This document shows positions 1 through 64,000 of a stretch of DNA of 64,000 nucleotides, piece by piece (the first letter of the stretch is position 1; every line of letters begins with the position of its first letter). Under the pieces are notes generated by a model. That model was not told the DNA's origin and did no database searches. It saw nothing but the letters and a program-made list of their open reading frames with translations. Position numbers and translations under genes: made by a program. Source of the DNA: Plasmodiophora brassicae (Eukaryota); the NCBI GenBank assembly GCA_036867785.1, contig CP145414.1, positions 124,001 through 188,000 on the forward strand, written 5' to 3'.

Positions 1-410
1 CCGCCTGGTGCTGAGTCATCGGTGCATCTGCTGCACCTTCTTCCGACACGATGGCGCCCACCGTCATTGCACAGATCTGCTGCTCCGCGATCGGTGCCGT
101 TTTCGTGCGGCCTCGACGTGGCCTTTCCACTAGCACCGGACCATCGGCCACCGCCTCGTCCACCCGGACTTGCACCGCCATCACCTGGTCCCGCCGCACA
201 ACAACGTCCTCCACCAGGCGCAGCTGGACCGCCCTTCCCGTTCGCCGTCTGGACTGTTTCAAATGGACGCGAATGCCGATGCCCGGGATCTCGACGTGAC
301 CCAGCGCCAAGTCCCACCGTGTTGGCCACGCGTGCAGTTATGGGTGACCTATGATGAGGTCATGCGGCATGGCGTCGTCGCACACGGTGACTGCGATCTC
401 TGCTACTTGT
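1..410 (-). pseudogene. Possible Ty3/gypsy pol remnant (end of aspartic protease and downstream linker)
   Basis: Minus frame reads QVAEIAVTVCDDAMPHDLIIGHP*LHAWPTRWDLALGHVEI, resembling the retropepsin C-terminal D-I-I-G motif. It has an in-frame stop and no catalytic DxG is visible. Confidence 0.35.
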
Positions 411-744
411 CACGACTTTCGCAACCGCTTGATCGCCTTGGGCGAGTATATATGATGGAACGGAGTTGGTTGATGTCTTCAGTTTCTTTGGTGGCGTCGT
501 GGTCAACACTCATCGTGAACCTTGACGGCGTGTGTCGGTGGCACTTTCAAATTAAAGTGACAACCAACTGCGTATCTGGCTGGCTCTAGTGAACGGGCGG
601 CTCGGGAAATGTGATCGTAGGCGTTGACGGACGCTGTAGTACGTAACGACGTAGAGAGGCCAGAGAAATGATATGGGGCCCTTCGGATCGGGACGTTCAA
701 CTTGGGCAGTGTTCGTCCGGTGTCCGCTGCCAACGGGTCAGCAG

Positions 745-1127
745 GCCAGAGACCCAGACAATCAGCCCAGTTCGAACACATATCCCAACCTCATAACGGA
801 CCCCTGGCCCATTCCGTTTGTGGGAGTACCATTTCCGACTGAATGGCGCCGACTCTTGTATCGCGGGCAATCACTCGTGCGCGTCCAACGAGACGAAACA
901 ATTGCAGTGACTTGGAGCGCCGACGAAACGGTCTTTCCATTGAATCTGGATGCATAGTCATCGACGTAACAAACATGCCATCTATGTAGCTGAATGCGAA
1001 AACACCACGGAAAGGTTGGCAAGCCGCTCTACGAATAACCATATCCATTTCCTTAATGTTTTCTCATCCGCTCCCGTACCGCCGTAGACATCGAGAATCC
1101 TCCTGTGTTCGCGGCAGTGTACCGGGA
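745..1127 (-). pseudogene. DDE transposase fragment (PIF/Harbinger-ISL2EU, DDE_Tnp_4-like), frameshifted
   Basis: Pieces GADEKTLRKWIW and IQESAPFSRKWYSHKRNGPGVRYEVGICVRTGLIVWVSG are separated by frameshifts. Confidence 0.65.
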
Positions 1128-1833
1128 CGGACCGACCAAGACCGATCGGGTCGTCATCTGTGCGGGGATGTTTGGACTTCCTGGCGCTAAGGACATCCAC
1201 ATCGACCTCGACGAAGATGACGCCCAGACCGCAATCATTTCGCATGACTGGCAGCGGTCCGATGTCGTGGAAGTTACCCCAACCTTGTTCCACGCCGAAG
1301 TGCCGGGATTAACAGGAATCGGGAGCTTCATACGAAACGTCTTTCGTGGTGCCTGACTGCACGACGATCGATGGTGCGCCAGTTCTTCATCGATGGCATT
1401 CAGGCGCCCGTAATACGTCTGGGGATCGTCTTTCGACGTCGCCCAGGTCGCGCATATCACTAAAACAATCCCGATACACTGCCGCGAACACAGGAGGATA
1501 CTCGATGGACGTCTACGGCGGCACGGGAGCGGATGAGAAAACATTAAGGAAATGGATATGGGCATTCAAAGAGCGGCTTGCCAACCTTTCCGTGGTGTTT
1601 TCGCATTCAGCTGGCATGATTGTTTCGTCGATGACCTATGCATCCAGATTCAATGGAAAGACCGTTTCGTCGGCGCTCCAAGTCACTGCAATTGTTTCGT
1701 CTCGTTGGACGCGACTGATTGCCCGATACAAGAGCCGCCGCCATTCCGTCGGAAATGGTACTCCCATAAACTGAATGGGCCAGGGGTCCGATAAGAGGTT
1801 GGAATATGTATTCGAACTGGGCTGATTGTCTGG
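754..1833. repeat. Imperfect inverted repeat, arms ~370 bp (754-1127 and 1469-1833), ~340 bp spacer
   Basis: The reverse complement of 754-1127 aligns by eye to 1469-1833 with scattered substitutions and small indels. Confidence 0.9.
1469..1833 (+). pseudogene. Second, inverted copy of the same DDE transposase fragment
   Basis: Reads GADEKTLRKWIW...CFVSLDATDCPIQEPPPFRRKWYSHKLNGPGVR*EVGICIRTGLIVW. The first catalytic Asp motif is present and there is an in-frame TAA. Confidence 0.65.
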
Positions 1834-2345
1834 AGTACGAATTAAACAAAACGTAATTGCCTGGTATGGTGTACGTTACTTACGGAAAGCGCCTACGCCT
1901 GGAAGTCTGGATGCTTGTTGTATATATACCTCCTGCGGCCGTGTCGCCTCAGCGATGGTACCGTCGTCGCAAAGCTTGTCCAGCAGTCGTTGCGCCGAAG
2001 ACTTCTGCGTCCAACGCTTCATGTTAGAGTGTGCCGCGGTCCAGCACCGGTCACCAGATGACTCGACGCAGTTCTACCCCCGTTCGTCTAAGTGGGCCCC
2101 GTTTTCGGATTGAGCCCCCTTCGTCGGATCGGGCGGCCGTCAATTGGCGCCTGTAACGTCGTAACGCAGTACCTGGTAGGGTCCGAGGCGTCCGACCACA
2201 CAACTTCTCCGTCTGGCCGACAAGACTCTGTCAGAGTAGTTCGTCGAAGATGAACCGGCCGGAACAATGAATTATAAAACCTCCACTTATTTAGAATGAT
2301 CCCCAGATATAACGAAAGCATGCGTTCCGGCAACTCTCAGTGTGG

Positions 2346-3743
2346 TTAAGGGTTCGGGGTCGGAACCGGGGACACTTGCGACCGTTTCCGGATGGACAGC
2401 AGCAGTGAGGAGACGTGGTCGCACAGGCGGTCGGTGATCGGGTTGGTGGGCGTGAACGCCGACAGGATCAGCAGGCCGTCGACGCTCTGCATCGCGCAGG
2501 ACTGCGCGAATACGATCTGGTAGTCGCTGTAGTCGGCCATGGTCGTGTTCAGGACGCCCGTCACGATGATGTTCGCCGCGTATAGCAGGCCGAACGCGCC
2601 GTTCAGTGCGATGCGGTTGGCGAACCGCTGCCGCGTCCGGATCGTCGTCGGGTCGCCATGCATCGATTCCGCGTTGGCCAGCAGCATGGCGGACACCTTC
2701 CGCCCGTACCGAATGAAGACGACGTTCGCCGGGATGTACATCACGACGTACAGGGCGTCCAGGAGGCTGGTCGCCAGGAACTCGAGCTGCTCGACGCCCT
2801 GCACCACGGTCAGCAGCAGGTCGACCGCGAACGTCACCACGGCCAGGGCCGCGAACACATTCAGCAGCGTCGACCGGCCGCCCTTCGACGCCGTCGCCAC
2901 GTAGGCGTCCCAAACGGCCAACCCGATGAAGAGCGACGACGCGAAGTGCATCGGGACGAACCCCGACCAGGTCAGGCGGAACGCGAAATACGACAGGGCG
3001 ATGCCGTTGCACAAGCTGATGTTCGCGAACCAGATGCCGCGCAGGACGGCGGCGCCCATCTGCAACAGGAAGATGCACAGGGCGTTCCGCGGGACGCGCC
3101 GCAGGCGGCCATCGTTGTCGACGGCGAACCCGACCAGCTTGTAGACGGCGTACAGGAACTCGGCGACGCAGACGACGACGACGCCGACGCCGAACGCGAC
3201 GACGACGGGTCGGCGCAGGCCGATCTCGTTCGGGTTCGGGTCCGGCGACGACTCCAGCGTGATGGCGGGGCGGGCCAGCGCCCGTATCGCGTTCGGCAGG
3301 GCGTTCCCGGCGGAGTACTCGAGGACGAACACGGGCACCGACGTGAACGGGGTCGCTCGCGTCCGATACGTCCAGGTCGGCAGGTCGACCAGGGGGCGCG
3401 ACTGTTCCCCATAGAAGGCGATCGCGGCGCAGGCGACGCGCTGGCATCCGGCCGCGAGGCGCCCCGCGTTCATCGTCACCGTGCTGGCGATGAACACGAC
3501 GGCGCCACGCGCGGACGCAGGAAACGACGCGCCCAGGGCCTCCTCGTCGGACGCGAAGAACGCGGAGGCGTTGACGATGTGGAACGAGTTGTTGGCGGCC
3601 GCGTAGTGCGTCCCGTGAATGGTGAGCGTCGGGGCACCGTCGCTCGTCACCGTCATCGTGTCCGCACGCGCACCGGGCACGACGAGGCACACGATCGCGA
3701 ACACGGTTGCAGCAGCAGCAGCAGCAGCAGCAGGGGCGCCCAT
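2346..3743 (-). CDS. Signal peptide + PA (protease-associated)-like domain + 7TM, GPCR-like protein, 465 aa, intronless
   Basis: ATG at 3743 and a hydrophobic leader. PA-like pattern GAVVFI...CQRVACAAIAFY...SVPVFVL is followed by about seven hydrophobic segments. Confidence 0.75.
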   Translation of the reverse strand: MGAPAAAAAAAATVFAIVCLVVPGARADTMTVTSDGAPTLTIHGTHYAAANNSFHIVNASAFFASDEEALGASFPASARGAVVFIASTVTMNAGRLAAGCQRVACAAIAFYGEQSRPLVDLPTWTYRTRATPFTSVPVFVLEYSAGNALPNAIRALARPAITLESSPDPNPNEIGLRRPVVVAFGVGVVVVCVAEFLYAVYKLVGFAVDNDGRLRRVPRNALCIFLLQMGAAVLRGIWFANISLCNGIALSYFAFRLTWSGFVPMHFASSLFIGLAVWDAYVATASKGGRSTLLNVFAALAVVTFAVDLLLTVVQGVEQLEFLATSLLDALYVVMYIPANVVFIRYGRKVSAMLLANAESMHGDPTTIRTRQRFANRIALNGAFGLLYAANIIVTGVLNTTMADYSDYQIVFAQSCAMQSVDGLLILSAFTPTNPITDRLCDHVSSLLLSIRKRSQVSPVPTPNP

Positions 3744-4071
3744 TTGGATTATCCCGCGTTGCTGAAGATTCGATCGGGGGCGCCGTACAGACCGACCCCC
3801 GTGCACGGGCAGTAGCCGACAACGACGATCGTACTTGCCTGACTGAAGGCCAGGGGACGGGCCGACAAACGTCTATGGGGAAGGGGGGACACATTCGTCG
3901 CTGACGACATGACGGGTGCCTGCTCTACCAGTCGACAACGCTGGGATGATCACTGACCGTCTGAACGACCTTGGCACCGTCACCCGTCTCGATCGCAGCA
4001 CCGACCGACCGATCCCGCCGACGCGTTCCTAGCACACCACACACACACACACACCGACAGGCGCTCGTCGT

Positions 4072-4707
4072 TTACTGCTGCGGGTGTCGCTTGAACCACT
4101 CGACGACCTGGGGGTGCCCGCTGACGGTGGCGACGACCCGGCAGATCGCCGGGTAGGCGTCGATGAAGTCAGAGGGGATCCCGTCGAGCATGCCGGAGCG
4201 GAACCAGAGCACCTGGCTCCACAGCGACAGGTCGGCGATCGTGATCGCGCTGCCGCATGTGTACCCGGTCGTCGTAGCGTCGTTCCGCTCCAGGACGCGT
4301 TCGATGCCGGTCAGCAGCGGCGGCAGGGTCGTCTTGACGAGCGCCTTGCGCAGGGCGAGCTTCGCCGCCAGGTCCTGCTCGCAGAGCGACGGCACCAGCG
4401 CCGCGACGACGTCGTTGACGGCCTCGACGACCTGGTCGACATTGAGACGATCGATCGGGGCCGCCGGCTCCATCTCGCCGATAGCGGCAGCGTAACGCAG
4501 CAGGGCGTTCGTCCGCCCATACTCGACGCCGTCGATCGTCATGACGGGCAGGCCGCCGAACAGCGTCCCGCGTTTCAGTGCCGCCGCATCGTCGCCAGGG
4601 ACGCGCGCGTCGTCGAACGCGACCCCACCAATATGCAGCGCCAGGCGTATCGTGTCGGCGCAGGCCTCCACGTCGCAGTTCGTCAACCGAATCGCTGGCG
4701 TCGTCAT
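4072..4707 (-). CDS. Glutathione S-transferase-fold protein (sigma-like, atypical G-site), 211 aa
   Basis: IRLALHIGGVAFDDARV, FGGLPVMTIDG, NALLRY and the C-terminal GSAITIADL N-capping motif. Confidence 0.9.
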   Translation of the reverse strand: MTTPAIRLTNCDVEACADTIRLALHIGGVAFDDARVPGDDAAALKRGTLFGGLPVMTIDGVEYGRTNALLRYAAAIGEMEPAAPIDRLNVDQVVEAVNDVVAALVPSLCEQDLAAKLALRKALVKTTLPPLLTGIERVLERNDATTTGYTCGSAITIADLSLWSQVLWFRSGMLDGIPSDFIDAYPAICRVVATVSGHPQVVEWFKRHPQQ

Positions 4708-4889
4708 TCCCGAACGTCGTCCTAGGCCCGTCTCTGGCACACCGCGCGTCCCACCCGCCGAGTGCACTTCGTTACGTCGGAGAACGTCACGCGCGTCCCT
4801 CCCCGGGCCGGTCGCCAAACGTGGACCTCCTCAGCGAAACGACAACGTGATTATGCGCCCCCCCCCCCCCCCCTTTGGTCGGTCTATTG

Positions 4890-6191
4890 CTATTGCCAGC
4901 CAGCGACGACGTCGGCCTCGTCGCAGGCCTGGAAGTGGAAGGCGCAGCGCGCGCCGGTGCCCGGGTGCCGGGAGGCGGCGACGGCGAGGCGGGAGAACCC
5001 GCTGGACGACGTGACGATGCAGCGGGCCTGCGCCAGGAGCAGCCACTCGGCCCAGGTCAGCAGGTTCGCCGGCGACGGGTCGCCCTCGTGCATCAGGCCG
5101 CGGTCCACGTGGAACGGCTCGTTCGTTTCGTAGCGCGCGGCGTCGTCGCCCAGGGCCGCCGCGAACCTCGCCTTGTACTCGGGCGTGTCCGAGACGACGA
5201 CGACGGGCAGGCGCCGGGGCTTGTCGCCGCTGATCACGCGGCCGACCGTTCGGGCGCAGGCGGCGAACTCGACGACCGTCTCCGGGCGATGCCGCTCGTG
5301 GTTCATGCGGAACTCGCCGTCGCCGCCCCGCATGTGCACGGCGACGTACTCGTGGCCGGCGACGCCCAGGCGCGCCCTCATGGCGTCGGTGGCCTGGAGC
5401 AGCGCCGGCGACGGCCGCATCAGCGTCGTCCAGGCCCAGGTCAGCATCAGTTCGGCGAGGAGGCCCGATCGGCAGACGTCTGGGCCGTTCGGGACGCCAA
5501 ACCGGTCCAGGGCGGCGGCGAACGCGCCGACCTCCAGGACCGCCGTGCACCACCCTTCGAACGACGTGCGCACGATGACGACCGGGGCGGACGCCAGCGC
5601 GCCCTCGGTCATGTTGTGCACCAGGAGCGGGTTGGTCGACCCCGACCGCGTCGCGATCGTCACGTTGTCGTGCAGGGCGAGGACGGCGGCGGTATCGGTG
5701 AGCCAGTCGAGGGCGTTCGGTCGGACCGTCTCCGACAGCGGGACCGGGTTGGCGGGCAGGTCGATCAGGAAGACGCGCTCGGTGGCGACGGCCAGCAGGA
5801 ACGCGTAGACGATGCCCCGGGCGCGGTCGCCGATCCCCCCACACTTCCAGATGCCCGCCGGGCACTGCCAGACGAGGTACCGGGCGTGCGGCGCTCGTCG
5901 CCGTTCCGCGTGGAACGCCACGTACCGAGAGAAGGGCCAGGCAACCGACAGCGTTTGCGGCCAGCTGGACGCCAATGCACTGGTCGTGGTGCGATTCGAC
6001 GGGAGGTCACCCGGGGACGACCCGCTGGCCGCGATCGCAGGGCGTCGTTCGCACGACGCGTGCAACGCCGACGACGAGGACCGCCTCGACGTCCACGTCA
6101 CGATGCTGACGAGCGACACGACGGTCAGCAACGTCGACAGGGCGACGACCGCCACGATTCGTCTACAGGTCGGGCGGCAGCGCACGACCAT
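4890..6191 (-). CDS. Type II membrane fucosyltransferase-superfamily glycosyltransferase (GT-B), 433 aa
   Basis: N-terminal TM helix; GGIGDR...AFLLAVATERVFLID; motif I VAVHMRGGD; motif II VVVSD; motif III EWLLLAQARCIVTSSSGFSRLA. Confidence 0.85.
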   Translation of the reverse strand: MVVRCRPTCRRIVAVVALSTLLTVVSLVSIVTWTSRRSSSSALHASCERRPAIAASGSSPGDLPSNRTTTSALASSWPQTLSVAWPFSRYVAFHAERRRAPHARYLVWQCPAGIWKCGGIGDRARGIVYAFLLAVATERVFLIDLPANPVPLSETVRPNALDWLTDTAAVLALHDNVTIATRSGSTNPLLVHNMTEGALASAPVVIVRTSFEGWCTAVLEVGAFAAALDRFGVPNGPDVCRSGLLAELMLTWAWTTLMRPSPALLQATDAMRARLGVAGHEYVAVHMRGGDGEFRMNHERHRPETVVEFAACARTVGRVISGDKPRRLPVVVVSDTPEYKARFAAALGDDAARYETNEPFHVDRGLMHEGDPSPANLLTWAEWLLLAQARCIVTSSSGFSRLAVAASRHPGTGARCAFHFQACDEADVVAGWQ

Positions 6192-6230
6192 GTCCAGGAA
6201 TGTATGTGACGAGTACGTCAATGACGGGCG

Positions 6231-7470
6231 TTAGTACGTGACCTTGGGGAACAACTTCAGGATCATGTAGGTGAAGACGAAGGAGACGGCGACGAAGACG
6301 AGCAGGAAGTACGTGCCGCAGACGCACCGGGACGCGTCGCGCATGTGTGCGACCAGCGTCTTGTGCTGGCGGTCGACGTCGGCCACGGCGCCGCTCGCCG
6401 CCTCGTCCAGGTCGCTCACCATCTACGCAGCGTCAGCGCGCCCCGCACGACACCTGCCCTGTCACGAACCTGGTTGTCCATCGCCAGGTGCTCGGCAATC
6501 ATGGCGACGCGCGTCTTCAGCTGCTCCGACAGGTCGACCAGCTTCCCGCCCAGCTGCTCGTGCTTGTCGCGTTCCATCTGCGCGTCCGCTTGCGTCGACC
6601 CCGTCGCTCTCCTGCGAATCTCGCCGTGTCATGGGCCGGCCGCGCGTCGTCAACGAAGGTGGGGACGCACCTGCGAAGCCTCGGCGACGATTTCGCGCGT
6701 TTCGCAGCAGCAGCAGGGGACATCAGCGCCGATGTGTCTTCGGACGAGACGGACGATTCCGCATCGCTTCCGACATCGTTCACGGTGTCGCTGTCGTCGT
6801 TCTCCGTCTCGTCGTCGCTGCCGGCCGCTGGTGCCTGGGCCCGTTCCGGCTGCATGGCAAACGGCTTCGCCGCCGTCATGAGCTCGTCGCGCCGTTCCTG
6901 CAGGACCCGGCTGTGATGCCCTATCCCATAGGCAGATCAGACGTTGGCCATGGACCTTGGCAAGCACGGCGCGTACGAACGCAGGCCTGCATCTCAGCCG
7001 TGCCGGCCGCGTGCTTCGCAGACGCAGGTGGCAGCGTCGGCGCCTGTCGGACAGGGGGAGTCATCATCTCGTACGGTAACAGCAGCGCCGCCGCTGTCAC
7101 TCACTGACGAACGCATACGTAGGACCTGGGCGATGAACGCGACACGTCGCCGACCTTCCTCGAGGTCCACCCTGCAGAGAGCACGACAATTGGAGCCGAC
7201 GAGTCGCGCGATGACGACAACACGGCGTACCTGCGGGGCAATGGGCGATGCCGCGCCTGCTCCCGCTCCAACGTCTCCAGCTGCTCCTGCAGGACGCTCA
7301 AGTACTATCGACGACACGTGAACAAGGCGCTGGCGGGGCACATCGGCGGCGCCCGGCACCTTCTCCAGAGGCAGGTCCTGCCGGGCGGGGCGCTCGTCGA
7401 CAACGGCGGCGTAGCACCGGTCGAGCAGGCGGATGAAGTTGACGCAGACGACGTGCAGCGGGTCGGCCAT
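6231..7470 (-). CDS. USE1: USE1-like ER Qc-SNARE, multi-exon
   Basis: Exons VNFIRLLDRC...EK|YLSVLQEQL, RRDELM, SNARE coil HEQLGGKLVDLSEQLKTRV...DNQ|MVSDLD, and a C-terminal TM ending ILKLFPK. GT-AG introns include 7305-7359 and 7172-7230. Confidence 0.85.
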
Positions 7471-7709
7471 GTCGTTGTGCGCATTGCTCGTCGTCGCCGA
7501 CTGGGCGTCGTCGCCCGCCGACGGACTGCGCGCACTGCGGCGGACTGCGCGGCGGACTTCGCGCCGTCAATACAGGCCCTCACCGCGACTCGCTAACCAC
7601 TTCCCTGCCCCGTGCGTCGTCCGTCACCGCTGGACGCATCTGTGTCGAGCCGCAAACGCAGACGGGGTCACATGGGAACCGGCTCCGTTTACGACAGTGA
7701 TCGGGCTGC

Positions 7710-8851
7710 TCAGGCGTGTTTGATGGGTTTGAAGGCGTCGAAGTCGTGGTCGGCAAGGACGTCGTCGTAGGCGGGCGGGGGCGGCAGCGGCGCGATCGAC
7801 TGGGCGGCGGCCGCATCGGTGAGGGTGGCCGGTTCGGGGACGGTGCGCGGATGGTTCACCAGGGCGACCTGGGTCAGCTTAACCCAGTAGTCGCCGCCCT
7901 TCAGCTTCAGCTTGTGCTTCGACATTAACGATTTGATGGGGAACTCGCAGTCCCCGAGCAAGACCGGCGCGTTCCCTGCCAGCTGTCATCGTTATCGGTA
8001 GGCTGTGCGCAGGCGCGCGCCCCCGTACCCGGGATGCAATCGAACGTGCGTACAAGGTAGACGGCGTTCTTGTCATTGGGTGCCTCGAACCCAACGTTCG
8101 TCCAGACGGGCTTCGTCACGCCAAACGCCGCTGTCGACGTGTGCAGCACCTTCGTCCACGTATTGTTCGGTTCCTTCTTGAAGAACTCCAGATGGGGACC
8201 GTTCTGCGCACGAACACAGCCGTCAAGTTCCCCGCGTGGATCCAGCGCCGACGGGCGATCCCGCACCCAGCCTTTGACGTGCCTCTTGCGGACTGGGTGG
8301 CACGGGAGCGGAAGACGACGTGTCAGTCCATGGGGGCGTGCGCGCACATGGGAGAGGGTGCAGACCTTTGGCGGTGAACTGCACGTACGATACGATGTCG
8401 CTGGCGCCCACCGACTGCATCGCGCACGCGCAGGTCACCGGCCGAAGAATGAAGGGCGCAACCCGAGTAACGAAAGCTCCGCCTGGACCTGGTCACGCCG
8501 CCTAAACGGTACCTGCCGCATGTGTACAAGGACCGTTTCAGTGCACAAATGTGATCCTACACGTACCATATGTAGGCGTGAGGTCATCTCGCCATTAGGC
8601 GCGCCCGAACCAGGTGACGAGTTTCCCAGCAGGGCTGTATCCCTAGTACGCCCTATACGTCGGACGTACCAGGTCGGGGCAGACCACGTTCGCCCCTCTC
8701 TGTCGACGCTATCGCAATTTCTGTGTTGGCCGCATCGAGGATTCGATCGGGGCTCGACCTTGGAATCGAACACCCTGCGCCTACTTTCCTTGACCAGCTC
8801 TGTAGGCCACGGGGGCAACCCTGCATGCACGTGCCCCAGGCGGATGGTCAT
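7710..8851 (-). CDS. C2-domain (copine C2-like) protein, multi-exon; 5' exons unresolved
   Basis: Exon pieces YVQFTAK, GPHLEFFKKEPNNTWTKVLHT...KPVWT...YLVRTFDC and LLGDCEFPIKSL, plus a Pro-rich tail with LPPPPAY. The start is uncertain. Confidence 0.6.
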
Positions 8852-8965
8852 CGCGGCCGAGAGTCGCCCATCCGTCTGCGACACGACAACCAGGAATGCC
8901 TCGTGCACAGTAGAGCAGACGCCTACTACCCGTGTATTGACCCGCAGGTTGGCCCCGGGGGGCGC

Positions 8966-10315
8966 TTAGACGACCACGGCGGCGACCAGAACGGCGGTGA
9001 CCGCGCTGCTGAAGGCGACCGTGGTCGTCGGAGCGGCGACGGCGCTCGTCTTCGAATCCCGCGTCTGCGGCTCGGCGACCGCATTCGTCTGCTTCTGCGG
9101 CTCGGCGCCCGTGTTCGTCTGCTTCGGCGGCTCGGCGCGCGCCGTGTTCGTCTGCGGCTCCTTCTTCGGCGGCTCGGCGCGCGCCGTGTTCGTCTGCGGC
9201 TCCTTCTTCGGCGGCTCGGCGCGCGCCGTGTTCGTCTGCGGCTCCTTCTTCGGCGGCTCGGCGCGCGCCGTGTTCGTCTGCGGCTCCTTCTTCGGCGGCT
9301 CGGCGCGCGCCGTGTTCGTCTGCGGCTCCTTCTTCGGCGGCTCGGCGCCCGCGTTCGAAAGGAGCCGTCCGAGGACCTTCCGGGCGGTCTCCATTGCGTT
9401 GTCCAGGTCATTCTTGGCGGCGGCGTCGTTGCCGTCCTCGAAGGCCTCAACGGCCTGCCTGTACGCCGCCTCCAGTTCGCCTTGGGCGGCCTTCACGATC
9501 GGGGCCTCCGTCTTCGCATCGGCCTCGGCCTTGCCAACGATCTTGTCGGCGACCGCCTGGAACTCGGTCACGTCGGGATGCGCAGGGACCAGAGCGTCGA
9601 GGTCGTTCCGGGCCGTCGTCAGCGCGGCCTGCATCTGCCGCTGTGAGACCACGGCCTTCACCTTCACCTTGCCGTCGGCGCCGTCGCGTTCCTGGACCTT
9701 GCTGACGGCATCGTCGAACAGCGTCTGCAGCCGCGCGTTGGCTTCCTGCACCAGCGCGATCGCCAGGCGGCGACGCTCCTTCAGCAGAGCACCAGCGTCC
9801 GTCGCGTCCGTGTCCGTCGCCGCCGGGACCACGTTGTCCTGCAGGCCTTTTCCGCACGTGTCGACGACGATGTCATTCACCTCTTCCTGGAACTTGATCA
9901 CGGCATCATCGTACATCAGTTCACGGAGCCGTTCCTCTACGTCATCCCGAAGTTCATCCAGCTTGGCGACGGTGGCGGCATCGCCCTTCGCATCCTTGGC
10001 GGCCTTGGTGTGGACCTTCTGGAGCTTGTCGATTGCAATATCCATATATCTCGCGCGCCCAAACCACCCACGGTTTGTCATGTGGGTCGTGCGGGCACGC
10101 AGCTCCTCGACGTTCTTCAGGTCGTCGACCCGTTTCTCGCCCGCTCCGTCAACGGCGGCCTTGGCGATCGGCGCAACGTCTTTCCGGAATTGGACAATCA
10201 CTTGGTTCTCCGCTGGCACTCCCGGATTGGTCTCTTCCCCAGTTGGCGTCGTTCCTTGCACGATGACGGCCAGGGACGTCGCGACCGCGATCAGGAGCAG
10301 CTTGCCGTTGTACAT
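8966..10315 (-). CDS. Secreted, probably GPI-anchored helical surface protein with repeat stalk, 449 aa
   Basis: Signal peptide MYNGKLLLIAVATSLAVIVQG, Ala/Lys/Asp-rich helical body, AEPPKKEPQTNTAR repeats, and a hydrophobic C-terminus with no cytoplasmic tail. Confidence 0.85.
   Translation of the reverse strand: MYNGKLLLIAVATSLAVIVQGTTPTGEETNPGVPAENQVIVQFRKDVAPIAKAAVDGAGEKRVDDLKNVEELRARTTHMTNRGWFGRARYMDIAIDKLQKVHTKAAKDAKGDAATVAKLDELRDDVEERLRELMYDDAVIKFQEEVNDIVVDTCGKGLQDNVVPAATDTDATDAGALLKERRRLAIALVQEANARLQTLFDDAVSKVQERDGADGKVKVKAVVSQRQMQAALTTARNDLDALVPAHPDVTEFQAVADKIVGKAEADAKTEAPIVKAAQGELEAAYRQAVEAFEDGNDAAAKNDLDNAMETARKVLGRLLSNAGAEPPKKEPQTNTARAEPPKKEPQTNTARAEPPKKEPQTNTARAEPPKKEPQTNTARAEPPKKEPQTNTARAEPPKQTNTGAEPQKQTNAVAEPQTRDSKTSAVAAPTTTVAFSSAVTAVLVAAVVV
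9137..9346. repeat. Coding minisatellite, 5 identical 42-bp units (degenerate units continue to ~9050)
   Basis: Unit gcgcgccgtgttcgtctgcggctccttcttcggcggctcggc x5. Confidence 0.95.
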
Positions 10316-11047
10316 GGTGGTTGATGGGCGCAGGTCGACGTGGGTTGGTTAGGGTGCAGGACGTCCTACGGTGACTAAATATGGATTTGACGGACACAGG
10401 CATGCCCGCACCGGGTGGCGACCGATCGATCGATCAATCTGAATCCACGTCGACATTCGGTCGCACTAGTTCCGGCCCTGACCGGGTGTCACGCCGTGGC
10501 CTCGATGTGCTCCATCGCTGGACATAGTCAGGTTTCGATTGTCGACCGCGATCCGGAATGCATCAACTGGCTGTAAAGTGTAGACGCAAAGTCGGAGGCG
10601 ATGCGTCCCGCGATGGCGTTGTTTTGCGACAACTTGCAGCCAAGGCGCAATACTAGGGCACGTGCCATATACAGGGGGCAGCCGACTGCGTACGGACTGC
10701 GCAGCGGGGTTCACTATTTACGATGGACCTGGCAGTGGCATCCGGCGGCAGCGCTGGGCCTTGTCCCCGTTCGCTGGCGCCGCTGCGTCGGTAATCGATG
10801 CCCAAACCGTATCGATTGTGGTTCCCGCTGGGCGGTTATCGTCTGGCGGGATCCCGCGCCGCTCCTCGCCCAGGGTCCTACAGCGACGCCGTTTTCCATA
10901 GTACCATGCCTGACTGTTCGAACGTCGAGCGCCCCCCGTGTCGGCATGGTCTCCGATTATTCCGACATCACATCCAGCAACCGTTTGCGCATAACTGTAT
11001 GTACATAAATAGCGCTATAGGCCGATCCCCGGGTCAAACTGTTTGTG

Positions 11048-14000
11048 TCATTGGACTGCTCGGACACCGAGCTCAGCGACGTGAATGCGAACGAGGAGCA
11101 GGTTGGCGGCCAGCTGCGCCAGGTTGTGCTTGCCGATCGAGGCGCCGCTCAACCCGTGCGTGATCAACGACAATTCGCGCGATATCCGTTGCGACAGGGC
11201 CTCTGGATGTCCCCGAACGAGCTTGGCTTTGTAGGTCTCGAAATCCTGCCAGAACGGGGTCATCCATAGCGCCCACGTGGCCGGGCAATCGTTGCCGACC
11301 TTCTCCTGCATCAGCATCAGCGGCAGCAGTGCCTTGGCGATCTTCGCGTGATTCGGGTCGGCCTCGAACAAGGCCATGTCGAGCAGCATCTCGAGGAGGT
11401 GGCTGGCCACGTTTGCATTGCCGGCGGTCAGCGCCGCGTCGAGGCGCGGGCCCAGCGCTGGCGATGGCCCGGCAATCGTCGTCTGCGGACGTCGTTTCGC
11501 CTGGTCGAACCGGAAGTTGAATATCGACGCCAGCGTGTCGAAGCAGAGGCCAGCGTTCTCGTGATCTACGGGACAGCCAGGGGCGTGTTACCGCACCCAG
11601 ACGCGCTGAGCATCGTCAGGGCGTACCGAAACCAGTCGTCCCACGAGCCACAGACACGATCAGCTCCTGGACGATCTGGGGGTCGAACTCGGCCAGGGCG
11701 ACGTCGGCGAACAGATCGAACATGACCTGCACGACGCCAAAGTAGGATTTGGCCAGCGGGACCCGCGACACGATGTCCTGCAGCGGGACATGGCCCGACA
11801 GCACCACCAGGACGGTCGCCCGGATCAGGTCGACCGCCGTGCGATCCTGGTAGAACTGCATGGCGCCGACCTGGCCAACGCCCACCACCACCACGTTCAG
11901 GGGCGTCGCGTTAGGACGGGTGTCACCTGGGAGACGCACCTGAACGAAGTCGCCGCGCAGGCACCGCGAGACGACGTCGAGGAAGACTTGCAGGTTGACG
12001 AGGTCGTCTTCGATCAGGTCGTGGTGGCGCGTCGCGTCCCGGGTGCCCGCCTGCCGGGGGCTGCCCGCATTGCTGCCTGCGTTCGTCGGGGACGCGGCGA
12101 GCACGCTCCGGGGATCGTCGTCGTCGTACAGTCCGGGCACGATCGCCCCGGCCTATCGCACACGTTCGGGACGCGCTCATCGGCCCCCGAGATGCGCCCT
12201 CGCCGTACCTGCTCGTTCGACTCCCGGTGCAGGATCCTGGGCCGCGCGTACGCCAGCAGCGTGGGGGCGATACCGCGAAACAGGCGAATGCCGTCGGCAG
12301 AGTTGCTGGAGAACGGCGTCGCGCGGTGGCTCGTCAGTTCCTGCAGCAGGGACAGGATCGCACAGGCGACGATCGCGGAATCGTGCCTCGCCGACCTGAC
12401 CGGGGAGGGGCGTCAGATCACACACGCGGCGACGAGGGCGCGCGCGTGCGGGCGCGCTTACATGATCCTGTGGAACACGGGCAGGTGCGGTTCGACCCAG
12501 GAGAACAGCACGCCGAACTAGGAAGCGACCGTTAGACCAGGCGCAACCGTGGGCCCCGATTTCCGAACGGTACATGCGACGACTCGCGGCAGGCGCTGAC
12601 GACGCCCCGCAGGTCACTGGCGACGGCGGCGAGCGCGCCGGTTTCCGTGTGCCGAAGTTCGTCGAGGGACATCGCGGCCAGCTTCGCGAACTGAGGTTGA
12701 AACACGTCGGTGACGGCCGCCCTGAACGCGGGCTGGTCGTCGACGATGTCGCCGCCGTCACCGTTCCCCGACTGGGACGCAGGATCGTCAGCGTCGTCGA
12801 CCAGCAACGACCTCGACCAGCAGGCGTAGAACTGGGAGCGCAGCTCCAGGTTCGACGATCCCTGCGACGACGGGCGTCAGTTTCGAGGGGGCCATGCAGA
12901 GGTTACGCGCGCCGACCGCTGTCAGCGACATGATGGCGCCGATGATGTTGAGGTGCTTCATCAGCTTGCCCGTAAACGAGTGGCAGCTGAGCTGGTTGAT
13001 CAGCTCGATGCACGCCTCGGTGATGGCGGCGTTGTCAGCGAACTGTCTGAGATTGGACGACAGCTTCACGACGATGGACGACAGGATCTGCTCGTGCCCC
13101 ATCGTCGTGCCGCAGAACGACGACAGCGCCGTGTAGAATTGCTCGAACTTCGCGCGCTGAGTGGTCGACAGCACGCGCGTAATGTCAACCAGATACGCCA
13201 GGCGCAGCTGCTCCAGGAACCCCAGGATGGCCTGCTCCAGGAGGACGCCGTGCGAACCCTGACGTCACACACTCAGAGATGAAGCCCAGCGAAGGTCGGC
13301 CAGGCACTGCGCCTACACATTCCATGAGCCGCAGCACCCGGAATGCGATTTCGGCATCGACGCGCGCGTTCTGCTCGGTGGTTTCCCCGAAGCGCGACCC
13401 GGACAACGCTTTGGGGATACCGACGACGCTGGCCCCAACGTGCACCAGCCACGAGATCCGTCCTAGGGTGCGGCCACCGTTCTGAATCGACGCCTCATTG
13501 GAATCCGGCTCGCGCACGCCTACCTTCGATCAGCGCCCTCTCGGCAGACCCGATGGGTCTCTTGGCTGCCAGCTGTTGTGTGTGCCCCAATCAGGTTTCC
13601 ACCCAGCAGACCGAGAATTCCGATGACCCGACCTGCTCCCGGTACTGCTTGTCGGCCTCGTCGAACAGTTTGCCCCAGTACGCAGCCGTTTGCCCATACT
13701 GGTGACGGAACAGGACCTGGAGGCTTTCCATCTGCTCCTGGAGCCGCTCGTCGGACAGGAACTCGGCCAGTTCGCCTCGCTGCGCGTGTCGGAAAACGCT
13801 ATCCAGCTGGCAGGCACGTCAGGCGACATTGGGCGTCAGGCGCACGGCACGACACGGTACCTGGCTTTCCATGAAGATCAGTGCCAAACGAAGAATGACA
13901 TCGTTCAGCGACTCCGGCGTCATCGTCCTGGGCTGCCCGTCGTCCCTGTTGGCCTGCTGCGTGAAGCGACCCGCCTTGGCGAACCCGGCCCAGAACTTCA

Positions 14001-15348
14001 GCAGAGTGCACGAGGCCTAATGTGATCGGATCAGAGCGGCGCCCGTTCAAGCACACACACACACCGCATCCGCTTCGCACCGCATCGTTCTGCGATATCT
14101 TGAACGTCTTCAACGTGAGCTCGGCCATCTCGTTGATCCACGACCGGTGGTCCGGCATTTGGTAGAAGTCGACGAGCTGAAACGTGGCCTTCAGGTTGCA
14201 CAGGACGCGCGCGAACGCACTCAGTGTCTCGTCGCTCACTAGAACGGCTGCAAACCGAACCGTCAGTCCAGGGTTGCAGGCCGGCATGGATTCGGGGGAA
14301 GGGGGCACAACCATGGGACCGTTTGGATATCTCCAGGAGACCGCGACAGACGCCGGCCAGGAACGTGGTGCGGACAGCATCGGGAGTGAAGAGCGAGCGC
14401 CGAACCCTGGCATAGTATGCCAGCGCGTCCAAGCACTGCGAGCCGTCAGCCGATGTGCACGGGGGACCCCTCCTGCGGTGATGACAACCGACCTCGGCCA
14501 CTTCCGTTTGGTCGCCACTGGACGCCGCCAGCTGAAGGACGTGAGCGAACAGGGATGGGTCCGCCAGGACGGCCCTCCAGGAATCAGGCACCATGAACGA
14601 GCCCGTCTCCTCCAGTGCCTACGTGGCGGGCCGATTCAGCACCAGCGGCGAGAGCCCGCGCGCGCCACAGTCAGCACCGCACCTCCTCGGCTTGCGACCC
14701 GACCACGTTGGCAGCCAGACACCTCGTGAACAATTGCAGAGCGAGCACTTTGCACTGGCTGCGCGCGCCGCTCTCGCTTCGCAGCACGACCTGCGCGAGC
14801 GTGACAATGTCGAGCAACGCGTCGGTGCGGAACGACAGGGCCACTTTGCGGTTCGCGGCGAACGACAGCGATTTTGTCGGCGACGACATCTCGGCGACGA
14901 GCTCGAGCAGGATCTGCAGGGCGAGAGCGCGGTGCGCGACCGTCGGCGACGCCATGAGCTGGCCGACCTGGACGCAGATCGTCCTGTGCGCGTGGTTCTG
15001 CAGCCAGCCGAGCTTCGTGATGCGCACCAGCAGGCGGATCACGGCCGACGTCACGAACGGTGGCAGGCGCCGGTCCTGCACCAGGAACTGCAGCAGGGAA
15101 TTTCGCATGTCGACCGTCTTGTCGGCGTCGAACCGGTTCCAGTAGATGGTCAGCAGCTCGAGCAGGGACGTGGCCGCGAGCAGCAGCGCCTCCGGTTTCG
15201 TCGACTGCTGCAGCAGCAGCTGGCATTGCGGGATGCACTCCGCCGACGACTGGAACGGCATCAGCGTCACCCGCGCCGCCGTCCTCGCTCTCGGGTCGGC
15301 GCCCGAGAACATATCGAAGGCGAGGGCCTCGAGCCGCGCCACCTCCAT
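11048..15348 (-). CDS. XPO7: Exportin-7 / RanBP16-17-like karyopherin, multi-exon
   Basis: N-terminus IPQCQLLLQQS...LLVRITKLGW...ALSFRTDALLDI. Internal VPDSWRAV, RVRRSLF, FARVLCNLKATFQLVDF, ILSSIVVKLSSNL and VYFGVLFSWVEP. Confidence 0.9.
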
Positions 15349-15715
15349 CGCTGGCGCGCGCTCCTGCCTTCACTATGGCGATCGGTTCACCTGGGGGGAG
15401 ACAGGGGCACGCGCCACCCCCCACCCTCCTGGGCACGTTGTCACGACGCCCCGACAGCATGGCCAACGGGTGCGCGCTTGCCACATCCATCCCCCTCGAA
15501 ATATCGCCCAAATGATGACGAAAAAGATCCCGCCAGGCGCCAGTCTTCCCGAACCGACGACGTACTGCAGTTGCGCGACTGTGCGACTGTGCGACTGCAC
15601 AGTCGCGACACGGAGCGCTGCAACGCTCGGGCGACGGACGTGTAACAGCACCCCGGCGGCGTCGCTCCGTGCGGCGAGTTTTTGATTTGCGCCGCGGCAA
15701 CGTTCGTCGGTTGCG

Positions 15716-16462
15716 ATGGATGTCGACGGAGGCGATGTCGAGGGGCGGCAGGCGCCTGCTGTGCCGGACGCGCCAGCGATGCCAGTGGGGGATGACAGGG
15801 CGGAACCCGAGGCCCAGGACGAGTTTGACGACGAGGACGAGGAGGCGGATGTGGGCGCCGCCGTCCCCGTCGTCGTGAAGGTATCGCCGCCGCCGAAGGC
15901 GAAACGGGTCAAGAAGACGCATGATGACACGCTGCCAGGGTTGCCGCTGGGCCCGGTGACCCTGCCGATGACGCGCGTGCGCAAGGTCATCAAGAGCACG
16001 CCATCGGTCAACAGTCTGGCAGGTCGGTTTGGCCAACGGGGCGCGCGCGCGTGCGTCGGCGACACTGACCGTCGTGATACGGTTGGCCCACAGGCGATGC
16101 TGGTGCCGTTATTGCCAAGAGCACCGTACGTCGCGTTCATTTCTGATCTATCGTTATCGTTCGTGGCCGAATCCCGCTCAACAGGAATTCATGATTGCTC
16201 GACTGGCGCAAGCGGGGTTCCGTCGTGCAGTGACCGAAGGTCGTCGCACGATCCAGTACAAAGACCTCGGTAGGGACGTTCGCAGGGTTCTGGTCGTTGC
16301 ATGCCCGTCTGAGCCATCGGGCGTGCAGCGGACGTTGTCCGGGACGACGAGCGCTGGGAATTCCTGCTGGACATCGTCCCCGGCAAGACTACCCGGGCGC
16401 GGTACAATTGCTCCAGGTTTGCAATCGATCCCCCACGTCATCCCGCTGTGCCTGATAAATAA
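15716..16462 (+). CDS. H2A-like histone-fold protein (POLE4/CHRAC1/NF-YC family), 4 exons; 3' end approximate
   Basis: Spliced LPMTRVRKVIKSTPSV...AVIAKST|EFMIARLA...RRTIQYKDL|ADVVRDDERWEFLLDIVP after an acidic N-terminus. Confidence 0.85.
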
Positions 16463-16867
16463 CACGACTGCCGTTCGCTGCCACGTCCGGTACCTTAGCA
16501 GGCTCGTCCCGACCACCAGTATGTCAGGCGCCATGCCACGATGCGAACGCCCTGGACCACGATCTCGCTGCCCTGAGGACAACTCTTACGCCGGCGCGGT
16601 TGGGCTCGCACCTCTTCCAGCGCCAGCGTAGATCATCACCGGCCGCCGGGCCCCCGTTGCTATGCGGTGGCGACGTCCCGGTGCCAAGTCACCCGCCAGG
16701 GTTGCGTCATGGCGCCTTGACTCAACTTGCACCTTGTTGTGGCTCTCGGCAGTAGACCACCGACGACGAATCCGTGATTCCAGAGAGAAAGCGAGCGCGC
16801 AACGCCGACAAGTACAACAACTAGGGTTCGACTGACTTGCCTACAGGTTCGCCGACACGCGCGCAGG

Positions 16868-17083
16868 ATGAACCCCTTCGAGATGTTTGAGTGCTGCGTC
16901 TGCCTGGAAGAACTCGCCTGCTGCTTCGCCTGCGTCTGGTGCTGCAAGACGATGTGCTGCTGCGGCGGCAGAGACAGTCGCCGGCAGCAGCAGCAGCCCA
17001 TGGTCGTTCAGCAGCCGGTGATGATGCAGCCTCAGCAGGGTTACGTCCAGCAAGGGTACCCGCAGCAGCCGCCCCGTTACTGA
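16868..17083 (+). CDS. Small Cys-rich / Gln-Pro-Tyr-rich protein, 71 aa (CYSTM-like composition)
   Basis: MNPFEMFECCVCLEELACCFACVWCCKTMCCCGG...QQGYVQQGYPQQPPRY, with GC3-rich codons like neighbouring genes. Confidence 0.7.
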   Translation: MNPFEMFECCVCLEELACCFACVWCCKTMCCCGGRDSRRQQQQPMVVQQPVMMQPQQGYVQQGYPQQPPRY

Positions 17084-17146
17084 GTAATACAACCAAGGGA
17101 TGCGGCGGCCCGCCTGGGACAATCTACTGGGCGATGTATGTCGTGA

Positions 17147-19839
17147 TCACATGCGGTTGACGGTTCGGATGCCGAGCAGGCTGAGGCCGGTCTTGATGAC
17201 GGCGCCGACGGCGACGATGAACTCGACGCGCGTGACGCGCAGGTCGGCGGTGGGCGCGTCCATGACCGGCGACCGCTCGTACCAGGCGTTGAAGTCCTTG
17301 GACAGGTCGAACAGGAACTTGCAGAGCACGAACGGCTTGTAGTCGTAGGCGGCCTTCTCCACCGTCGCCCAGAACGAGTTCAGCGAGTACAGCAGCGCAC
17401 GGTCGTACTCGGTGCCCAGAAGGCCCAGGTCGACGCGCCCGTCGCTGGGTGTGCCCACCTTCGCCAGGATCTGCTTGATGCGCGCGTACACGTAGCACAT
17501 GTACGGTCCTGCAGGGAACGATCAGCAGGCGGGCTGGATGACGAGGGCACGCGGCCCAACCAACCCGTATCGCCCGTCTTGGCGGTCCAATCCTTCAGGA
17601 TGAACGTGATGTCCTTGATCGGGTCCTGGTTCAGCATGCGATACTTGATCGTGGCCACCGAGATGGCGTGCTTCACTGCACAGCGAACGCATCAGCACAC
17701 GGCGCGCACAGCCACAGGCAGAGACGGGCCCGGCCACGTACCAGATTCAATCTCGTCGGACGACCAAATCTCACATTCCTTCTCGACGGTCGACCCGTCC
17801 TTCTTCGCCTGCAGGAAGAACCCGTCCTTGTACTTCTTCAGGTACGATTCCATGATCTCATCCGCCTGTGCAACCATTACCCCGATGCGAACAACGCGCC
17901 CGTTCCAGCGCGCCCCTACCAGTTGCTTCCTGAGTTCCGAGAAGTAGATGACAGTGCCATCCCGGGAGCTCATCTTGCCATGCTCACCAACGACCTGCCC
18001 GTACGCCAGGTGGAAGCACTTCTTGGCCTGCGGGTACCCCATGCGATCGAGGCAGGCGAACACCTGCTGGAAGTGGCAGCTCTGGGCGGCATCGACAACG
18101 TAGATGCTGCGGTCGATGTGGAATTCGTCAAACTTGCGACGCGCCAGCGCCAGATCCTTCGTGGCGTACAGGCCGGCCCCGTTCGACTTGATGAGGACCA
18201 GGAAGGGCAACGGCGGCTTGCACATGGACAGGTCACAGCCGATGGCGCCGTTCGTCTCCACCATGACGCTGCCGCCCTCCTTGCCGAGCTGGTAGTTCTC
18301 CATCACCATGGCCTTGCTGTCCTCGCTGACCTCCGACTCGAAGAAATCGTGGTCGAACCTCTGCACCACCGTCAGTGACGACCATCAAACGTATGCAGGT
18401 CGATGACGGACGGCGTCCAGCCAGGCGTAGATCGACTTGAACTCGTCCAGGCTCCACTTCTTGGTCGCGGCCCACAGCGCACACCATTCCGGGTCGCCCG
18501 ATTCCAACTTGAGCAGGACGTCGCCGACTTCCTTCTTCTGCTTCTTGTACGCCTCCTGGACCGATCCCGGGTGCTTCTTGTCCAGCTTGCCGATCTCGAT
18601 CAGGGCGTCGCCGGGCGAACACTCTTCCGCGATCAGCATGATCGCCTTGGCGTCGCCGCCCTGGCTGGCGCCCTGTGCCGCCTTCTTCTTCTGCTTGTTG
18701 CTCAGGCCGGCCTCGGGCGTCGCGTTCGCCGATTTGGGCGGCTGGGCGCCCAGCTCGGCGTACGCCAGCATGATGCCACTGGACTCCACGCCCATCATGT
18801 CCTTCGTCGCCACCGTCTGCTTCTTGAACCGCGTCCCGACTGGGATGTACGCCACCATGTCACCAACCTAACCCAGCCGTCAGACACGGGGCAGGATCTC
18901 GTCACCCAATCACCACAAACCGTGTATCCAGTGCCGCCGCAGACAACGGTCGCCGTTCGTCCTTCGCCGTACTCGACCTGGCAAACGTGCCAGTTCTTTG
19001 GGGCGTTCGGTGCAGGGTGCGCATCGATGGATACGACGCGGGCGGCGACGACGCCATCGTACGGGTATTTGGTGAGCTGGCTCAGGTCGAGCATGTCGTT
19101 GGCTTCGGCGTAGAGCAGGCCGAGGTACTCGCCCTTGCGATCGTCGGGCACGTTCAGGCCGTCCAGGTCGCACCCGCGTTCGTCCATGCGCTGCTTCAGC
19201 AGCCACAGGCACTTGGCGACATGGGCGCCCTCGTCGCCAAAGTAGTTGGCGGCGACGACCTTGTGCCCCATATGCTCCCACAGACGGACCAGCGAATCGC
19301 CCAGTGCCACGTTGCGCATGTGACCCACATGGAACGCCTTGTGCGTGTTCGGCTGCGAATACTCAATCATGACCTGGCGAACGTCGTCGTCGTTAGGGGC
19401 GACAGCTTCATGGGCACCCAATGCTAAGCACCTTCTCCTTGTTGCCGACAGGCTGCGCGTCCAGGTACCCTTCGTGGTTGATGGCGTGGACGACGGACGC
19501 GAAGAAGGCGGTGCGCAGCGTGACGTTCAGGGTCGGGCCCTGCACGACAATGGATTCGAAGATGGTGGACAGCGCGTCATCAGGCGACGTGATCCGCTCC
19601 GAGAGCAGCGACGCGAGTTCGGTGGCGATCTGGGCGGGCGGGCGCCCGCCGACCAATTTGCAGAGCGAGGCGCACGGGAACGCGAGTTCGCCTTGGCCGC
19701 GGCCGCGCGGCCGCTGCGTGCATTTCCTCAGCGTCGCCATGGCGTCGTCCGGTATCTCGGCCTGCAGCGACGTCACGCACGCTGACGCAATTGCCGCAAG
19801 CAGCGCCTCGCGCGCCTCGTCGATCACGTTCCTCGTCAT
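17147..19839 (-). CDS. RARS: Arginyl-tRNA synthetase with inserted tRNA-binding OB-fold, multi-exon
   Basis: IEYSQPNTHKAFHVGHMRN (HIGH), KSNGAGLYATKDLA, KMSSRDG (KMSKS), GDTG-PYMCYVYARI and the DALR-type end KTGLSLLGIRTVNRM. Confidence 0.95.
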
Positions 19840-20293
19840 GATGATGATGCCCGCTGCGTCTACGTACACGTTGCTCTGCGGAATCCGCCTGCCTACGCCT
19901 GCGCCGGTGCGTTCCGCTACGGAAGCCGCAGCGGCCGGCGCTGCCCTCCGTCGCGGACTTTCTATATCTAGACGCGGGCCACTTGTGGACTGCACCACAC
20001 ACGCGGCATTCGAGAGGCGGTCCACGTCGTGCCTGCCCGTAATTCACCTCGTCCTGGAACTTGATCTACCGCATCATCGTAGATCAGTTCACAGAGCTGT
20101 TCCTCTACGCCCTCCTGCTTGGGGTGATCAACGATTTGAGCCGATTCACGTCGTCCTGGGCAGTACACATGAAGAGTCGAGTACGTAACGCAACTACGTT
20201 GCAATGTGATCAGGTCTCCAGATGCGGTGTGGGGGTGTAATGCGATACCCCTCTGTCGACAACTGGGTGGGTCTGCACGTGATCGGGCTCAGC

Positions 20294-23005
20294 CTAAGGT
20301 TTCGCCGTGAAGGACACCGGCTTCATGGACAGGGCGCCGCCGGTGCGCGACTCGCCGCCAGCCGTGCTGGTCTTCACGCTGACCGTCTTGGTCTCCATGA
20401 CCATCTTGATCTGCGTGGGTGTCATGGTCGCGATCAGGTAGAACTTGTAGCTGAACAGGGTGCCCAGCGTGCACAGCACGATGACGGCGACGGCCACGGC
20501 ACGAACGACCAGCTGGACGCTCGGGTTATCCTTCAACAGCAGGAGAACGGGAAGGATCAGGACCTATCATGGAGGGCCCGGGGTTCAGAATTGTTCCCAC
20601 ATGCGCATGGCCCCGTCCATTATGGTCCGGCCCGGTTACCAGTGCAAGGAAGATGTTGTACGCGCACATGCACCTGTTCGAGCAACGGAGTCAGTGCCCG
20701 CGACGTGTTGCCAGCGGACTCGGCAATCTGCGACCGACATGTATTTCGTCTCGTTGAACATGAGCATGGGGATGTCCCGCGAGCGGTACGCCATGGCAGT
20801 GCCGGCGACGATGATGGCAAAGTGGATGGCGGCGACCAGCCAGAATCCCGCTGGCGCGTACTGGCAGCTGTAGACGAAGTCCAGGTCGGCGCCACAGGGG
20901 CACCCGGACACTCGGAACACCCTCTGGACGGTCGCCATGGCGCTGATCGTGTCCTGGCCGGCCATCCAGGCGCCGATGGCGATGGCGTCCACGGCGACCA
21001 GCAAAGCGAGGCGCTTGAAGACTTCGGCGTTGGTGATCGTCACGGTCCGCATGACGCCGCTGGCGCCCGACGCTGCCGCGAAGATCTGGGCCACCCTGTG
21101 CTGCTTGACGTACAGCGCGCCCTGTGTGTCAACCGGGGCGTGAGAAGGTGCCATTCGCGGGAGACGTCACGCCCTCGACGTCAGCATGTACCATCATGGT
21201 GATGAAGCCGATGCAGGTCAGCCAGACGGTGGCCCAGCAGCCGCTGGGGAACAGGTTCGGCTTCAGGGTCGCCGTCACGTTCGACGCCAGGAACACGACG
21301 GCGCCGATGCAGATGGTGATGCAGAAGATGGGCGATGCGCTCCTGATGACGGGATTGTCCTTGTTGTAGATGAAGGCGGGGATCAGGGCCAGGGCAACGA
21401 CCATGGCGAGGCCCGTCACCGAGTACGCTGTGGCGAATGCCCACGGTGCGGTGAGCAACTCGTTCAGGCAGCGATCGGGCAGCAGCGACCGGTCGTGCAG
21501 CAACAGGACCAGCTGGCACTCGATCGTGTTCAGCGCGTCTTGCGGCGACACGCGGCCCATCAGCGCCTGCAGGCGGACATGACCGCTCAGCACGAGGTGG
21601 CGCTACGTGGCTCGCGACGTACCTGCTGGATGTTCGTGAAGACGATGCGGGAGGCGTTCCCGTAGTGTTGAGGGGCCGTCGGCGCGCTGAACCTGTCGGC
21701 ACGAGCGCGTCAAGCTGGGACGACGTGCGAGCACACGCGTCGTGATTACCGGAACACGGAATAGTCATCGGTGATGTTCGTGTCGCACACCTGCCAGTGG
21801 TTGGGGTCGTAGGGTCCACACAGGCGCTTGCCGCAGTAGATCGACGTCCTGGACGGCGCCAACCCGAACAGGCGGTACCGGCGCGTCTGCTCTTGGACGG
21901 ACAGCATGGTCGTCAGCGTCGACGCCGCCTGCTGCGGGCGACTCGAGTACTTGGAGATGCCCAGGTAGGCGCTGCCGGCCGTCCCCTTCGATCGTGTCCC
22001 GGGGCCGTCGTTCGGCAGCATGGCAATGCCATAGGTCGCCGCGGTGACGTCGTCGCCTGGGAAGTTCTGCAGGCCCCACTGGCGGGTGAACGCGGCGCCG
22101 CCCGCCTCGAACAGCGCCTTGGACCCGTCCGCGTCCCAGGACGTCACCTGGTAGGGGCTGATGCCGCCGACCCATCGCACCGCACGCGCCAGCGCTTTCA
22201 CCGCTTTCGGGTTGTTGATCGACACCTGACAGGGGACGGCCGCCACGTCAACGTCCATGCAGCAGGCGAAGCGACATCTGGCGGGGCGATTACCCTGCCG
22301 TCGGGTTCGATGATGTTGCCGCCGCCATGCGAGCTGATCAGTTCGAGAATGTTGCAGGTCAGGCTTTCGTCCAGGGCGTCCCAGGCGTAACCGTAGAACT
22401 GCGGATTGGTCTGCCGTTCGCCCTCCTGGATCGTACGCGACATCTCCTCGAGCTCGTCCCAGGTCTGGGGCGGCGCCGCGTACCCGTACTTGGCCAGCAG
22501 GGCCTTGTTGTAGATCAGGAACGCGTTCTGGATGTCCCACGGTAGAGCGATGAGCCTGCCCTTGTACCAGCCGGCCTCGAGCCCGTCCGGATGGAACTGC
22601 TGTACGAAATCGGCGGGCAGGAGCTCAGTCAGGTCGGCCATGTGCTCGGCAAAGTCGGCCACCCAGATCGTGTCCATGTACGCAATCTGCCCGACACGAA
22701 TGTCAATTGCTTCCGAACGTTCCGGGCAGGGGCGGCCACCACTGCAGGTTCGTTACGTCGACGGCGCCCCGCTTCTGGATCTCGGCGTACTCTGCCGAGT
22801 ACGTGTCGCTCCAGGTCTCCAGGCCGATCGTGCTGTCCACACTGATCTGCACGTCGGGCACCAGGGACGAGATGTGGTCGGCGTACGCCTGCAGGCCGGC
22901 ACTGTCGGTGGCGTTGTCGGCCGTGGCCGTCAGGAACGTCAGCGTATCCGCTGCTGTGGCCCACCGCACGAGGGCCGGCCCGATAAGCAGAGCGACGACG
23001 AGCAT
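20294..23005 (-). CDS. Class C (7tm_3) GPCR with N-terminal ABC-type sugar-binding protein domain, paralog 1, multi-exon
   Basis: Signal peptide. SBP motifs LIALPW...LIYNKALLAKYGYAAPPQTWDELEEM, ESLTCN, GGGNIIEPDG|VSINNPKAVKAL. 7TM motifs PVIRSASPIF, LYVKQHRVAQIF and FNETKYM. Confidence 0.88.
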
Positions 23006-23296
23006 GGCGCCGAGCACGGTGACGGAACCGCCGTTCGATTATCAGCGGAACGCCCTGGCAAGCGATCCTGTGACCCGCAGGCTGGGTACGTGCCCATGAC
23101 CCGTGCGCTCCATCGGCAGTTACAGGACGACCAGGGGGCGATGACGATCACGTACGATTAGCGGCTGAACCTCTGCCCGTACCGAGCATTCCAGGCCGGT
23201 CGATTGTCGGCACAAGGCAGGCGGCTTGGCTTGCGACTGTATTGGTCGACCGGGCAGCACGGTTGATCAGGGCGTGTAGGCGTACGTGCAGGGCCC

Positions 23297-24343
23297 CTAC
23301 GCGGCTCTTGCCGTTCGGTGTCGAAACACGGACGGCAGGTTCGCCAGGTAGCAACTCTGCTGCACGTGCCGGCGCGCATTGTCCACGAGCTCGAGGGCGT
23401 CCTCGTACCGCTCCTGCAGGAGCGCGAGGTGAACCACCAGCACCTTCAGCAGGTCCAGGTTCGCGCGCGCTGCCGCTAGGTCTGCGTCAACGGCGGCCAT
23501 GTTGATCATCGTGGGCAACGTCGGCAGGCGCCGGCGCGCGTCTGCCAGTATATCAGTGGTCGCTAACATCCGACGCCTGGACAGGATCATGGCCTGCGAA
23601 AACAATTCGTGGATGATGACGCGATCGGCGCCCATCTGTACGAGCATGGTCCTGGTCGCCGCAATCTGTCGAAGGCTGATCGTCATGGCGTCGGCCAGGT
23701 CGCCCATGGACACGCGCGTCACGTTCCAGAAGCGGCGCGCGGGCAGGTGGACAAAGGTCCTATCGCGTATGGCGAAGATGTTGGGGCGATGCCCGACCGG
23801 CCGCTGGATGCGAAGGACGGACATGAGCCGACGCGTCAGGGCGGCAGCGCCACGATTCCAGGCGAAATTCCGGAGAACGCATCCGGTGGCGTTGGCGGTC
23901 CGGCGGATCAGCGTCTCCATCACCTGGACCGACTGCTGGTACGACGCCAGGCACATGGACAACCCGCGCTCGAAGTTGCCGAAGACGGACTCGAAACCGG
24001 GCGGATCCGCATCATGGCGTGCGGGCGATGTCGTCGTGTCGGGCGCGTCGGATGGCAGGCGAATATGTAATGGGTCACCAAAGAAGATGCTGCCGGCACT
24101 GACGATGAGGCGTTCCGCTTCGCGCAGCAACAATCGTGCGTCCTCCAAATGCACAATCGCTTCGGCTACGTGGACTCGAGTCTCAGCTGGTCCGTCGACG
24201 TCGCGCCTGTGAACGCACAACCCCTGCTGAGTCGTGCCCCGTCGTTTGCCAGAGTAGACCCGCACACGGTACCTAACATTGGTGGCGTCACCGACAACGA
24301 CCAGCACGCCTATCGCGACGATGCTGCGCAGCAACCGCCCCAT
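23297..24343 (-). CDS. Secreted helical hypothetical protein, paralog A (66-nt intron 24207-24272)
   Basis: Leader MGRLLRSIVAIGVLVVVGDA. Colinear homology with 24827-25923, including the intron position. Confidence 0.75.
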   Translation of the reverse strand: MGRLLRSIVAIGVLVVVGDATNVRYRVRVYSGKRRGTTQQGLCVHRRDVDGPAETRVHVAEAIVHLEDARLLLREAERLIVSAGSIFFGDPLHIRLPSDAPDTTTSPARHDADPPGFESVFGNFERGLSMCLASYQQSVQVMETLIRRTANATGCVLRNFAWNRGAAALTRRLMSVLRIQRPVGHRPNIFAIRDRTFVHLPARRFWNVTRVSMGDLADAMTISLRQIAATRTMLVQMGADRVIIHELFSQAMILSRRRMLATTDILADARRRLPTLPTMINMAAVDADLAAARANLDLLKVLVVHLALLQERYEDALELVDNARRHVQQSCYLANLPSVFRHRTARAA

Positions 24344-24826
24344 TGGTCTGGCCAGCGTCGGGCAACGAGCCAAAATGCCGCACGGTGGAACAACTGTGCG
24401 ACTTCCCCGAGCCGCGGCTGTACGGTCGCCCGAAATAGCGGCGGCGATTTTGCCGCAAATCACTGGACGCCAACCACCTCGTTGATCCTTGCAGAGTGAA
24501 GCGCTTCTGTATGTGGTAGGGCTGTCATCGGTTCGAGAGCGTCGTCCAACCAGTAGCCCAACGGGCCTCTGGTGTAGAGGACCTTCGTGCGCAAACATTC
24601 ATGCCCGACGCTCCCATAGGTTTGTACACAATTAGGATGGTTACAGGCACATCGCGAGCCCGTTGTGTTCATCGTATGTGGCCCGCGGCTACTAGCGCGG
24701 CATACGACTACAGTACTGAATACCATACGCATTCCAATGGTCCATCTGAAATCAGCAATGTAGCGATCCAGCAGATGATGATGCCGACGGTTAATTGATC
24801 ACTGGGACAATCGAGTTGGCTCGGCG

Positions 24827-25923
24827 CTAGGCCGCTCTTGCTGTGTCGGTTTGGAGCAGCAGGTGCAGATTAGTCTGGTAGCGACTCTGATGCAGATAAA
24901 TGACGGCGTTGTCCAGGTGCTTGAGGGCGGCCTTGTATCGTTCCTTCATGTGAGTGACCCGATCGACCAGTAGCTCAAACTGATGAGCACTGGCGCGAAC
25001 AGACGCAATGTCCTTCTCGACGACCGGTATATTTTCGCCGGATAGCGTCGACGTCAACTGCCCCAGCAGGTTCACCAACAACGTCATGCTCGTTATCAGA
25101 CGGCGCTTGGATAGCGCCAGAGCCTCGTAAAACAGGTCCATCACGACAACGCGGTCGGCATTCATTTGTATCACCATTGACCTTGTCGCCGCAATCTGAC
25201 CCCGGGTCACAGTTATCGCATTGACAAGGTCCTCGACGGGCACTTGAGTCACATTCCAGAAGCGTCGCACGGGCAGGTCGACAAAGTTCGCATCGCGCAT
25301 GGCGAATATGTTTGGCGGGCGGTGAGAGTCGACGGTCCGGGTCCTTACTGTGCCGGTGCGCATGATGGATGCAAGCCGGTCCACCAAGACGACAGTGGAA
25401 TTGCGTCGAACTGTGGCCCCGCGGTTTGGGCTACCGCATTGGATATGATTGTCGATCGTTGAAAAGATGCAGCAGATCAGCCTCTCCAAAGTGTCAACCG
25501 ACGTCAGGTGCGACAGCAGACCGGTAACCAGGCCTCGCTCGAATGTGCGGAAGACGGCTTCGAACGTGGGCGGGTTTGCATAGGGGCATACCGACGGTGA
25601 TCGCGTGCTTTCGCCCGTACCGGAGGGTCGGCGAATCTGACGTAGAGTATGCCCAGGAAAGGACCTCGCCATATCCGTAATGATGCGTTCAGCTGTGGAC
25701 AGTGATGATCGCGCTTCCTCTAAGCGCACGATCGCGTCCGATACATGCGTCCGATTGTCGGCAGGACCTTCATTTGGTCTGGGATCGTCCAGCCTGGCAT
25801 AATCCACTGGTCAGGTCCGCTCGTATGACGATACTGATAACGCTACCTGTCAGCATTGCACTGGGCAGCGCCACAGACGACAGCCAGCAGGCCAACCGCG
25901 ATCACACTCCTCAAGCGCCTCAT
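24827..25923 (-). CDS. Secreted helical hypothetical protein, paralog B (53-nt intron 25794-25846)
   Basis: Leader MRRLRSVIAVGLLAVVCGAAQC. Splicing joins it to LDDPRPNEGP. Shares PNIFAxRD..FVxLPxRRFWNVT and the terminal TARAA with paralog A. Confidence 0.75.
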
Positions 25924-26458
25924 TTGGCCAGTGAAGCACGGCGCCGGAAAGTGCGGGGAGAACTGCGTGCCTGCGGCAGCAGTCGCAAGCTCGCAGCGCA
26001 AGTGCGCGACTGCGCTCCCACCGGGAATAGCAGCTAGCCCACCTGCCCGATGCCCCGATCCGATCAGCCACACGCGTACGGCGAGTAGGTGGCATTGCTC
26101 CTGGTGTTGAGTTTCTGGGACGTGCCTTTCTTTGCCGGTCAAACGTATACGTAACGGGCGCACCGCGACAGCTGGCCGCTACTTCGCCTTCTGTCGGGAC
26201 CCCTCAACAAGAGGTCGAGGCGTTTGTGCATGCGGTCCCACGCCTGCAGATACGTCTGACGAACGAGTTGTTAGTTATTCCCGTTCTAGGCGGCGATCGT
26301 CGACGTCTCATCAGAGGGCACCGATGACTGAGGTGGTACACAGCGGCAGTTCTATGAGGTGTGGGAGTGGACGAACCATTCCGTGGTAAAGAACGTTGCG
26401 ACGAGTTCGCGCTGGGGGCAATCTCGGAATCTACGATGCGTTTCCCTCGATGGTCCAT

Positions 26459-29176
26459 TTATTTCGTGGTGGTCGATAACCCAGGCTTGCTGGCGGTGGA
26501 TAATCCTCGTTTCGTCGAGATGGCGTCGAAGGTGGGGCGAACCTTGACGCTGGCCGGGGATCTCGAATCCATGACAACTTTGAGCTCGGCGGGCGTCATG
26601 GTTGCGATCAGGTAGAACTTGTAGCTGAACAGTGTACCCAGCGTGCACAACACGATGACGACGACGGCAACAGAGCGAGCAACCAGTTGGATACTCGGGT
26701 TATCAGTCAGCAACAGAAGCACGGGCAGAATCAGGACCTATTCGCCATTCCGTCAGACCCATATACGTTACGCTGAAGGTTCGTCGCTGGACCAATGCGA
26801 GGAAGATGTTGTACGCGCACATGCACCTGTTCGACAAAGTGATGTTAGCGCCCCGCAAAGTACTCGGGGACCGGCCATCGATCATCTGGACCGACATGTA
26901 TTTCGTCTCGTTGTACATGAGCATGGGGATGTCGCGGGAACGGAACGCCATGATGGTACCCGCAATGACGATGGCAAAGTTGAAGGCGGCGACCAGCCAG
27001 AATCCCGTCGGCGAGTACCGGCAGCTGTAGACGTAATCGAGGTCAGCGCCACAAGGGCACCCTGACTCTCGGAACACTTTCTGCACAATCGCCATGCCGG
27101 TAACCGTTTCCTGGGAAAACATCCAAGCCCCGATGGCAATCGCTTCCAGCCCAACAAGTACTGAGAGGCGCTTGAAGACATCGGCATTGGTGATGGTCAC
27201 GGCCCGCATGGCGCCGTTTGCGCCTGATACCGCCGCAAAGATCTGGGCCACCCTGTGCTGCTTGACGTACAGTGCACCCTGTATGAAGTTGGGGTCGTTA
27301 CGCGACGGGTACCAAGGCATCGGTCACAACATGTGCGATACCATCATGATGATGAAGCCAATGCAGGTCAGCCCAGCATTTGCCCAGCAGATGCCCCGGA
27401 ACAGATTCGGCTTCAGGGTCGCCGTCAGGTTCGACGCCAGGAATATGACGGCGCCAATGCAGATGGTGATACAGAAGATGGGCGACGCGCTCCTGATGAC
27501 AGGGTTGTCCTTGTTGTAGATGAAGGCGGGGATCAGGGCCAGCGATATGGCTACGGCGAGACCCGTCACCGAGTACGCCGTTGCATACGCCCAAGGCTCG
27601 GTGCGCAACTCGTTCAGGCAGCGATCGGGCAGCAGCGACCGGCCGTGCAGCAACAGGACCAGCTGACATTCGATCGTGTTCAGCGCGTCTTGCGGCGATA
27701 TCTCGTACGTCAATGCCTATGGGAGCAGCAGGTGGACTCGTTACTCGCAGCAATGATGGCTCCAGTGGAAATAACCGCACCCGATGAACATTCGTGAAGA
27801 CAATACGAGAGGCGTCGTCGTAGTGGCCAGGGGCCGTTGCGTCTGTAAACCTTTGGGCAAGCGCGGGTCACACACAAGCTCCGGGGGCCTGGTCGATGTT
27901 CAATTGAGATTACCGGAACACGGAATAGTCGTCGGTGATATTCGCATCGCAGATCTGCCAGTGGTTGGGGTCGTAGGGCGCACACAAGCCTTTCCCGCAG
28001 TAGATCGACGTTCGGGACGGCGCCAACCCGAACAGGCGGTACTCGCGTACCTGCTCTTGGTCGGACAGCATGGCCATCAGCACGGCCGCTGCTTCCTGGG
28101 AGCGATTGGAGTACTTGGAGATGCCCAGGTAGTCGTTACCGGCCGTCCCCTTCGATCGCGTCCCGTGGCCGTCGTTCGGCAGCATGGCAATGCCATAGGT
28201 CGCTGCAGTGACGTCGTCCGTCGGGAAATTCATCATTCCCCATTGGCGGGTGAACGCCGCGCCGCCGGCCAGGAACACGGCTATCGACCCGTCTTCGTCC
28301 CAGGACATCACCTGGTCCGTGCTGATGTTCCCAATCCAATGTACCGCCCGCGTCAGTGCTTTCAGCGCGTGCGGGTTGTTGATCGACACCTGATGATGGG
28401 CCCACATTGCATCCGTCAGCCACGTCCGAGACCGACTCGCTGATCGCGCGTGGGCGGTTACCCGGCCATCGGGTTCGATGATGTTCCCGCCGCCATGGGA
28501 GCTGATCAGCTCCAGGAGGTTGCAGGTCAGGCCTTCGTTCAGGGCGTCCCAGGCATAGCCGTAGAACTGTGTGTTGTTCTGCCGTTCGCCCTCCTGGATC
28601 GTACGCGACATCTCCTCGAGCTCGTCCCAGGTCTGGGGCGGCGCCCCGTACCCGTACTTGGCCAGCAGGACCTTGTTGTAGATCAGGAACGCGTTCTGGA
28701 TGTCCCACGGTAGAGCGACGAGGCGGTCGTTGTACCACCCACCCTGCAAGCTGTCGGGATGGAACTGCTGTATGAAATCGACGGGCAGGTGCTCGGTCAG
28801 GTCGGCCAGGTGGTTGGAGAACTCGGCCACCCAGGTCGTGTCCAGCCACGTTACCTGTGGTAGGAACCAGCGCGCTCGTGAGACAATGCATATCGGGGGT
28901 CGCGTCCCACGCGAGCTGTCTTACGTCGACGACGCCCGGCTTGCGAATTTCGGCATACTGCGCCCAGAACGTGTCGCTCCAGGTGGCCAGACCGATCGTG
29001 CTGTCGACATTGATCTTGACGCCAGGCACGAGCCCGGCGATCCGGTCGGCGTACGCCTGTGCGCCGGCGCTGTCGCTTGCGTTCTCGGCTGTCGCCGTCA
29101 TGAACGTCAGCGCGTCGAGCGCGCCACAGGACGACACCAGCGCCGCAGCGACGATGACCACAGCCGCATCCAGCAT
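26459..29176 (-). CDS. Class C GPCR with sugar-binding protein ectodomain, paralog 2, multi-exon
   Basis: Exon-by-exon homology to 20294-23005 (EGLTCN, PPQTWDELEEM, PVIRSASPIF, YNETKYM); introns are diverged. Confidence 0.88.
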
Positions 29177-29877
29177 GACGACGGTCCGCCTGCCGGGGTG
29201 AACCTGGCGCTGGTCAGTTAACGACCGTTCACGCCTATGACTCGCAGGAACACGTATGTAGGCGCCCTCGTAGGGCCCTGGTCATTCGCGGTGGTACGGG
29301 AAGTCATTTCTACCGAGGCACCGAGCGCACAGTCACAGGAAGTGTCCACCACCGCGCGTGCTTCAGTGCCTGGGGCGCTGGCAGCAATGCACACCACCGA
29401 CTGCCGAAGGGACACGTGCAGTACCGGCGCTGCACCGGTCACGGTCGAGCTGGGTGCATCACAGGCTATCCAAGCCTGCCGAGTGTTCTTCGGAACGGTG
29501 GCGCGGTACAGCATATGCACAGTCACCATCTGCAGCACTCCCTGCAGGGCGGCGCCTTTGTTCTAGAGTCCTGCCCGCAGGGTTCGCGAATGCTGGCGGG
29601 TACGTCATACCCTGTACGGCTGCAGTGGCACCATGCGGGGTCTGGTTGTTGAATGCGGCTGAAGATATTATCGATGACCTGACGTCGAGATATTGACACG
29701 GCCTGCTCATTATCATCATGGGCGCGGACGTTCTGCCATGGTGCCCGCCGCCTGGCGACGTCGCTACCGACGACGACGACGACAGGGCAGCGTCGTGGTT
29801 CCATGCGATGGAGAGCGGGGCGCGACGGTATCTACTACCGTGATGCCTGCTGGTCGCGTGCCCATCCATGTCCTTAC

Positions 29878-30698
29878 ATGTCGTCGGTCAGGAGGCGACG
29901 CTCTGTCCTGGCGCTGACCGGCCTGCCCGATGACATCATGTCGTTGGTGTTCGAGCACCTAGAAGGACGCGACCTAGCCCGGATCATGTCGACCTGCCGT
30001 GCCTGGCACGCGCTGTCCACCCGCGTCTACTCGCCTCTCTGGCGGACGCTGTACGTGCACCAGTTCAGCGACGAGTGCCGAGTCGACGTGTTCGACGCGC
30101 GGGACAATGCCAAATGGAGGAACTCGTACCGGCAGAACTGGTGGAAACGTTCGTGGACCGAGATCAAGGCGGCCCGCCAGCAGCAGGACGGTGACCTGCT
30201 GCGGTCCCAGCAGCAGGCGCCGACCAGCATGTCCACGGTCGCGTTCCTGCGCATCATCTTCGTCTGCGGCCTGTCGTCGTTCGTCCTCGTCAACGTCCTC
30301 ATGAACCTGTGGAACATGCAGATGATCGTCGGATGGCACTCGTTCTTTCTCCTGTACGTACGGGCGAGGCGCGCCGCGTGCCAACGCCTCTGACCCCGCA
30401 CAGGTTGCTCTGGCTCATCATGTGCATTGTGCTGATCGCCGCGAGCCGCATCGACGTGACGACGTCGTGGACGCATCTGCTGATGTTCGGCGGGTGCAGC
30501 ACAACGCTGTGCTCCGTCCTGCTGTTCTTCCTGCGGTCGATCCTCGGCCCGGCCATACCCGCGTACATCGTCCTGATCCCCGTCATCAGCTGCGGCGCGT
30601 TCGGCCTCGCCATGATCGCCAGCACGGTCGCCTTCTGCAGAACGCCCTTCGTCCCCGCCTCGTTCCGCGGGTCCCGGGCATGGCTCCTAGAGATATAA
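29878..30698 (+). CDS. F-box protein with C-terminal multipass membrane region (intron 30354-30403)
   Basis: F-box LTGLPDDIMSLVFEHLEGRDLARIMSTCRAW...LWRTLY followed by about four hydrophobic helices. Confidence 0.85.
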
Positions 30699-30899
30699 AC
30701 CGGACGTTCCCCCGCCGAACAGACGAACGAGGAGGGGAAGCCAGGAGGGCCGCCCCACCGACGCGTCGCTGTCGTCAGTCAGCGCCGTGACGGTGTCGTC
30801 GGTCAGCGCCGTGACGGTGTCCGTGGCGGTTACAGTCAACATACGACGACGAGCGTCCCCGAATGCATCGCTTCTGCAGGTAGGTGGCCGACCGACCCG

Positions 30900-33110
30900 A
30901 TGGACGACCTGCCGCCGTCGATCGTGGCGGCGCTGGCGCACCAGACCCGTGTGTCGTTCGTGTCCGACGGCGAGCTGGACGCCGCGGTCGCGCTGTACGG
31001 CCGGGGGCGGCTTCGCCGGGGCGTCGTCGGCGACGACGAGTGCCGCCTGATTGCCGGGCGGCAGCGGCGCGGTCCCGCGGCGACGGCCTACCTGCGCATC
31101 CGCGACATGCTCGTCTACGAGTGGGCGATGGGGGCGAAGAGCGCGCCGCTGCCGCTGGGCAAGGCGTCCAGGCGCATCCCTCCCGACCTACGCGACTACG
31201 TCCCGCCCGTCTACGACTACCTGGCCCTGCACGCGTTCATCAACCCGATCGGTGCGCCGACCGCCACGCCGTCGCCGGTCAGTGTGACACACGCCTGCGC
31301 CTTATACGTCTGTCCCGAATCGTCTGACGGTCGCAGAAGAATCCGTATTCGGTGGTGGTGATCGGGGCCGGCATTGCCGGGCTGGTCTGCGCGCGCCGCC
31401 TGCTGTCGCTGGGGCACCGCGTCCAGGTCGTCGAAGCCAGGGATCGTGGTACGCTCGTCGTCCGGCGGGACGCGACCGGTTTCCTGATTCGTCCCGCAGT
31501 TGGTGGCCGGCTGTGCGCGTCCGACTGGGGCGTCGACCTATCCAGCAACCTGGTCAGCGCCGGCAGCGACCTGTGCACGCTCCTGGACCAGTACGGATTG
31601 GGCGACCGCTGCGTCCCCGTTCAGGGCACGGCGCAGCGCTGGCTTCGTGGCGGGCACGCCCCGCTGATCGAACGCCTGCGGGAGGGCGTTCGCATCCACC
31701 TCGGCAAGGACGTCGCCCGCGTCGTTGCCGTCTCCGATGCCGACAAGGTCGACGTCGTTTCCCGGACAGGCGACAAGTGGACCGCCGACTACGTCATCTG
31801 TACGGCGCCTGTCGGGGTCCTTCAGGAACGGGCCATACAGTTCGATCCGGTACGCCGGATCCGGTTGGTGCCCATTCGCTGCGCGTGACGCCCTGTGTGT
31901 CGTGCAGGACCTGCCCGTCGGGCTCTGGGAGTACACGGACGCGTGTTCCATCGACTGTCGCAACGTGCTCGTCATGGTGTTCACGGCGAACGTGTGGACG
32001 AGCGACGTCGACGTTCTGCCCGTACCGCCCGCGTCCCGATCCCTGTACTCGCAGATGCTGAATGTGGCGCGCGTCGCCGGCGTGCCAGCGATCGTCGCCC
32101 TCACTGACGACGAGCGCGCCGAGCAGGTCGCCGTTGAGGAGCTCCTGAAGATCGCGATGGCGTCTCTGTCGAGCATGTTCCCGTCGGTCAAGATACCGGA
32201 CCCTGTTGAAGTGTTCCGATCGGCCTGGCGAGGTGACCGGTTCTGTCGCGGGGCCATACCGATGGCGCCCGCGACGGACCTGCCCGTTGTACGGCGCGCC
32301 GGCCGTGTACTGTTTGCTGGCGACGCGTTCACGGATGCGCCCGACCTGCTGGGGACGACGTCCGGCGCGATCCATTCCGCGTTGGCAGCTGTTGCCGACC
32401 TGCATGCCGTTCCTGAGGTGCACTTGTAAGTCGTGGGCGCGGTGCGTCTGCGGTGATCGGGCTGACGTGCCCTGCCCTCGCTGGATGCAGTTCTGAGAAG
32501 GCGCTCGACGCTGTCCAAAGTCCCAGACCAGTACTGTCTGATCGCAGGCCCGACAAGGCAGACGACGGCAGCGCCCGCGACGACATGTTCCGGGTCAAGA
32601 CCGATCGCGGGGAGGTGGGTCGAATGCGAGCAGTGTCAACGCCGCCGGTGCTGACGCTGAGCATCGGTTGACCGTCGTCAGGCGCCTGCTCATGACGGTG
32701 AAGGCCGCGGATCTCCCGTCATAGCCGGATACACAAGCAGCCGGTCCGAGCGTGACGACGAGCAAGGGCAGCGGCCGTCGGTCAAGAAAGAGATCGCGGA
32801 GGTCGTGCGGGCGATACTCGGAGACCTCAACCCGGCCCTCGGTAACCCTGGAGCGGGCCAGTGTATGCACGGCCTGTCTAACGCGCGCCCGGCTACAGAT
32901 CGCAAACGGCGCAAGTCGATCCTGAAACGAGCGACAAAGAAGGTGATCGAGCAATGGAAGCTGAAAGGCCGTCCAGCAGATTTCCTCAACGACTACCGGC
33001 GCGGCAAGGTCCGCAGCCTGGTCGAGAAGTACGTTGCGCAGTGGATGATGACGGCGTCGAAGACGGGCGGGGTGTTCGCCGCATCCGATTCCGAGGACGG
33101 CGGCGCGTAA
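30900..33110 (+). CDS. SWIRM + flavin amine oxidase + SRI-like domain (LSD1/LDL-family, divergent), multi-exon
   Basis: SWIRM YLRIRDMLVYEW...VYDYLALHAFIN; FAD VVVIGAGIAGL...EARDR|VGGR; ADYVICTAPVGVLQ; VLFAGD. Splicing keeps the frame through to KSILKRATKKVIEQ...FLNDYRRGKVRSLVEKYV. Confidence 0.85.
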
Positions 33111-33279
33111 CCCTGGTCTTTCTAAAGTATATGATGGCCAAGGCGTGCCCGCACGGCGTATTAGGGCGGCCGCTCATATAGATGGCAGCTGGGAAGTGCG
33201 ACCACGGAGTCCGCGGCGGACCTTGACCACAGGGGGACCGCCCGCATCTGCTCAGTTCCGCCAACCGCCGCTCGCCGTC

Positions 33280-34200
33280 ATGTCGACCGCTCCAATGTAA
33301 GTCTTGTCGGGTGCAGAGCCATCCCGCCATCGTATGGGTCGTCGTCGTTTGCCACTGTGCTGGCTCGCGACGCCCGATATTGAGAGTATCTCTCGAGGAT
33401 TCTCTTCAAATACCGTTCCGGGGGATTCACCCATGTTTCCGTTTCCCTGCGTCCAGGACGATGACTGACGTGCGCGTCTGTCGGACAGTGCCGTGCCGGA
33501 ATCGGTCCTGAAGAAGCGCCAGACGCGTGCCGCGTCGGCCGCGGCTCGCGTCGCCAAGATCACGTCGTACAAGAAGTCGCTCGCCGCCAAGCGCAAGGTC
33601 GTCTTCAAGCGCGCCGAATCGTACATCAAGGAGTACAGGCAGATGGAGCGATCCCAGATCCGCCTTCGTCGCCAAGCCAAGCAGAACAAGAACTTCTACG
33701 TTCCTGAGGAGCCCAAGGTCGCCTTCGTCGTCCGCATCCGCGGTATCAACCGTGTGGCGCCCAAGACCCGCAAGATCCTTCAGCTCCTGCGCCTGAAGCA
33801 GATCCACAACGGCGTCTTCATCAAGATCAACAAGGCGACGCTGACGATGCTGCGCCTGGTCGAGCCGTACATCACGTACGGGTACCCGAACCTGAAGTCG
33901 ATTCGCGAGCTGGTCTACAAGCGCGGCTTCGGCAAGGTCGACCACCAGCGCGTCCCGCTGACGAACAACGGCATCATCGAGAAGGCGCTCGGCAAGTTCA
34001 ACATCGTCTGCATTGAGGACATCATCCACGAGCTGTACACGTGCGGCCCGAACTTCAAGGTCGTCGCCAACTTCCTGTGGCCCTTCAAGCTGTCGTCCCC
34101 GCTGGGCGGCATGACCAAGAAGCGCCTGCACTTCAACGAGGGCGGCGAGGCCGGCAACCGCGAGGAGACGATCAACAGCATGATCCGCGCCATGAACTGA
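33280..34200 (+). CDS. RPL7: 60S ribosomal protein L7 (uL30); exon 1 33280-33296, intron 33297-33488
   Basis: [15 protein letters not shown]...[10 protein letters not shown]...[11 protein letters not shown]...[12 protein letters not shown]...[11 protein letters not shown]. Confidence 0.97.
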
Positions 34201-34261
34201 CCGGCGTGCCTTCCAAATATATTACGTACGGTGTCGGCCTGTCGGTGTCAGAGCGTGTTGT

Positions 34262-35145
34262 TTACTGGAAAGATCCCTTGGAGCACTGGATTATCGCGAC
34301 TGCGGGTTGGACGCTCAGTGCCCCTGCAGGCGTCGTCTCAACGCACGTCCTACCTATGACGCCGAACAGACCGATCGCTGAACCAAAGATTTCCACGATG
34401 AGGATCTTGACGAACATGGACGCCTCCTGAGCGTCGGCGAGGGCGGCCCCGCTGCCCGTGATGCCAACGCAAACCCTGTTCCGACCTCGATCAGCGCTCT
34501 GGACACGACATACGCCGATGGCGCCCGCAGGAGCGTACCCGCAGGCGAGGTTCGCCAGGCCGACGGTCAGGCCCGACCAGAACAGGGAGTACCCGGCGTA
34601 CATGTTGTTCGGCGACACGTACTCGTCCTCCAAGGGCACGTTCATCTTACCGACCATGATGATGGCCATGATGACGCCTGACTCCACTGTTCACCAACGA
34701 CGGCAGCACGTGCCACCCAACGACAACCATGTACCGTATATAGCGGTCGCCTAGACATGCGAGGTTGGTGAAGGCCGGCCGACGAACCCAGGCGATGCCT
34801 ACCTCGCAGAAGATGACGGAGACGAGGTTCTTCGATCGAATTCGGGGCGATTTGACAGCGGCGCCCAGCAGCGAGGATCCAGTTAGCATGATGCCCCTAT
34901 GGATCGCACATTGTTAAACCGCCGCCGTTGCCACAGAGCTGGACCCGATCCCGTGCGTCGCGTACCATCCGGCACCCACAATCGACAGGCCGATGGCGAA
35001 CGCTACGGGGGGCAAATACACATGTCACACAGCAGATCAAGGCATAACAGCGGCAGGGTGCCGGATCACCGATCCCCAGGCCGGCGAACGCGAACGGGTC
35101 GATGTCCTGCAGTAGGCCCAGCCAGGTCGATGCCGGGGCGCTCAT
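34262..35145 (-). CDS. VMA16: V-type H+-ATPase 21 kDa proteolipid subunit c'', multi-exon
   Basis: [52 protein letters not shown]...[20 protein letters not shown]. Confidence 0.95.
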
Positions 35146-35471
35146 GCCGCCCGAAGCCGTCCACGACAGCGCGCGCGCACCCAAAACGGTGTGTACCGCC
35201 GCACACCACGCGCCGGCGTTCGGTCCGGGGGGATGCCCGCCAGCGGACGACGAACGCTGGCTCCCCGGCACGTGTCGCCCAGTGCAGAGTCGCGCGTTGC
35301 CTAGCAGTACTCGCGGCGCGTATCCCCAGGGCCCTGCCGTCCCGATTGATCGACGACTCATCCGCGGGTCAGGCAACATCGCTGTCAGGGCAGCACTGTG
35401 CTGCGGGGGCGCCTTCCTGGCCCACCGCACCATTATCGTATAGTTGGCCTATTTCAGCAGCAGTCGTGAGG

Positions 35472-35957
35472 ATGGCTTCGTTCTGGTCGGCCACGGTACT
35501 GGCAGCGGGGGGCGGCGGCGACGTCCCGTGGCCACAGGCGGTCAGCTGGGTCACAGCCGGGCTATACGGCATGTCGCTGGCCGCCCTGCTCGTCCATGTG
35601 TCAGCCTGGGCGGCCTACTTCGCCGCCTCACGTTCCATGACGATCGCCTGGTGGTTCGCGATCCACGCCGCCGCGGTCTGCCTCGTCGTGATCGGCGTCG
35701 GCCCGGTCGCCCTGCCCATCGTCGCCTGCGTCCTCCTGGTCGGCAGCATCGTATCGACCGCGACCTACAGCAAGGCGTCCCGGTTCGCCTGGACCCACGA
35801 TGAACCGATCCGGGTCGGGCCCGCCGCGTACCCGCTGGAGATGTCCAACGCGCAGAAACGACTCCTGGGCGCCTCGATCGCCGTCTGCGTCCTGTCCCTG
35901 CTCCTGGCGTACGCGGTGCCTGTGGCACTGCTGCTTGCCGTTGGCACGCGTCGATGA
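35472..35957 (+). CDS. Small multipass membrane protein of unknown function, 161 aa
   Basis: ATG at 35472, about four hydrophobic segments and typical codon bias. Confidence 0.6.
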   Translation: MASFWSATVLAAGGGGDVPWPQAVSWVTAGLYGMSLAALLVHVSAWAAYFAASRSMTIAWWFAIHAAAVCLVVIGVGPVALPIVACVLLVGSIVSTATYSKASRFAWTHDEPIRVGPAAYPLEMSNAQKRLLGASIAVCVLSLLLAYAVPVALLLAVGTRR

Positions 35958-36011
35958 GCCGTCACGTATCGCCTGGCACAATACATCGGCAGCAGCGTTT
36001 AGAAGGTCCTC

Positions 36012-36408
36012 CTATGGCCTCTCGCCAGGCGTCAGCGCTTCGACAGTGATGCCGTGCATCTCCTCCATCCACGGCTTGACCTGGTTGTTGACCAGACGAT
36101 TGCGCTGCAGGGCGCTCAGGCCGGCGAACTTGTCGGACACGATCCGGATGTGGAAGAACGTGCCTACAGAGCGAACAGGTGTGCACATATCAGAAGACGA
36201 CAGGTCGGGACGCGCGGCCAGCCCGACCGCATCCGCCCGATCGGTCAACCAGCTCGAGGTCGCTGGGCGACAGGGCGACCCGGAGGCTATCGGCGATCTT
36301 CTCCTCGAGGTTCTCCGTGATCTGCACCTGGCCCCTGCCGCCGTCGCCGGCAGCGGTGCGCACGCCGCCCACGCGACGCCGCCATCGCAAGAGCGCCCGC
36401 GGGAACAT
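36012..36408 (-). CDS. BolA-family protein (BolA3-like), probable mitochondrial presequence; intron 36164-36227
   Basis: Arg-rich leader; DRSGGC|GTFFHIRIVSDKFAGLSALQRNRLVN...MHGITV. Confidence 0.9.
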
Positions 36409-36783
36409 GGTCAGCACCAGCGGCACCTCCGGTGTACGATTGGTCGAGTCCGCAACGGACGTCGGCTCGCCGCCCGTTCGCAGATGAACCGCGGCAACCG
36501 ATCCCGGTCCAGGCCATGCGGCGACGGCTCAGGGGGAACGTCACTGGCGCCGGGGTGCCGCTCTGCTCTGCCCAGGGCGCTACCTATTAGTTATTACCTA
36601 CTCAATAATATTAGGGCAGCCCCCTATGTAACGGGCTGGGTTGTCCTGAGGTCTTCCCAGCAACTTAACCTCTCGCCCCGCATGGCACGAGACGGTGCCA
36701 GTCACGAACAACCCGGCTTTGCATACAGGTCGCGTATTAACGCTGCGATGAGGTGGCGGTGGCTCCCAAGTTCATTTTCTACG

Positions 36784-37863
36784 TTAAACGGCACCGAGCC
36801 GATCAGGGCGCGTTCGCCGGGTCAGGCTGTGCGCCGAGGGGCACCAGTTCCTGACGATAGCGACGACGATGCCGATGACGATGACGGCGACCGGGATGAT
36901 CCAGAGGAACTCGAGGGCGTTGTCGTGGCGCCACGGCGTGATCTTGAAACCGACGCCCAGAGCGACGTCGTCGGCGGCGACACGGAACAGACAATGATCC
37001 GATCCGATGATCAGGTCGCCGGTTCGCACGTCAACGGCCAGGGTGAAGTGCTTCGGTGCGGTCGGCACGTGGACCGTGTTCAGAAGCGATAGCGTCGACC
37101 GGTCCCAGACGGTGACCGTCGACGACACGTTCGAGTCGTGCCCGACGTAGATCAGGTCGCGCTCGCCGTCGATTGCAAGGGCGACGGCAGGTTCGCCGGG
37201 TAGCGAAACGGGATGGTACTGCCTGCTGTTGACGTCAGCAACCAGGAGGAGGTTGTCGGCGCACGGCCCGGTGACGTAGACGGTGTCGTGTCGGTCCACG
37301 ACAAGGCTCGGGCGGCAATCCGGCGACGACGACGACAACGGCAACTGGAGCAACGTGCGCGTTCCGCTGGCGGTGGACGCGACGAGCGTGGCATCGTGCA
37401 GGACCATGTAGACGGTGCCGTCGTCGCCGATCGCCATGCCGGTAGGGTCAATGGCCATGCTGGCGCCGTACGGTGACGTCGTCCCGGGCGTGTCGGCGTT
37501 AACCGCGAACAGGGCAGCGCCCGTGCCGTTGGCGTCGATCGCGACGCCGACAATGGAGCGGCCAGCGGGGTCGAAGGCGATCATCGAGGCGGGTACGGGG
37601 GCCGTCATCGTACCGACGGCGCCCGTCCCCGGCGACACTCGACGCAACGACGCGGATCCATCGGCGGCGTACACGTCGCCTGACGCTGGGTCGACCGTCA
37701 GGGACAGGATCGATCCAAAGCGGTCGTCACCGGTGCGGTTCGGAGCGCACGCCGTTCCCGGCACGACGGGCGCCATCGACACGGGCGCGCCGTGCCCGAC
37801 GCACGATCCCAGCAGGACGACGGCGGCCCAGCCTAGGCGTACCCTGCCGCTGGTGCCAATCAT
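36784..37863 (-). CDS. Type I membrane protein with NHL/YVTN-like beta-propeller ectodomain, 359 aa
   Basis: Signal peptide; repeats LTVDPASGDVYAAD, IAFDPAGR, PTGMAIGDDGTVYMV and VALAIDGERDLIYVG; single C-terminal TM. Confidence 0.8.
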   Translation of the reverse strand: MIGTSGRVRLGWAAVVLLGSCVGHGAPVSMAPVVPGTACAPNRTGDDRFGSILSLTVDPASGDVYAADGSASLRRVSPGTGAVGTMTAPVPASMIAFDPAGRSIVGVAIDANGTGAALFAVNADTPGTTSPYGASMAIDPTGMAIGDDGTVYMVLHDATLVASTASGTRTLLQLPLSSSSPDCRPSLVVDRHDTVYVTGPCADNLLLVADVNSRQYHPVSLPGEPAVALAIDGERDLIYVGHDSNVSSTVTVWDRSTLSLLNTVHVPTAPKHFTLAVDVRTGDLIIGSDHCLFRVAADDVALGVGFKITPWRHDNALEFLWIIPVAVIVIGIVVAIVRNWCPSAHSLTRRTRPDRLGAV

Positions 37864-38251
37864 CAGTCGTGCGAACCTGGGATGGGCGGGCGCGTGCCAC
37901 CATTAGATTAGATTCCCTGCGGCGGCGTCGAGCAAGCCCAGGGCGTCAACCGGGCCGGGCACATCGGTTGACCTGCACCGGATGCGATCACCGTTAACGC
38001 TCAGGAGGCCTGGCAGGAGCGCATGCGTTCACCCAGCATTGTTGGCATCTGGCGCGCGCAGCCTGGGCGTACGTGTGCGGATCCCCAGACGCTTGCGGCG
38101 GCCCTGGTACGCGGGCGCTTCCCGCGCTCGATGTAACATGAACGCTTAGGGCTGCCTGCCCGATGTCGGGCGGCAGGCAGGCCGCGCGCGCTGACCGTCT
38201 GACGTCCGGCCAGCGGCAGCAGGCAGCCATACACACAACGGGGCCACGACT

Positions 38252-41200
38252 ATGGCGTCGCCTGCCGATGCTGGCGCCGCTGGCCGCCCACGCTGCTGCT
38301 TGCGGCGGCTGCTGCCGCTCCTGCTTGTATACTACGTGATGTTGATGGGGGCGCAGGCCGCGGCGCCCAAGCCGAAGCCGACGCCGGCCCCGACACCGGC
38401 GCCGACACCTGCGCCGACACCGGTGCCCGCGCCGACCCCGAGCCCCTACGATTGCACAACGCACTGCGACACGCTGACGTCGGACGGCGCCTTCAACTCG
38501 TACTGCAGCACGACGGCGACCGGGTACGTGGTCGGCGGCAAGAGCGGGCAGACGGTGCCGTACAACGGCGTCAGCTTCCCGTGGAACCCCTGCTCCGTCG
38601 AGCGGTACGCCGCCTGCACGTGCGGCGCCTACTGCCAGGTGTTCGGCGACTGCTGCCCCACGTTCTACAGCGAGTGCCTGTACCCGTCGCTGTCGACCTG
38701 GCAGCCGAACGTCGGCCTGGCGACGAGCGGCCAGCAGACGGTCGTCGTCACCGGCAAGTACCTGACGATCTACCTGCCGAACGGGACGACGGTCGCGCCC
38801 GTCTTCGCCTGCAACGGCCAGCGGCTGACCGGGGCGGTGCGCACGGCCACGACGCCGTTCAACTCGTACGCGACGTACCCGAACGCGCCGACCGGGCCGC
38901 CCGGCCTCGTCGAGATGAGCGGCCTGGAGACGTGGCAGCTGACGATGCCGGCGACGGCGGGCGGGTCGTCCGTGTCCTGCTCGGTGACGAACCCGTTCGT
39001 GGCGGCGAAACCCGCCCTGCAGACCGTGTCGTACGCGGCGCCGGTCATCACGTCGACCGTGCCGGCGCTGATGCCGACGGCCCCGGCCAGCGTCGTCGTC
39101 AACGGCCAGTACTTTGGCACGTCGCCCTCCGCCAGCATCAACGGCGTGCCGGTGACGCCGACCGCATCGGGCGACGCGCAGCTGACGCTGGCGTGGCCGG
39201 GCGGGACGGGCGTCCAGATCCCGATCACGGTGCGGGCCGCCGACCAGTCCAACACGTTCTACGTCAGCTGCGCGCCGCCGACCGTCACGGGCGTGTCGCC
39301 GGCGCACGGGCCCACCGACGGCGGCGGCACCGTCGTCGTCACCGGCACGAACCTCGGCAGCGATCCGGCGCTGATCAGCGTCCAGTTCGGCGCGTACGGC
39401 GCCTGCACGAACCTGCAGGTCGTGTCGGCGCACACGGCCGTGTCGTGCGCCGTGCCGCCGGGCCTGTCCCTGCAGACGATCACGGTGACGGTCGGCGGGC
39501 AGACGTCGACGTCGGGCGGCGCCGGCGTCACCTACCAGTACGACGCGCCGACCGTCGCCCGGGTCGTATCGGTGGCCACCGGCCTGACGACGCTGCCGAC
39601 GGTCGGCGGCCTGATCCAGGTGACGGGCACGAACTTCGGGCCGGGCGGCGCGGCGCCGCAGGTCCTCGTTCAGTTCGGGGCGCAGGCCTGCACGAACGTG
39701 ACGGTGACGGCGCCCAACACGGTCCTGCAGTGCACGATCGGCCCGTTCGAGGGGACCGCCTCGCTCGTCGTCCAGGTCGCCATGCTGTCGAGCGCGGCGT
39801 TCACCGTGGCGGCGACGGCGCCGACCGTGACGAGCGTGTCGCCCAGCGCGGGCCTGTCGACGGCGCCCGGCAACGCCACGCTGACCGTGCTGGGCGCCAA
39901 CTTTGGCCTGACCGGCGCCGTCTACCTGACGCAGACGCTCGGGCAGGCGGGCGTGCCGTGCGCGTCCACCCGCCCCCTGCCCTGGTCGCCGACCCACGAC
40001 CAGGTGCGGTGCACGTCGCCCGGCGCCCAGGGCACCGCCTGGATCGTGTACGTGGCCACGGTCGGCGGCGCCACGTCCAACCAGGACCGGACCGTGTCGT
40101 TCGCGGCGCCCGTCCTGACGGCGGTGGCCCCGACGACGTCGCCGACCGAGGGCGGCGCCGTCGTCGTCCTGACCGGGTCGGCGCTGGGCACGACGGGCAC
40201 CGCCCTGGTCGGCGCGACGCCCTGCACGGCCACGACGTTCGCCCAGACGACGGGGACCTGCACGACGCCGCCGCTGGTGCTGCCGGGGCCGTCGACGTCG
40301 CTGGGCGTGTCGGTGCGCGAGACGGCCCCGTTCGCGTACAGGGCGTCGACGCTGGCGAACGCGCTGTCCTACCTGGGCCCGTCGGTGCTGTCCGTGTCGC
40401 CGGCGGCGATCGCGACCGGCAGCGCCAACCAGGTCGTCACGATCCGCGGGTCCAGCTTTGGCAACCTGCCCGGCACGGTCTACTTCGCCGGGTCGCACGC
40501 CTACTGCCAGCTGGGCGGCTGGTCGCACACGGTCATCACCTGCACGACGCCGCCCATCAACGGCACCGACGCCGCCTTCGTCGTCACGTCCTACGACGGC
40601 AAGGCGGTGTCGGCGCCCAACGCGCTGACGCTGGCGGCGCCGTCGATCACGGCCGTGTCCAGCGCGCCCTCGCCCATGCCGACGACGACGGGGACGGGGA
40701 CGCGCGTCACCATCCAGGGCGCCAGCTTCGGGTCGGCCGGCAACGTGTCCATCGGGGGGCAGGCCTGCGCCCCGATCGTCTCCTGGGCGCACACGCAGGT
40801 CGTCTGCCAGCCGGCGTCGGGCGCCGGCGCCAACCTCGACCTGGTCGTCTGGCGCACGTCGACGCGGCCGCCGGCCCTCGTCCGCCTGTCCAACGCGATC
40901 GGGTACGCCGCCCCGGGCATCGTGGCGGTCGTCGGCACCGGCGGCGCGCCCGCCGCCTGCGACACGGCCGGCACCGCCGTCCTCACCGTCCAGGGCACGA
41001 ACCTGGGCGTGTCCGGGGCGACGCCCGTCCAGGTCAACGTCGGGTCGAACGCGTCCCTGCTGCTGCCGGCCAGCTGGGTCGGCGCCGCCCAGGTCGCGTT
41101 CACCTGCCCGCCCGGGTACCTGGACACGCAGGTCGCCCTGGTCGTCGCCGGGCAGTGGTCGCCGGCCGTCCCCCTGGCGTACCAGGCGCCGACGGTGGCG

Positions 41201-44200
41201 GCCGCGTCCCCGACCCTGCTCAACACGACGGGCGGCACACGGCTCCTGCTGACCGGGACGAACTTTGGGACGGCGGCGGCCACCGTTGCCGTCGCCGTCG
41301 GGTCGGCGCCCTGCTCCCCGATCGTGGCGCGCACGCAGACGACGCTGACGTGTGTGGCGCCGGCCGGGTCGGGCGCCGCCGTCCCCGTCATCGTCACCGT
41401 GGGGACGCGCTCGTCCGACGGCCGGTTCACCGTCGGGTACCTGGGCCCGTCGATCGCGTCGATCGCGCCGACGCCCGGCCTCGGGTTCCCGACGACGGGC
41501 GGCGTCCCGGTGACGGTGGTCGGCGCCAACTTTGGCGCGTCCGCCCAGGTCCAGGTGGCGTCGGCGCCCTGCCCGGCGCTGACGTCGCCGGCCCCGACCT
41601 CGACCCGGATCGTCTGCACGCTGCCGCCCGGGCAGGGCGCCCAGGTCCAGGTGTCCGTCTCGACCGGGTCGCAGACCAGCCCCGCCTACCTGTTCGCGTA
41701 CGACGCGCCCGTCGTCCACGCCGCCTACACGGGGCCGGCGCAGGCGAACTCGACCGCCGGCGGGTACGCGCTCACGATCGCCGGCGCCAACTTTGGGGCG
41801 GCGGGCCTGGCCGCCGCCGCCATCGCCGGCGCCGCCTGCCCGACGCAGACGGGCGGCCAGACGCGCCTGCTCTGCACGGTGCCCGCCGGCCAGGGCGCGT
41901 CCCTGCCCGTCGTCGTGACCGTCGCCGGTCAGACGTCGAACGTCAACGTCCTGTTCTCGTACGCCGCGCCCGTCATCCAGTCCGTCCTGGTCAACGGCGT
42001 CGCCGGCGCGCCCGTCCCGACGCAGGGGAACGCGCGCCTGACCCTGCTGGGCACGTCATTCGGCACGGCGTCGACGGTGACGTTCAACGGCGCGCCCTGC
42101 ACGCTCTGGCCGGGCACGCAGCAGCACACGACGGTGCAGTGTGTGCCGGGGGCCGGCGTCGGCGCCGCCCTGCCCCTGACGCTGACGGCCGGGACGCAGT
42201 CGGCCACGACGCTCCTGTCGTACCAGGCGCCGACGGTCGCCTCGGTGTCGCCGCCGACCGGCCCCACCCAGGGCGGCACGCTGCTGACGATCACGGGCGC
42301 CGACTTTGGCCCCGCCGGCGTCGTCCTCGTCGGCGGGCAGACGTGCGCGCCCGCCGGCACCGGCCAGCAGTGGACCTCGATCGAGTGCCTGACGCCGGCC
42401 GGCGTCGGCGCCGCCCTGTCCGTCGTCGTGGTCGCCGGCGGCGTCCCGTCGTCGCCGGGCGCCCCGTTCTCGTACGGCGCCCCGGCGATCCAGGTGCCGC
42501 TGCTGACCGGGCCGCCCTTCACCGAGGCGACGCCCGGCAACCTGCTGTCGTTCGCCGGCGTCAACTTTGGCGACCCGGCGACGCCGCTGACGGTGACGAT
42601 CGGCGGGCGGGCCTGCCCCGTCGTGGCGCACACGCACACGCGCGTCAACTGTTCGGTGCCGACCGGGGCGGGCGCCGCCCTGCCCCTGCAGGTCCGCGTC
42701 GGCAACCAGGCGTCGCCGGTCGTCCCCTTCTCGTACGCCGCCCCGGTCGTCGCCCGCGTCCGCGGCTGCCCGGTGACGTCGGGGGCGGCCACCGCTGACT
42801 GCCCGGTGGCGGGCGGCACCACCATCACCGTCTACGGCAGCAACTTTGGGCCGGGGGCCACCGTCACCGTCGCCGGCCTGCCCTGCACGCCCGTCGCCTA
42901 CGCCTGGCCGGGCGCGCCGTCCACTGCCGCCAACCAGACGCTGTCCTGCCCGCTGGCGGCGACGCCGGCCGGCGGGTTCGGCGTCGACCTCGTCGTCAAC
43001 GTGAGCGGCCAGGTCGGCACGGCGCCCGCCCTGCTGTCGTTCGCCGGCCCCGCCCTCGTCCCCGGCACGCTCGTGTTGACGGACGCGCAGGGCCACCGGG
43101 TGGGCGATGCGCGCGCCCCGCCCGGCCCGTCGAAGGCCAACTGGACGACCGTGTCGCCGCCCGTCGTCCTCGCCCGGTTCAATTGCACGCACGCGTCCGC
43201 CCGGCCGCTGTCGGCGACGTTCGGCCCGGCCGCTGACCCGTCCCTGTTCGCCTGTGCGGCCACGAACGCGACCACGTCGGGCGCCGTCACCACCGTGTCC
43301 TGCCTGCTGCCCAGCGCGGTCGGTGCCGCCCTGCGCTTCGTCGTCCGCGCCGGCCTGCAGACGTCGCTGCCGGGCGCCGACACGCTGGCGTACCCGGCGC
43401 CCGTCCTGGTCAACGCGTCGCTGGGCCTGGGCGGCGGCGGCCCGCGCGGCAACGCCCTCCAGTCGGCGCAGACGTCCGGCGACGTGGTCGCGTTCCAGGC
43501 GCGGTTCGCCGGCGCGTCCGCCGCCCTGCTGCGCGTGACGCTGGGCGCGCCCGGCACCAACTACACGGACTACGCGTGCCTGTCGGTGCGGGCCGTGCTG
43601 GCCGCCCCCGACCTCTTGAACGTGACCTGCCGGACGCCGTCGGGCACGGGCGCCAGCATCGCCGACCTGCGCTTCGTGCTCTGGGCCCTGGACCAGGCGT
43701 CGCCGCCGAGCCCCTTCACGTACTCGTACCCGGTGCCGCCCGTCGTCTACGGCGTGGCCGGGTGCCCGGCGGCGCCCACGCCCAACTCGACGGCCAGCTG
43801 CGACACGGAGGGCGCCAACGTCCTCACCGTGTACGGCGACCACTTTGCCGCCGCCGACAGCGTCCTCGTGTCGTCGTTCGCCTGCGTCATGGCCACGTTC
43901 GTGTCGACGCAGCAGTTCACGTGCGCGTTGGCGCCCGGCGCCGGCCTCCTGCTCAACGTCGTCGTCCAGGCCGGCCTGCTCTACAGCAAGGCGGCCCCGC
44001 TCGTCTCGTACGCCGCCCCGGTCGTCGACGCCGTCGCCGGGTGCGTCCAGTCGTCGTCGTCGTCGTCGTCGTCGCTGTCGCCCTCGTCGACCTACAACTG
44101 CAGCCGGGCGGGCGGCGACCGCATCACGATCCTGGGCCGGTACATGGTGGCGCCGGCCACCGTCTACGTCGGCGGCCAGCTCTGCACGGGCGTCGTGCAC

Positions 44201-47200
44201 AGCGAGGCGCGCCCGCAGCGCAACCTGTCGTGCACGGTGCCGCCGGGCGCCGGCCTCGACCACTCGATCATGGTCGTGCAGGCCGGCGGCACCGTCGGCG
44301 TCGCCGCCGGCAACGTCACGCTGTCGTACCTGCCGTGCGCGCCCGGCACCTACGTCCAGGGGCGCGCCTGCTCGCCCTGCGCCCCGGGGACGTCGTCGGC
44401 GACGTCCAACGCCCTGGTCTGCGACGCCTGCCCGCCCGGGTCGGTGGCGTCGTCCGCCGGCCGGTCGTCGTGCGCGGCCTGCGCCCCGGGCACGTACAGC
44501 AACGCGAACGCGACGTCGTGCGTGCCGTGCGCGTCGGGCACCGCCTCGCAGGCCACGGGCGCGACGTCGTGTGCGCCCTGCGCCGCCGGTCTGTACGCGC
44601 CGGTGCCGGGCGCCACGACCTGCCAGCAGTGCCCGGCCGGGTCCGTCCCGCTCCTGCCGGCGTCGACGTCGTGCGGGCCGTGCGCGCCGGGCACGTACTC
44701 GCCGGTGGCCGGCCAGGCGACGTGCCTGCCGGCGCCGGCGGGCACCTACGTGAACGGGACGGGCGGGGCGACGACGTACACGTCGTGCCGGCCGGGCACG
44801 TACCAGCCGCAGCAGCAGCAGACGTCGTGCGTCAGCGTCCCGGTCGGGTACGTGCAGCCGGCCGCCGGCCAGGCGTCGTACGTGCCGTGCCCGGACGGGC
44901 AGTTCGCCAACGCGACCGCCATGACGACGTGCCTGACGTGCCCGCCCGGCACCTACTCGATCGGGCCGGCGTCCGTCTGCACGCCGTGCCCGCCCGGATC
45001 GTTCGGCAACAGCGCGGGCATGAGCGCCTGCCTGGCGTGCCCGGCAGGAAGGTACGCCCCGCCGGCGCGTGCGCTCGCTCGCCAGCTGATCTCTCTCTCT
45101 CTCTGTGTGTGTATAGCTACACGACGCTGCCGGGGCAGACGTCGTGCCAGGCGTGCGCGCCCGGCACGCAGGCGTCGGGGCCGGGCCGGACGGCCTGTTC
45201 GCCCTGTTCCGCGGGCACGTACGCGTCGGCGCCCGGCACGATCGCCTGCGTGCAGTGCGACAGCGGCACGTTCATGCCGAACGCATCGGCGACAACCTGC
45301 GCGTCCTGCCCGGCGGGGACGGCCAGCGCGTCCAAGTCGACCGCGTGTGTCGCGTGCGGCCCGGGCCGGTACGCGTCCGGGCCGGGCAATGCGGCGTGCG
45401 CGCCGTGCCCGGCCGGCACGTTCGCCAACGCGACGTCCATGTCGCAGTGCCTGTCCTGCCCAGCGGTAACCACCGGGCGCCGCGGTCGGTGCGGTGCGGG
45501 CGCGCTGCTGACCATCCGCGCGCGCGCGTGCTGTACAGGGGACGTCGAGTGCGGCGGGCGCGTCGTCCTGCACGCCGTGCGCGCCGGGCAAGTACGCGGC
45601 GCACTCGGGCACCACCGACTGCCAGGCCTGCGACGCCGGGTTCGTGTCGGGGCGCGCGGGCGCCACCCAGTGCGCGCCCTGCCCGTCGAACGCGTGGAGC
45701 CCGAAGCAAGGTGCGGCGGTGGCGCGCCCGTCTCGTCCTTGTCGCAGGGTGGTCTAACGTGCGCGCGCGCCCACAGCGTCGACGTGCACGCCGTGCCCGG
45801 CGGGTCAGCAGGCGCTCGTCAACGGGTCGGCGACGTGCACGTCGTGCCCGGCGGGGTCGGCGTCGACCCGGAGCGGGACGGCCTGCGCGACCTGCCCGGC
45901 GGGCACCTACCAGAACGGGTCGACGCCGACGTCCTGCGCCGCCTGCCCCGACGGGTCGTACAGCGCGTTCCCCGGGTCGACCATCTGCGCCCTGTGCCCG
46001 GTCGGCCGGTACAGCAACGCGTCGGCCATGGGCGGCGCCCCGCTCGACCGGTGCCTGTCGTGCCCGCCCGGCAGCGTCCAGGCGCGCCCCGGCCAGGCCG
46101 CGTGCACGGCCTGCCCGGCGGGCTCGGCGCCGAACGCCGCCCCCGACGCCCCGGTCACCTGCGTGCCCTGCGCGCCGGGCACGTCCGCCCCCGTCGCCGG
46201 CCTGGCCGCGTGCGGGGCCTGCGCGCCCGGCACGACCTCGCTGACGTCGGGCGCGACGAAGTGCACGGCGTGCCCGGCCGGCAGCACGTCGCTGGCCGGG
46301 TCGTCGACCGGCTGCACGACCTGCCCGGTCGGCACGTTCTCGTCGGGGCCCGCCTCGCCGAACTGCACGTCGTGCGCGCCCGGCTCCTTCCAGGACGGGT
46401 CGACGTCGGCGCCGACGACCTGCCCGCCGTGCGCGCCCGGCCACGCCCAGCCCGGCGCCGGCCAGGCGACCTGCCCGGCGTGCGCGCCCGGCTCCTACGC
46501 CGACCGTCCCGGCCTGCTGTCCTGCGTGCCGTGCGCGCCCGGCAACTTCACGTCGAGCGCCGGGCAGTCGACGTGCCGGGCGTGCCCGGTCGGCACGTAC
46601 ACGGACTCGCCAGGGTCGCCCGCCTGCCTGCCCTGCGACCCGGGCTTCTACGTGGCGGGGGCCGGCGCCCAGGCCTGCCTGCCGTGCCCGTCCGGCCAGT
46701 ACCGGTCGGCGTCCATGTCGGACGCGGGCCGGTGCCGCCCCTGCCCGGTCGGGTCGGCCAGCGAGGCGCCCGGGCAGACGGCGTGCGCGTCCTGCGCGCC
46801 CGGCCGGTTCGCCAACGCCACCGGGCAGACGACGTGCACGGCCTGCCCGCCCGGCACGACGTCGTCGTCGCTGAGCCTCGACGGCCTCGGGTCGTCGTCC
46901 TGCGCCGCCTGCCCGGCGGGGCGGTTCGCGCCCGACGTGGCGCACCCGACCTGCGACCCGTGCCCGGCGGGCACCGCCCAGAACGGGACGGGGGCGGCGG
47001 CCTGCAACGCGTGCGGCCCCGGCACGCAGCAGCCGTCGACCGGCCAGACGCAGTGCCTGCCCTGCCCGCCCGGGTTCTACTCGTCGCAGGCCAGGAACGC
47101 CGAGTGCGTCCCCTGCCCGCTCGGCACGTTCGCCAGCGGGTACGGCGCGACGGCCTGCGCGCCCTGCCCCGCCGGCCAGTTCCAGGACACGCGCGGCCAG

Positions 47201-49879
47201 ACCTCCTGCCAGACCTGCTCGCCGGGCCGCTTCACGAACGTGACCGGCACGATCGTGCCGTGCACGGCCTGCCTGCCGGGCACGTACGCCGGGGCGGGCG
47301 GCGCGGCGCAGTGCGCGCCGTGCCCGCCCGGCCAGTTCCAGGCGGGCGACGCACCCGCCCTGCAGTGCGTGGCGTGCGCGCCCGGGTCCATGGCGCCGGC
47401 ACCCGGCATGGCGCAGTGCACGCCGTGCCCGCCCGGCCAGTACAACAACGCGTCGGGCGCCACCGCCTGCCTCGACTGCGACCTGGGCCAGCAGCAGCCG
47501 AACCTGGGCGCCCTGGCCTGCCAGCCGTGCGCCCCGGGCACGGCCACGGCCGGGCGCCGGACGGCGTCGTGCGGCGAGTGCCCCGCCGGCACGTACAGCG
47601 CCGTGAACGGGTCGTTCCAGTGCGGGGCGTGCCCCGGCGGCACCTACGCGCCGTCGTTCGGCGCGTCGGCCTGCACGGCCTGCCCGGCCGGGTCGTTCAG
47701 CACGAACCGCGGCGACGACACGCTCCTGCTGACGCACTGCACGCAGTGCCCCAAGGGGCAGTACGGGCCGGCGCCCAACGCCACGTCGTGCCTGACGTGC
47801 GGGCCCGGCCGCTTCCAGGACAATGTCGGGCAGGGCGCCTGCCTGCCCTGCCCGGTCGGCAAGTACGTGCGCGAGTCGGGCCAGGCGGCCTGCGCCGACT
47901 GCCCGGCCGGCACCTACGCCAACGGGACGGGGGCGGCCGAGTGCCGCCCCTGCCCGCCGGGCACGTTCAGCGGCCCGACCGGGTCGTCGGCCTGCCTGCC
48001 GTGCGCGGCGGGCAAGTTCTCCACGGGCCACGTCCAGGAGTGCACGACGTGCGGCGGGTCGCAGGCGGCGCCGCACGCCGGCCAGTCGTCGTGCGCCGAG
48101 TGCGACCGGCGGTCGACGGCGAACAAGTTCCACAGCGTGTGCCTGTGCCAGGCGGGCCTGTACAGCGACGAGCGCGACGACATCGGGTCGCAGTGCCAGC
48201 CCTGCATGCGGGGCGCCGTCTGCCCGGTCGGCACGACGATCAGCAGCATGCAGGCGGCGCCGGGTTACTGGAAGCCGACGAACGTGTCGACCATGTTCTA
48301 CCAGTGCCTGCTGCAGAAGAACTGCCTGGGCGGCGTCGACGCGGCCTGCGAGGCGCACCATCGCGGCCCGCTCTGCGCCATCTGCGACGCCGGCTTCTAC
48401 ATGACCGCCCGGGGCGACTGCTCGCAGTGCCCGTCGCGCGCCGCCAGCTGGGCCTACTTCATCCTGATTGGCGCCCTGTTCGCCGCCCTGCTCTGGGCCC
48501 AGTTCTACATCGTGCTGCGCGCCGGCGCCGTCAAGATCCGCCACGTCAAGGCGCAGGACGCCGCCGACGAGAACGAGCGCTTCTGGAGCGACGTCATCGG
48601 CGTCGGCCTGACGCAGCAGGCGTCGCGGCAGAGCGTGCACGCCAGCGAGCTGGCGCGCATGCGGTCGGCGCAGGCCGAGGCGGCCGCCGTGCACGGCCAG
48701 CCGACGCCCAAGCCGAACTTCTCGTACAAGCTCAAGATCATGCTCGGGTTCGTCCAGATCATGACGTCGCTGGTCGGCATCATACAGACGCCGCTGCCGG
48801 GCACGTTCGAGGACTTTGTCTCGCTGTTCGCCGTCATCAACCTGGACCTGTTCGCCTCGGCCGGCACGCAGTGCGTCGTCCCGTCCGACTTCTACGACAA
48901 GTTCCTGTTCGAGGCGCTGACGCCCATCTGCCTGCTCGTCCTCGTCATCGTCCTGTACCTGATCCCGAAGAACGTCCTGAGCCGGGAGACGGACGCGCGC
49001 GCCCGGAAGCGCTCGCGGAAGAAGTTCTGGCGCATGCTCATCTTCTCGCTGTTCCTCATCTACCCGTCCGTGTCGTCGACGATCCTGCGCCTGTACGTCT
49101 GCACCGAGGTCGAGGGCGTCCACTACCTGCGCGCCGACATGAGCATCACCTGCTACACGACGCAGCACAACGCGTACATGGCCCTGGGCGCCTTCTTCAT
49201 CGCCCTGTACCCGGTCGGCATCCCCGTCTTCTTCTTCGTCATGCTCTACCGGTACCGGCACCGCCTGCAGGAGGACGGCGTCAAGGCCGAGCTCGGCTTC
49301 CTGTACGACGGCTACGACCACACGTTCTGGTGGTTCGAGGTGCTCGACATGGTCCACAAGCTGACCATGACGGGCCTGCTGGCGTTCGTGCCGCCCACCC
49401 AGCAGCTGGGCGTCGCCGTCTGCATCGCCGTGTCGTACGCGGCCGTCATCCTCGTCATACGCCCGTACATTCGCAAGGCGGACGACCGCCTGCACCTGTT
49501 CGCCCAGGTCGAGATTTTTGTCGCCTGCGTCGCCGGCTACATGTTCGGGTCGCAGATCGCCATGGACAAGGCGACCGACGTCGGCCTGTCCGTCCTGCTG
49601 ATCGTGATCTTCGCGGCGTTCACGGCGCTGTTCGCCGTGCAGGCCGCCCGCGTCATCTACAAGATGGTCCGCCTGCGCCGGGAGCGCCGCCTGCGCAAGG
49701 CGCACCTGGCCCAGAGCAAGGACGCCGACCTGGGCCAGATGAGCGACCCGAGCACGGACCCGCCGACGTTCCTCTTCTCGCAGCGCTCCTACGGCAGCCT
49801 GATGCAGGCGGACCCGGCCACCGTCCCGCTGTCGTCGTCGGGCAAATCGGCCGTCACCGGGCCGCTCCCCGTCAAGTAG
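38252..49879 (+). CDS. Giant surface protein, 3807 aa: SP, somatomedin-B-like, many IPT/TIG, many CxxCxxGxY repeats, ~7 TM; introns 45052-45116, 45466-45538, 45711-45776
   Basis: Three GT-AG introns join ORF 38252+ to ORF ..49879 in frame (11424 nt). SMB CTCGAYCQVFGDCC; IPT PTVxxVSPxxGPTxGGT...GTNFG; TM module LKIMLGFVQI...GFLYDGYDHTFWWFEVLDM. Confidence 0.9.
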
Positions 49880-50129
49880 CGGAGGTGTGCCGGGTGCCAC
49901 CCCCCTGCTGTCGCCGATGCTGTACGCCGCCGACCTTAGGCTTCGTGTATATAAACCGCCAGACGCGATCTGCTGCTGACGCCCCCCGCCCATGTGAAAC
50001 GCGCCGAATCGGCCTGGCTGGAATACACTGTGGTGGTACACGGGATACGATCGGATCACTGGTCCCGCTCGCTGTAGGGAATCAACCGTATCGGTGCGCA
50101 CCGCCGCTGATCGCGTCTGTGGTGGACCG

Positions 50130-53100
50130 ATGCTGTCGCGGTTCAAGTCGCTGGCCACGGTTGTCGTCCGGCCAACGCCGACCGTCGATGGCCTGCCGGC
50201 GGCGAATGGCCTACTGACGACGTCGCAGAAGGCGATCGCCGTCGACAACACGATCGATTCGCTGTTCGCTGAGCAGTGCGCGCCGATCGAGCGGCCGGGC
50301 GCGCCCGTCACCGAGGACCAGATCGGGTCGGTCGTCGTCCTGCGGCGCCTGCTGGGCGCCTGCCGGCGCGTGTCGCAGAGCGTCGGCAGCGACCTGGACA
50401 GCATTCGGCGCACGCTGACGCTCGAGTGCGTCGCCCTGCTCAACTGTCAGCACTGCCGCGTGTTCGTCCGGGCGGAGAGCGGCGCCGTCGCCGACGACGT
50501 GCGCGCCGGCGCCCACGAGGGCATCGTCGGGCACGTCCTGAACACCGGGCAGACCATGCAGTTCAGCAAGGGCGAGATCGAGCGGAACGGCATGTACGTC
50601 AGCGGCGTGGATTCGTGCCCGGACCAGCGCAACCCGAAGTCGGCGCTGTACGTGCCGCTCTGCTGCACGTTGCGCGGCAAGCTCGTCGTCGTCGGCGTGA
50701 TCCAGGCGCAGAACAAGGCGGAGGCGAACGGGTTCACGGGCGATGACGTCGTCGCGATCAGCGTGCTGGCGGACACGTGCGCCGAGATGATCCAGTCGGG
50801 GCGGCAGTTGAACACGACGACGCAGCTGATGATGACGGGCATGGAGGCGCACGCGCGCAGCGAGGCCATGCTGCAGGTGGCGCGCGCCCTGAGCAACGAG
50901 ACGACGATCACGGGCATCGTGTCGCTGATCACGCACAAGGTCCAGCAGCTGCTGGCCGTCGAACGTTGCACGCTGTTCCTCGTCGATCCGATGGCCGCCC
51001 ACGACCTGGTCATCTGGAAGGTGCGTGCGTGCGTGCGGTGTGCGTGCGCCCTGCTGACCGGGGGGCGCCGACGCCGTTGATCTGCAGGAGGGAAGCACCG
51101 GCATTCAGCTGTCGTTCGCCGACTGGGTCCGCGGGGTGACCCCCGCCCCGGACCTGCCGTTCACGAGCAACTCGCGGGAGATCCGCATGCCCATGGAGAA
51201 GGCCGGCATCGCCGGGCACGTCGTGCGCACCGGCGAGAAGCTGTGCATCCGGGACCTGTACGCGGACGCGCGATTCAACCCGGAATGGGACAGGCAGACC
51301 GGGTTCACCAGCAGGAACATGCTTTGCATGCCTCTGCGCACGTTCAAGGGCGAGATCGTGGGCGTCATCGAGGCCATCAACAAGGATGCCCGCAAGGAGT
51401 CGTTCAACGAGGGCGACGAGGATCTCCTGGAGACGTTCGCGGCGCACGCCGCCATCGCCATCGGTAACTACCGCCTGCTGGACGGCATGAAGCGCAACCT
51501 GGCGCAGTCGGATGCGATTCTCGAGGTGACTAACGCGCTCAGCAAGGAGCTCAAGCTGGGCAGCCTCGTCGAGATCATCGTCCGCAAGGTGCAGAACCTG
51601 CTCAACGTCGAGCGATGCACTGTCTTCATCTGCGACCGCGCCAAGGACGACCTGTTCACAACGTCGTCCATGTCGTTCGGCGACGGTCTGGCGTTGCCGA
51701 TCCCGAACGACACCGAGGACATCATCCGGATCCCGATGTCGGCCGGCATCGCAGGGCACGTGGCGACGACCGGCGAGACGCTCGTTATACCGGACGCGTA
51801 CGCAGACAAGCGGTTCAACAACAAGATGGACCTGGAGACGGGATTCCGCACGCGGAACATCCTCTGCATGGCGATCCAGGACCACAAGAGCGAGATCGTC
51901 GGCGTCATACAGGTCATCAACAAACGCCAGGGGCAGTCGTTCCTACCGGACGACATCAAGCAGTTGCAGGCGTTCACGGCGCAGGCCGCCGTCGCCATCA
52001 GCAACTGCCGGCTGTTCCAGGAGACGGAACGGGCCCTGAACCATGCGCTGCGACAGGTACGACCCCGCCATCGCCGGCGACGCGTCCCCCAAAGGGTGCT
52101 GCTGCTAACGTGACGGCCGTGTCGCGCTGGGTGCAGGTACGCAACCTGAAGTTCATGCTGTCGGTGACGAAGAACCTGTCGTCCGAGTTGCAAACGTCGA
52201 ACCTCATGACGCAGATGCAGACGCAGCTGAATGACCTGCTCAAGGCGGACCATTGCTTCTTCTTCGTCGTGGAGACCGACAAGGCCCTGTTCTACCGGTT
52301 GGACAATGGCGCCGAATCCGAGCGGTACACGTTGGACAGGGGCATAGCCGGCCATGTCGCACGCACGGGCAAACCCGCCAAGATCCAGTCACGGGCGCAC
52401 GAGGACGACCGATTCGATTGCGAGGTGCGGCGTCGCTGATGGCTTTGTGGTTGGCGCGCGATATATAATATGCTGACCGCGCTGGCCAGGTCGATTCGAA
52501 CGGGCGCACCTGTGAATCCATGCTGTGCATGCCAATCATGGCACAGGGCGAGTCGAACCAGACGCAGGTGATCGGCCTGATCTCGGTGCAGGACGAGACG
52601 GACCGGGGCGGGTTCGGCAAGGAGGAGGAGACCCTGTTGAAAGTGTTCTGCGCGCAGGCATCCGTCGCCCTGGTGAACTCGAAAAAGTTCATGCGCGTCA
52701 TCGAGGACGCGTCGTCGAAGCAGGAGGACTTCTCCGCCAACGAATACCTGACCCAGGACCGGGGCATGCAACTGGGCAGCCACGAAATCGACAGGTTCGC
52801 CTACACGGTCGACGAGATCCATCTGAACCGATGCATCGGTAAGGGGTCGTACGGCGAGGTCTGGTTGGCCCGGGCGCGCAACGAGGTCGTCGCCGTCAAG
52901 AAGATCTTCACGCGCAACCTGAAGGGCGAACAGATTGACGCATTCTGCAGCGAGGCCTCTCTGATGTGCCAGCTGAAGCACCCGAACGTCATCGAGTTCA
53001 AGGGGGCCATCACGCAGCCGCCTGACCTGTGCATTGTCACCGAATACTGCTCCCGGGGTTCACTTGCCGATCTCCTTATGGATCGATCGTATACCATGAC

Positions 53101-53626
53101 GAACCGCACCGAATGGCAGTTCATTCGCGACATCGCCCAGGGCATGCATTACTTGCACACGTCGAACCCTGTGATCCTGCACAGGGACCTGAAGACCGAT
53201 AACCTCCTGGTCGACCGCAACTGGGTCGTCAAGGTCGCCGACTTTGGCCTGACGCGGTTCCTGGACGAGAAGAAACAGATGACGCAGGTCGGGACGCCAA
53301 TCTGGATGTCGCCCGAGGTCTGCATGGGCGACAAGTACACGGAGAAGGCCGACGTGTACGCGTTCGGCATCATCATGTGGGAGATCATGACCCGGCAGGA
53401 ACCGTATCACGACAAGGAGACCATGCAGATCGTTTTGGAGGTCGTCAACAACGGCCTGCGCCCGTACGTCAGCGACCGGCTCAAAGCGCGCCCGCTGTAC
53501 TCGCTCATGACCGACTGCTGGCACCAGCAACCCGAACGTCGACCCAATTTCAAGGCTATCCTCGAACGCCTAGACAGCCCCGATATCGTGGCCGCCATGG
53601 CCAACGACATACCCGTCCAGTACTGA
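50130..53626 (+). CDS. Four GAF domains + TKL (Raf-like) protein kinase, 1094 aa; introns 51021-51087, 52057-52136, 52425-52489
   Basis: GAF repeats GIAGHV...LCMP...IVGVI...INK...F...D. Kinase IGKGSYGEV, VAVK, HRDLKTDN, DFG and GTPIWMSPE. Spliced length is 3285 nt. Confidence 0.92.
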
Positions 53627-54849
53627 CCCTTGTCGAAAATTATTCATACCATCTATTATTTATAAGGTGTGCACATATTCTGGCGCCTGTGGCATATTAT
53701 ATGGGGTATGGCCGTATGGGCTATGGCGGAAGGAGAGCAGGGAAGGTCTCACAAAAATGAGCTCAATCGCGTCACAAAACTGCGCCGGTGACCTCCGCGC
53801 TGAAATTGCTGAACCGCATCCAGTGCACTCGATTTGTTTACTCAACCCTGGCGCCATGCGCACCCGTTCAAAGGCTGTGAGCCAGACACCGACGCTTCTT
53901 AAGATCAGTGTGCGCGAACTGGTCTCCCCATCGTCTAACGAAATTCGCCATCATCATCGTTACAATTTCGCCTCAATTACTTCAGGACGGGGTCGCGTCA
54001 GGACGTTATATTAGAACGTTCTTATGGACGACATGAACGAATTCTTCGCGTTTCCTGAATACTGGATCTCAATGTGTCGAATCGCAACTTCGCGCGCGTA
54101 TCCAGATTCGACATGCCCCGATCAGCGACGTCGAAATCACCTGCTTCACGACGGCGTTTCTCTGAACTGTGACGACAGAGCAAGATGTGTCAACCACACG
54201 GATTGACCGACTGAGGTCGGTCCGCGCCGTGGACGTTTATTGTACCTAGTGCGCTACGAAGGAGCCCAATTTGGTGCCGGCTGAGTCGCCAACACGACTC
54301 AGTTGTGACATAATAGTGCCCTTTTAGCCGCACCTGGAACGGGCTGCGGGCTTGTCTGGGTGGAAGCATTTGGTGAGGCCTAGCAAGAACTGCTTCATCA
54401 TTAGGCGACAGTCTGTACTCCAGTCGACGAGTCAGGGCGTCAGGTGTCCAATGAACGAAATCAACTTCGCTAAGGAATTGGAGTGAACGAATCTGTCGTC
54501 GATGTAGCTTGTGGGCAAACGCACGTGCGGCGGCGTCCAGGAACATGAGATCGGGGTTGAGAAACGCGATCGAGGTTGATGAGGCCTGGTCATCCTCTAG
54601 CGTAGCAAAAGGTGCAAAGTGTAGTCCCGTGTCTGCAGACCCTTGACGGCACGTAATGACACAGAAACAGAATGACGTTTATCGATCGCATCGTCATGAC
54701 GACGTCAGCCTCGCCACGTCATCGTGCTAAATCGGGGCAGGCAGAGTGTCTAAATATAGTCCAGGCCCGTCAGGTGGCAGCACGTTGATGTAGGGAACGA
54801 GACGCTATAAATAGAGCCCCGCTCTACACTGCCTTTCTCCAAACTCGTG

Positions 54850-55544
54850 ACCGGAATCATCGTGAGCACGTAGTACGTAGATGGTGAAGTTGACAGAAGG
54901 TAGTGTGAGACTCGGAATCACCCAATACTCACTAAAAACCACCTTGTAACCCCATGGGAAAAATCGGTGGAAAATCCATTTACGGACACCCTTGCCACCA
55001 AACACCATCGGTGTAGCGAAGACATCAGCGATGGTGCGCTCGACCCACATAGGTGGAGCCCGGTCCATATACATCTGAAAAGTATCATTCACCTAACTCA
55101 GCGGCCGACCCACATAGGTGGACCCCCAGCGCAACAGAGTCTCGATAGCCATTACGCCCTGACCAGAGTCAACTGCGGTGAAGAGGAACTTAACAGACGC
55201 TGCCGACTGCCTCGTGATCGTATCGTATCAATGAGGTCACCGTCATGACCCATCGAGGAACGTATTGGCCTCTCATAGGAGTGCCATAAACCATAGTTGC
55301 ATGACGTCCATGACAACCAGGCTAACTGATCCCATGACGTCCATGAAAATCAGTGAAGCGGGTCCCAAAGTTTTGAGTACCCGGTCCTCAACTATAGAAG
55401 ACCATGATCCAGATCATCTTCGTAACGTTCACCATGAACCGATACGGTGGCGTCGTCCGTGATTAGGTCCCGACGCAACGTAGGAAGCGTATACGATTGT
55501 TGATTCCTACGAACCCAACAACCGTAAATCATGGATACCTTGCA
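54850..55544 (-). mobile_element. Putative 3' LTR of the gypsy element (distal boundary uncertain)
   Basis: Right after the pol stop, the minus strand has a purine-rich AGGTATGGG then TG. Internal short direct repeats: gacccacataggtgga x2 and catgacgtccatga x2. Confidence 0.4.
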
Positions 55545-55953
55545 CCCATACCTAATGTTTTGTTCGTCGCTTCCGTTGCGCTTGTCGCTTTCCCGTATTC
55601 GTACGCTTTTGCCTCGGCGCCGTTTCTCGTAACGCCTCCACTTGCGGATGACCATCTCCGAGACGTCGTATAAGCTTCTGGACTAGTTCGGTAACATCTT
55701 CGTAGATTACACGAGCAGGTTCCCACGTTGCTTCCGCCTCGCCGAATCCAGACCATAGAACCTTGATCTGAAGTTCCTGCGTTTCTCGATCCACTCGACA
55801 GTCCAGTAGATCGTCCACCAACAGCTGGTTATCAGCGTGCTGGAGATGACGCTTGAGATCGACGGTCATGTTCAGATCGGCGTCAGCGTATCGTCGAATT
55901 CGTTGTGAGTGTGCGTTGAAGTGTCGTTCAGTGAGCGGGTCTTCCAGCTCGTA

Positions 55954-56207
55954 TTCCTCGTTTTCATCCAAAATGCAAAATCTGCTACGGTTCTCGCGCA
56001 GTCCGTTTGATCCGCGCCAGCCTCAGTGATCCGGTGGACTGCCGATCGCGACAAGCGTCAAGCGAGACGGCAGCGCGTTGATGTACGAGATGCCAAATAT
56101 AGAGCCCCGCTCTACCCCGGGCGGAGCTATCGGCTACGGTTCGCTCGAACTGAAGCGCTGCGCTATTGTTTCCATCGCGCATTTTGCATTTCGAACAATA
56201 GCGGCAA
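55954..56207. mobile_element. 254-bp MITE-like insertion with TA target duplication
   Basis: TA at 55952-53 and 56208-09. Imperfect terminal IRs share aaatgcaaaat. Excision restores NDQVY|ELEDPL. Confidence 0.7.
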
Positions 56208-56527
56208 TACACTTGATCGTTGATCATCTTGACGACTCGATATGGGCCTCGCCACTGGGCTATCAACTTCTGAGCAGGACCCGGTACCGGCTTTGCGTTG
56301 AGAACGTAGTCGCCAACGATGAACGATTCGTAGTGGCTCTTGTTCAGGAGTCGTCGCTGTTGTCGCACATTAGACGCATGCCGTTGTGCCTTTGCTTCAT
56401 CAACGGCCTTGTGAATCTCGTCGAGGACCTCTTGTAACGTCGGCACATACTTGGCAAATCCTTCAGGTGGTATGCGTCGCCATTGTCTCTCCTTCGGATC
56501 CCAGATCTGGTCGAGCGGGCTTTCTGG

Positions 56528-59500
56528 CACTGGCCGGGTTTTGGATGCAGGACGGTTGCAAAAAACACACCAACAGTCCGTTCGGAGTCCTGCATCCAAA
56601 TTGCATATTTCTTGCACCCGTTCTGCACCTGAGTTGCACCCCATTCTGCATCGTGATTGCATCTAATCCTACATCCTGTGTACATCCGTCCTGCATCTAT
56701 TGCTGCACATCATGTGCATCCTCATATACATCTTTTCTGCATCTAAACCAGCATCTGATCCTGCATCCAACCAGCATCCTTTAATTTGGGTAACTCTATC
56801 GTAATCCGTAATTGCTATTGAATTTCAATCGTAATTGTATTCATACTGGTCAGAACTCTTGCGCGCCCGAATCGTAGCCATCGTCGAACGTGGCCATCAG
56901 ACGGCTTATGACCTCGTCCGTCATCAGCCCAGGGTGATCGTCAGGGATGTCTTTGAAATGGTCCCACATTTTCGGCCCGGCAGGACCAACGACGGTCTGA
57001 TCGAGCCTTGCATGCGTCGTGTCAGGCCTCGCTTCCTTTTCTCATTTTCTAGCATGTCTGAACCCCTAACAAACATTAATTTCAGTAAATTAGGAATATT
57101 CAGCACGCAGTGATCGGCGCCATACAGTTGTAGGTCGATTCAATAGGCCAGCAAACGGCACCCCATCGGATACTAAGTATTCGCATACCCGTTGGTTGAT
57201 GCGCTTCACGTTCTTGTGTCTCGAACCGTCGAGGTATTTGCGGTCGGTGGCGTAATGTCTGGCATGTGTAAGTACTGGTAGTCTGCAGAAAGATGGACGG
57301 GCTTACTCATCAAACAGCGCCTTAATATGAGCGACCAGTGCCTTCCGTTGTTGGCACTGGTCAGTGCTCAGATACGGCACCAAACGATTTGGGACGACGA
57401 TGACTTTCTGGCGCACGAAGGGACGACGTGGATCTCTGGGACACGGATCGGTCAGCAACGTTTGGCGTTCTCAAACATGCAGTGCACACACACTCTGTGA
57501 CGGTTTCGCCTTCCCCTTCGTCGTCTACGTCCCCGCCATGACATTCGTCATCGTCTCTGCTGTCTTGTCCATCTTCGTTATCGGCGTTGTCCACGTCGTC
57601 ATCATCGTCGCTGTTGCTGCTGTCGTCGTCGCTGTCGTCGTCGCTGCCGCTGCCGTCGTCGTCGCCGGAGAGCCACGATCTCTTACGACCCCGCGAGGGT
57701 CGCGACGCGCAGCGCGGGGCGGGCTTCCGCTTGGCCGGAACACGTTCCTCGGCTTGATGATCGCCCGCCCCCTTCTCTGCTGATGCCGTCATCACGTCCG
57801 CAGCCACCGCGTCCTCGTATCATCGTCACCTTCCCCTGTCGGGTCGACACCATTGTTTGAAATGACCGCGGAGCTCCAGTTCGGCCCCTTCCGAACCAAT
57901 GGCGTCCACTTCGGGCGGTGCCCGATCCGTAATCGGACCCCCTATTCTAGAATTCATTGCGACTGTCGTGATACCTTAGGAGAATATATCGACCCAACTA
58001 CCGTTGGGTACTTCTTTGAACCACTCAGATTTCTGTTCAAATCAGGAAGGCGATGATGATACGAAAGAACGTGTCGGGCGTGACCGTGATGACGGCGTCA
58101 ACAGAGAAGAACCGTGCGGTTAGGCGGCACATTATACGGACATGTCTCAGGTCAGCACCTATGGCGATGAAGCGAACCTGCCATCGCGATCTCGCCATTC
58201 CAGTTCGCAACGTCAGAGTTCGGCAGTGGTGACCTGGCATGACCCGCCTCTGCCGCTCACAGCACTGGCCTCGGAAGGGAAATGCCCGTTTAGCGACCGC
58301 ACCAGCCACCACTCCGCCGGCATCCGCAAGTTAGCGTCGCCGCTCGCGATCGGTCGCGAGGCCTTCTGCGTATTCAGCCTGGGCTGGCTCGCATACGTGC
58401 CCTAATGGTTGAGCGTGAACAGGAACGTCCTGTCAATTAGCTGCTGCTGTTTCGCAAGAAACGGGCGCGACCACTTCCTCCTTTGGTCTGTGCGGTGTGC
58501 GCCCGCATCCTCGATTGAGACGTCCTGCTACCGAATCTCCTCCGCGGCCTCTCGCTCCCGCCAACGCCCCATCATTGGGCAGTGAGAAATTGACCAGTTT
58601 GGACGCGAATACGGGTTCCATGGTCATTTGTACCCGTAGAGTCCGCCCTTTCAAGGAGACGTCGATGGTTCTCTCCCACGACGACCGGTGCCATTTGAGT
58701 CACCACCTTCGTATCGACGATTGGCGACATTATCAGCAATCGTCGTTTCTGCAATACTATCGACAGACCTGTGGCCTGTTCGTCAAGCAACATGGTGGTG
58801 TTATTGCCGATTTGCGGGAATGCGAACGCCCTTCAGTCGTTTGACACGTTCTGCGAGAACATGTGTGGTATAGACGTCCTCTTCTTCCGTCCTCTTGCGA
58901 GGTGTTCGACGAAGCATCATTCGGTACGTCAATGCTGCTGAAAGTCTAATCATTTTGCATCTTACTGAAACCTGAATGCGACAGGAAACGTCGTTTGGAG
59001 GGCGAACGTCCTGCAGGATGAGAACGCGGAGCCGTCCACCACGAACCATTTGGTGTCCGCAGTCGCTGACGGGTTGCAGTACTTTGGTGCTATCCCCAGG
59101 GTGGCACGAGTCTGCTTCTCTTGTCCGGAGCCAGAGGCAGATGGCTCACCATTCGTGCTGGACCTGTTCTACTGTAACATGTTGGTGTTATGTCATGACT
59201 GCGTTTCCACCAGTTGCTCTAACTTCTCCAGGTGGTGGCTGATTGAGCATGTTGACCAGGAAACAGCGGGCGTTTGCCTCCCTGGATACATTGGTCCGAC
59301 GAATACCTGTGCATTCAGTCCATGGTTTCCCATAGAACAGGCCGTTCCCAATAATGTTGTTCTCGTGTCCAGCACGGTCGCCCGCGAGAACCGAGTTGGA
59401 AGCACGAACAAGCGATACCGCACCAACGTCCCGATCGAGTTCGTTTGCGTATTGAACCGTTCCAACATGATTCCAGACTCGCCAATTTCGAATGTTTGAG

Positions 59501-60017
59501 TAAACAACAAGGCCGCCTTGTTGTCACACGGCACATGCGTTTAATGAGAAATGTGATATTTAGTTCGTACCCAACCTCGATTCGCATTGCCATGCGTCGA
59601 GACTAAGCACAACGAATACGGCAGGCGACGTAAATCATTCACCAGTTGATATCCAGAATCACGATTGAATCGTTGTTCGCGTTCCAATTTCGAGATGCAA
59701 AACGGTTGCAGGAAAATCGGCTTCTCTTCAGATTCGAAATTCAACAGGTTTCTTACATCTAACCTGCATCGCCAGGAAGATGCACATTGGTTGCAGACGG
59801 TTAGCCCTTGTAGACCGGACCGCCAACTAGGCCACGAGAGCAGCTGCTCTCGTGGCCTAGTTGGCGGTCCGGTCTACACCCTGCATTCAACCTGCATCCC
59901 AGTCCGAGAGGGTCCGTGGCAGATTATGGGTCTGCATCGTTCCTGCATCTCACCGGATGCAAGAGAGATGCAAGGTTGGCTCCCTGCAACCGTCCAGCAT
60001 CCAAAACCCGGCCAGTG
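56528..60017. mobile_element. CACTA/EnSpm (CMC)-type DNA transposon, CACTG ends, 3490 bp, no recognisable transposase
   Basis: 33-bp TIR cactggccgggttttggatgc(a/t)ggacggttgca with 1 mismatch; TGG TSD at 56525-27 and 60018-20; subterminal TGCATC-type repeats at both ends. Confidence 0.88.
59809..59878. mobile_element. Perfect 70-bp spacerless palindrome, TG...CA ends, CCCT 4-bp flanking duplication
   Basis: tgtagaccggaccgccaactaggccacgagagcag is followed by its exact reverse complement; ccct at 59805-08 and 59879-82. Confidence 0.85.
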
Positions 60018-61126
60018 TGGCGAACGCCCCGTGACGACCGTGATCGGCTCATAACCGTTGAGACGTCGACTTGGCGTGTGATTAATGACGTGCTGAACGA
60101 CTGGACACAAGTACGGCCAGTTGTGCGTCGTAATCTGGGCCTCGTTCAGGATCGAACGCATGACGTTGAGCACAGTGCGGTTTGCGCGCTCCACCGTGCC
60201 ATTGGCCCATGGACAGTATGCAGTCGTGATGTGATGCTGAACATCTCGTAACCTGGTAAGCTCCTCCATGATTTCCGCCGTGAAGTGTGAACCACCGTCC
60301 GTGACCAGGTACTCAGGCGTCGCGAAATCATCAATCCACTGATTCAGAGCTTCCGTAGCAACACGACTTGTCGCCTCAGCTGATGGGATCAGGCGTACGT
60401 AGCCGCTGAAGTCATCCTTCAGGAGCAGGATGTACTTGTACTGGTGGTCCGTGCCCCTGACTGGCTCCACGTAGAGGTAATCCATGGTGAGCACGTCGAA
60501 CGGTTTGTGGCCATGCAACGCTTCACCAAGTGGTCTTGGAACTTTCTTACCACCGCGTGTCGTAATGCAATGCAGGCATTGCTGGCACATCGCTTGAATG
60601 TCCTGACTGATCTTCTTCCAGACGAAGCGCTCCATGATCATCTGCTTGGTTACGTCGTACGCACGATGACCAGCGCTCGCGCAATGACCAATACTCAGGA
60701 TCCGTAGTCGTAGACTCTTGCAATCCAGATGGCATGGGATGAGGACAGCTTTGTCCTCGTTCTTCCACAAACGATCCACTGGACCGAAAATAAATTCATT
60801 CGCAATACAAAACTCCGCCTATTGGCGCTGTACCCAGATATGATACATTGACAATATAGAACGATGTACCGTGTCTGCGCAGTCCAGTAGATTGAAGCCA
60901 TATATAACTGCATTCCGACTGCGCGGCGCAATATGTCCCCGACATGTATATCTGTACTCCGGATGCACTGCGTAATACGTCGCTGGACATCCGATCGCTG
61001 ACGTCTGTATCGATAATGTATGGGCTAAATACTTGTGCTGTATCCGACTACGATACATTGTGAGTACGAACGCCATGTATTTCCAAGACTTCTGAAACGA
61101 ATGGGATCGCGTATTGTATTCACATT

Positions 61127-62390
61127 TCACATCTCAGAGTTTTCTGTGACAACACCATCGTCCCGTGCCGTTCGACGGAAGCGTCCTGGCCGCGCCCGCG
61201 CTAGATGCCGCCGGATCCAATGGCCAACGTGCCGTGCCAAGTCGACCTTGGTGGACAGCGTTAAGTTGTCGAACATCGGGCACTGCAGTGCTAATTCACT
61301 TCGTAAAACGTCCAGGAAACAGAACCAATCCTGAGGAAGCCCCTGTTGCTGCAGGTGACTGACACAGCGGTCAACGATTCCAATGTCGCGGAAGACGTCC
61401 GCGTTGACATCGATGCCGTTGTCGGTGATCGACTGCTTCAACTTTGCGAGAAAATCCATCAGCAAGCTTGGGTTGTCGATCAGGCACGCTTTCTGCCTCT
61501 TGACAGGTCTCTTGTTGCTTGTCGAGATGCCTGAGGCGAGCCGTCGATGCTTGAGCTCATTTTGGATGACTGTAACGCCTCCAAATAAGAAACAAGGCCG
61601 ACATGGAACGCTTACCCGAACTTACAGATTTTGATTTCTTCGAACGGAAACGTCTCGGCAACGGCCTGCTCGATCTGGTGTTCCTCCACAAGCCATTGCT
61701 GTACCCGTCTTAGCAACTCCTTCTTGGTGGACAAGGCCACAATATCTGCCAGCTTGTGGTCCGGGACCAACCTGCCAACGGAACATGTCAAACTTGTTGC
61801 AAACGAGATATAGATTATACATACTGCTTCAACGTTTCCTTGCAAAAGAGGAGAAGTTGAACGCGCGCCGAGTCGGTCCTCTGACGGACACCTTTGCCGA
61901 GAAACGACTGCAGGTGAGGGTGGATCAACAGATCCCGCGAACGCTTGAACATCTCCTTAACGGTCCCGTCTTTGCAACGCCGCTGCCGCCCTTCCCAAGT
62001 TTTTTCCTCACAGCTAATGGAAGACATTCACACGAATGATAGTGCGGACGAGCGTCATCCGTGCAACCTTTCTTCCCGATCGGACACTGGCGGTGAAGAA
62101 GGCAGTTGATTTGAAGGAGACGTGTCCAGGCCATGACGACGAGACCGCTCGTCTTCGTCTTCCAGCGACGCGGTTGACGAAGACGGAACCACGGCTGGCG
62201 CGGCTTGAGCGCGACTTCGCGAACGTCCCTGCCGGCGAGAAGATGCGGGCGCCATCGATGTCGTACGGTAGTCCTTTCAAATAATGCGCCTCCGCCGCCC
62301 CCTCGGCCCTGGCGGATGTTGGCGGAGTCCGTGACCCACTTATTAGGGCCAACCTCAATATACCGCAGCATGCGCATGACATGACCGGTG
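61127..62390 (-). CDS. Hypothetical spliced ORF inside the putative element (boundaries approximate)
   Basis: Protein-like exons VPDHKLADIVALSTKKELLRRVQQWL... and LMDFLAKLKQSITDNG... are separated by GT-AG-like gaps. Confidence 0.35.
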
Positions 62391-62572
62391 TTTAAAGACA
62401 CCATTTTCCGGCGCAACCCGTGGCCGTGACGGTGAGGTGGTTGTGTGGCCGTGGGTGACTCACGTACCGGCGTCTGCCCAGTTGGGGCAGGGATCGATGG
62501 GTCTCGTGACACAGTGCTTCCCGGTGCAGAATCGAGCCCATGCGACGTGGCACTACGAGGCCCCGCGTATCG

Positions 62573-64000
62573 ATGTCACCCCCCAAACGCAACGTTCGCC
62601 ACCGCGCGACCGCGTCCGATTCTAGTCGTCTATGGCCGCCATCGAATTCTTCGCGATCACCTTGGGATCCACGAGTTCCTTCGCGTCCGGATTTGTTACC
62701 ATCCGGGGATGGTAACCAGGTGCCGCTGCATCTCCACCGCCGAGGGTTGTCCCCACCCTATGACAGTGATGACAGCGGAGCACCGTCACTTGACGACAAC
62801 CCGCAAGGGCGCCCCGTTGGCGGTATACCGCAACCTGGTAGCGCAGCCCTACTTCGTAATGATGAAGACGACGGCTGGTCCCCGTTGGAAAGCAGCGACG
62901 AGGACGGCAGGTGCTCTGGGCGGGCGCCTCCTCGCAGGGAACCTCTACCAGGCGCCCTATCGCCGCCTGGTAGTGATGGAACGGCGCCAAATGATTCTGA
63001 CAGGGGCTGGACGCCGCCCGAAAGCAGCGACGAAGCACTGCCTGACATGGGTGACGGCCGATGCGCTGGGTGGACCCCTCCTGGTGGAAGCGACTCTTCT
63101 GGTCCAGTGTATTCGCAAGCCAGACTGCCCGTGCCAGGCGGCCTATCACCGCCTGGCAGCGCGGAACTGGTTCCGAGTGATGAAGACCGCGTTTGCTCCC
63201 CACCTGAAAGCAGCGACGAAGCATTGCCTAACATGGAAGACGGATTTGCAGCACAGACGTTTCCTCGTCTTTGCGAGTCGTCTGCTTCAGTGAATTCCCA
63301 AGGTATGGAGCCTCTACAATATGATTTATTGACGCCTGGTTTTGAAGAGCTTGTGCCAGGTGATGAATGTGTCGGCTGGACACCCCCTGAAAGCAGCTGC
63401 GAGGCATCACGGTTTGACAGTGACGACGACGTTGCTCCCTATGCTGAGTTGCAATCACCAGTATTATCGGATAGTGGCGGTGCCAGCTTCTCGCCAGCCT
63501 TCGCTGGTGATGATGGATTTCTGGTTGAGTTCAACGGGTAATTCCATCTGGTATCGGAGTGGTCATCAATTGTTAATTTGACATTGATGCAAAGGGTGGC
63601 GCCTATTATCCCTGATTGCGAGTCCCATTCGATTGTCAGCAGTGATGTTGGCCACCCCGGGAATGTCCCGAGTGACGGCCAGCGCGCCAATATGTCGTCT
63701 CAGAGTTCCGACTTGGACGTCGACAACCCGATTGTTCCGGTTCTCAAGCAGCAAGGTCCACGATCATATCCCAGGATGACTGTGGACAGCAAAACCGGGA
63801 AGGCGGAGTTCCAAGCATCAGACGTTGTACAGGCCGGCGATATGCTTGACGAATGTCAACAGGTAAGATTCCCGAATCATTTGTGGGATAGTATGGTCTG
63901 ACACCTTTTAATTTGGTACACCTATATGTAGGCGTTGGTCGCATATTTGAAAGAGCACATCGGAGCGATGTTGAAACGTCCACATGAACCATCTGATGGA
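62573..64000 (+). CDS. Hypothetical spliced ORF with acidic Ser/Pro repeats, continues past window end
   Basis: Repeated GW(S/T)PPESSDE and LSPPGS motifs. Candidate introns start near 63538 and 63863. Confidence 0.4.

What the first reader, a model, noticed from the sequence alone, without database searches (positions are those of the whole stretch)
18597..19065. ArgRS with a PheT-B2-like tRNA-binding OB-fold inserted inside the catalytic domain
Seen: YLGLLYAEANDML and KKEVGDVLLKLESGD are normally close together in ArgRS. Here about 150 aa separate them: GVVAARVVSIDAHP...WHVCQVEYGEGRTATVVCGG...VGDMVAYIPVG...MMGVESSGIMLAYAELG...IMLIAEECSPGDAL. Known: this pattern (HP, VCG, GVxSxGM..ELG) is the tRNA_bind/EMAPII/Trbp111 OB-fold of the bacterial PheRS-beta type. 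It is usually appended to MetRS/TyrRS/PheRS rather than embedded in ArgRS. The core (SQPNTHKAFHVGH, GDEGAHVAK) also looks prokaryote-like. Inference: a rare chimeric synthetase, possibly acquired by HGT, and a selective drug target.
Basis: partly seen in the sequence, partly recalled or inferred. Interest (0 to 1): 0.72.

Follow-up and report, generated by a model that had tools for sequence, protein, structure and literature searches.

The report
ArgRS with a nested tRNA-binding OB-fold
This eukaryotic gene encodes a bacterial-type arginyl-tRNA synthetase with a small RNA-binding-type barrel domain built into its catalytic core; the layout is real and expressed, is shared by many bacteria and protists, and appears never to have been studied.

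Summary
A seven-exon minus-strand gene (19839..17147) encodes a 784-aa arginyl-tRNA synthetase (ArgRS). Residues 238-385 (window 19070..18574) form a PheRS-beta-B2/YtpR-type tRNA_bind OB-fold nested in insertion domain Ins1 of the Rossmann fold. Spliced contigs from three runs of three studies remove only my six predicted short introns and keep the insert. A profile built from 47 PheRS-beta B2 domains hits the spliced protein at 68.4 bits, against 0 of 999 shuffles. An AlphaFold model of a bacterial orthologue's insert (pLDDT 95) matches PheRS-beta chains best in the PDB.

The "rare chimera" reading is not supported. Of the 97 closest core relatives that cover the site, 95 carry the insert. 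So do 38 of the 80 best bacterial loci, from Planctomycetota, Acidobacteriota and Bdellovibrionota. With insert columns removed, insert-bearing enzymes form one clade. The window groups with a diatom inside a clade holding all seven named eukaryotes. Eukaryotic copies add a lysine-rich loop inside the OB-fold.

The likely function, an extra cis-acting tRNA-binding surface, is inferred and not shown. I found no paper describing the layout.

The parts
17147..19839 (-). ArgRS coding region: 7 exons (19839..19432, 19373..18921, 18867..18412, 18360..17920, 17865..17742, 17675..17565, 17508..17147 including the stop), 784 aa
   Evidence: Gene model built from the sequence. Every one of the six joints is reproduced by spliced contigs of X1, X2 and X5, and the DNA-like run X15 is unspliced.
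17115..19956 (-). Minimum transcript extent seen in one spliced contig (X1 record 1). The 5' leader 19840..19956 holds no ATG.
   Evidence: table 8; sequence read; upstream in-frame translation.
19432..19839 (-). Exon 1: N-terminal Add1-like domain (weak match)
   Evidence: Pfam Arg_tRNA_synt_N E 0.022, 15.8 bits, below the 21.5 cut-off. It aligns with the Add1 of P0001, which scores 51 bits.
19320..19331 (-). HIGH motif (HVGH, aa 151-154)
18574..19070 (-). PheRS-beta-B2/YtpR-type tRNA_bind OB-fold nested in Ins1 (aa 238-385), interrupted by intron 2
   Evidence: PheT-B2 profile 68.4 bits on aa 238-330, with the last strand at aa 359-381. Pfam tRNA_bind on the exon-2 half alone gives E 0.013. 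Alignment A2 with 32 bacterial inserts. Orthologue model and PDB fold search.
18868..18920 (-). Intron 2 (53 nt, GT..AG) inside the OB-fold coding region
   Evidence: a joint skipping 53 nt in X1, X2 and X5.
18655..18738 (-). Low-complexity lysine-containing loop (aa 331-358, ...SNKQKKKAAQG...) inside the OB-fold, absent from the bacterial orthologues
   Evidence: Alignment A2. Loop census: at least 20 aa in 25 of 28 rows of the eukaryote-containing clade, and 7 aa in 16 of 16 bacterial rows.
18775..18792 (-). GVESSG, the window's form of the conserved G-V-x-S-x-G motif of the OB-fold
   Evidence: G93, S96 and G98 are nearly invariant in A2.
17962..17976 (-). KMSSR (KMSKS-type loop, aa 568-572)
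17767..17823 (-). Second, small lineage-specific insertion (aa 601-619, GFFLQAKKDGSTVEKECEI) between the catalytic and anticodon-binding domains
   Evidence: Gap of 18 residues opposite P0001 in the pairwise alignment; coordinates.
17150..17506 (-). DALR anticodon-binding domain (exon 7)
   Evidence: Pfam DALR_1 E 2.6e-24, profile 2-117 of 117.

Best explanation
The gene encodes an expressed, intact arginyl-tRNA synthetase of a bacterial-derived clade. A PheRS-beta-B2/YtpR-type OB-fold (Pfam tRNA_bind) is nested at the tip of insertion domain Ins1, between the two halves of the Rossmann fold. The insert was not acquired by this organism. It was already present in the common ancestor of a clade that today includes enzymes of Planctomycetota, Acidobacteriota (Holophagae), Bdellovibrionota and several protist lineages. 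The window's copy sits with a diatom's. In the eukaryote-containing branch the OB-fold has gained a further lysine-rich, low-complexity loop. Inferred mechanism (not shown): the OB-fold, helped in eukaryotes by the basic loop, is an extra cis-acting, structure-specific tRNA-binding surface. It would raise the affinity or capture of tRNA(Arg) for an enzyme that needs bound tRNA even to activate arginine, much as appended tRNA_bind domains do for MetRS, TyrRS and Arc1p/AIMP1. I put identity and anatomy at about 0.95 and the tRNA-binding mechanism at about 0.5. The confidence figure below is for the whole statement.
For: Shown. (1) Gene model and expression. There are six GT-AG introns of 51-66 nt. 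Contigs of X1, X2 and X5 (three studies) join across exactly these six and keep the insert, and X15 is contiguous. (2) ArgRS identity. Pfam tRNA-synt_1d gives E 5.2e-16 and 6.7e-22, and DALR_1 gives 2.6e-24. HVGH and KMSSR are present. (3) OB-fold identity. The PheT-B2 profile scores 68.4 bits with 0 of 999 shuffles passing. BLASTP of the protein against PheRS-beta P0097 gives 42.5% identity over 87 aa. 5 of 8 full-length relatives tested pass Pfam's PF01588 cut-off: P0001 28.2, P0034 33.8, P0012 38.7, P0005 56.3, P0014 40.3 bits. (4) Fold. The insert of the Saltatorellus ferox orthologue models at pLDDT 95.1 as a beta-barrel. Its best Foldseek PDB hits are PheRS-beta chains (6oz5_B E 2.3e-9; 4p71, 1b7y, 1pys, 2iy5), then 3bu2 and a YtpR model, with Trbp111, EMAPII, MetRS-C and CsaA weaker. 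(5) Position. P0001 aligns to E. coli ArgRS in two blocks that leave out residues 188-350. The gap falls inside E. coli Ins1 (residues 164-221 per PMC3956977, passages read). The full-length model (pLDDT 93, pTM 0.87) aligns 566 of 707 residues to yeast ArgRS 1f7u_A at Z 39.9. (6) Conservation. 122 of 124 fetched relatives that retain the HIGH-side anchor have the insert, and G, S and G of G-V-x-S-x-G are nearly invariant. This argues for selection on the module. (7) Phylogeny with insert columns removed. The insert-bearers form one clade (98/97), the eukaryote-containing clade has 100/99, and window plus Seminavis has 100/96. Inferred from the literature: OB-folds fused to synthetases raise affinity for tRNA, Trbp111 binds the tRNA elbow, and a lysine-rich linker strengthens binding in tRip (PMC8501954, passages read). 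B2 domains are also fused to some TyrRS and LysRS (PMC5370408, passage read).
Against: No binding or kinetic data exist for any member. Pfam could only be run on separate exons of the window's protein. The exon-2 half scores 16 bits (below the cut-off of 27) and the exon-3 half gives no hit. 3 of 8 relatives tested also fall below Pfam's cut-off. The PheRS B2 domain itself is described in a paper title as 'dispensable' and contributing to editing (Roy and Ibba 2006; I saw only the title, in the reference list of PMC5370408), so a B2-type fold need not boost aminoacylation. In the eukaryote-containing clade the residue after the conserved G of G-V-x-S-x-G is variable (I in the window). That it corresponds to the tRNA-binding Met of Trbp111 is my recollection and is not tested here. 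The structure models are of a bacterial orthologue (41% and 28% identical to the two window fragments). No coordinates were available to place the domain relative to bound tRNA. The runs that show splicing are labelled 'RNA? (a guess)'.
Confidence: 0.6

Rival explanations
1. The nested OB-fold no longer binds RNA. It serves as a structural cap of Ins1 or as a protein-protein interaction or assembly module, for example docking the enzyme to partners as OB-containing scaffold proteins do in multi-synthetase complexes.
For: The B2 domain of PheRS is called dispensable in a paper title (seen). The residue after the conserved G of the G-V-x-S-x-G motif varies in the eukaryote-containing clade. High pTM (0.87) of the full-length model suggests a fixed, packed position rather than a free arm.
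Against: The G, S and G of the motif remain nearly invariant across bacteria and eukaryotes. The eukaryote-containing branch added lysine clusters exactly on this domain (25 of 28 rows), which fits nucleic-acid binding better than packing. No partner is known.
Confidence: 0.2
2. The domain handles the tRNA 3' end or acceptor arm for a quality-control step (proofreading or release). This would be analogous to the contribution of PheRS B2 to editing and to CP1 editing domains, which occupy the equivalent insertion point in Leu/Ile/ValRS.
For: The insert sits in Ins1, between the two halves of the Rossmann fold. That this is the position where CP1 sits in related class Ia enzymes is textbook knowledge, not tested here. 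The title of Roy and Ibba 2006 links B2 to editing.
Against: An OB-fold has no hydrolytic site. To my knowledge ArgRS is not known to edit. Nothing in the calls points to a catalytic motif in the insert.
Confidence: 0.1
3. One reading: a rare, lineage-specific chimera created by recent horizontal transfer into this organism.
For: Word-based searches at first found a single relative (1 hit of 420 candidates; only the query itself of 321). The core is bacterial in type.
Against: The exhaustive search found 530 proteins at E<=1e-3. 95 of 97 nearest core relatives covering the site carry the insert, as do 38 of 80 bacterial loci. The window nests with a diatom inside a well-supported clade holding all seven named eukaryotes. 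The gene has six spliceosomal introns.
Confidence: 0.04
4. Artefact: the 'insert' is a retained intron or mis-assembled sequence that is absent from the mature mRNA.
For: None beyond the a priori risk.
Against: Three spliced contigs from three studies keep aa 238-385 and remove only the 53-nt intron inside it. The reading frame is open and homologous to bacterial inserts throughout.
Confidence: 0.01

Closest known systems
Canonical arginyl-tRNA synthetase (E. coli 4OBY/5YYM, yeast 1BS2/1F7U, P. horikoshii 2ZUE)
   Same: Same domain order: Add1, Rossmann fold with HIGH and a KMSKS-type loop, Ins1, Ins2, DALR anticodon-binding domain. The orthologue model aligns at Z 38-40 over 543-566 residues, and sequence E-values are about 1e-65.
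   Different: About 150 extra residues forming an OB-fold replace the tip of Ins1, roughly E. coli residues 180-213. The HIGH region reads EYSQPNTHKAFHVGH, typical of this bacterial subfamily.
B2 domain of bacterial PheRS beta subunit and the free-standing YtpR-like protein (PDB 3PCO, 6OZ5, 1PYS, 2IY5; 3BU2)
   Same: These are the best sequence matches (E 2.9e-8 to 1.4e-5) and fold matches (E 2e-9 to 4e-7) of the insert. They share the HP...VVCG...GVxSxGM...ELG pattern.
   Different: There the domain is N-terminal (residues about 45-150 of an 800-aa subunit) or free-standing. Here it is nested inside another enzyme's catalytic domain.
Terminally appended tRNA_bind domains: MetRS C-domain/Trbp111, TyrRS and AIMP1 EMAPII, Arc1p, tRip; B2-TyrRS and LysRS-B2 fusions
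   Same: Same Pfam family and the same presumed logic of adding a general tRNA-binding OB-fold to a synthetase (PMC8501954 and PMC5370408, passages read). Lysine-rich segments next to the OB-fold occur there too.
   Different: Those are N- or C-terminal fusions or separate proteins. Structurally they are more distant from this insert than PheRS B2 (Foldseek E 7e-5 to 7e-3).
Insert-less members of the same ArgRS subfamily (SAR324, Oligoflexia, Bacteriovoracia, about 580-600 aa)
   Same: 42-50% identical in the best tblastn segment to the reference enzyme (P0187, Saltatorellus ferox), with the same EYSQPNTH and KMSSR motifs.
   Different: Only 26-29 residues where the window has 181. No B2 profile hit.

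Membership tests
Arginyl-tRNA synthetase (class Ia) | Class I catalytic domain of the ArgRS type (Pfam PF00750) | tested here: met
   Exon 2 E 5.2e-16 (59 bits) and exon 4 E 6.7e-22 (78.4 bits), cut-off 23.3.
Arginyl-tRNA synthetase (class Ia) | HIGH and KMSKS-type signature motifs | tested here: met
   HVGH at aa 151-154 and KMSSR at aa 568-572.
Arginyl-tRNA synthetase (class Ia) | DALR anticodon-binding domain (PF05746) | tested here: met
   E 2.6e-24, 86 bits, full profile length.
Arginyl-tRNA synthetase (class Ia) | N-terminal Add1 domain (PF03485) | tested here: inconclusive
   15.8 bits against a cut-off of 21.5. It aligns to relatives that pass, such as P0001 at 51 bits. The nearly invariant Tyr of the G-P-Y-x-N motif is Thr in the window.
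Arginyl-tRNA synthetase (class Ia) | Arginylation of tRNA(Arg) | not testable with these tools
   Needs an enzyme assay.
tRNA_bind OB-fold (Pfam PF01588), PheRS-beta B2 / YtpR subtype | Pfam PF01588 match above the gathering score | tested here: inconclusive
   The spliced window protein could not be given to the Pfam tool. The exon-2 half alone scores 16 bits, below 27, and the exon-3 half gives no hit. 5 of 8 full-length relatives pass.
tRNA_bind OB-fold (Pfam PF01588), PheRS-beta B2 / YtpR subtype | Significant match of the whole domain to a profile of bona fide PheRS-beta B2 domains | tested here: met
   A profile of 47 PheT-like proteins selected by length and match position (3 of them Pfam-confirmed as PheRS beta) scores 68.4 bits, E 3e-20, with 0 of 999 shuffles passing.
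tRNA_bind OB-fold (Pfam PF01588), PheRS-beta B2 / YtpR subtype | OB-fold beta-barrel structure closest to PheRS B2 | tested here: met
   Tested for a bacterial orthologue only: pLDDT 95.1. Apart from 3bu2_A (rank 6) and the YtpR model 9a77_B (rank 9), every chain listed through rank 19 is a PheRS-beta chain, and 35 matches have E<=0.001.
tRNA_bind OB-fold (Pfam PF01588), PheRS-beta B2 / YtpR subtype | Binds tRNA | not testable with these tools
   Needs gel shift or filter binding.
Trbp111 / EMAPII / MetRS-C subtype | Closest sequence and fold relatives are Trbp111, EMAPII or the MetRS C-domain | tested here: not met
   None of these appears among the 10 PDB sequence hits at E<=1. Their fold matches are weaker (E 7e-5 to 7e-3) than those of PheRS beta.

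The most novel reading that the evidence does not exclude
In a broad set of protists (stramenopiles, chlorarachniophytes, heteroloboseans and the window's organism), this bacterial-derived ArgRS is the main cytosolic enzyme, or a dual-targeted one, rather than an organellar extra. Its nested OB-fold plus lysine-rich loop would then be a built-in tRNA-capturing arm, doing in cis what Arc1p/AIMP1-type cofactors do in trans. Hints: the window's transcript has no ATG-initiated presequence. The six species-named eukaryotic homologues have only 4-25 extra, hydrophilic N-terminal residues, while some unnamed ones carry long Arg/Ser-rich leaders followed by an internal Met. Lysine clusters sit on the OB-fold in 25 of 28 rows.
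Probability: 0.2. Interest if true: 0.7.

Novelty: new variant of a known kind. Interest (0 to 1): 0.45.

Why it matters
Accessory tRNA-binding OB-folds are a classic way in which synthetases gain tRNA affinity, but the described cases are terminal fusions or separate cofactors. Here the same module is nested inside the catalytic domain of ArgRS, the synthetase that needs tRNA even for amino-acid activation. It has been kept across at least three bacterial phyla and several eukaryotic supergroups. That makes it a natural experiment on how an inserted RNA-binding domain tunes a class I enzyme. It is also a clean marker of an old bacterium-eukaryote gene exchange. There is a practical warning as well: gene models can splice the domain out. 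If the enzyme proves to be the only ArgRS of a pathogen-related lineage, the insert would distinguish it from host enzymes, but nothing here shows that.

Tried and rejected
Word-based homologue searches with exon 3 (1 hit of 420 candidates) and with the insert of P0001 (only the query itself of 321) suggested rarity. The exhaustive search, the core-exon search and the genome scan overturned that.

No RNA holder is listed on record. The runs used are labelled 'RNA? (a guess)'. I rely on the spliced joints, not on the labels or on depth.

The window's genome is not held, so I could not look for a second, canonical ArgRS or name the organism.

The protein atlas returned only generic ArgRS clusters with scores of 0.86, which is no information on the insert.

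Literature searches found no description of an OB-fold or tRNA_bind domain nested in ArgRS. Searches were searches for ArgRS domain nomenclature, and one search was for the PheRS B2 domain. Kapps et al. 2016 ('OB or not OB', FEBS Lett) is not held and could mention it. Supplementary files were not consulted. Subscription journals are mostly outside the library, so absence in print is not proven.

The Thermomicrobia/Chloroflexia-type insert at the same site is not an OB-fold by profile comparison: only the shared flank aligns, and the probability against PheT B2 is 0.9%.

No tandem repeats were found in the GC-rich region 37500-50500 at score 200 or more.

I did not use complex prediction, because I make no claim that specific proteins bind each other.

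L042 was left out of the careful tree as a long branch.
Full report
**What is at the coordinates**

Open reading frames on the minus strand between 17.1 and 19.9 kb are pieces of one ArgRS in changing frames. Reading the sequence gave a seven-exon model with six GT-AG introns of 58, 53, 51, 54, 66 and 56 nt and a 784-aa product.

**Is the insert in the mRNA?**

- Nineteen public runs hold the stretch. Most hold about 0.75-0.80 of its words, and one (X15) holds all of them.
- Contigs of X1, X2 and X5, from three studies, each join across exactly the six predicted introns, with CT..AC ends on the plus strand. X15 is contiguous.
- The insert is therefore retained, and only the 53-nt intron within it is removed.
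- The runs are labelled 'RNA? (a guess)'. The joints themselves are the evidence.
- The X1 contig reaches 19956. The leader holds no ATG before 19839, and the in-frame upstream stretch back to a stop near 20043 has no Met. The AUG-initiated protein therefore starts level with bacterial homologues.

**What the parts are**

- Pfam on single exons gives the ArgRS catalytic domain (E 5.2e-16 and 6.7e-22), the DALR domain (2.6e-24) and a weak Add1 match (E 0.022).
- On the exon-2 half of the insert alone, Pfam gives a sub-threshold tRNA_bind match: 16 bits, E 0.013, profile 2-38 of 96.
- The spliced protein may not be typed into the tools, so I tested the whole domain locally. A profile built from 47 PheRS-beta B2 domains scores 68.4 bits on aa 238-330 (E 3e-20), and none of 999 shuffles passes. 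The last strand follows at aa 359-381, after a 28-residue low-complexity loop. Three of the PheRS-beta proteins were confirmed by Pfam.

**Relatives**

- Exon 3 first retrieved a single homologue, P0001. It is the ArgRS of a Holophagae MAG. Its Pfam tRNA_bind match (28.2 bits, residues 225-319) is nested between two halves of tRNA-synt_1d. It is 45% identical to the window's protein over 700 aligned residues, with the insert at the same place.
- An exhaustive HMMER search with the P0001 insert found 530 proteins at E<=1e-3. The top of the list is ArgRS-length proteins matched at about residues 190-360. These are followed by proteins of about 800 aa matched at residues 45-155, the position of PheRS-beta B2.
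- A search with exon 4, which contains no insert sequence, gave 809 proteins at E<=1e-20 among 1041 candidates. Of the 120 listed, 97 cover the insertion site and 95 of those carry the B2-type insert.
- The two exceptions are P0178, which genuinely lacks the insert, and the Bigelowiella model P0226, which keeps only the end of the loop and looks mis-spliced.
- Named members include Saltatorellus ferox, Seminavis robusta (UniRef A0A9N8EQV8), Lotharella, Amorphochlora, Willaertia, Acrasis and Percolomonas.
- In one genome per prokaryotic species, at least 590 stretches encode relatives. Of the best 80 loci, 38 have the insert: 8 labelled Planctomycetota, 9 Acidobacteriota, 12 Bdellovibrionota, 5 'Pseudomonadota' MAGs, 2 'Deltaproteobacteria' and 2 unlabelled. 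The other 42 do not.
- Insert-less relatives (SAR324, Oligoflexia, Bacteriovoracia) have 26-29 residues where the window has 181.

**Structure and position**

- The insert of the S. ferox enzyme, modelled with 34 aligned rows, has pLDDT 95.1 and a beta-barrel pattern.
- Foldseek against the PDB puts PheRS-beta chains first (E 2.3e-9 and below), then 3BU2 and a YtpR model. MetRS-C, Trbp111, EMAPII, Arc1p-C and CsaA are weaker. Sequence search of the PDB agrees.
- The full-length model (pLDDT 93.0, pTM 0.87) aligns 566 residues to yeast ArgRS at Z 39.9.
- Against E. coli ArgRS the two alignment blocks leave out P0001 residues 188-350. After allowing for the tag offset, the gap corresponds to about residues 180-213. 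This lies inside Ins1 (164-221) and includes its disordered parts, according to PMC3956977 (passages read).

**Evolution**

A maximum-likelihood tree was built from 66 rows and 564 columns, with the insert columns dropped and L042 left out. The bootstrap had not fully settled. The tree shows (the quick tree agrees):

- all insert-bearing enzymes on one side of a branch (98/97);
- a bacterial group (95/91);
- a clade with all seven named eukaryotes, the window and 27 unnamed rows (100/99);
- the window next to the diatom Seminavis (100/96);
- the heterolobosean rows together (100/99).

The insert is thus ancestral to the clade, and the eukaryotic copies look like one old acquisition. Its direction is inferred only from the bacterial insert-less sisters.

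**A eukaryotic elaboration**

At one loop of the OB-fold all 16 bacterial rows have 7 residues. In the 28-row clade that holds the window, 25 rows have 20 or more residues (median 50), rich in lysine runs. The window has 35 residues by this count, with KQKKK. Lysine-rich segments beside OB-folds strengthen tRNA binding in tRip (PMC8501954, passages read).

**Mechanism**

That the module is an extra tRNA-binding surface is inference, drawn from three things:

- family behaviour;
- conservation of G-V-x-S-x-G;
- the basic loop.

I could not compute its geometry relative to tRNA. Rivals are listed separately.

**Localisation**

Localisation is open. The window's protein and the six species-named eukaryotic homologues lack long presequences. 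Some unnamed homologues have long Arg/Ser-rich leaders followed by internal Met residues.

**Known or new**

The architecture is visible in public databases through precomputed Pfam lists. Five literature searches found no paper describing it. One relevant review is not held.

**Verdict**

It is an unstudied but widespread variant of a known theme, not a rare chimera.

Noticed in passing
L045, L046, L047, L050, L051, L054, L058, L062, L067, L069 (ArgRS loci of Thermomicrobia, Chloroflexia and one Acidobacteria MAG): These relatives carry a different insertion at the same Ins1 site (141-145 residues in the interval where insert-less relatives have 26-29; L045, L054 and L058 measured). It is rich in Trp, Glu and Arg and has no Pfam match. 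It is unrelated to the OB-fold by profile comparison, since only the shared flank aligns. The tip of Ins1 seems to be a hot spot for domain insertion.
   Followed up: partly
L042:1001-2998: An unnamed bacterial ArgRS has a 135-residue insert that starts like the OB-fold (LTEFPY...GRVLES) but fails the B2 profile. It may be a decayed OB-fold. It is a long branch in the tree.
   Followed up: no
P0226 (Bigelowiella natans gene model, 472 aa): The model jumps from the HIGH-side helix straight to '...KKKEKLPNKIYIV...', the end of the lysine loop and the last OB strand.
   Followed up: no
window 19840-20042 (-): The in-frame stretch upstream of the start ATG is open for 67 codons, has no Met and is rich in Arg, Ala and Ser (...SPRRRAAPAAAASVAERTGAGVGRRIPQ...). 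At least 39 of these codons are in the transcript contig. Non-AUG initiation giving a targeted isoform is conceivable but untested.
   Followed up: no
window 19540-19560 (-), aa 100-106: The nearly invariant Tyr of the Add1 motif G-P-Y-x-N is Thr in the window (GPTLNV) and is also altered in Seminavis and several other rows of the eukaryote-containing clade. This could mean altered D-loop recognition.
   Followed up: no
window 38252-45469 (+), inside the 38-48 kb region of 72-79% GC: A 2405-codon open frame has 13 IPT/TIG domain stretches (E 1e-129) followed by ephrin-receptor-like cysteine repeats. Long open frames also run on the opposite strand, as expected at such high GC. No tandem DNA repeats at score 200 or more.
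   Followed up: partly
window 20636-21154 (-): The neighbour upstream of the ArgRS gene matches the family 3 GPCR transmembrane domain (7tm_3, E 2.5e-12). It is probably one exon of a larger gene.
   Followed up: no
window 16868-17083 (+): A small open frame just beyond the ArgRS 3' end is rich in Cys, Gln and Pro. Contigs of X2 and X5 run on across this region at high depth, so something there is probably transcribed.
   Followed up: no

Follow-up and report, generated by a model that had tools for sequence, protein, structure and literature searches.

Type II sugar-binding-protein ectodomains on putative class C receptors of the clubroot agent Plasmodiophora brassicae

Two adjacent genes of Plasmodiophora brassicae, here called A and B, probably encode seven-transmembrane (7TM) receptors of the GABA-B-like class C, in which a type II carbohydrate solute-binding protein (SBP) of the CUT1, alpha-glycoside/trehalose-maltose kind replaces the type I flytrap. 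In the mechanism we propose, a small, presumably carbohydrate-like ligand would close the two SBP lobes, and their movement would be relayed to the 7TM part, which may then signal to a G protein. The relay would be a short cysteine-containing stalk that, like the one in GABA-B, is devoid of a cysteine-rich domain. The proteins would sense rather than transport, and we regard this sensor reading as better than a transporter reading. Clubroot is a major Brassica disease whose agent can be neither cultured nor transformed, so that surface receptors with which it might read its host are hard to find. Together with two further family members, the genes could plausibly be sensors of nutrients or host cues; for A and B themselves, any role toward the host would be an inference.

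Two adjacent paralogues with the same intron positions

In the window, the whole 64,000-nt stretch of DNA analysed here, the two paralogous genes lie side by side on the minus strand at positions 20294 to 29176. Exon models, built from coordinates only, gave eight exons per gene and proteins of 749 (A) and 753 (B) amino acids with no internal stops. The outer limits proposed by a sequence-only reading of this DNA proved exact, position 20294 being the last base of the gene A stop codon and position 29176 the A of the gene B ATG. All seven introns of each gene are GT..AG introns of 55 to 76 nt, located at identical codon positions in A and B, and the two proteins are identical at 565 of 753 positions. 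The features are as follows.

20294..23005, minus strand: gene A, whole CDS, signal peptide, SBP_bac_1 ectodomain and 7tm_3 (exon model)
22757..23005, minus strand: gene A exon 1, aa 1-83, signal peptide and start of the SBP
22294..22686, minus strand: gene A exon 2, aa 84-214, SBP lobe with PQTWDEL, ESLTCN and GGGNIIEPDGR
21750..22225, minus strand: gene A exon 3, aa 215-373, SBP from VSINNP through SVFR
21623..21692, minus strand: gene A exon 4, aa 373-396, SBP
21192..21566, minus strand: gene A exon 5, aa 397-521, last SBP helix, Cys-containing linker and TM1-TM3
20739..21121, minus strand: gene A exon 6, aa 522-649, end of TM3 through FNETKY
20640..20673, minus strand: gene A exon 7, aa 649-660, first part of TM6
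20294..20563, minus strand: gene A exon 8, aa 661-749 and stop, end of TM6, TM7 and C tail (model and intron 7 joint)
26459..29176, minus strand: gene B, whole CDS, 8 exons, 753 aa, equal to P0001 (model and spliced contigs)
28925..29176, minus strand: gene B exon 1, aa 1-84 (model and contigs)
28462..28854, minus strand: gene B exon 2, aa 85-215 (model and contigs)
27914..28389, minus strand: gene B exon 3, aa 216-374 (model and contigs)
27781..27850, minus strand: gene B exon 4, aa 374-397 (model and contigs)
27342..27716, minus strand: gene B exon 5, aa 398-522, last SBP helix, linker and TM1-TM3 (model, contigs and homology)
26896..27278, minus strand: gene B exon 6, aa 523-650 (model, contigs and Pfam)
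26793..26826, minus strand: gene B exon 7, aa 650-661 (model and contigs)
26459..26737, minus strand: gene B exon 8, aa 662-753 and stop (model and contigs)

All motifs quoted in the sequence-only reading recur in the model translations (SASPIF, PQTWDEL, AFTRQW and GGGNIIEPDGRVSINNP), as do those specific to one copy, namely FNETK, ESLTCN and WDADGSKALFEAG in A and YNETK, EGLTCN and WDEDGSIAVFLAG in B. The gene B model matches the deposited P. brassicae protein P0001 letter for letter. Residues 1-521 of gene A equal P0013 (PBRA_009075), whose deposited model reads into intron 5 and then stops; a corrected full-length model is needed for this gene.

A class C 7TM part joined to a type II SBP

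Pfam profiles were run on single exons and on whole proteins, with curated cut-offs of 26 bits for SBP_bac_1 and 33.5 bits for 7tm_3. SBP_bac_1 matched residues 36-328 of P0001 with 72.5 bits and P0013 with 87.1 bits. The 7tm_3 profile (PF00003) was matched nearly completely by residues 437-699 of P0001 (112.8 bits, E 2.9e-32, profile positions 5-246 of 251), with scores of 104.9 and 130.7 bits for the paralogues P0014 and P0094 and of 37.4 and 47.3 bits for exons of gene A. Both domains thus score above their cut-offs in the profile search that the sequence-only reading had suggested, and the architecture that it had read in both genes, a signal peptide followed by an SBP and a class C 7TM part, is borne out. 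In a full-length AF2 model (pLDDT 87.6, pTM 0.81), seven long helices come after the SBP fold (438-464, 476-496, 506-540, 553-580, 612-635, 646-670 and 675-707), while residues 2-21, a hydrophobic helix at the N terminus, correspond to the predicted signal peptide.

A type I flytrap ectodomain is typical of animal class C members, not of the Pfam 7tm_3 family as such. Pfam searches with the proteins returned zero matches to ANF_receptor or a Peripla_BP type I flytrap and zero to the nine-cysteine domain NCD3G. Pfam, AF2 and Foldseek agree with the earlier view that a class C 7TM is here joined to a type II SBP and not to a type I flytrap. According to the available text of Krishnan et al. 2012 (PMC3251606), NCD3G is missing from GABA-B and from every non-metazoan member.

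The closest solved relatives of the 7TM part are GABA-B subunits (E 1.3e-12; profile 2.9e-14), then mGlu2/4; for the GABA-B structures 9JR0, 6W2X and 6UO8, E-values ranged from 1e-12 to 3e-14. Conserved in the alignment to GABA-B2 are the TM3 Cys, the motif G-A-x-x-x-K-x-x-R-V-x-x-I-F (of which K-x-x-R-V-x-x-I-F is common to both systems), the ECL2 Cys and N-E/D-S-K-Y before TM6. The hallmarks of class C, that is, the TM3-ECL2 cysteines, the TM3 K/R and the pre-TM6 N-E-x-K, are present in the alignments to GABA-B2 and fly GABA-B1, in columns that are invariant between P0001 and P0014. The short stalk without a cysteine-rich domain is likewise shared with GABA-B, whereas the GABA-B ectodomain is a type I (ANF/LIVBP-like) flytrap and that of A and B is type II. 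The 7TM part is divergent, a word-based search with residues 425-715 returning P0001 and P0013 only. Between A and B, dN/dS was 0.34 for the SBP and 0.19 for the 7TM part, values that indicate purifying selection on both copies.

A four-member family with published counterparts

Four members, A, B, P0014 and P0094, make up the P. brassicae family. Their ectodomains form one clade in the SBP tree (SH-aLRT 99) and fall into two pairs, A with B (100) and P0014 with P0094 (98); judged from sequence, A and B are tandem paralogues within this family.

Neither the genes nor fusions of this type are new to the literature. The available text of Rolfe et al. 2016 (BMC Genomics 17:272, PMC4815078) describes P. 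brassicae fusions of SBP_bac_1 and 7tm3 as "novel transporters" and reports four SBP_bac_1-type genes, two of them on scaffold PbPT3Sc00030, with homology to trehalose/maltose binders and a single transcript, for which horizontal gene transfer was suggested. Organism, architecture, the count of four and the adjacent pair agree with our genes, a match made by count and adjacency rather than by sequence. The same text says that no other eukaryote has such fusions; contrary to this, we find them also in a chytrid, in published fungi and in Atlas clusters. Fusions of this kind in early-diverging fungi, to which the earlier reading had alluded, are indeed on record: class C GPCRs whose ectodomain is a sugar-type SBP of type II were described from Allomyces macrogynus by Krishnan et al. 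2012 (PMC3251606, available text) and from anaerobic gut fungi by Seppälä et al. 2016 (PMC5168858, available text). The fungal receptors, including that of the chytrid Fimicolochytrium jonesii (P0188), resemble A and B in combining 7tm_3 with a sugar-type SBP_bac_1 and in lacking NCD3G. We would group the P. brassicae proteins with these receptors of Allomyces, gut fungi and the chytrid, with diatoms suggested by Atlas clusters; the view of class C GPCR evolution set out in the available text of the two fungal studies (PMC3251606, PMC5168858) is unchanged.

The ectodomain nests within bacterial SBPs in one quick tree, and a bacterial origin is plausible. The horizontal derivation proposed earlier is plausible to that extent; a transfer specific to the protist is not required, because the same SBP_bac_1-7tm_3 architecture occurs in F. 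jonesii and in Atlas clusters, which are most frequent among chytrids and diatoms. In the SBP tree, the ectodomain of F. jonesii is sister to the P. brassicae clade (SH-aLRT 82, with a long-branch warning) while its 7TM part falls apart from the P. brassicae 7TMs (FastTree), so that a fusion event common to both lineages is not shown.

A carbohydrate-SBP framework with a remodelled pocket

By Foldseek, the ectodomain adopts a type II fold of two lobes, and the solved structures nearest to it are trehalose/maltose binders. The best 13 matches listed comprise ten rows of the Thermus alpha-glycoside-binding protein (6J9W/6JAL), two of MalE3 and one of TMBP, with TM scores, normalised to the target, of 0.82-0.86. 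Sequence E-values were 3e-50 for the 6J9W family, 1e-37 for T. maritima MalE3 and 1e-31 for T. litoralis TMBP (1EU8), and bacterial matches carry the JGI label 'trehalose/maltose transport system substrate-binding protein'. Membership in the trehalose/maltose-alpha-glycoside SBP group, one half of the ThuE/TMBP assignment made earlier, is upheld by these three lines; the name ThuE, however, is absent from all matches obtained. Fold and family are shared with the Thermus 6J9W family, MalE3 (6DTQ/6DTR) and TMBP (1EU8) at ~28-29% identity. In contrast with A and B, which are fused to a 7TM part and have extra Cys and a Cys-containing stalk, those proteins are free in the periplasm or lipid-anchored and serve ABC importers.

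As pocket test residues we took the four Thermus positions mutated in PDB titles, R49, D118, W287 and R356. One of the four, R356 (= R374), is kept in A and B. D118 is Q137 in both; W287 has given way to A in gene A and to D in gene B, the register there being verified by the A and F found in the W287A and W287F chains; and R49 is probably replaced by S67, assuming no gap, since the site lies outside the printed alignment. P0094 retains the D, W and R of the Thermus pocket and P0014 the W and R (Trp at column 301, Asp at 137). The chytrid protein, too, keeps the pocket Asp and Trp that A and B are without. The carbohydrate-SBP framework is preserved in A and B (E191, L193, T194, C195, E199, G205, G207, G257, F261 and R374). 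At column 200, however, where each of the 73 bacterial relatives has Trp, the five eukaryotic fusions all have L or V. The remark that the copies differ around likely pocket residues was reasonable insofar as A and B differ at the conserved SBP columns 192 (S/G), 247 (A/E) and 301 (A/D).

With key pocket positions replaced, some of them differently in A and B, the ligand probably binds otherwise than in the Thermus protein and TMBP; since the column-200 Trp is replaced as well, sugar binding by A and B is not assured. A specificity for trehalose/maltose or a 'host sugar', as the sequence-only reading had it, is unsupported with three of the four Thermus residues gone. Binding assays should therefore reach beyond trehalose and maltose.

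Sensor or transporter

It is possible, if rather unlikely, that A and B are receptors whose ligand is something other than a host sugar. Candidates would be the organism's own trehalose (in an autocrine or osmotic role), a cue from soil or rhizosphere and, after remodelling of the pocket, a ligand that is not a carbohydrate. The replaced pocket positions fit this, as does a family that may have split in specificity, given that P0014 and P0094 keep Trp 301 and P0094 Asp 137; P. brassicae moreover synthesises trehalose itself (Rolfe et al. 2016, PMC4815078, available text). The retained framework from E191 to R374 speaks against it.

We hold it improbable that A and B are solute transporters in which the SBP would capture trehalose, maltose or an oligosaccharide and the seven helices would move this sugar across the membrane. 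We know of no 7tm_3 protein that transports, and the membrane part is a complete 7tm_3 whose solved relatives are all GPCRs (GABA-B, mGlu). The profile search with the proteins gave zero matches to an ABC permease or other transporter family, and no ABC permease gene was found in the tested flanks, which contain a fragmentary Arg-tRNA synthetase gene, one F-box gene and two unknown ORFs. The loss of the column-200 Trp from all fused forms points the same way, if its role is permease docking, which is a guess. In favour of transport, the bacterial relatives of the ectodomain do work for ABC importers, P. brassicae has to draw carbon from its host, and this is the published interpretation (Rolfe et al. 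2016, PMC4815078, section 13 and Fig. 3 legend, within the available text). In our view the published 'transporter' label probably misdirects work on these genes.

Within the preferred sensor reading, a bolder version merits little credence: that the pair, having lost the pocket Asp and Trp and diverging between copies at columns 192, 247 and 301, was retuned from trehalose/maltose into a receptor for a host-specific root-exudate glycoside, perhaps a heterodimer like T1R or like GABA-B, which is an obligate one. Through it, the exudate would control the germination of spores, the chemotaxis of zoospores or the growth of plasmodia in Brassicaceae.

One transcript for both parts

Gene B is expressed as a single spliced mRNA that carries both SBP and 7TM. 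Its introns are removed in contigs of three studies that the software guessed to be RNA-like (7/7 in X1, 7/7 in X2 and 6/7 in X12), whereas the run guessed to be DNA-like, X15, skipped 0/7. Contigs in X2 (record 20) and X12 (record 9) span SBP and 7TM exons with introns removed, so the RNA evidence that the sequence-only reading had called for is in hand for this gene. For gene A, RNA support is thin, consisting of the intron 7 joint 20561->20638 in X12 and of loose contig ends (20737, 20677 and 21748) compatible with introns 6 and 3. In exon 5, SBP homology could be aligned up to residue 420 and 7tm_3 begins at residue 437; as one exon codes for the last SBP helix and TM1-3, the fusion is real and no annotation artefact. 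That the two parts are separate genes, or that the fusion stems from misassembly, misannotation or contaminating bacterial DNA, is hardly conceivable, even though the older deposited gene A model P0013 terminates after TM3 and the e3 annotation split or missed these genes (Rolfe et al. 2016, PMC4815078, available text), given the exon shared by both parts in A and in B, the spliced contigs across their boundary in three studies, and the seven spliceosomal-type introns per gene, four of them within the SBP part, with positions kept between the copies; for gene B, the contigs and the shared exon refute it.

Gene models and deposited proteins

ORF fragments and junction sequences resolved window positions 20294-29176 into two paralogous minus-strand genes, A and B, each encoding a signal peptide, an SBP_bac_1 ectodomain and a 7tm_3 domain. 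Their exon coordinates were checked by a script that used the coordinates alone.

Exons of genes A and B in window coordinates
Gene A, 749 aa, minus strand, 8 exons: 23005-22757, 22686-22294, 22225-21750, 21692-21623, 21566-21192, 21121-20739, 20673-20640, 20563-20294
Gene B, 753 aa, minus strand, 8 exons: 29176-28925, 28854-28462, 28389-27914, 27850-27781, 27716-27342, 27278-26896, 26826-26793, 26737-26459

All 14 introns are of the GT..AG type, measure 55-76 nt and occupy identical codon positions in the two genes, whose proteins agree at 565 of 753 residues. The outer ends proposed in the sequence-only reading coincide exactly with the stop of gene A and the start of gene B, and the translations of the 14-intron models contain every motif it had quoted.

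The gene B protein equals P0001, deposited as 'G-protein coupled receptors family 3 profile domain-containing protein [Plasmodiophora brassicae]'. Gene A is matched over its first 521 residues by P0013 (PBRA_009075), a deposited 541-aa model that enters intron 5 and ends after TM3; the full-length 749-aa model is a contribution of the present analysis. Two further paralogues, P0014 (750 aa, ~40% identical) and P0094 (PBRA_009112, 744 aa), are encoded at other sites of the genome.

Ectodomain and 7TM domain are joined within one exon

Exon 5 of either gene codes for the last SBP helix, a short stalk and TM1-TM3 together, homology to a Thermus sugar-binding protein reaching residue 420 and 7tm_3 beginning at residue 437, so the fusion lies within a single exon. 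Contigs from four public sequencing runs were placed on window positions 20100-29400. Gene B introns are spliced out (CT..AC ends on the plus strand) in X1 (7/7), X2 (7/7) and X12 (6/7), RNA-like runs from three separate studies; the RNA label of X1-X14 is a guess ('RNA?'), none of the listed runs being recorded as RNA. The DNA-like run X15 skips none of the gene B introns. Moreover, single contigs (X2 record 20, X12 record 9) traverse both the SBP and the 7TM exons of gene B. Together with the structure of exon 5, these spliced contigs argue against separate transcription of the two parts, the main objection that the sequence-only reading had raised against itself. The share of query words per run was 0.96 in X15 and 0.74-0.77 in the other 19 of 20 runs, the latter being, by our own arithmetic, the share expected without all intron and junction words (456 plus about 210 of 2718).

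Coverage of gene A in the four runs was thin: X12 supplied a single joint, at intron 7, and loose ends are consistent with introns 3 and 6; at this coverage no joint was seen for introns 1, 2, 4 and 5, intron 5 being the one that P0013 reads through. As dN/dS between A and B is 0.34 for the SBP part and 0.19 for the 7TM part, both copies are under constraint.

Within the last exon of gene A, a 53-nt skip with GT..AG ends on the plus strand (20414-20468) is seen in one X2 contig of depth 4.5; the contig may be an artefact or may stem from a transcript that overlaps gene A or runs antisense to it. RNA-like contigs over gene B extend kilobases past 29400 (X2 record 20 is 5887 nt long), consistent with a compact genome in which transcripts abut.

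A trehalose/maltose-type ectodomain

In P0001, Pfam recognizes SBP_bac_1 (residues 36-328) and 7tm_3 (residues 437-699), both far over cut-off, and neither ANF_receptor nor NCD3G. The full-length AlphaFold2 model (pLDDT 87.6, pTM 0.81) has an SBP fold followed by a helix-stalk and then seven membrane helices, which speaks against an ANF/type-I ectodomain, another outcome that would have told against the original proposal. The top Foldseek ranks against the PDB, with TM of 0.82-0.86 normalized to the target, are the alpha-glycoside-binding protein of Thermus thermophilus, MalE3 of T. maritima and the trehalose/maltose-binding protein of T. litoralis, for which sequence E-values are 3e-50, 1e-37 and 1e-31, respectively. 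According to PDB titles, the first of these (6J9W/6JAL family) binds trehalose, maltose or glucose. Bacterial relatives are ~420 aa long and 33-36% identical, and carry the JGI name 'trehalose/maltose transport system substrate-binding protein'. The proposed ectodomain family was therefore right. No NCBIfam equivalog matched, only MalE (28 bits versus a cut-off of 291) and NgcE, far below cut-off.

The nearest relatives of the 7TM part are GABA-B subunits, followed by mGlu receptors. It retains the TM3 and ECL2 cysteines, the K-x-x-R-V-x-x-I-F stretch and N-E-x-K-Y. A predicted heterodimer of the A and B ectodomains (score 0.03, mark 0.32) is evidence neither for nor against such a complex.

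The binding pocket of A and B

PDB titles name R49, D118, W287 and R356 as residues mutated in the Thermus protein. We mapped these through the printed alignment, whose register is confirmed by the mutant chains W287A and W287F, which show A and F, respectively, at position 287, and compared them across 73 locally aligned bacterial relatives, the P. brassicae paralogues and P0188, a fusion protein of the chytrid Fimicolochytrium jonesii.

Residues at the mutated Thermus positions (columns numbered on gene B)
R49, column 67 (assumes no gap): R in 35 and Q in 34 of 73 bacterial relatives; S in A and B, F in P0014, M in P0094, F in P0188
D118, column 137: D in 48 and N in 19 of 73; Q in A and B, N in P0014, D in P0094 and P0188
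W287, column 301: M in 24 and W in 18 of 73; A in gene A, D in gene B, W in P0014, P0094 and P0188
R356, column 374: R in 72 of 73; R in A, B, P0014, P0094 and P0188

Column 200 is Trp in all 73 bacterial relatives and Leu or Val in 5/5 eukaryotic fused forms. At column 247, where 71/73 bacterial relatives have Glu, gene B keeps Glu and gene A has Ala. Judged from these alignments, A and B retain the family framework rather than the Thermus-type contacts, and the pocket of the tandem pair is predicted to be remodelled relative to P0014 and P0094. Trehalose or maltose binding, as implied by the family match in the sequence-only reading, cannot be read off for either protein. Its suggestion that the copies differ near the pocket is reasonable, and they do differ at conserved columns such as 247 and 301.

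Spread of the SBP-7TM architecture

A word-based search with the 7TM part returned only P0001 and P0013, so an exhaustive profile search was needed. This yielded 2842 proteins at E<=0.001, and among the best 150 of these an SBP_bac_1-type ectodomain was found in five: P0013, P0094, P0188, metagenome P0181 and P0195. In a Pfam scan of 51 proteins (50 of the best 150 plus P0243), ectodomains were SBP_bac_1 (5), ANF_receptor (7), Peripla_BP_6 alone (4), Bmp (3) or none recognized (26), with single cases of Peripla_BP_4, PBP_like_2 (P0109, P. brassicae), LRR, Laminin_G/Pentaxin, Ephrin_rec_like+PH and Chlam_PMP. The groups in which ESM Atlas clusters with SBP_bac_8/SBP_bac_1 plus 7tm_3 occur most often are diatoms, with 57 members, and chytrids, with 151; these clusters serve as leads only.

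P0109/P0249 (PBRA_005806), a P. brassicae protein encoded outside the window, combines a class C 7TM with a pair of PBP_like_2 domains, which are of the phosphate-binding type. It fits the 'phosphate transporter' class of Rolfe et al., and a receptor reading is called for here too, as for A and B.

Origin of the fusion

We built a quick IQ-TREE of the SBP part (69 rows) and a FastTree of the 7TM part (142 rows) from sequences other than those of Allomyces, gut fungi and diatoms. All four P. brassicae ectodomains fall into one clade of the SBP tree (SH-aLRT 99), composed of the pairs A + B (100) and P0014 + P0094 (98), and this clade is nested in bacterial trehalose/maltose-type SBPs. There is good support for a single fusion that was followed by duplications inside the P. 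brassicae lineage, and the ectodomain source is likely bacterial, in keeping with the horizontal derivation proposed earlier. A fusion shared with chytrids fares less well: the chytrid protein is the sister in the SBP tree (82, with a long-branch warning). This weak support is not echoed by the 7TM tree, in which the P. brassicae receptors join P0095, a metagenome fragment, with support 97, and the chytrid 7TM has a separate position. The ectodomains of P0195 and P0243 fall into other, distant SBP groups.

P0002-P0009 are metagenome proteins of ~900 aa with two tandem trehalose/maltose-type SBP domains. They score 260-287 bits against a gene B exon 2-3 query, versus ~190 for single-domain bacterial SBPs against full-length P0001, partly because each has two SBP copies; in the SBP tree their halves cluster with each other's kind, apart from P. 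brassicae.

Relation to published work

Both the P. brassicae genes and their architecture are already known from published work. Rolfe et al. 2016 (PMC4815078) describe four P. brassicae genes that have SBP_bac_1 of the sugar type, a pair of which shares scaffold PbPT3Sc00030. According to these authors, the e3 annotation had missed or split the genes, transcripts show each to be one coding region, and most are expressed early in infection and in galls; they consider HGT likely and state that such fusions are absent from other eukaryotes. Their supplements did not establish a link between the published gene ids and A or B. Before that, Krishnan et al. 2012 (PMC3251606) had reported SBP_bac_1 on eight Allomyces Glutamate-family GPCRs; together with chytrid P0188, this bears out the earlier mention of such fusions in early-diverging fungi. 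Only these two papers and Seppälä 2016 (PMC5168858) were found on the SBP + 7tm_3 pair.

Exon models, Pfam domains, fold and spliced contigs thus confirm the original observation and its structural reading. We consider it rather likely that A, B and their kin are class C receptors in which a carbohydrate-type SBP would sense a putative ligand and downstream signalling would follow. The 'transporter' label that Rolfe et al. gave the A/B family is probably a misnomer, and SBP-7TM fusions are not 'unique to P. brassicae'. Beyond what is in print, our additions are modest: these two corrections, the gene A model and the A/B pocket remodelling proposed here. A 2019 study by Bi et al. reportedly deals with P. 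brassicae GPCR pathways and may classify these GPCRs.

Neighbourhood of the locus

Features around genes A and B
18795-19526, minus strand, downstream of gene A: arginyl-tRNA synthetase catalytic-domain fragment (tRNA-synt_1d, E 7e-17)
23297-24598, minus strand, between A and B: ORF of 433 aa
24827-25810, minus strand, between A and B: ORF of 327 aa
29683-30393, plus strand, upstream of gene B on the opposite strand: F-box protein
38195-45469, plus strand: open frame of 2424 aa
46359-46596: 51-nt tandem repeats

The two ORFs between A and B match no Pfam family and are clear paralogues of one another, with common stretches such as RFWNVT. Since the minus-strand order is B, ORF 24827-25810, ORF 23297-24598, A, the locus is no simple two-gene tandem unit. 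The 2424-aa frame carries 13 IPT/TIG domains (E 1e-129) followed by Ephrin_rec_like/NCD3G-like cysteine-rich repeats; it lies in the stretch from 38 to 50 kb of the window, with 72-79% G+C, where other frames are also open for >1000 aa owing to the extreme G+C.
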